NCBI GenBank assembly: GCA_041447035.1
Contig: JBGOFE010000049.1
Span: 1-40,657, forward strand
From: Candidatus Fervidibacter sp.
GTDB taxonomy: Bacteria > Armatimonadota > Fervidibacteria > Fervidibacterales > Fervidibacteraceae
DNA length: 40,657 bases
Reading direction: 5' to 3'
Position numbers and translations under genes: made by a program. Of the stretch, positions 1 through 40,657 are shown piece after piece. The notes beneath the pieces were generated by a model, which worked only from the letters and a program-made list of their open reading frames with translations, was not told the origin of the DNA and did no database searches. The number at the start of each line of letters is the position of its first letter. The stretch's first letter is position 1.

Positions 1-2
1 CT

Positions 3-740
3 TCATGCCTTCGTCGCCTCCAGCAAGGCTTGTTTGGTCGTTTCAAAGGCAGAGAAAGTTCGGGCGTTCATCTCGTAAGTGCGCAAGGCGTTGAGAAGTC
101 GCACCAGTTCGGTGATGACCTGCACATTGCTGCCTTCCAACATGCCTTGAACGATGCGGGTGTTGGTCGGCTGCGGATTTGTCCCGATGTAATAGCCATC
201 GCCAGCGGGTTGAAGGTTTTGCACTGAGACAACGCGAAAGCGTCCGAGTCGCTGCGAGCCAGCAAAAATCTCGCCCGTTTCGGCAATGCGAAGGGAACTA
301 ACCGCAGCGTTTGACGGGATGCGGATGGGTTGATTGTTATCGCCCAGAACGGGAAAGCCTTCCGCTGTCACGAGCGTGCCGTCCCTTGCCAAAGCGAAGT
401 TGCCTTTTCGGGTGTAGCGGACACCTTGGGGCGTTTGGACGACGAACCAACCGTCGCCGTCCAAAGCGACATCCAACGGGTTTCCTGTCGGGCGCAAAGC
501 ACCCGAACGCATATCCAACCGTTGCTGCTCAACGGTCACGCCCAAAGGTAATTGAGCAGGGGGACGATTGTTCGTTCCGTTCATCGCCCAAAGGAAAGTT
601 TCGCCAAAGTTGCGGAAACTTAGGCGCATCGCCCGAAAGCCGGGCGAATTGGCATTGGCGAGGTTGTGGGCGATAGTGTCCAACTCACTCAACCGCGCCA
701 TCATCGCCGAAGCAGCATTGTAGAGCCCGACGCTCACCAC
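3..740 (-). CDS. flgF: Flagellar basal-body rod protein (FlgF/FlgG family, most likely FlgF)
   Basis: N-terminal AHNLANANSPGF and C-terminal LEGSNV rod/hook motifs; TGNPLDVALDGDGWF and YTRKGNF; 245 aa; GAGGTG RBS before GTG. Confidence 0.8.
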   Translation of the reverse strand: MVSVGLYNAASAMMARLSELDTIAHNLANANSPGFRAMRLSFRNFGETFLWAMNGTNNRPPAQLPLGVTVEQQRLDMRSGALRPTGNPLDVALDGDGWFVVQTPQGVRYTRKGNFALARDGTLVTAEGFPVLGDNNQPIRIPSNAAVSSLRIAETGEIFAGSQRLGRFRVVSVQNLQPAGDGYYIGTNPQPTNTRIVQGMLEGSNVQVITELVRLLNALRTYEMNARTFSAFETTKQALLEATKA

Positions 741-743
741 CGC

Positions 744-995
744 TCACCTCCGATCTGCCGTCCTACCTGCGGAAGTCGGATGCTTGCCGTTGTTTTGACC
801 CAGAAGGCGCTCCAATCGCTCGGCAGCAACCTCCAAGCGTTGGGTCGTTTCGTGGAGCGAAATGACGATGCTCCAAAGGGCTTCCAACGACTCATCGCTT
901 ATCGCTGGCTTGTGTAGCCAGCGCCAAGCGGCAAGAAGCACCAGCACTGTTGCGCCGATCAAAGTGAGCAGCGCAACACCGACTAAAGTCGTCAT
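744..995 (-). CDS. Small membrane protein, N-terminal TM helix plus coiled coil
   Basis: AAGGAGGTG RBS; hydrophobic N-terminus (VGVALLTLIGATVLVLLAAW) then heptad-like helix; fills the gap in the operon. Confidence 0.7.
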   Translation of the reverse strand: MTTLVGVALLTLIGATVLVLLAAWRWLHKPAISDESLEALWSIVISLHETTQRLEVAAERLERLLGQNNGKHPTSAGRTADRR

Positions 996-1027
996 CGTCC
1001 GTCACCTCCTTATCTGCCTTAACGGGT

Positions 1028-1231
1028 TTACGCCAAAGCATCCAAATGCCCGTCCCTTTTGGGTTCTTCTGTATCATCGGCTGGCAGTAAGGTTTGCGGC
1101 GATGGGGAGCGACGGGATGACGGTTGTCTTTCCTTGTTTGTCCTGCGCCGCTCCCTGCTTTGTTCCGTCCGATCCCATCGCGCTTCTGGGGCACGGATGT
1201 GCTCAATGCGTTGGTCGGCAATCATCGTCAC
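1028..1231 (-). CDS. Small charged hypothetical protein downstream of fliA
   Basis: GTG at 1231 overlaps the fliA TGA (GTGA coupling; alternative ATG 1225); R/E-rich, ends KRDGHLDALA. Confidence 0.55.
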   Translation of the reverse strand: MTMIADQRIEHIRAPEARWDRTEQSRERRRTNKERQPSSRRSPSPQTLLPADDTEEPKRDGHLDALA

Positions 1232-1962
1232 CACCCGGCGCGTTTGAGCGCCACGCGCAAGCGAGCCAACGCTTGCGCCTTGAGTTGACACACTCGCCCT
1301 TCCGTCAACTTCATGATTTGGGCGATTTCCTTCAGCGTCAGTTGCTCGTAGAAGTAGAGGGTGATGACCAACCGTTCCCGTTCGGGCAGTTGCTCAATGG
1401 CGTGGGTGAGGGTTTCCACCAACTCCTGACGGCGTTGCTCTTCGGCAAAAGTGGCATCGTCCATCCGTTCGGCTAAGGGCAAAATTTCTTCCAAGGGCAA
1501 GATGGTGACAGGGGCAGACTCCATGACGAACTGGGCATATTCGTCCTCGCTCATGTGCAACTCACTCGCCAACTCTTGTTCGCTGGGGGCATGACCGAGG
1601 CGTTGCTCCAGCGTTTCTATCGTGTCTTGAAGTTGCTTGGCTTTTTGGTAACTGGAGCGGGGCAACCAGCCCATTGTGCGCAATCCGTCCAAGATAGCAC
1701 CTTTGATGCGTTGCAGGGCGAAGGCTTCAAAAGGGACGCCTCGCTTTTCGTCAAAGCGCTCCATTGCCTCTAAAAGTCCGAGCAAGCCGTAACTGATCAA
1801 GTCGTCTTCTTCCACCGATGGTGGCAGCATCGGCTTGATGCGGGCGACGGTGCGCTTGACCAAGGGCAAATATGCCTGAACCAGTCGCTCTTGGCTTTGC
1901 TCGTCCCGATGGGTTTTATAAGCCCGCCAGCATTCCGCTAACTGCCGTTGCGTCATTGCCAT
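1228..1962 (-). CDS. fliA: Flagellar RNA polymerase sigma factor sigma28 (FliA/SigD/WhiG family)
   Basis: DDLISYGLLGLLEA, RIKGAILDGLR, region 4 LTLKEIAQIMKLTEGRVCQL; start moved to ATG 1962 behind a purine-rich RBS. Confidence 0.95.
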   Translation of the reverse strand: MAMTQRQLAECWRAYKTHRDEQSQERLVQAYLPLVKRTVARIKPMLPPSVEEDDLISYGLLGLLEAMERFDEKRGVPFEAFALQRIKGAILDGLRTMGWLPRSSYQKAKQLQDTIETLEQRLGHAPSEQELASELHMSEDEYAQFVMESAPVTILPLEEILPLAERMDDATFAEEQRRQELVETLTHAIEQLPERERLVITLYFYEQLTLKEIAQIMKLTEGRVCQLKAQALARLRVALKRAGW

Positions 1963-2008
1963 CCTTGTCCACCTTCCTTTCGCGTCCATCAAAGCGTCGG
2001 GTCGTAAG

Positions 2009-2042
2009 GGTAGGCAAGGCGTGAAGGAATGCCTTGCCTACC
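2009..2042. repeat. GTAG-headed 12-bp stem-loop between the brake gene and fliA
   Basis: GGTAGGCAAGGC-N10-GCCTTGCCTACC perfect inverted repeat overlapping the PilZ gene stop codon. Confidence 0.7.
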
Positions 2043-2715
2043 TTGGCAACAAGCCCAAACGAAGCAAACGGCGTTGAAAGGCAAAGCACCAAGCGATCAC
2101 GCGCTCCTGTTCTTTTCGCTCAATGTCCACGAAAGCGATGCCCATCCGCCAACCTTGCTCCTCTCGCCGTCTCCAAACGACTTCGCCCACCGCCTTCACT
2201 TGCAAGCCTTTCGGAAATTCCGCCTCGGCAGGGGGCAGGGTGATGGTCAGATGCAAGCGGCTATGCATGAGGATTGGCGGGGATGGCTCTTTGCCTTTCG
2301 CTTTCAGTCGGATGCCGACGCCACCTGCCCCGATGTCCACGCCCGTCGCTTCTACCTGCCATTGCCCTTCAGGGTCGGCGAGGGTGACGGTGTGCAAGAC
2401 TTGCAGGCGAAAGGTTTGGCGGCGTTGCAAGGGAACGATGGCTTTGGGGAATTGCAGTGTCACCGTCGGTTCAGGTTTCTCAGCGCTGGCAAGAACCATG
2501 CTTTCAAACTGATAGACGCGGGTAGAAGTTGCGATGAAACAGCAAACGCGAGTGCCTGGGGCAGGAAGTGGTCCTGCAAGGCGCAACCCTTGAGGGCAAA
2601 GCCCCAGTCGGTCAGTGGTGATCGTTTCCACGACAAAGACCTGCTGAACCAATTGGTCACCGCTGAGCATTTCCAAAGTCACCAAAGTGCCTCGTCGCAA
2701 CAATTCGTGATGCAT
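2038..2715 (-). CDS. c-di-GMP-binding flagellar brake protein (YcgR/MotI-like, C-terminal PilZ domain)
   Basis: QRRQTFR (RxxxR) and DIGAGG (DxSxxG-like) PilZ motifs; position after flhG; AAGGAGG upstream of ATG 2715. Confidence 0.85.
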   Translation of the reverse strand: MHHELLRRGTLVTLEMLSGDQLVQQVFVVETITTDRLGLCPQGLRLAGPLPAPGTRVCCFIATSTRVYQFESMVLASAEKPEPTVTLQFPKAIVPLQRRQTFRLQVLHTVTLADPEGQWQVEATGVDIGAGGVGIRLKAKGKEPSPPILMHSRLHLTITLPPAEAEFPKGLQVKAVGEVVWRRREEQGWRMGIAFVDIERKEQERVIAWCFAFQRRLLRLGLLPR

Positions 2716-2735
2716 CAAGTCAAGACCCTCCTTCG

Positions 2736-3617
2736 TCAAGGGGCGGGTGCTCCCATTAACAACCGCCAAAGGCGTTGCAGGAAGGACGGCGGTTGACTTT
2801 CGCTGCGTCCATCCTTTGGCAAGGAACTGGCGATAAGGTGAGCCAAGTGACGGATGGCTTTAGCCGTTGGGCAAGAGGGAGCAAGGCGCAAGAGGGGAAC
2901 TTGTTGCTTGATGGCTTCCGAAACCCAAAGGCTGTAGGGCACACATCCCAGCACTTGTGTCCTCAAGCCCAGAAAACGCTGGGCGGCAGAATGCAATCGC
3001 TCGCCTGCCTCTCCTTCAGCGGGGCTGTTGACCATGTTGACGAGGATGCGAATGGGGCGGTCAAAACCTTGACGGGCGAGGACTTTGAGCAAGCCATAAG
3101 CGTCCGTTAGGGCTGTCGGTTCGGGCGTCACGATGAGCAACAACTCATGCGCCGCTTGACAAACCGCTAATACATCGGGACCGATGCCCGCCGCTGCATC
3201 GGCGAGAAGAAGGGAGAACCTTCCCTCCACCGCCGTTAGACGGGCATGCAAAGTGGCGAAAGCATGACCGTCCAACCGAGCCAGTTCCATGATGCCCGAA
3301 GCCCCAGGCAATAGCCAAACCCTTTCATGGACTTGAAGCAGCACTTCATCCAATGCGGCAGTGCCAGCAAGAATGTCTCGCACCGTTTTTGGGGACGTCA
3401 GGTTCAGCAAGACATTGGCGTTGGCGAGGGAAAAATCAGCGTCCCAAAGCAAGACACGGTAACCCAAGTCACCCAACGCCAGCGACAGGTTGACCGCAAG
3501 GGTCGTTTTGCCGACGCCTCCTTTCCCGCTGGCAACAGCGATGGCATAAGTTGTCGCCATCGGCGTCACAGAAGGAGCGACAAAGAGTTCTCGCAACCGC
3601 ACCGCTTGGTCACGCAT
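2736..3617 (-). CDS. flhG: MinD-like ATPase FlhG (flagellar number regulator)
   Basis: N-terminal DQA motif, deviant Walker A SGKGGVGKT, VTPEPTALTDAY, C-terminal amphipathic helix FLQRLWRLL; follows flhF. Confidence 0.92.
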   Translation of the reverse strand: MRDQAVRLRELFVAPSVTPMATTYAIAVASGKGGVGKTTLAVNLSLALGDLGYRVLLWDADFSLANANVLLNLTSPKTVRDILAGTAALDEVLLQVHERVWLLPGASGIMELARLDGHAFATLHARLTAVEGRFSLLLADAAAGIGPDVLAVCQAAHELLLIVTPEPTALTDAYGLLKVLARQGFDRPIRILVNMVNSPAEGEAGERLHSAAQRFLGLRTQVLGCVPYSLWVSEAIKQQVPLLRLAPSCPTAKAIRHLAHLIASSLPKDGRSESQPPSFLQRLWRLLMGAPAP

Positions 3618-4860
3618 CGCCCGTCACCTCCGCCGAAGGGCGCCCCGACCGCAAGGGTGAAAGCACCCAAGAGGCTAATCGGTCAGGCGTCGGGATTTCT
3701 AAATCGTCGGGAACGCTTTGCCCGACAGTCAGGTAGGCAATGGGCAGATGGAGCCGATGGCTGAGGTTGACCATCACGCCCGGTTGGGTGGCTTCGTCCA
3801 GTTTGGTGATGATTAGGTGAGTCGGGCAAAAGAGGGAAAAGCGTTCGGCTGCCAAATTCAAATCGGAAGGGTTGCCATTGGCGGGCAAAGTCAAATGCAC
3901 CTCATCAGGGTTCATTGCCGCCACCAACTCCCACAACGCCGATAGTTGCTCATCGTGTTTGGGGCTACGCCCGATCGTGTCCACCAAAACAAGGTCGGCA
4001 ACCTTTTGGGCTTGTCGGATACATCGCTCCGCTTCTTCAGGGAGCGTGGCGACGAAAAAGGGCAGTCCCATCAAGCGGGCGTAAGTTTCCAGTTGCTGGA
4101 CAGCACCGATGCGGAAGACATCTACCGTCACGAGGGCAACACGGCGGCTACGGCGCATCCATTCGTTGGCGGCGATTTTAGCGACGGTCGTCGTCTTGCC
4201 CACTCCTGTCGGTCCGACGAGGACGGCAACTTTTGTCGTTGGGGCAATCCCATCGGCGACTTTCATGTGCACCCGCAAAATCTGATGGAGCCACTGATAA
4301 AGGTCTGCCTCTTGGGGAGGCGGAGCATCAAGGTGAAGGGCTTGCAATGTCTCCAAGTCCACGCCGCATTGCCAAAGGGCGCTGATGGCACTCATGTTGC
4401 TGAAAGCGCCCTCTTGCCGCCAAAGGACAGCGGTGAGCAATTGCAACTGCCGTTCCAAGGGCGAAGGAGCGACAGGCACTGATGGCTCCTCCCTTGACAC
4501 CTTGCGGGTTTGCCTCTTCGCTTTGGAACGGGACGAGGGACGCGGGGCGAGGGACGCAACAGAGGACTCCTCCGTTGCCGACGAAGTTTTTCGTTTCCGA
4601 ACCGATGGTGGAGTGGAAGGGGATGTCGCCTGCGGTGTCAATGGCGCTCCGTCTTGAGGTGTCGTCTCGGGCACCCATCGCTCTTTGTTTGATGGCGTGG
4701 ATAAAGCAACCCACACACGCACCATCGGCAACCGCCGTAACCACGCCCAAAGACCCTTGCGTTGTTGTGTGTGCAAGATGACGACATCTTCGCCCAATTC
4801 CCTTCGGACTCGCTCCATCACCTCAGGCACGGAATGCCCTTCAAAGCACCGCACGATCAC
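3610..4860 (-). CDS. flhF: SRP-type GTPase FlhF
   Basis: VRRELGEDVVIL N-domain, GPTGVGKTTT, DVFRIGA, DTIGR, TKLDE, GQSVPDD. Confidence 0.93.
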   Translation of the reverse strand: MIVRCFEGHSVPEVMERVRRELGEDVVILHTQQRKGLWAWLRRLPMVRVWVALSTPSNKERWVPETTPQDGAPLTPQATSPSTPPSVRKRKTSSATEESSVASLAPRPSSRSKAKRQTRKVSREEPSVPVAPSPLERQLQLLTAVLWRQEGAFSNMSAISALWQCGVDLETLQALHLDAPPPQEADLYQWLHQILRVHMKVADGIAPTTKVAVLVGPTGVGKTTTVAKIAANEWMRRSRRVALVTVDVFRIGAVQQLETYARLMGLPFFVATLPEEAERCIRQAQKVADLVLVDTIGRSPKHDEQLSALWELVAAMNPDEVHLTLPANGNPSDLNLAAERFSLFCPTHLIITKLDEATQPGVMVNLSHRLHLPIAYLTVGQSVPDDLEIPTPDRLASWVLSPLRSGRPSAEVTGDA

Positions 4861-6902
4861 GCCAAATCACCTCCCACGACCGCTTTGGTTTGCAACGCCA
4901 CTTTGGCGGCATTGATTTCCTCGTAACTGATCACCGTCAGTCGGGGGAAGAAGCGGGCAACGAGCCGGCGCAGGGGCAATCGCAATCGCATCCCGCAAAC
5001 CAAGACGGGTTGCCACCCTTCTGCTGCCACGCGTTCAGCGGCTTCTGCCAACTGTTCTAAAAACCGCTGCCATAGCGACGGGTCAGGCACAAGCACTTGC
5101 CCGCTGTCAGTCTCTTGAACGCTGCTCAAAAGACGCTGCTCTAAGGCAGGGTCAAGGACGATGGCGGGCAGCGTTCCATCGGTGGTCAAGAAGGGTTGAC
5201 AAATCAACCGTGCTAATCGGCGTCGCACTCGTTCCGTTAAGAAGTCGGGGTCTTTGCTGAGGCGGGCGGCATCCGCCAAGGCTTCCAAAATCGCCACCAT
5301 GTCTTTGATAGGAACACCCTCAGAAAGCAAGTTGCAAAGCACTTGATGGATTTCGCCCCGCGAGAGCAATTGGGGCGTCACCTCTTCCACGACGGCAGGA
5401 TGGGTTTGGCGCACTTGATCCAAAAGGGCTTGCACTTCCTGTCGGGACATGATGTCTGGTGCGTGGGTTTTCAACACCTCAGAAAGGTGGGTGATGATGA
5501 CCGTCTCGGCGTCCACGACGGTGTAACCGAGGCGTTCAGCGTCTCGCTTTTTGTCGGCGTCAATCCAAAAAGCAGGCAACCCAAAGGCAGGGTCTTTCGT
5601 GGCGATGCCGTCTAAGGATGGCAAGTTGGGCGAACCGATGGCGAGGAGTTTGTGAGGATGGCAATCGCCTTCCGCCACCTTCGCCCCTCGCACCTTGATG
5701 ACATAACGGTTGGGTGAAAGCAACAAGTTGTCCCGCACCCGAATGGGTGGGACGAGCAACCCTAATTCTTCCGCCAACTTTCGCCGCAAGTTGGTAACGC
5801 GCGCTAACAGTTTGCCCCCCTCCCCTTCCATCGCCATCGGCACCAAGGCAAACCCTAACTCCAACTCCACAGGGTCAACCCGCACATAAGCGGTGAAGTC
5901 TTGCGGTTGGGTCACCGTTTTCGGGGGCGGCGGTGACGGAACTGAGCGGTGCCTCTGAAGCCACCATGCCAAAGCCCCTAAAGCAGTGCCGAGAACGAAG
6001 AAAGGCACTTTGGGCAAACTGGGCAGCAAGCCCAAAAGCAAAGCGCAAGCGGCGGCAAAAAGGAGCGCATCAGGTTGCCCCTTTGCCTCTTTCGCCACCG
6101 TCGCGCTGAGGCTCTCTTCCGACGCCGCTTTGGTGACGATGAAGCCCGCTGCCGACGAGACGAGCAAAGCGGGGATTTGAATGAGCAAACCTTGCCCGAC
6201 GGTCAACAAGGCGTAAGTGCGCAACGCATCTTCCCAACTCTCGCCTCGCTGCCAGACGCCGATGAGCAATCCGCCCACAAAGCAGAGGACGGCAACCAAC
6301 AACGATGTGATGGCGTCACCCCGAACAAACCTGGAGGCACCGTCCATCGCTCCATAAAAGTCGGCTTCCAGTTCTAATCGGCGGCGGCGCTTGCGGGCTT
6401 CTTCCTCGCTGATCAATCCCGCCGACAAATCGGCGTCAATACTCATCTGCTTGCCCGGCAACGCATCCAAAGTGAAACGAGCCGCCACCTCGGCGATGCG
6501 ATTGGCGCCGCCCGTCACGACGGCGAACTGGACGATGACGAGCGTCAGGAACAACACGATGCCGACGAGGAAATTACCGCCCAACACCCATCCACCGACG
6601 GAAGCGACCAACTGCCCCGCCATCCCGCTCGTCAAAATCGCCCGCATCACAGCGACGGAAAGCGCCGTCCGAAAAAGGGCTGCGAAAAGCAGGACAGACG
6701 GGAACGACGAGAACTCCAAAGGCTCCTTGAGCATCAGGACGATGAAAAAGAGCGCCAACGAGCCGACGAAGTGCATCAGCAAAGCGAAATCCAAAAGGAG
6801 TGGCGGTAACGGCACCAACAACATCGCCAAGACCAGACCGACCGCCACCACTGTCCACAGTTCATTTTGCTTAAGTGCCAACGACCGTTGCGCCGATGCC
6901 AT
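4857..6902 (-). CDS. flhA: Flagellar export gate protein FlhA
   Basis: FHIPEP motif RIAEVAARFTLDALPGKQMSIDADL, FYGAMDGASRFVRGD; 681 aa; GGAGG RBS. Confidence 0.97.
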   Translation of the reverse strand: MASAQRSLALKQNELWTVVAVGLVLAMLLVPLPPLLLDFALLMHFVGSLALFFIVLMLKEPLEFSSFPSVLLFAALFRTALSVAVMRAILTSGMAGQLVASVGGWVLGGNFLVGIVLFLTLVIVQFAVVTGGANRIAEVAARFTLDALPGKQMSIDADLSAGLISEEEARKRRRRLELEADFYGAMDGASRFVRGDAITSLLVAVLCFVGGLLIGVWQRGESWEDALRTYALLTVGQGLLIQIPALLVSSAAGFIVTKAASEESLSATVAKEAKGQPDALLFAAACALLLGLLPSLPKVPFFVLGTALGALAWWLQRHRSVPSPPPPKTVTQPQDFTAYVRVDPVELELGFALVPMAMEGEGGKLLARVTNLRRKLAEELGLLVPPIRVRDNLLLSPNRYVIKVRGAKVAEGDCHPHKLLAIGSPNLPSLDGIATKDPAFGLPAFWIDADKKRDAERLGYTVVDAETVIITHLSEVLKTHAPDIMSRQEVQALLDQVRQTHPAVVEEVTPQLLSRGEIHQVLCNLLSEGVPIKDMVAILEALADAARLSKDPDFLTERVRRRLARLICQPFLTTDGTLPAIVLDPALEQRLLSSVQETDSGQVLVPDPSLWQRFLEQLAEAAERVAAEGWQPVLVCGMRLRLPLRRLVARFFPRLTVISYEEINAAKVALQTKAVVGGDLA

Positions 6903-6936
6903 CGCAAAAACCTCCTCGTTGGATGCCTCGCTGCTC

Positions 6937-7160
6937 AGTGGCTCAAGAGAGCCACTTGTTGAACCTTGCGCCCGTCGTGGCTAAGAGCCACTCCAACCGT
7001 TCCGCCGCCACTCCGTCGTGGCTGATAGCCACAAGGAAGAGCAACCTGACGCTCCTTCGTCTTTGCTGAAAAGCCGACGGCTTCATCCAACCCTCTGTCG
7101 GAGCGGCTATTAGCCGCTGCAACGAACAGCAGGTTATTCAAGGCGTGACTTTCCGAACAC
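6937..7160. mobile_element. MITE-like element copy 1 (left end missing) with REP-like palindromes
   Basis: Palindromes at 6937-6956, 6974-6997, 7015-7032 and 7097-7117; right end GACTTTCCGAACAC (7147-7160); collinear similarity with 24625-24844 and 31931-32134. Confidence 0.65.
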
Positions 7161-7164
7161 AATT

Positions 7165-7273
7165 TCCTGACCTGCCCATCTGACGACCTGCCAATCTTTT
7201 CCAACAACTGCCCATCTGCCGACCTGTCCATCGTTGCTGTCCACCGTCCCGTGCCCCATGTCCCTTGTCCCAT
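7165..7273. repeat. Composite 8-mer (CTGCCSAY) plus 7-mer (GTCCCNT) degenerate tandem repeat
   Basis: ctgcccat/ctgacgac/ctgccaat-cttttccaacaa-ctgcccat/ctgccgac/ctgtccat then gtcccgt/gccccat/gtccctt/gtcccat. Confidence 0.8.
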
Positions 7274-7293
7274 TCCGTTTCGTGGGCTTGATG

Positions 7294-8337
7294 TCATGCT
7301 TGCCCCAGCACCTCCTGCGTGCGTCCCGTGATTCGGAAGACATGAGCAAGGACTTCGGCGGCGGCTTGATACAATTCGGGCGGGATAAGGGCGCCGATGG
7401 GAACTTTCATCAGCGCTTGCGCCAAAGGGGCGTTGGGCATGATGGGAACGCCGTGCCTTTGCGCTTCTTGGACGATGCGTTGTGCTAGCCAGTCAGAACC
7501 TTTGGCGATGACCTGCGGGGCGGGCAACTCTTTCGGGTGGTAGCGCAAGGCAACGGCAAGGTGGGTTGGATTGGTGACGACGACCGTCGCTTCCCGCACC
7601 CGTTGGATTTGCCGATGCATCACCAGTTGACGATACTTGCGCCGAAGTCTTGCCTTCGTGTTCGGGTCGCCTTCCGTCTGTTTGAGTTCGTCCTTGACTT
7701 CCTGCCTTGTCATCCGAAGACTTTGCTCTACCCGCCACCATTGGACGGCGTAATCAATGACTGCCAGCAAAAGCAACGCCAATAAGCAGCGCCAAAGCAC
7801 TTGCCACGCCAAATCGCCAATTGCCACCATGCTTTGAGTAACCGAAAGGTTGGAAGCAGCGAGGATGGTGTCTATCCCTGCCCGCAGGGTGATGAAGCCG
7901 AGGTAACCGATGAGGGTGGCTTTCAAAAAAGTCCGAAGGGCATCCCACAACGCCATCGCCGAGAGCATCCGCCGAATGCCCGCTGCAGGGTTGACTTTTT
8001 GCCAGTCCCAACGCAATGGGTAAAGGGTGAACAAAAAGCGCGTTTGCAAGAGACCGACGAGCAAGGAAACTCCCATCAACCCAGCGATGAAAACGAGGAC
8101 AGGCAATAAGCATTTTCGCCAAAGGGGCATCCAGTCGCCATGCATCAACAGTGCCGAGAAAGCATCGCCCAAATTGCGAGACCAAGACGGCAATAACCAG
8201 CCCGCCACCATCGCCCCACTCAACAGGACAATCGTGCCCGTCAGTTCGGCGCTGCGGGCGACGATGCCCTGCTTTCGGGCATCTTCTCGCCGTTTTGGTG
8301 TCGGCGCTTCCGTCTTGTCCGACCAAAACATGTCCAT
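7294..8337 (-). CDS. flhB: Flagellar export substrate-switch protein FlhB
   Basis: KTEAPTPKRREDAR N-terminus, MTRQEVKDELKQTEGDP, autocleavage NPTH; start moved to 8337, overlapping the fliR stop. Confidence 0.95.
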   Translation of the reverse strand: MDMFWSDKTEAPTPKRREDARKQGIVARSAELTGTIVLLSGAMVAGWLLPSWSRNLGDAFSALLMHGDWMPLWRKCLLPVLVFIAGLMGVSLLVGLLQTRFLFTLYPLRWDWQKVNPAAGIRRMLSAMALWDALRTFLKATLIGYLGFITLRAGIDTILAASNLSVTQSMVAIGDLAWQVLWRCLLALLLLAVIDYAVQWWRVEQSLRMTRQEVKDELKQTEGDPNTKARLRRKYRQLVMHRQIQRVREATVVVTNPTHLAVALRYHPKELPAPQVIAKGSDWLAQRIVQEAQRHGVPIMPNAPLAQALMKVPIGALIPPELYQAAAEVLAHVFRITGRTQEVLGQA

Positions 8338-9122
8338 CACCGACCTGCCAAAGTCATAAGAAGGCTTGGGACAGAAGTCGTCAAGTGGATCAAGAGGCGT
8401 TCTGCAAGGTTCGGCATCGCTGTCAACGCTATTGCCGTGACGAACAAGCAGGCAAGGATGCGAGCGGGCATGCCCCAAAGCAGCACACCCAATTGCGGTG
8501 CTGCCCGTCCCATCAAACCCAACACCAAATCGGAAAGCAACACAATGCCCAAAGTCGGGACGATGAGGGGCAAAGCGAGGAAAAAGCCTCGTCCCAACAT
8601 CGCCCACCACATTTCACCCAATTGCGGTCGCAAGGCAAAGTCGCTGCCGACAGGCAGCCATCGGTAACTTTCGGTGACAGCCCGCAAAAGCAAGTGATGT
8701 CCACCGAGTTGGAAGAACGAGACGCCTGCTAAAAGCGTGGCGATGCGGGCGATGATGGCGACCCTCGTGCCCATGATTGGGTCAGCCAACGCCGCAAAGC
8801 CAAAACCCACCTGCCAATCCGCCAACTCGCCAACCCACTCCCACAACCAAACAAAAGACGCAAAGACCATTCCGATGAGCATGCCGATAACCGTCTCTCT
8901 CACGAGCACAATGAGCAACAAGACAGGTGCATCGGTTGTCACGGGTGGGACGAAAGGCAAGCCCGCTAACGCCGCACCGAAGGCGACGACGGCACGACAA
9001 ACACTCGGAACTTGCGGCACTGACAGGGCAGGCATCAATGCCAACGCCCCACCAAAGCGCGCTGTTGCCATCAACCATCGCACCCATTCCGTCAGCCAAA
9101 CTTCCGTCGGCACCGCCATCAT
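8337..9122 (-). CDS. fliR: Flagellar export protein FliR
   Basis: Highly hydrophobic 261 aa; GELADWQVGFGFA and LMGRAAPQL motifs; between fliQ and flhB. Confidence 0.92.
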   Translation of the reverse strand: MMAVPTEVWLTEWVRWLMATARFGGALALMPALSVPQVPSVCRAVVAFGAALAGLPFVPPVTTDAPVLLLIVLVRETVIGMLIGMVFASFVWLWEWVGELADWQVGFGFAALADPIMGTRVAIIARIATLLAGVSFFQLGGHHLLLRAVTESYRWLPVGSDFALRPQLGEMWWAMLGRGFFLALPLIVPTLGIVLLSDLVLGLMGRAAPQLGVLLWGMPARILACLFVTAIALTAMPNLAERLLIHLTTSVPSLLMTLAGR

Positions 9123-9397
9123 CGGACACCTGCCGCAATTTGCGGGATGAGCGAGAGCATCTTTGCCATAAACTCCGTCGCCAGCGACAAACCGAGGGCG
9201 CCCAAAAGCAACGCAATCGCCAGCACCGTCAGCACCTTCGGGACGAAGGTGAGGGTGAACTCCTGAATGCCTGTTGCCGCCTGCAAAATGCCGATGACCA
9301 AACCGACGAGGAGCACCGCCAAGAGCGGCGGCAACGCCAAAGTCAACCCGACCATCATCGCCTGTCGCATCAAGTCAACCGCCATCGTCGCCGTCAT
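9119..9397 (-). CDS. fliQ: Flagellar export protein FliQ
   Basis: LVIGILQAATGIQEFTLTFVPK signature; AGGAGG RBS. Confidence 0.95.
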   Translation of the reverse strand: MTATMAVDLMRQAMMVGLTLALPPLLAVLLVGLVIGILQAATGIQEFTLTFVPKVLTVLAIALLLGALGLSLATEFMAKMLSLIPQIAAGVR

Positions 9398-9420
9398 CGC
9401 TGTTCACCTCCTTGACAACA

Positions 9421-9493
9421 CTGTCCACCTGCCGACTTGCCAATTTTTTCCAACAACTGCCGACCTGCCCATCTTTTCCGTCCCGTGTCCCAT
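9421..9493. repeat. Composite 8-mer plus 7-mer repeat, second copy
   Basis: ctgtccac/ctgccgac/ttgccaat-tttttccaacaa-ctgccgac/ctgcccat then gtcccgt/gtcccat; same architecture as 7165-7273. Confidence 0.8.
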
Positions 9494-9499
9494 CCTTTC

Positions 9500-10600
9500 T
9501 CAACGGACACTGAGGGCTAAACCGCGCAGGAGCAAATGCCAACCATCCGCCAAAACAAAGAGCAACAACTTCAAGGGCAACGAGATAAGCATGGGGGGCA
9601 CCATCAACATGCCCAGTCCCATCAAGACGCTGGCGATCACGATGTCCACGACGAGGAAGGGCACGGAAAGGAGGAAGCCGATCTCAAAGCCCGTCCGCAC
9701 CTCGCTGAGGATGAAGGCGGGAATGAGGATGTGAGGCGGGACATCTTCAGGGCTTTTCGGGTTGGGCAAACGGGCGATGCGCAGGAACAAAGCGATGTCC
9801 TGTTCCCGCACTTGACGGAGCATGAACCGCTGGAAGGGACGGTAACCGGCGGCGATGGCTTGCTCGGTGTTCAGTTTGCCTTGCAGGTAAGGTCGCAAAG
9901 CGTTTTCATAGGCTGCTTGCAAAGTCGGTGCCATCACGAAGAGCGTCAGGAAAAGCGCCATGCCAATGAGGACGGGATTGGGCGGCGTTTGCGGGGTGCC
10001 CAGCGCCATCCGCAGCAAACTCAAGACGATGACGATGCGGGTGAAGCAAGTCATGACGGAAAGCAAAAAGGGCGCTAAGGCGATGAGCGTGAGCACTAAC
10101 AGAATTTGCACGGCTTCCCTTGTCAGGCTCAACTGACTTTGCCAGTTCGCCGTCGGCGATTGAGCGAACGCAACAGAGAAGGAAACGAGCAGCAGAAGGA
10201 AGACAGCGGGAAGATGTAGAGAGGTCGGCAGGTCGGCAGCCGGCAAATTGGCGGGCTGGGAGCGTCGTTCCTCTGCTCCGTCCTGCGTCCCTCGTCCCGA
10301 GTCCCATTTACCGTTTGTGCCTGTTGCTAATCGCCCTTCGTCGGTCGCTCCCTCCGTCACTTCGGTTAACAACTGGACGCTTTGGGGTGTGAGGGCGAGG
10401 AGGAAGGAGCGATGGTCGCAAGCGACGAGGGCGAGGCTTTTGCCGCCACCCAGCGGAAGGACTTCCAGCAACCGCAGGCGGCGTTTCGGGTTGACGACCA
10501 AGGGTTGCCATCGGCGCAGTGTCCAACCAAGCGCCCAAGCCAACCCGCAAACGAAGGCACAACTGAAGATGACCCGAAGCACCGACGCCCATTCCGCCAT
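9500..10600 (-). CDS. fliP: FliO-FliP fusion protein
   Basis: N-terminal FliO-like TM plus LRLLEVLPLGGGKSLALV...LLALTPQSVQLLTE; C-terminal FliP (MTCFTRIVIVL, TPPNPVLIGMALFLT, PAFILSE, ADGW); single open frame; ATG 10600 (TTG 10624 alternative). Confidence 0.88.
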   Translation of the reverse strand: MAEWASVLRVIFSCAFVCGLAWALGWTLRRWQPLVVNPKRRLRLLEVLPLGGGKSLALVACDHRSFLLALTPQSVQLLTEVTEGATDEGRLATGTNGKWDSGRGTQDGAEERRSQPANLPAADLPTSLHLPAVFLLLLVSFSVAFAQSPTANWQSQLSLTREAVQILLVLTLIALAPFLLSVMTCFTRIVIVLSLLRMALGTPQTPPNPVLIGMALFLTLFVMAPTLQAAYENALRPYLQGKLNTEQAIAAGYRPFQRFMLRQVREQDIALFLRIARLPNPKSPEDVPPHILIPAFILSEVRTGFEIGFLLSVPFLVVDIVIASVLMGLGMLMVPPMLISLPLKLLLFVLADGWHLLLRGLALSVR

Positions 10601-10628
10601 TGACCGCTCACCGTCCTTTCCCAAGCCC

Positions 10629-10949
10629 TTAAGTCGGTTTGATCAGTTCGGTGATGCGAACGCCGAGGCGTTCGCCGAGGACGACAACGACTTCGCCTTT
10701 GGCGATAAGGCGACCAGCGACATAGATGTCCACAGGCTCACCGATGGCTTTGTCCAATTCCAAAACGCTGCCAGGGGTCAGTTCCAGCAACTCTTGCAGG
10801 CTCACCTCCACGCGTCCCAATTCCACTTGAACGGGCAGTTCCAAAGAAGCCAACAAATCCCAAGGGATGGCGGCTTCTTGGCTGATGGCTTCCGCGTTTT
10901 CCAAAGGAGGAAAAGCGACAGGGCGAACCTCTTGCCGCTGCTCGCTCAT
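10629..10949 (-). CDS. fliN: Flagellar motor switch protein FliN
   Basis: SpoA domain (VELGR, GSVLELDKAIGEPVDI, AKGEVVV, GVRITE); ATG 10949 overlaps the fliM stop. Confidence 0.92.
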   Translation of the reverse strand: MSEQRQEVRPVAFPPLENAEAISQEAAIPWDLLASLELPVQVELGRVEVSLQELLELTPGSVLELDKAIGEPVDIYVAGRLIAKGEVVVVLGERLGVRITELIKPT

Positions 10950-11923
10950 TCCGCGCCACCTCGCTGAGAAGGAAGGATTTGGACGGCAAACTGACCGTCC
11001 TTGGTGCCTGGGCGGGCAAGGCAAAGGACTCGTTCGCCAAAGCAGATTTGGACGGGTGTCCCCTTAAACGCCTCTAAGACGATGACATCCCCTACTTGCA
11101 GTTGGCGCAATTCCCGAAGGCTCATGCGCCCCGTTCCCAACCGCACCCTGAAAGTCAAGGGCAAAGACCCTAAGGGATGGCGAGAAAGGTCATCAGGTGA
11201 GGGCGCTGGCTTGCGTTTCGTCGGTTGCTCCAACCCTTTCAAAGCATCGGGACGCAAACAAACCCACATTTGCCCGCTTTGTGCCCCCAGACGCAGTTCG
11301 TAATGAAGGGCATAAGCGCTTTGGTGGTCGGTGAGCAAGTTCAGTTGTTCGGGGTCAGTCATCAGGTGGGCGACATGGATGGGAGAGGGCTCGCTCGTCT
11401 CAGGGGTTAAAGCGCTGAGGAAAGTGCGCCCAATGAATTCGGCAAATTTCATCAGCAAGTTCACCTCCAATCGGCTCAAGGGACGCGAAAGGGAAGGCGG
11501 GATGCCAGGTCCGCCCAGCAACCTGTCTAAGGCGACCATCGCCAAGTTGTGGGTGAGGGCGAGGAAATGGTCACCCCCGAAGTTGCCCAGCGGGGCAAAG
11601 GTAGCGACGAACGCCTTGCCCTGCCACTCCTTAAGCATTTCCGACACCGAAACAAAGCCGTCACTTTGCAACCGCGCTTCCACAGGGAGGCGAAGGGACG
11701 AAATCAGGGCATAGCGGAGGGCGTAAGTGAATTGCTCTGCCCACTGACGCACCATCGCCCGCTGGCGGGGTGTGAGCGTCAGGGAAGTCGGCAGAGAAAA
11801 GGGTCGGATGGGGATGGCACGATGAAGCCGTCGTCGCCCCGATGACTTTTGAGACGCTTGCGTCAGTAACGCTTGCAACTCTTCGGGTTTGAGGTCGGCA
11901 AGCAATTTCGCCACCTCCGTCAT
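10946..11923 (-). CDS. fliM: Flagellar motor switch protein FliM
   Basis: DRLLGGPG and RPLSRLE motifs, C-terminal SpoA-like LQVGDVI; between fliL and fliN. Confidence 0.85.
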   Translation of the reverse strand: MTEVAKLLADLKPEELQALLTQASQKSSGRRRLHRAIPIRPFSLPTSLTLTPRQRAMVRQWAEQFTYALRYALISSLRLPVEARLQSDGFVSVSEMLKEWQGKAFVATFAPLGNFGGDHFLALTHNLAMVALDRLLGGPGIPPSLSRPLSRLEVNLLMKFAEFIGRTFLSALTPETSEPSPIHVAHLMTDPEQLNLLTDHQSAYALHYELRLGAQSGQMWVCLRPDALKGLEQPTKRKPAPSPDDLSRHPLGSLPLTFRVRLGTGRMSLRELRQLQVGDVIVLEAFKGTPVQICFGERVLCLARPGTKDGQFAVQILPSQRGGAE

Positions 11924-12462
11924 TGAGCGAGGAAAGTCGTGAAGTAAACCTGTTGGACTTCGCCGCTGCTCAAGACGCGGTTGATGGCGGTGCGAAGGCG
12001 GTCTCGCAACTGTCGTCGCCCTTGTGGTGTCAGCAACTCCTTGAAGGACGACGCCGACAACTCTTCAATGACGACATCCAAAATCTTCGCCCGCTTTTCG
12101 TCCAACTCCGCTTTGGTCGCCAATGCCAACGGAGGCAAGGACGCGTGAGCATCCTCCTTGCCCTCGCCGCTTTCGCTCCTGCTACTAACGGTGGGCACAT
12201 GCTGTTCTGCGTTGGCGCTCCCTTTGGCTAACACTTCCAGTTCAATCCCGACCTTCAAGTAGCGCCCTGGTTCTCGCAAGTTGACCGTTTGCTCGCCGAG
12301 GGAGTAAAAGAAGGTGATGGGCACGACTTCCACCTTTTGCTTTTCGGGTGAGGTCGTAACGACGCGACGCATCATCAAAGCACTGATGCCTGCGGCAGCA
12401 GCACCGGCGGCTAATGCGGCGGCAGCGACCAGCAAAATGGGCAAGCGCCCTGATCGTCCCAT
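11920..12462 (-). CDS. fliL: Flagellar basal body-associated protein FliL
   Basis: Single N-terminal TM, TVNLREPGRYLK, LLTPQGRRQLR, VYFTTFLAQ; AAGGAGG before ATG 12462. Confidence 0.9.
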   Translation of the reverse strand: MGRSGRLPILLVAAAALAAGAAAAGISALMMRRVVTTSPEKQKVEVVPITFFYSLGEQTVNLREPGRYLKVGIELEVLAKGSANAEQHVPTVSSRSESGEGKEDAHASLPPLALATKAELDEKRAKILDVVIEELSASSFKELLTPQGRRQLRDRLRTAINRVLSSGEVQQVYFTTFLAQ

Positions 12463-12515
12463 CGCTTTCGCACCTCCTTCCATGTTCCATCCTGCGCCCA
12501 AAGTCCCTCGTCCCG

Positions 12516-12809
12516 TCAAGGTTGACAATGTGGGCATGGCATAAAGCCCATTTCCAATGCTGCTTTGCGCGAGGGAAAAAGCACCCGTGAAAGGCGGGGA
12601 ATGTTTTCTGCCTCTTTGCAACGACTCCGATGGAATTGCCGCGTCGTCAGGTCGCCGATGTAGCGCGTCTGGTGGTGCTCAATCACTTTCTGCACATCTT
12701 GGCTGAGAGCATCTGAGTCCGTCGGGTAGCGTGCCGCTAACCAAAGGGCTTCGGCGGCAGCAAGGAACGCCACCGTCCAAGCAACGCCTTTCCACCAATG
12801 ACGCTTCAT
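12516..12809 (-). CDS. Membrane-anchored or exported protein with Ada-type metal-binding domain
   Basis: N-terminal hydrophobic segment; YIG...FHRSRC...F.SR..A...GFMPCPHCQP matches the Ada Zn-binding-like pattern; ATGA overlap with the motB stop; GGAG RBS. Confidence 0.75.
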   Translation of the reverse strand: MKRHWWKGVAWTVAFLAAAEALWLAARYPTDSDALSQDVQKVIEHHQTRYIGDLTTRQFHRSRCKEAENIPRLSRVLFPSRKAALEMGFMPCPHCQP

Positions 12810-13630
12810 CGCCCATCACTCCCGCCTTGCCGCTGCGGGGAGTTCGGTTCAGGGCGATAGGTCGGTTCGGCTCTTTGCCCTGATTCCGAAAGAAGCACAA
12901 GGTCAACCCGTCGGTTTAACCGTCGGTTCTCTTCGCTGGTGTTGGGCACAAGAGGACAAAACTCGCCGTAGCCGACGGCGGAAAGACGCCGAGGCGGCAC
13001 CCCGCACGCAATGAGGTAGCGGACGACCGCAACGGCACGGGCGACGGAAAGTTCCCAGTTGCTGGGATAGCGAGGGGTGTGGATGGGCAAATCGCAAGTG
13101 TGCCCTTCCACGCGAACAAACCGCCCCGAACGGATAATCAGTGGCGCTATGTCCCGAAGCACTCTTTGAGCCTCAGGCGACAAAGTGGCGCTCCCTTTGG
13201 CAAAAAAGATGCCGTCCGTCAAGAGGCTGATGACAAGCCCTCGTTCCTCTCGGTGGAGCAAGACTTTGCCTTCCAAATGCTGTCGCTCTATGTAACGCTC
13301 CACTGCTTCCTCTTCGTCATGCATTTCTGGCTTTTTGCCGGGGAGCAAGGGGACGACAAGGGGGCGACGGCTTTCAGGGGCGCCGAACTTCAACATGCCC
13401 CGTCCACCTTGCATCAACGCCTCGCCACTGCCAAACAGGGCTTGAAACTCTTCCATCAGCGCCTTGAACCGTTGGATGTCCAAGTTGCTGATGGCGTAGA
13501 GCATGATGAACAGCGCCAAGAGCAAAGTGATCATGTCGGCGTAAGTGATGAGCCAACGCATCATGCCGGCGGTCTCATGACCGCCGCCCCCTTCACCTTC
13601 TGCGTGCCGTCGCTTTGCCATTGTCGCCAT
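12806..13630 (-). CDS. motB: Flagellar stator protein MotB
   Basis: WLITYADMITLLL TM with the conserved Asp; OmpA-like domain (VEGHT, SNWELSVARA, NRRVD). Confidence 0.95.
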   Translation of the reverse strand: MATMAKRRHAEGEGGGGHETAGMMRWLITYADMITLLLALFIMLYAISNLDIQRFKALMEEFQALFGSGEALMQGGRGMLKFGAPESRRPLVVPLLPGKKPEMHDEEEAVERYIERQHLEGKVLLHREERGLVISLLTDGIFFAKGSATLSPEAQRVLRDIAPLIIRSGRFVRVEGHTCDLPIHTPRYPSNWELSVARAVAVVRYLIACGVPPRRLSAVGYGEFCPLVPNTSEENRRLNRRVDLVLLSESGQRAEPTYRPEPNSPQRQGGSDGR

Positions 13631-13666
13631 CCCTTGCTCACCTGCCTTCCGAACTTTTCATCGCGT

Positions 13667-14455
13667 TCATGCGGCGGCACCGACAGGTTGCTCGGTGACC
13701 TTTGAGCGCTCAGAGGGGGGCAAGTAGGAGGACAACTTCTCGGCGACCAAGCGAGGGTTTTCACCCGCTTGAATCGCCAAGATGCCCGCCATCGTCAACT
13801 CGTAAAGGACACGCCGTTCCGCCAAACGCGCCTTGAGTTTCCCTGCCAGAGGCAAGCAAATGAGGTTCGCAAAACCGACGCCGTAAAGGGTTGCGACGAA
13901 GGCGACGGCGATGGCGTGCGCCATCTTTTTGGGGTCGTCCGATTGCCCTAACGCATGCATCAAGCCCAACACAGCGCCCATGATGCCCATCGTCGGGGCG
14001 TAGCCGCCCAAACTCATGAAAAGCCCTTCGCCGACTTTCTCCCGTTCCTCCCACGCCGCCAGTTCGCTTTCCAAGACGGCATGGACGACTTCGGGCTCAG
14101 TGCCATCCACGACCAATTGCAAGCCTTTTTGGAGGAAGGGGTCGTCAATGCTGCGGGCATCTTCTTCTAACGCCAACAAGCCATCGCGGCGGGCTTTTTG
14201 GGCTAAGTCCACCAGTTGGCGCACTCGTTCCGCTAAGGGCAAGGGTGGGGCAAAAAGCGCCTCGCGCAGGAAGGCGGGCAGGCGCAAGAAATCGCTGAGG
14301 CTGAAGGAAGTAAGCGTCGCACCGACAGAGCCACCCACGATCAAGACAAGGGCGGGGATGTTGATGAGGGCACTAAGGTGGGTGCCCTCCAAGAGCGCTG
14401 TGCCCAGCAACGCCCCAAGACCTAAAACCAGACCGATAGCGGTCGCCAAATCCAT
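13667..14455 (-). CDS. motA: Flagellar stator protein MotA
   Basis: ARRDGLLALE, YAPTMGIMGAVLGL, AFVATLYG, IQAGENP. Confidence 0.95.
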   Translation of the reverse strand: MDLATAIGLVLGLGALLGTALLEGTHLSALINIPALVLIVGGSVGATLTSFSLSDFLRLPAFLREALFAPPLPLAERVRQLVDLAQKARRDGLLALEEDARSIDDPFLQKGLQLVVDGTEPEVVHAVLESELAAWEEREKVGEGLFMSLGGYAPTMGIMGAVLGLMHALGQSDDPKKMAHAIAVAFVATLYGVGFANLICLPLAGKLKARLAERRVLYELTMAGILAIQAGENPRLVAEKLSSYLPPSERSKVTEQPVGAAA

Positions 14456-14461
14456 CCGATA

Positions 14462-14683
14462 TCACCTGCCTCCTTGCCCTTCCAAGTTCGTCGGCGGGAG
14501 CGGGTTGTTGATCAACCGACGGTAACTGAGGATGCGGGCAATGACTTCTTCGGTGGGTTCACGGACGATGTAACGGTGCCCGTTGCTCAAAACGATCACC
14601 GTGTCTGGTGTCGCTTCCACCATCTCCACCAGTTCAGCGTTTAAGTAAAACGCCGTTCCATCCAAGCGATGCAGCAAAACCAT
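14462..14683 (-). CDS. flbD: Flagellar FlbD/SwrD family protein
   Basis: LHRLDG..FYLNAELVE.VEATPDTVIVL.NG pattern; canonical flgE-flbD-motA position. Confidence 0.88.
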   Translation of the reverse strand: MVLLHRLDGTAFYLNAELVEMVEATPDTVIVLSNGHRYIVREPTEEVIARILSYRRLINNPLPPTNLEGQGGR

Positions 14684-14727
14684 GCGCTCCCGCCTTCCTT
14701 TCGGATTGGCTCTTACCTTTGTCGTCG

Positions 14728-15939
14728 CTATCGTCGCAAGTTCAGGGCTTCCTGAATCAGTTCATCGGCGGCGAGGATAGTGCGGGCGGCGGCTTGGAAG
14801 GAGCGTTGGGCGATGAGGACTTGGGTGAGTTCTCTGGCTAAGTCCACATTGGACATCTCCAATCCGCCTCCTTGGACGCGCCCTGCTCCGCCAATCCCTG
14901 CGGGTAAAAAGCGAGGCGAGCCAGAGTTGCCCGAAACATTGAACAGGTTGTCGCCGACCCGTTCTAAACCTTCGGGATTGGTGAACATGGCGATGGCGAT
15001 TTGCGCGACGGGGCGGGTGACGCCGTTGGTGAAACTGGCGATAATGATGCCTCGTGCATCCACGGAGAAACTCTCCAAATCGCCCGGTGGGAAGCCATCT
15101 TGGAAAGTCGCTCCGACCGTTGTTTCCGACGCCAGTTGGCGGATGTTGGAGAAATCCACGGTGATGGTCTGAGGCGATGCCGCACCGTTGGTGAAAGTCA
15201 AGGTGACACTCCCTGTCCCGCCGCCGCTAACTTGACCGTTGCTGTCAAAAGTCACGGTGCCGCTGCCGACAGGGTTGCCGCCCAATCGTGCCTGCCAAGC
15301 CCAAGTGTTGACGCCCGTTTTCGTGAAGGTTAACTGGACGATGTGAGAGTTGCCGAGGCTGTCAAAAGCGGTGAAACTGAGGTTGACGGAATCGCCGACA
15401 TTTTTTCGGGAGTCCAAGTTGCCTTCAAAGCGCGTCAAGGTGGTCGCCCGTGCCGAGAGGCTTCCCGTCGGCAAAACGATAGGCACAGGGGTCGTTTGCG
15501 TGTTGATGGTGCCGCCAGAATCAGCGACCCAACCGAGCAAAATGCTGCCAGAGCCGATGTGCACCAAGTGCCCTTGGGCATCTAAGCGGAAAGAGCCGTC
15601 GCGGGTGAAGCGCACTTGGTCGCCCTTTTGGACAGCGAAAAACCCGTTGCCCAAAATCGCCAAGTCGGTCGGCATCCCTGTCGGGGTGAAAGTGCCTTGT
15701 GCCATCCGTGTCGCGATGGCGCTGACAAACACGCCCGTCCCGACCTGCAACGGGTTGGAGCCACCCACATTGGAGATGGGCGCCGTGGATGCCCGCAGCG
15801 TTTGATAAAAAGCGTCGGCGAAACTGACGCTTTGCGACTTGAACCCAGAAGTGTTCAAGTTCGCCAGATTGTTGGCGGCGACGGACAGCATGAAATCAGC
15901 GGCGCTGAGCGCCGAAAGGGCGGTTTGCATCACGCCCAT
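14728..15939 (-). CDS. flgE: Flagellar hook protein FlgE
   Basis: ANNLANLNTSGFK, DLAILGNGFF, FDSLGNSH, LEMSNVDL; 403 aa. Confidence 0.95.
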   Translation of the reverse strand: MGVMQTALSALSAADFMLSVAANNLANLNTSGFKSQSVSFADAFYQTLRASTAPISNVGGSNPLQVGTGVFVSAIATRMAQGTFTPTGMPTDLAILGNGFFAVQKGDQVRFTRDGSFRLDAQGHLVHIGSGSILLGWVADSGGTINTQTTPVPIVLPTGSLSARATTLTRFEGNLDSRKNVGDSVNLSFTAFDSLGNSHIVQLTFTKTGVNTWAWQARLGGNPVGSGTVTFDSNGQVSGGGTGSVTLTFTNGAASPQTITVDFSNIRQLASETTVGATFQDGFPPGDLESFSVDARGIIIASFTNGVTRPVAQIAIAMFTNPEGLERVGDNLFNVSGNSGSPRFLPAGIGGAGRVQGGGLEMSNVDLARELTQVLIAQRSFQAAARTILAADELIQEALNLRR

Positions 15940-16349
15940 CGTCCTTCACCTCCGCTTTGCGGGATAGTGATGGCAGAGACGGTGCTCAAAGGCACCGCTT
16001 TCGTTTCTGCACCCAATTGCACCAGCAAATGAGGCTGGTCTTCGTTGAAAGCGACGCTAACGACCGTGCCCTTTTGCCATTGCCCATCTATCAGGGCTTG
16101 AATTTCCCGCCCTAACATCAGCAACGCTTGCACGCGCTTCAATCCTTCAACGACCTCCGTCGCCGATTGCGCCGATTGCAAGGCGACAAATTGCTGGAGC
16201 ATCGCTTGGGTGTCGCCGACGGTGAACGGGTCTTGCATCTGCAATTGCGTCAAAAGCAGTTTCCAAAAGTCCTGTGCGGACAAAACAGCACGGTCAGCGG
16301 AAGGTGGCAAAGGATTGCCACCACTCAACGGCTCAACGCTCATCGGCAT
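15930..16349 (-). CDS. flgD: Hook capping protein FlgD
   Basis: DFWKLLLTQLQMQDP motif; directly upstream of flgE; AGGAGGG RBS. Confidence 0.88.
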   Translation of the reverse strand: MPMSVEPLSGGNPLPPSADRAVLSAQDFWKLLLTQLQMQDPFTVGDTQAMLQQFVALQSAQSATEVVEGLKRVQALLMLGREIQALIDGQWQKGTVVSVAFNEDQPHLLVQLGAETKAVPLSTVSAITIPQSGGEGRWA

Positions 16350-16375
16350 CGTTTCTCCCTCCTTTCGGAAGCGGG

Positions 16376-16458
16376 TAGCCAGTGGCGAGTAGCGAATAGC
16401 GACGGAGAGGCTCTTTCCATCGCCACTCGCTCCTCGCCCTATTTGCCCTTCGCTGCCG
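16376..16458. repeat. Two inverted blocks of degenerate 7-mer repeats (TRGCGAN family)
   Basis: tagccag/tggcgag/tagcgaa/tagcgac followed by reverse-oriented catcgcc/actcgct/cctcgcc... in the fliK-flgD gap. Confidence 0.7.
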
Positions 16459-16466
16459 TTTCCCTT

Positions 16467-18083
16467 TCATGCCCAAACACCTTCTTCTTCGGCAGAGATG
16501 TGGCGAGACGGCGCAACGCTGGGCAGGCGCCGCCAAGGGGCGGTGAAGTCGGCGGGGTCGCGCCGCTGCCGCTGATTATCTTCGGCAAAAACGGCAAACT
16601 GCGCCAGGGCAATCCCTTGCTCCCACAGTTGCTGGCGAAGATGGGGCATTGCCGTTTGGATGGGTGCGGTCAACTCAGAATCGGGCACTTGCACGAGGAT
16701 GGACACCGTTGACATCGCTTGCCCTCGCCCTTCTGCCGCACTCTTTTCCAACTGAATGAGAACGCGCACGGACTTTTCACCATCGGCGGTCGGCACTTCG
16801 GCAGCAAGGCGATGAATGGATGACGGAACAGGAGCGGAAGATGGCTCGGAATGAGCCAAAGGACGAGGGACAGAGGAAGAGGGCAACGGATGGGAAGCAG
16901 AGGGGAAAGCAAAGAGAGCGTCGGAAGCAGGTTGGCTTGACAAAAGCGAAGGAACGGAGGATGCGGAATTCGCCTTGGAAGAAGAGGCACCGTTTAGCAC
17001 ATCCTTGAAAGGGCGCTCCCTCGTTGGCTTGGTCGTTCGTTCCGTCACTTCGCTGTCAGGGTGTGTCGGCGGCGAAGAGCGAAAAGGTGACAAGGCGTGT
17101 CCATCCACCTGCTTGCCTGTTTGCCTTCCTGTCAAGTTATCCACTTGCCCATCTTCCAAGTTACCGCCTTCGTCAATCGTTGCCCGATTGACTATCTGCC
17201 AGCCTATCCATCTGCTGCTCTGCCCATAGCCTACCCGCTCCCTTGTCCATTGAGCCAGTTGCTCTCGGAAGGCTTGCCAATAAGAGAGGACGCGCCGAAG
17301 GAAGGTTTGTGTTTCGGGATAAGGCGGCACACCTCCATAGCGGGCGACGGCGTTGGGTCCGGCGTTGTAAGCGGCGACGGCGAGGGTGACTTGAGCGTTA
17401 AAGTGTTCCAAAAGGTGCCGAAGGTAGCGAATGCCGCCGTCAATGTTTTGGGCGGGATTGAAAGGATCGGTGACGCCAAGGCTTTTTGCCGTTTCGGGCA
17501 TCAATTGCATCACACCCATCGCTCCCTTTGGGGAGCGGGCAAAGGGGTTGAAATTGCTCTCCGCCTTCGCCACCGCTAAGGCAAGGGCGGGGTCAACGCC
17601 GTATCGTTGGGCAGTCTGGATGATGAGGTGCTGAAGGTCCGATGAAGGCGGGGCAATGGAAGGCGCAGAGCCTATCTCGTCAACGGGCTGCGCGCTGGTG
17701 AGCGGCAAAGGGAATCCGTCGCGACTTTGGGGAACGCACAACGCATTGGCAAAAGAGGGGTTGAAAGCGACCGATTGTCCACCTCTAACGAAACTTTGCG
17801 AGAGGGGCGTTGGCATCGTCTTCGTCAACGCCGCTGCGACATGAGCGAGGAAGGGAGAAACCTGCATGCTCGCAGGCAACTGACCCAGCAGCATCGTGAG
17901 CCATTGGCTTTCTATCGTTTGCAGCCGTCCCAACAAAGCCAGCAACCCATCCGCCATGTGGGCAAGTCGGTCAGGATTTGTCCGCCATTCATCCGACAGG
18001 GATTGCCAAGTCGGAATGGCTTCATTGAGATGAGCGTCGCCCATAATGCCTCCCGTCAATGGCGAAAGGGACGGTAAAGTCAT
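16467..18083 (-). CDS. Lytic transglycosylase (SLT) domain fused to a probable FliK-like hook-length-control C-terminal domain
   Basis: SLT motifs AESNFNP (catalytic Glu), GVMQLMP, AAYNAG, PYPETQ at about residues 150-270; P/S-rich linker; C-terminal VSILVQV...LRQQLWEQGIALAQFAV resembles the FliK T3S4 domain; lies between fliJ and flgD. Confidence 0.75.
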   Translation of the reverse strand: MTLPSLSPLTGGIMGDAHLNEAIPTWQSLSDEWRTNPDRLAHMADGLLALLGRLQTIESQWLTMLLGQLPASMQVSPFLAHVAAALTKTMPTPLSQSFVRGGQSVAFNPSFANALCVPQSRDGFPLPLTSAQPVDEIGSAPSIAPPSSDLQHLIIQTAQRYGVDPALALAVAKAESNFNPFARSPKGAMGVMQLMPETAKSLGVTDPFNPAQNIDGGIRYLRHLLEHFNAQVTLAVAAYNAGPNAVARYGGVPPYPETQTFLRRVLSYWQAFREQLAQWTRERVGYGQSSRWIGWQIVNRATIDEGGNLEDGQVDNLTGRQTGKQVDGHALSPFRSSPPTHPDSEVTERTTKPTRERPFKDVLNGASSSKANSASSVPSLLSSQPASDALFAFPSASHPLPSSSVPRPLAHSEPSSAPVPSSIHRLAAEVPTADGEKSVRVLIQLEKSAAEGRGQAMSTVSILVQVPDSELTAPIQTAMPHLRQQLWEQGIALAQFAVFAEDNQRQRRDPADFTAPWRRLPSVAPSRHISAEEEGVWA

Positions 18084-18544
18084 TCCGCTTCCACTCCTTC
18101 GGCGTTGGCGACAGCGAAGTCCCGCAAGGCACGCTCATCGGCGTGGGCTTGCTCTTCCCGCAGAAATTCCGCCAGCCATTGTCGCCACGCCTTTTCTCGC
18201 AAATCTTCCAAGAGTTCACGGCGTCGGCGGCATTCGCGGTAAGCGACGAGTTTTGCGTTCACTTCCTGTTGCGCCTGAGCCACTTGGGCTTCAGCGAGCC
18301 TTCGTTGGCGTCCCAACAAGTCCAGTCGCTGCACCGCCAGCAGAAGGTCTTCGGGAGGAGTTTGTTCGGCAAGCAACTGGCGCAACTGGCGCATTGCCGC
18401 TTGCTGTTGGTCAATGAGTTGAGCCAAAGCATGCTCTCGCTCGCGCAATCGTGCTTGGGCTTGCCGTAACTGCCGCTCGGCTTGTTGCTCTTCCACCCGT
18501 CGCACTTTGAGCAAGTCCTCCAACGGAAAGCGAAAGCGCCGCAT
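18080..18544 (-). CDS. fliJ: Flagellar export protein FliJ
   Basis: FRFPLEDLLKVR N-terminus, long coiled coil, EEQAHADE C-terminus; follows fliI. Confidence 0.9.
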   Translation of the reverse strand: MRRFRFPLEDLLKVRRVEEQQAERQLRQAQARLREREHALAQLIDQQQAAMRQLRQLLAEQTPPEDLLLAVQRLDLLGRQRRLAEAQVAQAQQEVNAKLVAYRECRRRRELLEDLREKAWRQWLAEFLREEQAHADERALRDFAVANAEGVEAE

Positions 18545-18565
18545 CAACAATCGCCTCCTTACAGG

Positions 18566-19954
18566 CTATGCGGCTTGGCGTCCCACCGCCCGCTCTGCGA
18601 TGCGTTGCAGCCACTCCACCGTTTCGGCGAAGGACGAGGTTTCATCGCGCCCTTGTTGCAAAAACGCCAACAACTCATCCCGCAAAGAAAGGGCGATGTC
18701 CAAAGTGGGGTCATTGCCTTGTCGGTAAGCACCTAAACGGATGAGGGGTTCGTTGTCTCGCAAGGTTGCCAAGAGGGTGCGAGCAACTTGGGCGGCTTGA
18801 TAATGGTCGGACGAGACGACTTCAGGCATCACCCGACTGAGAGAAGCCAAGACATCAATGGGCGGAAGGTGTCCCCGCTCGGACAAGGCTCGCGAAAGGA
18901 CGATATGTCCGTCCAGAATGGAACGGGCATGGTCGGCAATCGGTTCATTCAAGTCGTCGCCCTCCACCAACACCGTCACCATCGCCGTGATGGAGCCATG
19001 CTCACTTCGCCCTGCCCGTTCCAAAAAGCGGGGCATCATCGCAAAAACCGACGGCGTGTAGCCGCGAGAAGTGGGCGGTTCGCCGATTGCCAATCCCACT
19101 TCTCGTCCTGCCATCGCCCATCGCGTCAGGCTGTCCATGACGAACAAGACATCTGCGCCTTGGTCGCGGAAGAACTCGGCGATTGTCATCGCCACAAGAG
19201 CACCTTTCAGCCGAGCGATGGGGGGTTGGTCAGAAGTAGCGACGACGACAACGGAGCGTTTCAACCCTTCCTCTCCCAATTGCCGTTCCAAAAACTCCCG
19301 AACTTCTCGTCCTCGTTCGCCGATAAGGGCGATGACAGTGACATCGGCTTGGGCGAAACGAGCCAGCATGCCTAACAGCGTGGATTTGCCGACACCACTG
19401 CCGGCGAAAATGCCGACCCGCTGCCCTTTGCCCAAAGTCAGCAATCCGTCAATGGCTCGGACACCGACTGGCAAGGGTTCTTGGATGAGAGGGCGTTGCA
19501 AGGGAGATGGGGGATTGTTGTGGATGGGACGCTCTTCACCGCTGGGCAGGGGCTTGTCGTCCAACGGACGACCTAAGCCATCCAAGACGCGCCCGATCAA
19601 CTGTTCGCTGACGGTCACTTGAAGGCTGCGGTGGGTCAACCGCACCTTGGCGCCGACGCGCAGACCTGTCAAGTCGCCCAGCGGCATCAGCAAAGTCGCA
19701 TCATCGCGGAAACCGACGACTTCCGCCAACAACGGCTCAGGTTCGCACTCAATAACCACTAACTCGCCGACGAAGGCAGAGGGACAAACACTTTCCAAAA
19801 CCAAGCCTGTCGCTTGAGTCAATCGCCCAAAGACGCCGCTGAAATTGCCTTGCCGCAAGCGTTGGCGCATTTGAACCAACCGCCCTACTTTCTCCTCGCC
19901 GTTGACATAAAGCCCTTTGCTGTCAGTGATGCGCCGCTCGCCGTTTGCCGCCAT
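18566..19954 (-). CDS. fliI: Flagellar export ATPase FliI
   Basis: GIFAGSGVGKS, IGERGRE, MDSLTR, ILDGHIVL; start moved to ATG 19954 just after the fliH stop. Confidence 0.96.
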   Translation of the reverse strand: MAANGERRITDSKGLYVNGEEKVGRLVQMRQRLRQGNFSGVFGRLTQATGLVLESVCPSAFVGELVVIECEPEPLLAEVVGFRDDATLLMPLGDLTGLRVGAKVRLTHRSLQVTVSEQLIGRVLDGLGRPLDDKPLPSGEERPIHNNPPSPLQRPLIQEPLPVGVRAIDGLLTLGKGQRVGIFAGSGVGKSTLLGMLARFAQADVTVIALIGERGREVREFLERQLGEEGLKRSVVVVATSDQPPIARLKGALVAMTIAEFFRDQGADVLFVMDSLTRWAMAGREVGLAIGEPPTSRGYTPSVFAMMPRFLERAGRSEHGSITAMVTVLVEGDDLNEPIADHARSILDGHIVLSRALSERGHLPPIDVLASLSRVMPEVVSSDHYQAAQVARTLLATLRDNEPLIRLGAYRQGNDPTLDIALSLRDELLAFLQQGRDETSSFAETVEWLQRIAERAVGRQAA

Positions 19955-19955
19955 C

Positions 19956-20621
19956 TCACAACACCTCAGCACGCAACAAAGTGAACTTCGTGGACGGTTG
20001 CAAATCCACGACGCCTTGTTCGCTCTCCGCCACGACGCCACCTCGTTCCACACTCTCGTCGGCGACAAAGCGCACCGACAACCCTTCGTCCCTCAAATCC
20101 AGCAAAGGGAAGGAAGATTCCAAAAGGGCAAAGTCGTGGGGATGAAGGCGGACAGTGATGGTTCCGCCTCGCAATTCCTGCAGGGCTTTGATGACAGCAT
20201 GGCGGACGACTTCTGGGTTGCTGGTGACCTCCACTTCCACGACCTTCCGAGCAATTTCCAACGCCAGTTCTGTCAGCAAATCTTCCATGCGCGCCATCAG
20301 GTGAGCGATCTCACCGCGCAAGGAGTCTCCCAAAGCGGCGACGAGTTGTTCCACTTGTTGGCGCCATTGTTGGCGTTCCTGTTCGTGCTGGCGCTCCACC
20401 GCCGCTACGCCCATGCGGTAGCCCTCTTGCTGACCGGCAAGGAAGCCGTCGCGGTAGCCTATCTCATAGCCCTCGCGGCGACTTTGTTCAATGGCGGATG
20501 TCAATTCCTCGTGTGTCAAGCCCGGTGAAGAGCCGTTGGCAGTCGGGATAGCCAGTAGTTGGTCATCATGCTCCCAAGGGATGGGTTGAGGTCGGTAAGT
20601 AGGTTGGCGCAAAATGGGCAT
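19956..20621 (-). CDS. fliH: Flagellar assembly protein FliH
   Basis: GxxxG repeats (GYEIGYRDGFLAGQQEGYRMG), VRLHPHD, ERGGVV. Confidence 0.92.
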   Translation of the reverse strand: MPILRQPTYRPQPIPWEHDDQLLAIPTANGSSPGLTHEELTSAIEQSRREGYEIGYRDGFLAGQQEGYRMGVAAVERQHEQERQQWRQQVEQLVAALGDSLRGEIAHLMARMEDLLTELALEIARKVVEVEVTSNPEVVRHAVIKALQELRGGTITVRLHPHDFALLESSFPLLDLRDEGLSVRFVADESVERGGVVAESEQGVVDLQPSTKFTLLRAEVL

Positions 20622-21727
20622 TAGACCAACACCTCCTCGCCGCCGCGTGGGACGGCGATTTCGCCCGCTTCCTCCAAACGGCGCACGATGTCCACGACGC
20701 GCCGTTGCGCCATCGTCACTTCCCGCAAGCGCACAGGACCCATGTAGTCCATCTCCTCCCGCAAGATGGTGGCGGCGCGTTGGGACATGTTGCGGAAAAT
20801 TTTCTCCTTGACTTCCTCGCTGGCACCCTTGAGGGCAACGGCTAACTCGCGCATGTCTACCTCCCGAAGGACGCGCTGAAGGGAACGGTCGTCCAGTTTG
20901 ACCAAATCCTCAAAGGTGAACATGGCTTGTTGCACCCGCTCCGCCAACTCGGCATCCCGCTGCTCCAAAGCGTTCAGGATTTCTTGGTAAACCTCTCTGG
21001 GCACATTGCTCAGGATTTGGGTGAGGACTTGCAAGCCGTTGAAGCGGGTCATCGTTCGCCCAGCCGTCGGTGTCACGATCTCTTTCAGCGAAGCCCGCAA
21101 GGTTTCCAAGACTTCTTCGGGGGGTGCTTCCGTGATGAGCAAACGAAAGGCGACTTCGGCGCGCAGTTCAGGCGACAATTCGCCCAACACCGCCGCCCCG
21201 TGACTAACGGGCAAAATGCTCAACAACAAAGCGATTGCCTGCGGGTTTTCATTGCGCACCAACTCCACGACTTGTTGGGGAGGCACTTGACTCAGTCTCG
21301 CCAACAACTCGGCGTCGTCTTTGGATTCCGTCGGCTCTGCCAACAGGGCTTCCAAGCGTGACCAAAGCGCTGTCCCTTGATGGACGCCAAAGGCTTGCAA
21401 GAGCAAATTGCGCACTTTCGCTAACCCACCCGTAACAACGGGCTGGGGCTCGGCGATGCGTTGTAATCCCTCTTGAAGCAACTCTTGGACTATTCGGTCG
21501 CTCACCGTGCCCAACCGTGCCATCTCGCCCAGCAGTTTTTCCACCTCGGCTTCGTCTAAATGACGCAAAACACCTGCTGCTTCTTCTGGCGACAGCAAGG
21601 AGAGCAAAATCGCCGCCTTGCGTAGCCCTGTCAGCGGCGGTTGCGACGGCTTGTTGGTTGGCGACGGTGTGTTGGCAATTCCTCGCTCCTCGCTTGTCAA
21701 TCGTTGCCGTTCTGCAGTCGTCTCCAT
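20621..21727 (-). CDS. fliG: Flagellar motor switch protein FliG
   Basis: KAAILL, ENPQAIAL, MFTFEDL, NMSQRAA, GPVRLREV. Confidence 0.96.
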   Translation of the reverse strand: METTAERQRLTSEERGIANTPSPTNKPSQPPLTGLRKAAILLSLLSPEEAAGVLRHLDEAEVEKLLGEMARLGTVSDRIVQELLQEGLQRIAEPQPVVTGGLAKVRNLLLQAFGVHQGTALWSRLEALLAEPTESKDDAELLARLSQVPPQQVVELVRNENPQAIALLLSILPVSHGAAVLGELSPELRAEVAFRLLITEAPPEEVLETLRASLKEIVTPTAGRTMTRFNGLQVLTQILSNVPREVYQEILNALEQRDAELAERVQQAMFTFEDLVKLDDRSLQRVLREVDMRELAVALKGASEEVKEKIFRNMSQRAATILREEMDYMGPVRLREVTMAQRRVVDIVRRLEEAGEIAVPRGGEEVLV

Positions 21728-21729
21728 CC

Positions 21730-23280
21730 CTAACGCCCTCCGTTCGTTCGCTGGCTAACGGCGTCTTCAGCGAGCCAAGAGCGCAAGACTTCAGCGACGC
21801 GGTTGGGCGACTCGCGGGCGATTTGTCGCAATTGCTCCAATGGAGCGGGTTTGGGAGAGACTTCGGTTGGAACGGGCATTTCCGCAGAAGGCGACGGCTC
21901 GGACAGAGGCAGGGCAGGGGGCGCCCCCTGACGCCGACGACGCCATGCCACGAAGAGGGAAAGAGGGATGAATAGCCCCAAAGCGGCGGCTATTAGCCAT
22001 CCCCAAGGAAGGGTCGGCGCCTTATGGGGGCGTCCCCGCCCCGAACGAGGGATGCCTGCAGGACGCTCCGCCCGAACTGGCACGACGGCGACCGTATCGC
22101 CCCGCGCCGCATCCAACCCGATCGCCGCACTGACGGCTTGCCGCAAAGCCGCTTGCTCTGCGGGTGTCAATGTCCCTCGCACCAAAACGGCGACAGAAAC
22201 CCGACGAATAGTCCCAGGCAAAGTTTCCACGCGTTCTATGCGCTTGGAGACCCGATACTCCGTCTTGCGCTCCGATTTGGTGTAACTGCCCCCCAACAAA
22301 GTGACAGGCAAAGGAGGGGTCAATTGCAAGTTCGTCGCCGCTCCGGCTGCGCCGGCGGTCACGGGAGCACCTTGGCTTTGGTAACTTTCCTGCGTCTCGG
22401 AGTGGGTGAGGGGGATGCCTTGAGCGCCCCCTTCTGTCGGCAGGTAAAGTTCGCTTTCTGTCTTTCGGGCGTCAGTGGCTAACTCCACGCTCACTTGCAC
22501 CGAGGCTTTTCCAGCCCCCAAAGTGCGGTCTAACAACTCTTGCAAACGATGCTCCATTTGCCGCTCCGCCTGCCAACGAAGGCTCAGAAATTCACCAGCG
22601 CTTGTCAACCCATGATTTGGCGCTCCTTCCGCCCAGACCAAATTGCCCTGCGTATCTAAGACGACGACATTTTCGGGTTTCAGCCCTTCAACGGCGCGAG
22701 AGACGAGGAAGACGATGGCTTGGGCTTGCTCTTTGGAGAGGGAACGCCCCGGTTTGAGGGCAACGACGACGGAAGCGCTGGGCTCTTTTTGCCGTTCCTC
22801 AAAAACGGTCGGTTGGGGCAGATTGAGATGGACGCGGGCATTGGCGATGGGCTCTAAGGTGGCGATGGAACGAGCCAACTCTCCCTGCAACGCTCGCCAG
22901 TAATTGGTGCGCTGCAAAAAGTCAGAAGTCGCTAAAGAGGCTTGGTCTAACAGTTCAAACCCTTTCACCGCAAACGCCCCCGTTTTGGGCAAGCCCGCTT
23001 GCGCCAGTGTCATACGGGCAACGGCAACTTTTTCGCTGGGCACGAGCAATGCCCCGTCCTCACTGCGGGTCTGATAAGGGACTCCGACCCTTGACAGTTC
23101 CACGGAGGCTGCTGTCAGGTCATCGGGCGAAAGGTGGCTATAAAGGGTCACCCACGCCTCTTGTCGCCCCAAAAGCGAGATTGCCAGCACTAACCCGATG
23201 ACTCCAGCGCCACCGAGCGCCATCCCTATCCGCTTTCGTTCTGGTGAAAGGCTCTGCCACCAGAGCCGTAGCCGCTCCAA
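21730..23280 (-). CDS. fliF: MS-ring protein FliF
   Basis: Two TM segments, GFELLD, RALQGELARSI, ARVHL, PSASVVV, RGDTVAV; TTG start. Confidence 0.94.
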   Translation of the reverse strand: MERLRLWWQSLSPERKRIGMALGGAGVIGLVLAISLLGRQEAWVTLYSHLSPDDLTAASVELSRVGVPYQTRSEDGALLVPSEKVAVARMTLAQAGLPKTGAFAVKGFELLDQASLATSDFLQRTNYWRALQGELARSIATLEPIANARVHLNLPQPTVFEERQKEPSASVVVALKPGRSLSKEQAQAIVFLVSRAVEGLKPENVVVLDTQGNLVWAEGAPNHGLTSAGEFLSLRWQAERQMEHRLQELLDRTLGAGKASVQVSVELATDARKTESELYLPTEGGAQGIPLTHSETQESYQSQGAPVTAGAAGAATNLQLTPPLPVTLLGGSYTKSERKTEYRVSKRIERVETLPGTIRRVSVAVLVRGTLTPAEQAALRQAVSAAIGLDAARGDTVAVVPVRAERPAGIPRSGRGRPHKAPTLPWGWLIAAALGLFIPLSLFVAWRRRRQGAPPALPLSEPSPSAEMPVPTEVSPKPAPLEQLRQIARESPNRVAEVLRSWLAEDAVSQRTNGGR

Positions 23281-23335
23281 GCCCCATCACCGCCCAAGCG
23301 AGATGCGGCAACTTTCCTGCCCCCACCCTTGACGG

Positions 23336-23629
23336 CTACAACGGCATCCGCGTCAACTCCTGATAGGCTTCCAGCAGCCGATTGCGCACAGAAAGGAGCA
23401 ACTGAAAAGAAAGGTTTGCCTTTTCCGCTGCCAGCAAAATTTCGTGCAACTCCACTGGCTCACCCACTAACAAGCGCCGCTTGAGTTCCGTCAATCGCTC
23501 ATCGTTCGTCTCCACTTCCCGCAAAAGACCCCGCAGGCTCTCAGCAAACAGTTCCGTTACTTGTGCTGCTGGCTGCCTCGTTTCCCTCGGCTGTTCAGGT
23601 GTCAGTTCTTTGATGGCTTCTACGGGCAT
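23336..23629 (-). CDS. fliE: Hook-basal body protein FliE
   Basis: LHEILLAAEKANLSFQ...VRNRLLEAYQELTRMPL. Confidence 0.94.
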   Translation of the reverse strand: MPVEAIKELTPEQPRETRQPAAQVTELFAESLRGLLREVETNDERLTELKRRLLVGEPVELHEILLAAEKANLSFQLLLSVRNRLLEAYQELTRMPL

Positions 23630-23649
23630 GAGATAAGCCCCCTTTTCGC

Positions 23650-24045
23650 TTACCGCAGCAAATCCAAGGTTTGCTGGAGCATTTGTCGCTGCAGCGAGAA
23701 GGCTTGGGCGTTGAGTTCGTAGCCCCGTGTCGCCGCCATCAAATCCACCATCTCCAAGACGGGATGGACATTGGGCAAGCGGACATAGCCGTTGGCATCG
23801 GCATCGGGATGAGCGGGGTCGTAAACGAGGCGGAAAGGCGAAGGGTCATCAATGATGGCGGCAACCCGAACACCTAAGCCCTCTTGCATCAACACGACCA
23901 ACTTGCGGCGAAAAGGCTCGCCCGAAGGCGTGCGGGTCGTCTCGGCGTTAGCGATGTTGACCGCCACGACCTCTTGCCATAGCCGATGAGCGCCCATTCC
24001 GCTGGCACTGACCTCCAAACCCTGAAACACCGCCATCAGCAACAC
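23650..24045 (-). CDS. flgC: Basal-body rod protein FlgC
   Basis: SASGM...NIANAETT, YDPAHPDADANGYVRLPNV, EMVDL. Confidence 0.95.
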   Translation of the reverse strand: MLLMAVFQGLEVSASGMGAHRLWQEVVAVNIANAETTRTPSGEPFRRKLVVLMQEGLGVRVAAIIDDPSPFRLVYDPAHPDADANGYVRLPNVHPVLEMVDLMAATRGYELNAQAFSLQRQMLQQTLDLLR

Positions 24046-24056
24046 CCCCTAAAGGC

Positions 24057-24419
24057 TCAAGACCGACGCCCTTCGGTGATGGCAGCCCGCAGTTGCGAAA
24101 GGTCTTTAGCCAGCAACTGCAGCGTCGTCCGATAAAGCAAAGCCGTCTCCGTTAAAGCAGCCAACTCCCGTTCAGGGGAGGTGTTGTTGCCATCCGCCCG
24201 AAGCGGCGGCGCCAAGTCCACCTGAGCGGGCAAACTCTCCGCTCCCTTTGTCCCTCCCTCCGCCAACATCGCCCGCATCACCGCATGGAAGGGCACATCT
24301 CGCCGCAGGTAATTGGGTGTGCTGGCGTTGGCGAGGTTGCCTGCCAGCACTTTCGCCCGAACCGTCAGGACATCTAACGCCCTCTCCAAACCGACCGACG
24401 CCATCGCCCTCGTCACCAT
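24057..24419 (-). CDS. flgB: Basal-body rod protein FlgB
   Basis: AGNLANASTPNYLRRDV and RADGNNT motifs; first gene of the operon; start ATG 24419 or 24404. Confidence 0.92.
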   Translation of the reverse strand: MVTRAMASVGLERALDVLTVRAKVLAGNLANASTPNYLRRDVPFHAVMRAMLAEGGTKGAESLPAQVDLAPPLRADGNNTSPERELAALTETALLYRTTLQLLAKDLSQLRAAITEGRRS

Positions 24420-24440
24420 CCCTGACTTAGTTTCGCTTAA

Positions 24441-24490
24441 ATTCTGCCGAGGAAGGGGTTTGGCGTCAATAGGGATTTTTAGGGATTTTC
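24441..24490 (-). promoter_or_regulatory. sigma70-type promoter of the flgB operon with upstream tandem repeat
   Basis: TTGACG (24469-24464), 17 bp, CAGAAT (24446-24441); AAAATCCCT repeated twice with 10-bp period directly upstream of the -35. Confidence 0.55.
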
Positions 24491-24624
24491 CCGCCACTTT
24501 TGCCCATTTTGATGAGACCGTTGACGGAGATGGTCAGAAAACCCTTTGGAGGAGGCGTCAGGGGCAACCTTGCGCTTTCAGAAGGGCGCTGTCGTCAGGC
24601 TTTGACTCTTCTGCCGACCGAGGC

Positions 24625-24844
24625 GAGGGTGTTCAGAAAGTCATGGGATTAGTGTTGTGCGTCGTGGTTGGTAGCCACTCCAACAAGGAGGGGTAACCCG
24701 ACGCTCTCTTCGCCTTCGCTGCAAACCTGACGCTCCTTCTGACCCTCTGTTGGAGCGGTTATTAGCCGCGAAAATGGCGATGCGACATTGGCAATGTCCG
24801 CTGCAACGAACAGCGGTTTATTCACGGCGCGACTTTCCGAACAC
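24625..24844. mobile_element. MITE-like element copy 2 (most complete)
   Basis: GTGTTCAGAAAGTC (24629-24642) and GACTTTCCGAACAC (24831-24844) are 13/14 inverted repeats; internal REP-like palindromes at 24661-24684, 24749-24771 and 24781-24807; no credible ORF. Confidence 0.7.
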
Positions 24845-24907
24845 AATTTCCCCGACCTGCCGACCTGCCCAACTCCCGACTTGCCGACAATTTAGGCTCG
24901 CCCGCCC

Positions 24908-26755
24908 TTATGCCAGCCGCTTAAATTGGGAGAGGTCGTTAACGCTGGGGATTTGAGCGCCCAAGCGCTGGCGGAGCATCAGCAGTTGCTGTTCTACGGC
25001 GATGAATTGGCGGCGAAGCCGCTCGCCCTCACGGTCAATGCGCTCATTAAATTCGCTGATGCGTCGGTCAAGGTCTTGCATGCGCAAATTCAAAAGGGCA
25101 GGTTGGCGCGCCACGACGCCCGAAGGCACTGTGTTGCCCCCGAAAGCCGTTGGAGAGGAAGAAAGCCAGTCATCCAACCGCCGCTTCAACCGGACGGCAA
25201 TGCCATCTTCCGTTGCGTCCACAATGCCATTCCCGTTGGCGTCGTTGAAAAACAACCGCACTACCTTGCTCGCATCGGCGTCTAAAGCGCTTTGCAACTT
25301 CGTTTCATCCAGAGAAAGCGTCCCGTCGTTGTTGAGGGTGATGCCGATTTGCGCCAAAAGTTGCATGTCCGACGGTAGGCTGACAACGGGTTTTGACACT
25401 TCCTGCACCATCGTGGAGCGGACGAAGACAAGGGTGCTATCGCCCCGCAGCAGCCCGACTTTTCGTTCGGCGTCCGTCTGGGGGTTGTCCACAGGTTTTT
25501 CCGTCAGCCGCTGATACATGAGGGAGACGGCGGCGTTGAACTTGTCCACAAAGGTTTTAATGGCGCTTTTCAAAGTGGCTTTGTCTTGACCGACGGTGAC
25601 CGTTACTGTCTTGTTCGGGTCAGCGCTAACCAATTGGAGCGTCACGCCTGGGATGACATCGCTGATGGTGTTGGTGGCTCGGACGATGTCTTGACCGTTG
25701 TTGAAGCCGGCGACCTGGATGACAGCATCCTTACCTAAGGTCACTTGGGCACGGGCGTTGGCGCCGCTGTCCAGAAGACCGAGGGCATCCAACAAATTGC
25801 CACTGACATCGGCGCGGGCGATGGAGTTAGAACCTGTTGTCTTGCTGACCAACACCACTTTGTCGGCGACTGGGTCGTAATAAGCCTGAACATCGGGCAC
25901 ATTTTGGTTGATGCGTTGGATGATGGCGTTCAAACTGTCCACGCTGGCATCGTAATTGATGGTCACGCCGTTGATGGTGAAACTGCCTGTCGTGGCAGTT
26001 AGCGCCACCCGAAGGTTGTCGTTTGAAAGGGCGACATCGCCCCGCAATCGTCCCAAGTGAGCGGTGGACTGGCGGATGTAGTTGGTGCCGTTAAAGGTTT
26101 GCGATGAACCGAGCAATCCTGCCACTTGCAAAAAGTTGCTTGTGTCATTCGGCGAACCGAGGGCGATGGGGTTGGCAGAGGTGAGGACGAGGACATCGTT
26201 GGTGGCGTCGTAACTGGCAGTCACGCCTGTCCCACTGCTGTTGATGTGACTGATGACGGTGTTGAGGGTGTCCGTCGTTGGGTTAACGGCGATTTGCACC
26301 CCGTTGATGGTAAAAGTGCCAGCCGTCACCGTTCCCAAGACAGACCGCAGGGTTTGTAAAGGGGCATTGGGGTCAACGGGAGCGCCGACACCGAGGGTGT
26401 AGCCGTTAAAGCCCGAACTGACGCGGGTCGCCGTCGCCAGTTGCTTGACCGTCACTTGATAACTGCCCGCGACGGCATTAGGGCTGGCGGTCGCTTGGAG
26501 CAGGTCGGGAGCGGAAGAGGTGGCGACGAAGGGAAGGGCTTGCCCTTTGGTTAGGAAGGGACTGAGGGCGCTTTGAAGGTCGGAAAGTTTTTGCTGGATT
26601 TCCTGCCACAACTCACTTTGGAGGCGCAAGCGGTCTTTTTGTTGTTGCAATTGCAAGACAGGTTGGCGACGGATTTCCAAGAGGGCGTCAATGACTTGGT
26701 CAAAGTCAATGCCTGAAATCAGTCCTGTGAAGCGAACGGGTGGCGTCGTTGCCAT
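24908..26755 (-). CDS. fliD: Flagellar filament cap protein FliD
   Basis: FTGLISGIDFDQVIDAL N-terminus, VKQLATA, TNTISDVIPGVTL, FVDKFN, LAQIGI; AGGAGG before ATG 26755. Confidence 0.94.
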   Translation of the reverse strand: MATTPPVRFTGLISGIDFDQVIDALLEIRRQPVLQLQQQKDRLRLQSELWQEIQQKLSDLQSALSPFLTKGQALPFVATSSAPDLLQATASPNAVAGSYQVTVKQLATATRVSSGFNGYTLGVGAPVDPNAPLQTLRSVLGTVTAGTFTINGVQIAVNPTTDTLNTVISHINSSGTGVTASYDATNDVLVLTSANPIALGSPNDTSNFLQVAGLLGSSQTFNGTNYIRQSTAHLGRLRGDVALSNDNLRVALTATTGSFTINGVTINYDASVDSLNAIIQRINQNVPDVQAYYDPVADKVVLVSKTTGSNSIARADVSGNLLDALGLLDSGANARAQVTLGKDAVIQVAGFNNGQDIVRATNTISDVIPGVTLQLVSADPNKTVTVTVGQDKATLKSAIKTFVDKFNAAVSLMYQRLTEKPVDNPQTDAERKVGLLRGDSTLVFVRSTMVQEVSKPVVSLPSDMQLLAQIGITLNNDGTLSLDETKLQSALDADASKVVRLFFNDANGNGIVDATEDGIAVRLKRRLDDWLSSSPTAFGGNTVPSGVVARQPALLNLRMQDLDRRISEFNERIDREGERLRRQFIAVEQQLLMLRQRLGAQIPSVNDLSQFKRLA

Positions 26756-26780
26756 CTTTCCTGCCTCCTTTGAAAGGGAG

Positions 26781-26810
26781 CCGGGTGGCGGCGCGGGCAC
26801 CGCCACCCGG
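26781..26810 (-). terminator. GC-rich stem-loop between fliC and fliD (partial terminator or mRNA stabiliser)
   Basis: CCGGGTGGCGG-N8-CCGCCACCCGG perfect 11-bp stem; only a weak U-tract follows on the minus strand. Confidence 0.6.
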
Positions 26811-26848
26811 AACGGACGGGGCGGCTACGGCGTCGGGCTGCTCGGGCG

Positions 26849-27673
26849 CTAACGCAGCAATTGCAAGACCGTCTGCGGGACAGCGTTGGCTTGTGCCAGA
26901 GCGGCGACGCCTGTCTGTTGCAAGATTTGCAACCGTGTCAACTGGATAACCGCTTGCGCCATGTCCACATCGCGGATGCGGCTTTCCGCCGCTGACTGGT
27001 TTTCGTTAGCGATGTTGTTGTTGGAAACGATGCGCTCCAAGCGGTTCTGGAAAGCCCCCAAGCGGGCGCGCAAGTCGGTGACGAAACTGATGGCTTGGTC
27101 AATGGACACGATAGCGTTGGAAGCAGCGCCCAAAGTGGCGACGCTCAAGCCGCTCAAGGTCATGGCAGCGGCGTTGACGGTGGCGATGGTGATGCCGACG
27201 ACTTCTCCGGCGTTGGCGCCGACTTGGAAAGTCAAGGGAGTGGAGGCGAAAGCACCGCTCAACAACTTCTTGGTGTTGAACTGGGTCGTGTTGCCGATGT
27301 AATCCAGTTGCGCCAGCAGGTTGTCCACTTCCTTTTGAATTTGCTGCCGGTCGGCATCCGTCAGGTGGTCGTTAGCGGCTTGGACAGCCAGTTCCCGCAG
27401 GCGCTGCAGGATGCTATGAACTTCGTTCAACGCCCCTTCGGCTGTCTGCACCAACGAGATGCCGTGCTGGGCGTTATCCGTTGCGACCTGCAACCCGCGC
27501 ACTTGCGTCCGCAGTTTCTCCGAGACCGCTAAGCCAGCGGCATCGTCCGAGGCGCGGTTGATGCGCAACCCTGACGCCATCTTTTCCAAGACTTTGCTGA
27601 GTTCAAAATCAGTGGCGACAAGGTTGCGGTGGACATTGAGCGCCGACACATTGGTGTTGATGCGGAGACCCAT
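26849..27673 (-). CDS. fliC: Flagellin (minimal, 274 aa)
   Basis: RINTN, SGLRINRASDDAAGL, LQRLRELAVQA, FQVGAN, ESRIRDVDMA, AQAN..PQ.VLQLL. Confidence 0.98.
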   Translation of the reverse strand: MGLRINTNVSALNVHRNLVATDFELSKVLEKMASGLRINRASDDAAGLAVSEKLRTQVRGLQVATDNAQHGISLVQTAEGALNEVHSILQRLRELAVQAANDHLTDADRQQIQKEVDNLLAQLDYIGNTTQFNTKKLLSGAFASTPLTFQVGANAGEVVGITIATVNAAAMTLSGLSVATLGAASNAIVSIDQAISFVTDLRARLGAFQNRLERIVSNNNIANENQSAAESRIRDVDMAQAVIQLTRLQILQQTGVAALAQANAVPQTVLQLLR

Positions 27674-27742
27674 CAAACATCCCTCCTTCGTGGCATGGCG
27701 TCTTGGACGACCGAAGTTTTTTCCTTCGTTCGTCCGCCTCTC

Positions 27743-27770
27743 TTATCGGAAAAAGCCTGTAGGAACTTTA
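27743..27770 (-). promoter_or_regulatory. sigma28 promoter of fliC-fliD
   Basis: TAAA-N16-TCCGATAA on the minus strand, about 70 bp upstream of the flagellin ATG. Confidence 0.8.
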
Positions 27771-27828
27771 GGGGGACGGCGTTACAGCGCTCTTTCTCAC
27801 CGACGCAAAAAGAAAGTTCACCCTTCGC

Positions 27829-27857
27829 TAAAAACTTTCCCGCCCTTTTGCCGATAG
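27829..27857 (+). promoter_or_regulatory. sigma28 promoter of fliS-glycosyltransferase
   Basis: TAAAAA...GCCGATAG (spacer 15-17 bp depending on the register in the A run). Confidence 0.7.
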
Positions 27858-27885
27858 TCCTTGAGGCGAAAGGAGGCTAAAGGCG

Positions 27886-28257
27886 ATGATTGTCAACCCT
27901 TACTTGCAACAAATGGTTGAGACAGCGACACCCGTGCAACTTATTGGTTTGCTCTTTCGGCGCGGCAGCGAACTGATGGACGAAGCCGAACAAGCCTTGA
28001 CGGAGCGAAACTTGGAGCGAGCCGATGAAGCCTTGACAAAGGCTCAAAAAATCGTCGCCGAACTCATCAGCAGTTTGGACATGGAAAAGGGCGGCGAAAT
28101 CGCTGTCAACCTGCGTCGCCTCTACACCTTCGTTTGGGAGCGTCTTTTGCACGCCAACTTGCGCAAATCCGTTGAACCGCTTCAGGACGCCAAACAAGTT
28201 TGGTCTCAACTTTGCGAGTTGTGGGAGCAAGTGGAGCAAAACGAAGGAGGTGCTTAA
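27886..28257 (+). CDS. fliS: Flagellin chaperone FliS
   Basis: NPY...VETATPVQL, KAQKIVAEL.SSLDMEKGGEIAVNLRRLY; AAGGAGG RBS. Confidence 0.95.
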   Translation: MIVNPYLQQMVETATPVQLIGLLFRRGSELMDEAEQALTERNLERADEALTKAQKIVAELISSLDMEKGGEIAVNLRRLYTFVWERLLHANLRKSVEPLQDAKQVWSQLCELWEQVEQNEGGA

Positions 28258-28259
28258 CA

Positions 28260-31200
28260 ATGCAGCAAAATGGCGGCTTCGGCGCGGGCGCAAAAGCGTG
28301 GATTTACAGCAAAAAGGTGCACCATTATCGGCGTGAATATGCCCATCAGCCTGTTTGCAACATGACCATGCTGGAGTTTGTCCCGATATGGGCAAAGCGC
28401 ATCTTGGACATCGGTTGCTGCATGGGTGGGGCAGGACGGATTTTGAAGCAACGGCAAGCCTGCGAAGTTTGGGGCGCGGAAATTGCGCCTGAACTTGCCC
28501 GCATCGCCGCCCAGCACTACGAAAAGGTCATCGTCGGCGACATTGAAGATGATGCCGTTTGGCAACAACTGCCCAAAGGCTACTTTGATGCCGTCATCTG
28601 CGGCGAAGTTCTGGAGCACCTCATTGCGCCCGAACGGGTTCTAAAGCGACTGCACGAAGTCATCACGCCTGACGCCACTTTAGTGCTCAGCGTTCCCCAT
28701 GTTGGACATGTTTCTGTCATCAGGAAACTCCTGCAAGGCAAGTTTGACTACGAACCGACAGGCATTTTGGACAGCAGCCACTTGCGATTTTTCAGCCGAA
28801 AAAATCTGTGGCGGCTCTTGAGGGAAAGCGGATGGTTGGTGACCCACAGCATTACTGGCGTCGTCCCAACTGAGTTGTCCGACAACTTGCGAGAGGCTTT
28901 GCTCCGCAGCAAATGGGCAACTCACGCAGGTTTAAGCGAAACGCAAATCATTGGCTTTGCCCTCGCTGCCCGAAAGATGCCCTGCGATGTGGCGATGGGC
29001 AATGAGCCGACGGACGGTTTAGTCAGCATCATCATCCTCAACTGGAACAACTTGCGTTACCTTCGCCGTTGCGTTGAAAGCGTTTTCGCTTACACTCGTC
29101 AACCTTTTGAACTCATCATCGTGGACAACGGCTCAACGGACGGCTCAAGGCGATACTTGAACGAACTGGTTCGCCAACACCGCAATGTCAAGGTGGTTTT
29201 GAACGAACGCAACATTGGCGCTCCTGCTGGACGAAACTGCGGTTTGGCTGTCGCCGAAGGTGACTTCATCGTTTTCCTTGACAGCGACACAGTTGTCACC
29301 GACGGTTGGCTTGATCGGTTGCTCCGTTGGATGGAAATTGACCCGACCATTGGCATGGTCGGTCCGTGTTCCAACTTCGCATCGGGTCAGCAAATTGAAG
29401 TCAACTACCGCAACTTGAAAGAGATGCACGAGTTCGCTCAACATTGGTGCGCCCGAAATTGCGGAACAGGTTTTGAAATCACAGTCCTCATCAGTTTTTG
29501 CGTCTTGATGCGCCGCAGCGTCATTGATGCCATCGGCGGCATGGATGCCCGTTTCGGACTCATCATGCACGAGGACATTGACCACTCCCTTCGGGCAAGG
29601 GTGGCAGGTTTTCGGTGCTGGTTGGCTGTTGATGCTTTCGTTCACCACTATGGCAACCGAACGAGCGGGCGGTTGGGCGTTGAGAAGATGATGGAAGCCG
29701 CCTTCCCTCGCTTCAAGGAGAAATGGAACTTGCCCGAAGAGGCAGAAAAGTATCGCCCACGCCTCATGCTTGTGCCCGAACTTTTTGACATTCGCCGCCG
29801 CCCACCAAAGCCCAAAGACCTTTACGAGCCACTCCCTGACCCAAGTGCCTTGACCGTTCTGGATGGACGCAAGTTCAAGCCGCTGATTTCGCTGTGCATG
29901 ATTGTCAAGGACGAAGCCGACAACTTGCCTCGGTGTTTGGAGAGCGTGAAAGGCATCGTGGACGAAATCGTCGTCGTGGACACGGGTTCAACGGATGAGA
30001 CGCCCCAAATTGCCGAGCGCTACGGCGCAAAAGTCATTCGCTTTGAGTGGACGGGAAGTTTCAGCGACGCCCGCAATGAGTCGCTCAAGCACGCAACGGG
30101 TGAATGGATTTTGTGGCTTGATGCTGACGAAGCGTTGGCGGATGGCAAGGAGAACTTGCGAAAGTTGCTGGAAACGAACGACGAATACGATGGCTTCATC
30201 TTGCCGATGGTCAGTTTCGTCGGTCACCGTTCGCACCGAGAAGGTCATGTCCATCCCGCTTTCAGGCTTTTTCGCAACCTGAAAGGCATTCGGTTTGAGC
30301 GCAACTTGCACGAGCAAATTGCCAGTTCCATCAAACAAGTCAAGCCTGACGCCAAGTTCGGCGTCTTGCCCGTTTGGATTGAGCATTACGGCTACTTGAG
30401 CCCTTTGGTTCGGCGCAAGCAAAAAGTCGCCCGCAATTTGGAGTTGGCGAAGAAGGATTTGCATGCCAACCCGTTTGATCCCTTCGCTTGGTATAACTTG
30501 GGGCGGGAGTATTTGCGGTTGCGACAATGGGAGCGGGCTTTCTATTGCTTTCGGCGGGCGTTGGTGCACTTGGGTGACACCTTCACGCCCTATCTTCTTC
30601 GCTGCCTTTGCGATGCCGTGCACTGCTTGATGCAACTGAACCGACCACAGCAAGCCATAGCACTTTTGCGGGAATCAAAACAGTTGCCCATCACGACGCC
30701 TGACTTTTGGATGCTGGAAGGGCAAGTGCTGTTCACTTTGGGCGATTGGACGGGAGCGTTGCGGGCGTTCCAAGGAGCACTTTCCTTCGCCTCTCAATTG
30801 CCGACCAACTTTGATTGGACGGAAGGCGCTACTTCCTACGGCGCTTGGTATTGGATGGGCTTATGCCATCAAAAGATGGGGCAATTGCCCGACGCCCTGC
30901 AGTGCTTTGGAAGGGCGATTCAACAAGCGTTGCTGCGGCGCCGCTACTATGAGCCTGCCATCACATCTTTCGTGCAGTTGGTTTTACCGCAGTGCCGCTC
31001 TGTTGATGACTTGGAACGGGCGCTTGCCCCATTTGTGCCTGAAGGCATTTCCACACACCCGCAACTTGCCGTTTTGGTCGCCAAAGCGGCATTAAGCCAT
31101 TACCCGTTGCCGCCATGCGCATTGGAAGTCTCAAAAGCGCTGATGGAACGGGACACGGGACAAGGGACACGGGACACGGTTGATGAGACGGAGCGGATTT

Positions 31201-31886
31201 TTGTTGAGGGCAAGTTGGCGCTTTTGGAGCACCGCTATGCGGAGGCGGCTCGCTTGTTCGCCCAAATTCCGCTAACCGCACCTGAAGGTGCAACGGCTTG
31301 GAACTTGAAAGTTCTCGCCCACGCCCTCGTTGGCGAGTGGGACGAAGCGTTCTCTTCCTGCAACGGCGATTCGCTCTGGCAGGCGTTATTGAGACTCTGG
31401 CAAAACGGCTTAAACGCTTCTGACTGCCTACCTGCCCAACTGCCTACCTGCCCACCTGAATTGCTTCCTTTGCTTCAAGAGAACTTCCGAGACTTGCTGG
31501 CGCTTTTGTTGCAACTTCAGGAGTTTGAGCGCTACGAACAAGCGTTGAGTTTGTTGAACTGGCTCGTTTCAGATGAGCGGGAGCGGACAATGTTGCTGGG
31601 CAAACTTTACGGGCAGTTTGGCTTTTGGGACATGGTTTTGGAGACGCTGCTTCCGCTCGCTCAAAACGGCGGCATGGACAGGGAAAGTTGGCGGCTGTTG
31701 GCTCGTGCCTGCCAGCACAAAGGCTTTTACGATGAGGCGGCAGCGATTTTGCTGCGACTGATTGAAAGCGACGAGCGAAAAGACGAAGCCCTTGCCGATT
31801 ACATGGCTTTGGCAGGTTGCTACATCGCCGCAGGCGATAGCCCTCGTGCCCAGCAAATCCTCGCCTTAGTGGGACGGATGGGGTAA
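28260..31886 (+). CDS. Multidomain SAM methyltransferase-GT2-GT2-TPR protein, probable flagellin glycosyltransferase
   Basis: ILDIGCCMGG and FDAVICGEVLEHL (class I MTase); VSIIILNWN, VDNGSTDG, FLDSD, HED (GT2 no.1); CMIVKDE, DTGSTD, WLDADE, LHEQ, HYGY (GT2 no.2); TPR-like helices; AAGGAGG before ATG 28260. Confidence 0.85.
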   Translation: MQQNGGFGAGAKAWIYSKKVHHYRREYAHQPVCNMTMLEFVPIWAKRILDIGCCMGGAGRILKQRQACEVWGAEIAPELARIAAQHYEKVIVGDIEDDAVWQQLPKGYFDAVICGEVLEHLIAPERVLKRLHEVITPDATLVLSVPHVGHVSVIRKLLQGKFDYEPTGILDSSHLRFFSRKNLWRLLRESGWLVTHSITGVVPTELSDNLREALLRSKWATHAGLSETQIIGFALAARKMPCDVAMGNEPTDGLVSIIILNWNNLRYLRRCVESVFAYTRQPFELIIVDNGSTDGSRRYLNELVRQHRNVKVVLNERNIGAPAGRNCGLAVAEGDFIVFLDSDTVVTDGWLDRLLRWMEIDPTIGMVGPCSNFASGQQIEVNYRNLKEMHEFAQHWCARNCGTGFEITVLISFCVLMRRSVIDAIGGMDARFGLIMHEDIDHSLRARVAGFRCWLAVDAFVHHYGNRTSGRLGVEKMMEAAFPRFKEKWNLPEEAEKYRPRLMLVPELFDIRRRPPKPKDLYEPLPDPSALTVLDGRKFKPLISLCMIVKDEADNLPRCLESVKGIVDEIVVVDTGSTDETPQIAERYGAKVIRFEWTGSFSDARNESLKHATGEWILWLDADEALADGKENLRKLLETNDEYDGFILPMVSFVGHRSHREGHVHPAFRLFRNLKGIRFERNLHEQIASSIKQVKPDAKFGVLPVWIEHYGYLSPLVRRKQKVARNLELAKKDLHANPFDPFAWYNLGREYLRLRQWERAFYCFRRALVHLGDTFTPYLLRCLCDAVHCLMQLNRPQQAIALLRESKQLPITTPDFWMLEGQVLFTLGDWTGALRAFQGALSFASQLPTNFDWTEGATSYGAWYWMGLCHQKMGQLPDALQCFGRAIQQALLRRRYYEPAITSFVQLVLPQCRSVDDLERALAPFVPEGISTHPQLAVLVAKAALSHYPLPPCALEVSKALMERDTGQGTRDTVDETERIFVEGKLALLEHRYAEAARLFAQIPLTAPEGATAWNLKVLAHALVGEWDEAFSSCNGDSLWQALLRLWQNGLNASDCLPAQLPTCPPELLPLLQENFRDLLALLLQLQEFERYEQALSLLNWLVSDERERTMLLGKLYGQFGFWDMVLETLLPLAQNGGMDRESWRLLARACQHKGFYDEAAAILLRLIESDERKDEALADYMALAGCYIAAGDSPRAQQILALVGRMG
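31150..31177 (+). repeat. Intragenic 7-bp tandem repeat GGGACA(C/A) x4
   Basis: gggacac gggacaa gggacac gggacac. Confidence 0.9.
31424..31458 (+). repeat. Intragenic 8-bp tandem repeat CTGCC(T/C)A(C/A) x4
   Basis: ctgcctac ctgcccaa ctgcctac ctgcccac ctg. Confidence 0.85.
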
Positions 31887-31930
31887 CCGTCACCGACCGA
31901 AAAGCGTCGGCGTCAACCTGCCGAAGGGCA

Positions 31931-32134
31931 GAGGATGTCGGAAAGTTGTGGGATGGGTTTCGGAGCGTCGCGGTTGATAGCCACTCCAACAAGGATGAGC
32001 AACCCGACACTCCTTGCCTTTGCTGCTTTGCTGAAAAGCCATTTCGCGTCGGCGGGAAGCCAATGATTCATCCTGCTGGAACGGCGATTAACTACGACAA
32101 CCGCAATTCAAGATGTAACTTCCCGAACACCTTC
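31931..32134. mobile_element. MITE-like element copy 3 (diverged)
   Basis: Ends GAGGATGTCGGAAAGTT and AACTTCCCGAACACCTTC are imperfect inverted repeats; 31967-32040 matches 7015-7075 and 24661-24727. Confidence 0.6.
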
Positions 32135-32142
32135 CAAAGGTC

Positions 32143-32171
32143 TTGACGCCTTGCTTCTGCAAGGTTACAAT
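32143..32171 (+). promoter_or_regulatory. sigma70-type promoter of the prepilin gene with a palindrome in the spacer
   Basis: TTGACG-17bp-TACAAT; the spacer contains CCTTGC-N4-GCAAGG (32149-32164). Confidence 0.75.
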
Positions 32172-32219
32172 AATGGCGTCGCTGGGACGACAAATCCTGT
32201 CCAAAGGAGGGTGACGACA

Positions 32220-32873
32220 ATGCGTCGGAGCACCAATTGCCGCAGCGTGTTTGCCGCAGCGTGTTTGCCGCAGCGTGTTTGCCGCACATACCAAGGTGGT
32301 CGCGGTCATGGCTTCACACTCATTGAGTTGTTGGTCGTGATTGCGATCATCGCCATCTTGGCGGCGATTCTGTTCCCCGTGTTCGCACAAGCCCGCGAAA
32401 AAGCCCGTCAAGCCACCTGCACGAGCAATCAGAAAAACATCGCTCTCGCCCTGCAACAATATGCCCAAGATTACGACGAAATCTTTGTCTACTCGCCGAC
32501 TTGGTGCAACATCCCTGGGCGCAATCAGAACCAACCTTGGCGCCCTTACTACCTGTTGGTTGACCCCTATTTGCGCAACCTGCAAGTGTTCACTTGTCCC
32601 AGTGCTCCTCAAATTCAAAACTGCATCAATGGCAGCATTGTCCATCACGGAGTTAACGACGCCATCAACTGGGGATGGGTGCCTCGCACTTTTCGGCTCA
32701 GTTACGGCATCAGCGAGAACATCCAGAACGGCGAACGCCCCAACTTGCCCAGCAACCGCTCTATGCAGACTGCTGTGGTTGGCGGGGCAATGGACGGCGA
32801 TGAAACGACGGCGGGGCAGGCAAAAGCAGCCTGCCCCGTTGCGTTTAACCCTTGCAGGAGGAGGTTGATGTGA
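32220..32873 (+). CDS. Prepilin-type N-terminal cleavage/methylation protein (DUF1559-like), C-terminus apparently damaged
   Basis: [42 protein letters not shown]...[22 protein letters not shown]; AAGGAGG before ATG 32220; no H-X9-DG motif. Confidence 0.85.
32237..32286 (+). repeat. Perfect 14-bp tandem repeat TTGCCGCAGCGTGT x3 plus 8-bp partial
   Basis: Units at 32237, 32251 and 32265, partial unit at 32279; lies in the prepilin leader-coding region. Confidence 0.95.
32812..32838 (+). terminator. 10-bp GC-rich stem-loop
   Basis: CGGGGCAGGC-AAAAGCA-GCCTGCCCCG, just after an out-of-frame TGA at 32801-32803. Confidence 0.5.
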
Positions 32874-32875
32874 GG

Positions 32876-33133
32876 ATGAAGCAACAAGTGCCGACATGGT
32901 TGGCAGCCGTGATTATCGTGATCGTCATCGCTGTCGTGGCAGGCATTTACATGATGGTCGGACGCCCCAAAACGGTGCAAGCGCCGGAAGGCTTCCAGCC
33001 GGGCAAGACAGCGGCGCCGATGCGCCCACAAGGAGCACCAGGACCGCTGGGCGGTCCGACGGGGCAAGGCGGCACGATGGCACCGGGCGCCCCGCGAACG
33101 GCTGCCCCTATGCCGCCTGGGGTTGGGCGTTAG
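32876..33133 (+). CDS. Small single-TM protein with P/G-rich tail, cotranscribed with the prepilin
   Basis: GGAGG RBS; MKQQVPTWLAAVIIVIVIAVVAGIYMM TM segment then a low-complexity P/G/A tail. Confidence 0.8.
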   Translation: MKQQVPTWLAAVIIVIVIAVVAGIYMMVGRPKTVQAPEGFQPGKTAAPMRPQGAPGPLGGPTGQGGTMAPGAPRTAAPMPPGVGR

Positions 33134-33170
33134 TTTGCAGTGTAGAGGCGCGTTTGCTTCCTCCGAAGCA

Positions 33171-34061
33171 TCACGCCATGAAATCTACGAGGCTCAAGGG
33201 CAAGAGGCGGCTGGTGGCGAAGAGGGTGGCTTGGAGGGTGGTCTGACGGAGTTGGTAGGTTGCCACTTCTTCGACGATGTCGGCGTCCAGAATGGGCGAA
33301 AGGGCGATTTGGAAGGATTGAGTTTGCTGCAGCAAGGTGTCAATGGTGCGTTCGCTGCGATTGGCTTGAGCACCCAGTGAGGCGGCGGCGTTGAGGATTT
33401 GTTGGATGCTGCTGTCAAAACGGGGTAAAAGGTTCGCCCGCAAAGTTTCGCCATCGCCCGCATTCATGGCGTTGATGGCATCTTTCAAGACGGCGAAAAC
33501 ATCCTCGCCCGATTGAAAGATGGCGTTGCCCGCCAAAGTGACGGGCACTTGCTCACCGTTGCTAAGGGTGACCTGCATCTGATTGCCATCGCCTTGGTAG
33601 ACGACATCGCCCGCTAAGTTGACGACGAACGGTTTGGTCAAGATGGCAGTGCCCGAAAACAAGTAGCGGTCGCCGACGCGGGTGTTGGCGACTTGGAGGA
33701 ATTCGTTCCGCAAAGTCGTCATCTCTTCGGCGATGACTTTCCGCTGATCGGTCGTCAATGAGTCGTTGCTTGCTTGCAGGACAAGTTCCCGCGCCCGTTG
33801 CAAGATGGCGATGGCTTGGTTGAGGGCGGCGTCCATCGCTTGCAGATAAGGGAGGGCTTGTTCCACCCTTTGACGGTCGCCGTCGGTTAAAGCGATGTCG
33901 CTTTGCAATCGCAACGCCAGCACCGTGCCTGTTGGGTCGTCGGAAGCGCGGCGGATGCGGCGCCCCGTTCCCAATCGCTCCAAACTTTCGTTGATGGCAT
34001 CGGCGTTCTGGTTGATATGCGCGACGGCTTGGCGGGCGAGGATGGACGGTGTGATGCGCAT
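33171..34061 (-). CDS. flgL: Hook-associated protein 3 FlgL
   Basis: MRIT, TGRRIRRASDDP, YLFSG, YQGD, LSLVDFM. Confidence 0.95.
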   Translation of the reverse strand: MRITPSILARQAVAHINQNADAINESLERLGTGRRIRRASDDPTGTVLALRLQSDIALTDGDRQRVEQALPYLQAMDAALNQAIAILQRARELVLQASNDSLTTDQRKVIAEEMTTLRNEFLQVANTRVGDRYLFSGTAILTKPFVVNLAGDVVYQGDGNQMQVTLSNGEQVPVTLAGNAIFQSGEDVFAVLKDAINAMNAGDGETLRANLLPRFDSSIQQILNAAASLGAQANRSERTIDTLLQQTQSFQIALSPILDADIVEEVATYQLRQTTLQATLFATSRLLPLSLVDFMA

Positions 34062-34076
34062 CAATGGTCACTCCTT

Positions 34077-35462
34077 TCAACGGACTAAGTTCGTCAGCAG
34101 GTCGCTGACGAGATTATCCACGACCTGCAACACGCGGGCGGCGGCGATGTAGGCTTGTTGAAAGCGAATCAAGTCCACCATCTCTTCGTCAATGGAGACA
34201 CCTGAAACAGCATCCCGTCGGTCTTGCAAAAAGCGGCGGGCTTCACTGAAAGCGGTCAAAGCATTTTGTGTCCCGTTGGTTCGGGCAGCCAAGTCGCCGA
34301 CCAAGTTGCGATAGAAAGCAGAAACCGTTTGACCGTCCAAATCTGCCAAGGGTGTGTCCATCAAACGGGTAATGTCTGCAGCGATAGCGCCATCACCGAC
34401 AGCGCCTGTTTGGGAGGCGGCGAGGCGACGAGGGTCGTTGAGCAGCGCAGGATTGACTTGCCATTGACCGCTGATGAGCACGAAGAAAGGGTCGCCTGTC
34501 GTCCCGTCCAGCCCAAATCCCGATTGATGCAGTCCGTTGATAGCGTTAGCGAGGGCATCCAGCAGTTTCTGCAACTTTTCCCGAAGGCTTTTAACGACTT
34601 CGTGACTGAACTCTTGCAATGCCGCCAACACGCCTTCCCCCAAAGGGATGGCATCACTTGTGTCTTCCAAAACGACGATGGGTTTGCCGTTGTCATCAAG
34701 CGTTAGTTTCACCGACCGAAAACGGTTGGCGCTGACCAACTCATGCCCGCTTGCTAACACCATCACGCTCCCGTTGGGCTGCTCGCTAACTTGGATGGGC
34801 AAGAGGCGGGCGATGTCCCGCAAGACGGCATCCCGCTCGTCCATCAAATCGTTGGGTTGCAACCCTGTGGCTTTAGCGGCGGCGATTTGCTCGTTGAGCC
34901 GAGCGACTTGGGCGAGGGCACGGTTGAGGGCATTGACTTCCTCCTGCATCTGCCGAAGGCTCAACTCCTGCTCGTGGGCTAACTGGCTTTGCAAGGCATT
35001 GAAACGGCTGAGCAAAGTGCGGGCGCGTTCAAGGACGAGGGCGCGGGCGCCCATGTTTTCGGGGTTGGCGGAAAGGTTTCGCCACGCCTCAAAAAACTCC
35101 GTCATCAAAGCGGCGATGCCACTGTCACTGGGTTCGCCCATTAACGCTTCCACGCGTTCCAAGCCATTCACCAGCGTTTCGTGGTAACCGACACGCCCAT
35201 CGGCGATGCGCAAAGAATCCGCCAAGAGGGCATCAAACTGGCGGATGATTTCGCCGACGGTCACACCCGTGCCCAACTGACCAAAGGGCATCCCATCCCG
35301 AAGGCTGGGTTCTGGGAGGGGCAAAGCGGCTTGGAGTTTGGCGACTTGGCGGGAGTAGTTGGGATTTTGCGCGTTGGCGGTGTTGTGGGCGGCAGTGGCG
35401 AGGGCGACTTGGTGCGCCAGCAAGGATTGCAAGGCGGCTTGTAGCGCAACCGATAACGCCAT
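34077..35462 (-). CDS. flgK: Hook-associated protein 1 FlgK
   Basis: AHNTANAQNPNYSRQ, GTGV, NDLMDERD, SGVSIDEEMVDLIRFQQAY. Confidence 0.96.
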   Translation of the reverse strand: MALSVALQAALQSLLAHQVALATAAHNTANAQNPNYSRQVAKLQAALPLPEPSLRDGMPFGQLGTGVTVGEIIRQFDALLADSLRIADGRVGYHETLVNGLERVEALMGEPSDSGIAALMTEFFEAWRNLSANPENMGARALVLERARTLLSRFNALQSQLAHEQELSLRQMQEEVNALNRALAQVARLNEQIAAAKATGLQPNDLMDERDAVLRDIARLLPIQVSEQPNGSVMVLASGHELVSANRFRSVKLTLDDNGKPIVVLEDTSDAIPLGEGVLAALQEFSHEVVKSLREKLQKLLDALANAINGLHQSGFGLDGTTGDPFFVLISGQWQVNPALLNDPRRLAASQTGAVGDGAIAADITRLMDTPLADLDGQTVSAFYRNLVGDLAARTNGTQNALTAFSEARRFLQDRRDAVSGVSIDEEMVDLIRFQQAYIAAARVLQVVDNLVSDLLTNLVR

Positions 35463-35486
35463 GCCTTTGTCGCCTCCTCTGAAAAG

Positions 35487-35768
35487 TCACACTTGTCCTG
35501 CCACTAACGAGCGGGTCGGAAGGTCGCTTTGCGTGGCAAGGGTCAGCAAGCGCGTCCAGACCAAACATTGGGCGGCTTCTAAGAGCCGACAAAGGAGGGT
35601 CAAATCGTTTGGGCAGGTGATTTGCGAGAGCAAGTGACCGTTTTCGTCCACAAATTGCTGCAAGGCTTCCGTCGCCCGCTCAATGGCTTCCACATCATTG
35701 CGGCTCAAAGCGCCGATCAACTCTGTCAAAAGTCCTTGTAGCCGCCCCAAAAGTCCGTTTCGCTCCAT
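35487..35768 (-). CDS. Small helical protein in the FlgN position (putative FlgK/FlgL chaperone)
   Basis: ATG 35768 just after the flgM stop; ALSRNDVEAIE resembles the FlgN pattern; sits between flgM and flgK; only 93 aa. Confidence 0.55.
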   Translation of the reverse strand: MERNGLLGRLQGLLTELIGALSRNDVEAIERATEALQQFVDENGHLLSQITCPNDLTLLCRLLEAAQCLVWTRLLTLATQSDLPTRSLVAGQV

Positions 35769-35770
35769 CC

Positions 35771-36067
35771 TCACACCCCCAACTCCCGCAGCACGGCTTC
35801 GGCGACCGCTTTGATGTCTGGGTTGTAAGTGCCTTGCTCCAACTGCTGCTGAATTTGCGCCACCCGTTCGGTATCCACTTCGGGAAGTTGCTTGACCACT
35901 GCGTGCAACAACTGAATCAACCGCAACTCCGCCGATAAAGTGACGGGCTCCCCGTTGCCTTTCACAGAGCCCGACGGCATTGATGTGGCGTCCATCCGCT
36001 GGCTTGCCTCCAAACGAGACGCCAAGAGGTTTTGCAACCGATCGGCGATGTCTGGCGAAATCCGCAT
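35771..36067 (-). CDS. flgM: Anti-sigma28 factor FlgM
   Basis: VTLS, PEVDTERVAQIQQQLEQGTYNPD..AVAEA; GAGGTG RBS. Confidence 0.9.
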   Translation of the reverse strand: MRISPDIADRLQNLLASRLEASQRMDATSMPSGSVKGNGEPVTLSAELRLIQLLHAVVKQLPEVDTERVAQIQQQLEQGTYNPDIKAVAEAVLRELGV

Positions 36068-36095
36068 GGCTTGTCACCTCGCTTCGTCCGACTGT

Positions 36096-36123
36096 TTATC
36101 GGCAATTTTGCGCCAACCTTTTA
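36096..36123 (-). promoter_or_regulatory. sigma28 promoter of flgM-flgN-flgK-flgL
   Basis: TAAA-N16-GCCGATAA, consensus boxes on the minus strand. Confidence 0.85.
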
Positions 36124-36159
36124 GACGACAAAGGCTTGTTGCTGCGGGAGTGGAAGGCG

Positions 36160-38868
36160 ATGAAGGGTCGGATGAGCCTCATCTTGCTGGCGATGTTTGT
36201 GTCTTTTGGTCAAGGGCAGGTGCTCATCGTTCGGGACGACCGTTGGGCTGCGACTGCCCCTGCTGCCCGTTTTGCGGTGGACAATCAAGTGGCGACGGCG
36301 GAGCGATGGCTTCGCCGCTGTCGTTTGCCGTATCGGCGAGTGAACGCGTCGGCATTGACTCCCGAAGAAATCCGAAACGCCCTTTGTCTTTTGCCCGCTA
36401 ACATGCCTGACCCGTCATCCCTTGCTGCCCTTCAAAACGCTCAACGCTTCGTCGTTTGGGCGTGGAACGGGCGAACCGATGAGTGGCGGCAAGCGTTGGC
36501 GACGATAACCAGCGGCAAAGGGCGGCTCATCACTGAACCGTTTCCACCTGACCGCTCTGACGGCGAGCGGGCAGCGCAATTGGCGGCATGGTTATTGGAG
36601 GGAGCGCAACTATCGCCCCGCTTCCAGCGCCTTTTGCGCGAGCGTTGGTCAGCATGGGTGAGCGAATTGCGACGCAAGCGGCAGGCATGGCTTCGGGAAA
36701 TCACCCAGAAACCTTTCGCCGACGAGGTGCGCCGCCAGCAAGCCTTAGCCCTTTTGCGTCCCGACCTTGCAACAGTGAGCCTTCATCTCACTCAAGACGG
36801 GACGGTTTGGCTAAAACGGCTGCGAGTTTTGCTTTCAGAACACGAACGGATTCACCGAGCGTTGGCGATTTCATTAGAGCCACGCGAGGGCGAAATTCGG
36901 GGCATCTGGTTGCACACCTATGCCCCGACAAATTGGGAGGAGGTGATGCAGACGCTCAAGGCGGCGAATTTCAATTGCCTCTTCTTTCGGGCAGGGAGAG
37001 GCGGCAATGTCGTCTACCGCAGCCAATTTTTGCCCCGCGATTTATGGGCGGAGCGAGCCGATTTGGACGAACTGGCTAACGCCGCTGAAGCGGCAAAACG
37101 ATACGGCATAGAACTGCACGCTTGGCGGGTGAATTTTCACTTCGGCACTGCCCCCGATTGGCTCAAAGAGCAGATGGCAAAAGAAGACCGCTTGGTGCGC
37201 GATCCTGAAGGCAAGCAAGCCCTTTGGCTCAACCCTGCCGACCCGCGCAATCAGGAGCACGAGTTTCGGGCGATGATGGAACTCCTCACCTGCTCTATTG
37301 CGGGCGTGCATTTTGACTACATCCGCTACCCTGAAGCGCCCCACTATCGCTTTGATTACAGCGAAGTTTCCCGCCGACAGTTTGAGCAAGCGACGGGCAT
37401 TGCCCTGAGCGATTTCCCGCGCCAAGTGTTGCTGGGTCCGCTCAAACTTCGCTACGATGAATGGCAGCGGGAGAATGTGACGAACTTAGTTCGGCGGGTT
37501 TATTTCGCCGTCAAGGACGCCAACCCGCAAATCGCTGTCTCGGCTGCCGTCTGGCAACGCCATCGCTACTATTTCGCCCTCATCAAGCAAGATTGGATGA
37601 GGTGGGTGCGAGAAGGCATCTTGGACTTCGTTTGCCCGATGGACTACACGGCGGATACCTCGCTCTTTGCCGAACGGGTCAAAGAGCAGGTTACGGAAGT
37701 CAACGGCACCGTCCCTATCGCACCGGGCATCGGCGCATATTTGCTGGACGACGAATGGCAATTTTTGGAGCAAGTGAAGGTGGCGCGGGATTTGGGAGCG
37801 GACGGGTTCGTCGTCTTCAGTTACAACATCGCTCCCTTGCGCGACTTCCTTGCGGCGTTGACCTTGGGCGCAACGGCGCAACCGACTGTGCCTGCTCACC
37901 GAGCGCCTCGCTTTGTTTTCCACCTGAGCAACGGCTTACGCCACAAAGACATGCCCATCACCTATCGTGCAGGTGATGCCGTCCACATCACAGCGACAGT
38001 AACGATGGGGTTGTTGCCTGCTGACAAGGTGGCATCGGTGCGCTTTGCCTTGCGTTGGGAACGGGAAGAGGGTTTTGCGGAAGCGACGCTGATGGAAGGC
38101 GAACTAACCGCTGAGCAATTGCGAAAGGGTGCGACCCTTCGTTGCACTGCCAGAGTGCCGAAAGGCATCGTGCGATTAGTGGCGCGGGGCATCGTGACCT
38201 TCGCCGATGGGACGACGCAACCCTTCGTGCGGCGCGGTCCGTTCGTGCGGGGGTTGCCTTCAAACGAATTTGCTGCCGTGTTGCGGTCGCTTTTGCCTGT
38301 CAAGTTGCCATCAAAAACGCCCCGCCCCGCCATCGGTGTCATCGCCGACGGTTGGCACGCAGAGCGATTGACGGCTTTGCTGCAACGGCAAGGTTACACT
38401 GCCTTCCTCGTCCGCTACCTTTTGCCGACTTATTGGCAGCCTGCCGATGTGTTGGTCATCCCGCCCTTGCGGGACTTGCGGGAGTTGACTTTTGAGCGCG
38501 CCCAAGCCCTTCGTTCGTGGGTTGCGCAAGGTGGTCGGGTTTTGCTGCTTTCGGAAGCCTGCGGCTTTCACGCCCACGCTAACTTGTTTCCCGAAGTGGC
38601 GGAAGTGATAGAAGAGCATCGGCAAGTGGCGGTGCGTTGGCAAAGACGCCTTGTCCGCACGGGTTTAAATGCCCTCGCCCTTCGTCCCGTCAACAACGCC
38701 GATGTTTTAATGAGCACGGATGGCAATGCCCTCTTGGTGCGGGGCAAGTTTGGGCGGGGCATCGTTACCTTCTGGGGGCTTCGGATGCCCTTGACCGACG
38801 ACGCTCCCGAATGGCAAGCGTGGACGCCCCTTTTCTGCGAAGTGGTGCGTCGGGCTTTAAGGTGGTGA
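36160..38868 (+). CDS. Secreted GHL10/DUF187-like glycoside hydrolase with C-terminal GATase1/ThuA-like domain
   Basis: Signal peptide; EIRGIW, GIELHAW, WLNPADP, GVHFDYIRYP, QDW..W...G.LDFVCPMDY; start moved to ATG 36160. Confidence 0.8.
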   Translation: MKGRMSLILLAMFVSFGQGQVLIVRDDRWAATAPAARFAVDNQVATAERWLRRCRLPYRRVNASALTPEEIRNALCLLPANMPDPSSLAALQNAQRFVVWAWNGRTDEWRQALATITSGKGRLITEPFPPDRSDGERAAQLAAWLLEGAQLSPRFQRLLRERWSAWVSELRRKRQAWLREITQKPFADEVRRQQALALLRPDLATVSLHLTQDGTVWLKRLRVLLSEHERIHRALAISLEPREGEIRGIWLHTYAPTNWEEVMQTLKAANFNCLFFRAGRGGNVVYRSQFLPRDLWAERADLDELANAAEAAKRYGIELHAWRVNFHFGTAPDWLKEQMAKEDRLVRDPEGKQALWLNPADPRNQEHEFRAMMELLTCSIAGVHFDYIRYPEAPHYRFDYSEVSRRQFEQATGIALSDFPRQVLLGPLKLRYDEWQRENVTNLVRRVYFAVKDANPQIAVSAAVWQRHRYYFALIKQDWMRWVREGILDFVCPMDYTADTSLFAERVKEQVTEVNGTVPIAPGIGAYLLDDEWQFLEQVKVARDLGADGFVVFSYNIAPLRDFLAALTLGATAQPTVPAHRAPRFVFHLSNGLRHKDMPITYRAGDAVHITATVTMGLLPADKVASVRFALRWEREEGFAEATLMEGELTAEQLRKGATLRCTARVPKGIVRLVARGIVTFADGTTQPFVRRGPFVRGLPSNEFAAVLRSLLPVKLPSKTPRPAIGVIADGWHAERLTALLQRQGYTAFLVRYLLPTYWQPADVLVIPPLRDLRELTFERAQALRSWVAQGGRVLLLSEACGFHAHANLFPEVAEVIEEHRQVAVRWQRRLVRTGLNALALRPVNNADVLMSTDGNALLVRGKFGRGIVTFWGLRMPLTDDAPEWQAWTPLFCEVVRRALRW

Positions 38869-38882
38869 GGGGCAGGAAAGGT

Positions 38883-39831
38883 TTATGGCTTCTCGGAAGG
38901 GGATGCTTTGCTGACCTTGACAAGTTGCTTTCGTTCTGTCGTGTGCATCAGCATCATCGTGGAAAGGCTTTGCCCTGTCGGCAAGGAAAGGGAGAAGTTC
39001 ATCGTGGCTTCTCCCGCACTTTCCACCCGCAGGATGCACCCTGCGTCGGCGTCAAACCAAAACTTGCTTTCGTCCTTGACGGAGCCATCCGCTGTGGCGT
39101 TGCTGGCTTCTGTAGGTAAGGCGGTGAACAATTGTTGGAGGAAGTCGCTCATGGTGGGGATTTCTGTCGTCGTTTCCAAGAGGGCGCAGAGGCGGTCGCC
39201 CACCTTTTCCCAACCTGCCAAACGCCCTTGACCTTTCACCTCCAATTTGACGGGACGGTCGCCGACCGTCATTTTGACCGATCGGGTGATGTCCCAAGTA
39301 TCGCCGACTTTGACAGGCTTTTCGGGAAGGAGCAAGTTTTCCAGTTCCCACCTCTGGGACATCAGAGAAGCGGATGTCCAACTTGCCAAAAGGGATAGAG
39401 GAAACCTCTTCTTTCTCCCGCTCTGGGCGTTCCAGCCACTGCATTTGGCGCACTTGTCCTGTCGGGTCTACATGCAGGCGGAGGCGTGTGGTCGGGATAT
39501 CCCTTGTCTCTGCCTTCTCTTCTCCCGTCGGGGTGCTGAACCTGAAAGTCATTTTGCCCCTCATCGTCCGCACGAGGATGGCGTCGCCGTAATCGCTGAC
39601 CCGCTCCACTTGATAAGTGTCCGTCGTCTTGGCGTCTATGCGCATCTGGCTGACGATATCTTGTCCGCCGGCGTTGATGGTCAATGTCCCTTCGCCTTGC
39701 TGGGTGGCTTCGTAGATGAGGATTTGCTTGGGTTGGAATTGGAAGCGCAACGACACTTGTTCTGGCTGGAAAGCAAAGAGCCAACCCGCCAAGAGCCCAC
39801 CGAGGACGCTCACCGCTATCCAACGCCGCAT
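38883..39831 (-). pseudogene. Secreted beta-rich protein (DUF6263-like) split by a frameshift near 39365-39375
   Basis: 5' frame has a signal peptide and GGAGG RBS; 3' frame carries LPEKPVKVGDTW and WFDADAG; the two frames overlap and join at ATCCGCTTCTCTGATG. Confidence 0.7.
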
Positions 39832-39852
39832 GGCTTTGCACCTCCCTTGGCT

Positions 39853-40657
39853 TCATCCGCTGCGACCCAACGCCCGACGCTTTGCCATCACCACTGCCCA
39901 TCGGATGGCAGCCATCAGGCTCGTCGCTCGTGCCCTATTTTGCCATGCGATGTCCAAAGCGACACCGTGATCGGGCGAGGTGCGGACAATCGGCAATCCC
40001 GCCGTCACATTCACCGCCCGATCAAATGCGAGCACCTTGACAGGAATGTGCCCTTGGTCGTGATAGAGCGCCACGACCAAATCAAAAGCACCTTGCCATG
40101 CCTGCCAGAACACGCTGTCAGCAGGGACGGGACCAGAAACTTCAAGCCCGCTGGCACGCAATCGCTCAATGGCAGGACGAAGGAGGCGCGCTTCTTCATC
40201 GCCGAAAGCGCCCCCTTCGCCTGCATGGGGGTTTAGGGCAGCGACGGCGATGCGAGGATGGTCAAAACCAAGCCAACTCAAAACAGGTAAAGCCAACTCC
40301 ACCGTTTTGATGATGCGTTCGGGCGTCAAAGCGGCGAGGGCGTCGCGCAAAGCCATGTGACCCGTCACATGAATGACCCGCAGTTCGTCGCAGACGAGCA
40401 TCAAGCGCGTTTCGGTGACGCCGCACAGCGCCGCCAAAAATTCGGTATGCCCTGCAAAAGCCAAACCCGCTCGCAACCTCAATGGCTCGGATGGCTGCCC
40501 GACCGCTTTCTTCGTTCGGCTTTTGAGGCGTCCATCGCTGCAAGTCCAACTCAACGGCATCCAGCACATTCAACCCGTCAGGGTCAAAAGCGGGGTCGTC
40601 AAAGCCACTGACGGAGCGGACGGGCAAGTTGGCTTTCACCAACTTTGCCGCTTGCCG
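39853..40657 (-). pseudogene. pdxA: PdxA-family dehydrogenase, 5' end outside the window, with internal deletion and frameshift at about 40472-40476
   Basis: GHTEFL, NPHAGE, PADS.F, YHDQGHIPVK, RTSPDHG in the 3' frame; the upstream frame (SGRAAIRAIEVA) is open to the window edge; the conserved TAP(I/L)xK segment is absent. Confidence 0.8.

What the first reader, a model, noticed from the sequence alone, without database searches (positions are those of the whole stretch)
16467..18083. Lytic transglycosylase built into the hook-length ruler (SLT::FliK)
Seen: the only gene between fliJ and flgD, the canonical fliK slot, encodes a low-complexity N-terminus without an obvious Sec signal, an intact SLT domain, a P/S-rich linker and a FliK-like C-terminal domain. 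No other fliK is in the window. Known: FliK is exported through the flagellar T3SS as a ruler and switches FlhB specificity; rod passage through peptidoglycan normally uses separate enzymes (FlgJ muramidase, SltF, CwlQ-like SLTs). Inference: one exported protein may both open the cell wall at the growing rod tip and measure the hook, coupling wall remodelling to substrate switching. I do not know of a characterised example of this architecture, and it is the best candidate for a new system here.
Basis: partly seen in the sequence, partly recalled or inferred. Interest (0 to 1): 0.85.

Follow-up and report, generated by a model that had tools for sequence, protein, structure and literature searches.

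The report
Wall-cutting enzyme inside flagellar ruler
One gene of hot-spring Fervidibacter bacteria joins a cell-wall-cutting enzyme domain to the switch domain of the flagellar hook-length ruler FliK; the same fusion recurs in other lineages, and the enzyme likely leaves through the growing flagellum as part of the ruler, where it would loosen the wall for the rod.

Summary
Observation confirmed. Window 16467-18083 (-) is one 538-aa ORF between fliJ and flgD: an SLT domain (Pfam E 1e-30; Glu175 invariant in 33 of 33), a P/S-rich linker and a diverged FliK switch domain (profile and fold searches rank FliK-C 2RRL first). Homologue names place the genome in Fervidibacter (Armatimonadota). The gene is fused in 14 of 14 genus genomes where the interval is assembled, no second fliK was found, and FlgJ is a 96-aa cap without hydrolase domain. 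Many Armatimonadota keep slt and fliK as separate neighbours (44 of 144; 5 fused); fused SLTs are not one clade (AU p 0.006), and Acidimicrobiales carry the fusion too. The post-SLT linker alone (median 161 aa) is far shorter than stand-alone FliK rulers (460), while the whole N-region (425) matches them, so the enzyme domain likely counts as ruler. Best reading (0.55): a flagellum-exported ruler whose early copies refold in the periplasm and nick peptidoglycan. Tight coupling of wall cutting to the switch has no support. Nothing is tested experimentally. Not found in the papers searched; a published table calls the gene 'lytA'. This scan reported the same fusion on other DNA three times.

The parts
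16467..18083 (-). slt::fliK fused gene, 538 aa (P0001)
   Evidence: single ORF in 13 other genus genomes
17643..18083 (-). N-terminal region, residues 1-147: no Sec-type signal, conserved predicted helix 37-67, then variable P/S/A-rich stretch; inferred type III export signal
   Evidence: homology to the N-terminal helix of stand-alone flagellar SLTs is weak (hhalign E 0.03)
17229..17642 (-). SLT (GH23-type lytic transglycosylase) domain, residues 148-285
   Evidence: Pfam SLT E 1.2e-30; Slt70 1QSA E 1.3e-10; pLDDT 81-94 per block over 151-280; dN/dS 0.06-0.15
17559..17561 (-). Glu175 of the AES motif, predicted catalytic residue
   Evidence: invariant in 33 of 33; aligns with residue 478 of Slt70, recalled as its catalytic Glu
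16818..17228 (-). Disordered S/P-rich linker, residues 286-422; length 105-253 aa in the genus
   Evidence: pLDDT about 30
16566..16817 (-). Diverged FliK switch (T3S4) domain, residues 423-506
16470..16565 (-). C-terminal tail ending in conserved (D/E)GxWA
   Evidence: G535, W537, A538 invariant in 33 of 33; 29 of 30 stand-alone FliKs of the phylum also end in Ala
18080..18550 (-). fliJ, upstream neighbour; its stop overlaps the start of the fused gene
   Evidence: Pfam FliJ E 2e-10
15930..16349 (-). flgD, hook cap, downstream neighbour
   Evidence: Pfam FlgD E 1e-7
14728..15939 (-). flgE, hook subunit
7294..8610 (-). flhB with intact NPTH autocleavage motif, the expected partner of the switch domain (true start probably further in)

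Best explanation
This gene encodes one protein with a lytic transglycosylase domain in front of a FliK switch domain, and it is likely the cell's only hook-length ruler, predicted to be exported N-terminus first through the flagellar type III channel with the enzyme domain unfolded and counting as part of the ruler's length. Inferred steps: (1) the N-terminal segment, likely inherited from the ancestral stand-alone slt gene, serves as the early export signal for both functions; (2) copies exported while the rod is still growing would land in the periplasm at the rod tip, refold and nick peptidoglycan locally, supplying the activity that the short FlgJ cap lacks and easing, not necessarily enabling, rod passage; (3) copies exported during hook growth would leave the cell, and when rod plus hook are long enough the C-terminal domain would switch FlhB. 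The two jobs would share one export event and one stoichiometry but not control each other. The fusion likely arose by read-through of the neighbouring slt and fliK genes, several times.
For: Shown: single ORF in 14 of 14 genus genomes with the interval assembled; one Flg_hook match per genome in 13 of 17 other genus genomes; SLT under the strongest purifying selection of the four regions in 6 of 6 pairs, dN/dS 0.06-0.15; no ATG in this gene's linker and no conserved internal start in 14 of 14; FlgJ 96 aa with only a weak Rod-binding match and no PF01832 glucosaminidase in 0 of 5 genomes; order fliI-fliJ-slt-fliK-flgD with separate genes in many relatives. Length: distance to the switch domain is 367-507 aa (median 425) in 14 fused proteins against median 459.5 in 30 stand-alone FliKs, while the post-SLT linker is 105-253 (median 161.5); P0039 has about 14 residues between the two domains. 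Published: CwlQ is an SLT secreted by the flagellar system through its N-terminus; FliK is secreted throughout rod and hook assembly and a FliK-Bla fusion is active in the periplasm; hook length rises 0.2 nm per residue and FliK310/335 lose control, whereas the post-SLT part here is 263 aa; F. sacchari has a 55.5 nm periplasm, which would call for a long ruler.
Against: No export, activity or hook length was measured. The switch domain is diverged: below the Pfam cut-off in every orthologue scanned, only its second half aligns with phylum FliKs (hhalign 90%, 43 columns; the LxPxxLG motif is not matched), and Z 6.1 is in the range that can be a common arrangement. In Salmonella little FliK-Bla reaches the periplasm in wild type, so the enzyme dose would be small. 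Hydrolase loss only reduces flagellation in Salmonella and does not block it in Bacillus. The cultured relative is described as non-motile. Some other fused lineages keep long linkers (381-648 aa in 4 of 5 phylum genomes), so shortening is not general. Start codons of stand-alone FliKs were guessed and related genomes are not independent.
Confidence: 0.55

Rival explanations
1. Same bifunctional exported protein, but the enzyme acts like CwlQ: it conditions the wall around finished or growing basal bodies (number, stability, P-ring or stator fit) and has no part in rod passage.
For: cwlQ mutants still build flagella; rods can pass without a dedicated hydrolase; a second SLT exists in the genome.
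Against: The gene lies in the early rod-hook operon, not among late genes, and early substrates are no longer exported after the switch; FlgJ has no hydrolase; in Borrelia, single-domain FlgJ relies on a separate SLT for wall passage.
Confidence: 0.2
2. The fusion is only genetic economy: the product is cleaved or translated in two parts, or switches from the cytoplasm, so enzyme and ruler act separately as in the ancestors.
For: The linker is disordered and variable; the genes are separate in 44 of 144 genomes and apart or on other contigs in 90; an Agrobacterium laboratory FliK-SLT fusion of opposite order works almost like wild type, so such fusions are easily tolerated.
Against: No conserved internal start; the C-terminal part would have no export signal and would be too short as a ruler.
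Confidence: 0.1
3. One reading: binding or cutting of peptidoglycan by the SLT domain sets the export rate of the ruler and so gates the FlhB switch until the rod has crossed the wall.
For: Switching depends on FliK export rate, and the rod-to-hook transition is guarded against premature switching in Salmonella; repeated fusion could reflect a benefit.
Against: Repeated fusion is also expected for adjacent co-exported genes; most of the phylum sample manages with separate genes; nothing here links catalysis to switching.
Confidence: 0.1
4. The C-terminal domain is a decayed FliK remnant or an unrelated small alpha/beta domain, and hook length is set by something else.
For: Sub-threshold Pfam score, unmatched first motif, middling fold scores; G000 is 83% complete.
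Against: dN/dS 0.12-0.33 in the domain; both solved T3S4 structures rank first and second among 48,161 chains; canonical position; no other Flg_hook match in near-complete genus genomes; FlhB keeps NPTH.
Confidence: 0.05

Closest known systems
FliK, flagellar hook-length ruler (Salmonella; PDB 2RRL), and injectisome SctP/PscP (5CUK)
   Same: C-terminal switch domain with the same predicted fold, long disordered linker, position between fliJ and flgD, conserved last residues.
   Different: About 140 residues of the N-terminal ruler region are a folded, conserved enzyme domain; the first motif of the switch domain has diverged.
CwlQ (YjbJ) of Bacillus subtilis
   Same: SLT domain behind an N-terminal segment without Sec signal; flagellum-linked; export through the flagellar system is shown for CwlQ and inferred here.
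   Different: CwlQ is a stand-alone, SigD-dependent late gene in a monoderm; here the SLT is in the early operon of a diderm and fused to FliK. Orthology to CwlQ was not tested.
Bifunctional FlgJ of Salmonella (rod cap plus glucosaminidase)
   Same: A wall enzyme riding on a flagellum-exported assembly factor.
   Different: Different enzyme family and different carrier (transient ruler rather than rod cap); FlgJ here is single-domain.
Single-domain FlgJ plus separate SLT (Borrelia BB0259, Rhodobacter SltF)
   Same: Short FlgJ paired with an SLT-family enzyme.
   Different: Those enzymes use Sec signals and bind FlgJ; this one has no Sec signal and is covalently tied to FliK.
Agrobacterium cms-2 laboratory FliK-Atu0572 fusion (PMC4358000)
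   Same: FliK and a putative lytic transglycosylase from adjacent genes in one functional polypeptide.
   Different: A frameshift mutant with the opposite order (enzyme behind FliK), not a natural fixed gene.
Phage tape measure proteins with lytic transglycosylase domains
   Same: A length ruler that carries a wall enzyme through a narrow tube; the best PDB sequence hit of the SLT domain is a tape measure protein (9B45; listings).
   Different: Unrelated machine; an analogy, not homology of the ruler.

Membership tests
FliK / T3S4 rulers | C-terminal T3S4 domain by sequence | tested here: met
   Profile hit to 2RRL E 3.3e-5 as only significant PDB hit; hhalign to phylum FliK-C 90%, score 37 against a maximum of 13 in 30 column shuffles; Pfam score below cut-off
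FliK / T3S4 rulers | T3S4 fold | tested here: met
   2RRL Z 6.1 (rmsd 4.1, 76 aligned) and 5CUK Z 5.0 (rmsd 2.2, 64 aligned) rank 1 and 2; model pLDDT 67; middling Z
FliK / T3S4 rulers | LxPxxLG motif in the first half of the domain (seen in phylum FliKs) | tested here: inconclusive
   Not aligned with confidence; an invariant-like Pro (P431) is present but its equivalence is unproven
FliK / T3S4 rulers | Gene between fliJ and flgD, sole copy | tested here: met
FliK / T3S4 rulers | Long, poorly conserved N-terminal ruler region | tested here: met
   413 residues before the domain, similar to stand-alone FliKs, but 138 of them form an SLT domain
FliK / T3S4 rulers | Export via flagellar T3SS, FlhB switching, polyhooks on deletion | not testable with these tools
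   needs experiment
GH23 / SLT lytic transglycosylases | SLT domain with catalytic Glu (ES), GxMQLMP and AYNAG motifs | tested here: met
GH23 / SLT lytic transglycosylases | Cleavage of peptidoglycan to 1,6-anhydro products | not testable with these tools
   needs assay
CwlQ-like flagellum-exported SLTs | No Sec signal; N-terminal segment before the SLT domain | tested here: met
   hydropathy check on 23 fused proteins, maximum 1.6, controls 2.15 and 2.5
CwlQ-like flagellum-exported SLTs | Orthology with B. subtilis CwlQ | not tested
   CwlQ sequence was not in hand
CwlQ-like flagellum-exported SLTs | Stand-alone late (SigD) gene | tested here: not met
   fused, in the fliF-flgE operon
SltF / BB0259 type | Sec or lipoprotein signal | tested here: not met
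   NCBIfam BB0259 score 70 against cut-off 234
Bifunctional FlgJ | Rod-binding domain plus glucosaminidase | tested here: not met
   no such domains in P0001; the genome's FlgJ is a separate 96-aa gene

The most novel reading that the evidence does not exclude
A natural 'enzyme-tipped ruler': a folded, catalytically intact wall enzyme makes up a third of the FliK ruler, is threaded through the rod, refolds at the tip to open peptidoglycan exactly where the rod grows, and by catching on the wall also paces ruler export so that the FlhB switch cannot fire before the rod has crossed; evolved repeatedly in at least two phyla, converging on the design of phage tape measure proteins.
Probability: 0.12. 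Interest if true: 0.85.

Novelty: new variant of a known kind. Interest (0 to 1): 0.55.

Why it matters
How the flagellar rod crosses peptidoglycan outside enteric bacteria is still open, and FliK's ruler region is usually treated as a featureless spacer. A natural, repeatedly evolved FliK that carries an intact enzyme in that region gives a direct way to test whether a foldable domain counts as ruler length, and points to the unfused slt gene between fliJ and fliK, common across Armatimonadota, as an early flagellar export substrate. It also corrects annotation: the published flagellar gene table for three Fervidibacter genomes lists this gene as 'lytA' and no fliK.

Tried and rejected
Complex prediction of residues 25-290 with the short FlgJ: no verdict (score 0.00), no evidence either way. 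Profile search of the 1.84-billion representative set with the C-terminal alignment was queued and never finished, so the full range of the family is unmeasured. No RNA holder listed among public runs. In the F. sacchari transcript and protein tables (PMC11535203 supplementary file 3) I found no row for the fused gene under the terms searched; neighbours fliJ, flgD and flgE have low counts (baseMean 19, 33, 132): expression undetermined. Homology of the N-terminal helix to stand-alone flagellar SLTs is clear for fusions P0045, G151 and G214 (E 1e-8 to 6e-7) but weak for Fervidibacter (E 0.03, as low as some unrelated FliK N-termini). A search for the gate-recognition motif wording in PMC9307174 found nothing, so I make no claim on it. 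Hidden frameshift rejected; one joint skipping 365 bases in run X6 rests on a 21-letter side and was set aside as foreign DNA. Single origin of the fusion rejected. The genome-wide Rod-binding search missed G000's FlgJ; it was found by synteny. Other Flg_hook matches in G000 (E 0.04, 0.17) were not followed. PMC10746217 (actinobacterial flagella) has no passage on the fusion under the terms searched.

Full report
OBSERVATION. Window 16467-18083 (-) is one 538-aa ORF. Pfam scanning of 42 window ORFs shows a complete flagellar cluster running flgB-flgC-fliE-F-G-H-I-J-[this gene]-flgD-flgE-flbD-motA-motB-fliL-M-N-(O/P)-Q-R-flhB-flhA. The start codon overlaps the fliJ stop. The protein has an SLT domain (153-250, E 1.2e-30) and a weak Flg_hook match (459-506, E 6.8e-4, under the cut-off). 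The full-length model is confident only for the SLT domain and, less so, the C-terminal domain; 286-422 is disordered. Homologues are named Fervidibacter and Armatimonadota, among them F. sacchari M2350_001764.

IS IT ONE GENE? Of 17 other genus genomes, 13 hold the whole gene as one ORF between fliJ and flgD. Of the other four, G015 has its first 37 codons at a contig end, G001 has an assembly gap between fliI and flgD, and G004 and G005 gave no flhA, flgE or fliI match. So 14 of 14 assembled intervals, G000 included, are fused. Contigs of 4 of 24 listed runs show no insertion or deletion, but none spans the whole stretch. There is no ATG in this gene's linker and no conserved internal start in the 14.

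IS THE C-TERMINUS FliK? A profile of 14 C-termini finds only Salmonella FliK-C (2RRL) at E 3.3e-5; the next hit is E 0.41. The predicted fold (pLDDT 67) ranks 2RRL first in Foldseek (E 7.9e-3) and 2RRL and PscP 5CUK first and second among 48,161 chains (Z 6.1 and 5.0). Against 30 stand-alone FliK-C domains of the phylum it scores 90% over 43 columns, far above 30 shuffles. Against this: scores are middling, and the LxPxxLG half does not align well. It is the best Flg_hook match in G000 and the single match at E 0.01 in each of 13 genus genomes. dN/dS in the domain is 0.12-0.33. FlhB keeps NPTH. I put FliK identity at about 0.93.

IS THE ENZYME INTACT? Glu175 and the GxMQLMP and YNAGP motifs are invariant or nearly so in 33 of 33 aligned homologues; Glu175 aligns with Slt70 residue 478, recalled as catalytic. 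dN/dS is 0.06-0.15, lowest of the four regions in 6 of 6 pairs. No Sec-type hydrophobic stretch is seen in 23 fused proteins.

FlgJ. FlgJ lies in flgG-flgA-flgJ-flgH-flgI and is 96 aa in G000 (C78:513-803) and about 100-130 aa in three relatives, with only a weak Rod-binding match. No glucosaminidase domain was found in 0 of 5 genomes; FlgI is present in 5 of 5. G000 has one other SLT gene.

ORIGIN. In a sample of 301 phylum genomes, 181 have a Flg_hook match. For 144 genomes outside the genus whose FliK place was listed and that were searched for the SLT, the SLT lies upstream within 7 kb as a separate gene in 44, in the same ORF in 5 (G037, G050, G075, G151, G214), elsewhere or on another contig in 90, and was not listed in 5. 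Limits: 60 FliK rows were not listed, two genomes were left out, and most lower-ranked second SLT hits were not entered. Fetched loci confirm fliI-fliJ-slt-fliK-flgD-flgE. On the SLT tree the fused state needs 4 changes among 60 rows, and one clade of the 24 fused rows is rejected (p-AU 0.006, 130 columns, quick tree); with 36 more database proteins it needs 7 on a fast tree. G151 and G214 sit with unfused relatives in a starred clade and have fused relatives of their own. Of the top 120 longer hits of a stand-alone SLT profile, 42 carry both PF01464 and PF02120. Four Acidimicrobiales genomes hold the fusion between fliI and flgE. The tree is unrooted, so some fissions cannot be excluded.

DOES THE ENZYME COUNT AS RULER? 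Distance from start to switch domain: 367-507 aa, median 425, in 14 Fervidibacter proteins, against median 459.5 (middle half 397-506) in 30 stand-alone FliKs. The post-SLT linker is 105-253, median 161.5; only 2 of 30 stand-alone values are that short, and both probably reflect wrong starts. P0039 has about 14 residues between the domains; its close relative lies downstream of fliI on a truncated contig. In Salmonella FliK, hooks grow 0.2 nm per residue and 310-335-residue variants lose control (PMC6126814, passages); the post-SLT part here is 263 aa. F. sacchari has a 55.5 nm periplasm (PMC11535203, passages). The inference is that the SLT region threads the channel as ruler. Caveats: starts were guessed, kin are not independent, and 4 of the 5 other phylum fusions keep linkers of 381-648 aa.

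MECHANISM. Shown: architecture, conservation, gene order, short FlgJ. Known from papers: CwlQ is an SLT exported by the flagellar system through its N-terminus yet dispensable for assembly (bioRxiv 2021.01.13.426625, passages and Discussion); FliK is exported throughout rod and hook assembly, FliK-Bla is active in the periplasm, with little in wild type, and export rate and the last five residues govern switching (PMC13344023, passages and section 14); FlgJ hydrolase helps but is not required (PMC13584718, abstract and Introduction); Borrelia's single-domain FlgJ needs a Sec-exported SLT (PMC8517470, passages); FliK domain layout (PMC6972891, passages). Inferred: export, refolding at the rod tip, local wall cutting, later ruler action. 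I give 0.55 to a bifunctional exported ruler that eases rod passage, 0.2 to a CwlQ-like upkeep role, 0.1 to separate products, 0.1 to tight coupling and 0.05 to a dead FliK remnant.

KNOWN OR NEW. Searches of the held library for FliK with lytic transglycosylase and fusion, with transglycosylase and hook length, with SLT domain and fused and with Armatimonad and flagell listed no description of a natural SLT-FliK protein; I read listings, and passages of a few. The library lacks most subscription papers. The nearest case is a laboratory Agrobacterium frameshift joining FliK to the downstream transglycosylase in the opposite order, which complements a fliK deletion (PMC4358000, passages). Supplementary Data 12 of PMC11535203 gives 'fliEFGHIJ lytA flgDE' with no fliK for three Fervidibacter genomes, and Data 11 calls F. 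sacchari non-motile; its main supplementary PDF was too large to read and may discuss this. Tape measure proteins with wall enzymes are an analogy (search listing only). This scan's earlier notes report the same fusion on other DNA three times and a FlgJ-FliK fusion once; my reading was set before I saw them.

VERDICT. Real, conserved, recurrent fusion of two known flagellar export substrates: a new variant of a known kind. Interest 0.55.

Noticed in passing
window 9500-10624 (-): FliO and FliP domains in one 374-aa ORF (Pfam FliO 34-101, FliP 177-369). One open frame also in 3 of 4 genus relatives (the fourth has a TGA inside the match); a distant relative matches the FliP part only.
   Followed up: partly
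window 12516-12809 (-): 97-aa protein with a hydrophobic N-terminus and an Ada-type Zn-binding domain (E 1e-4, just under cut-off) between motB and fliL; a protein of that name has a neighbouring accession in F. sacchari.
   Followed up: no
window 28200-31886 (+): 1228-aa methyltransferase, two GT2 and TPR domains beside fliS, fliC and fliD; likely flagellin glycosylation.
   Followed up: no
window 27886-28257 (+), 35771-36067 (-), 32151-32873 (+): fliS, flgM and a prepilin-type DUF1559 gene; the long ORFs on the opposite strands are shadows.
   Followed up: partly
L039, L040 (G039, G024), L045 (G036): The stand-alone slt stays after fliI/fliJ while fliK lies on another contig; in G039 and G024 slt is directly followed by flgD. 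The link of slt to fliJ looks tighter than its link to fliK.
   Followed up: partly
L079 (G214) 3469-6477: The fused protein's linker is built of long internal repeats; database proteins with the same SLT sequence are 677 and 747 aa against about 956 here, suggesting fast ruler-length change or assembly collapse.
   Followed up: no
L034 (G011) 3127-4361; L110 (G271) 3568-5395: flgE and fliI, respectively, are split over frames; possibly assembly errors.
   Followed up: no
L132, L139, L197: Bacillota SLT genes next to a short FlhB-like gene and, in two, flgB.
   Followed up: no
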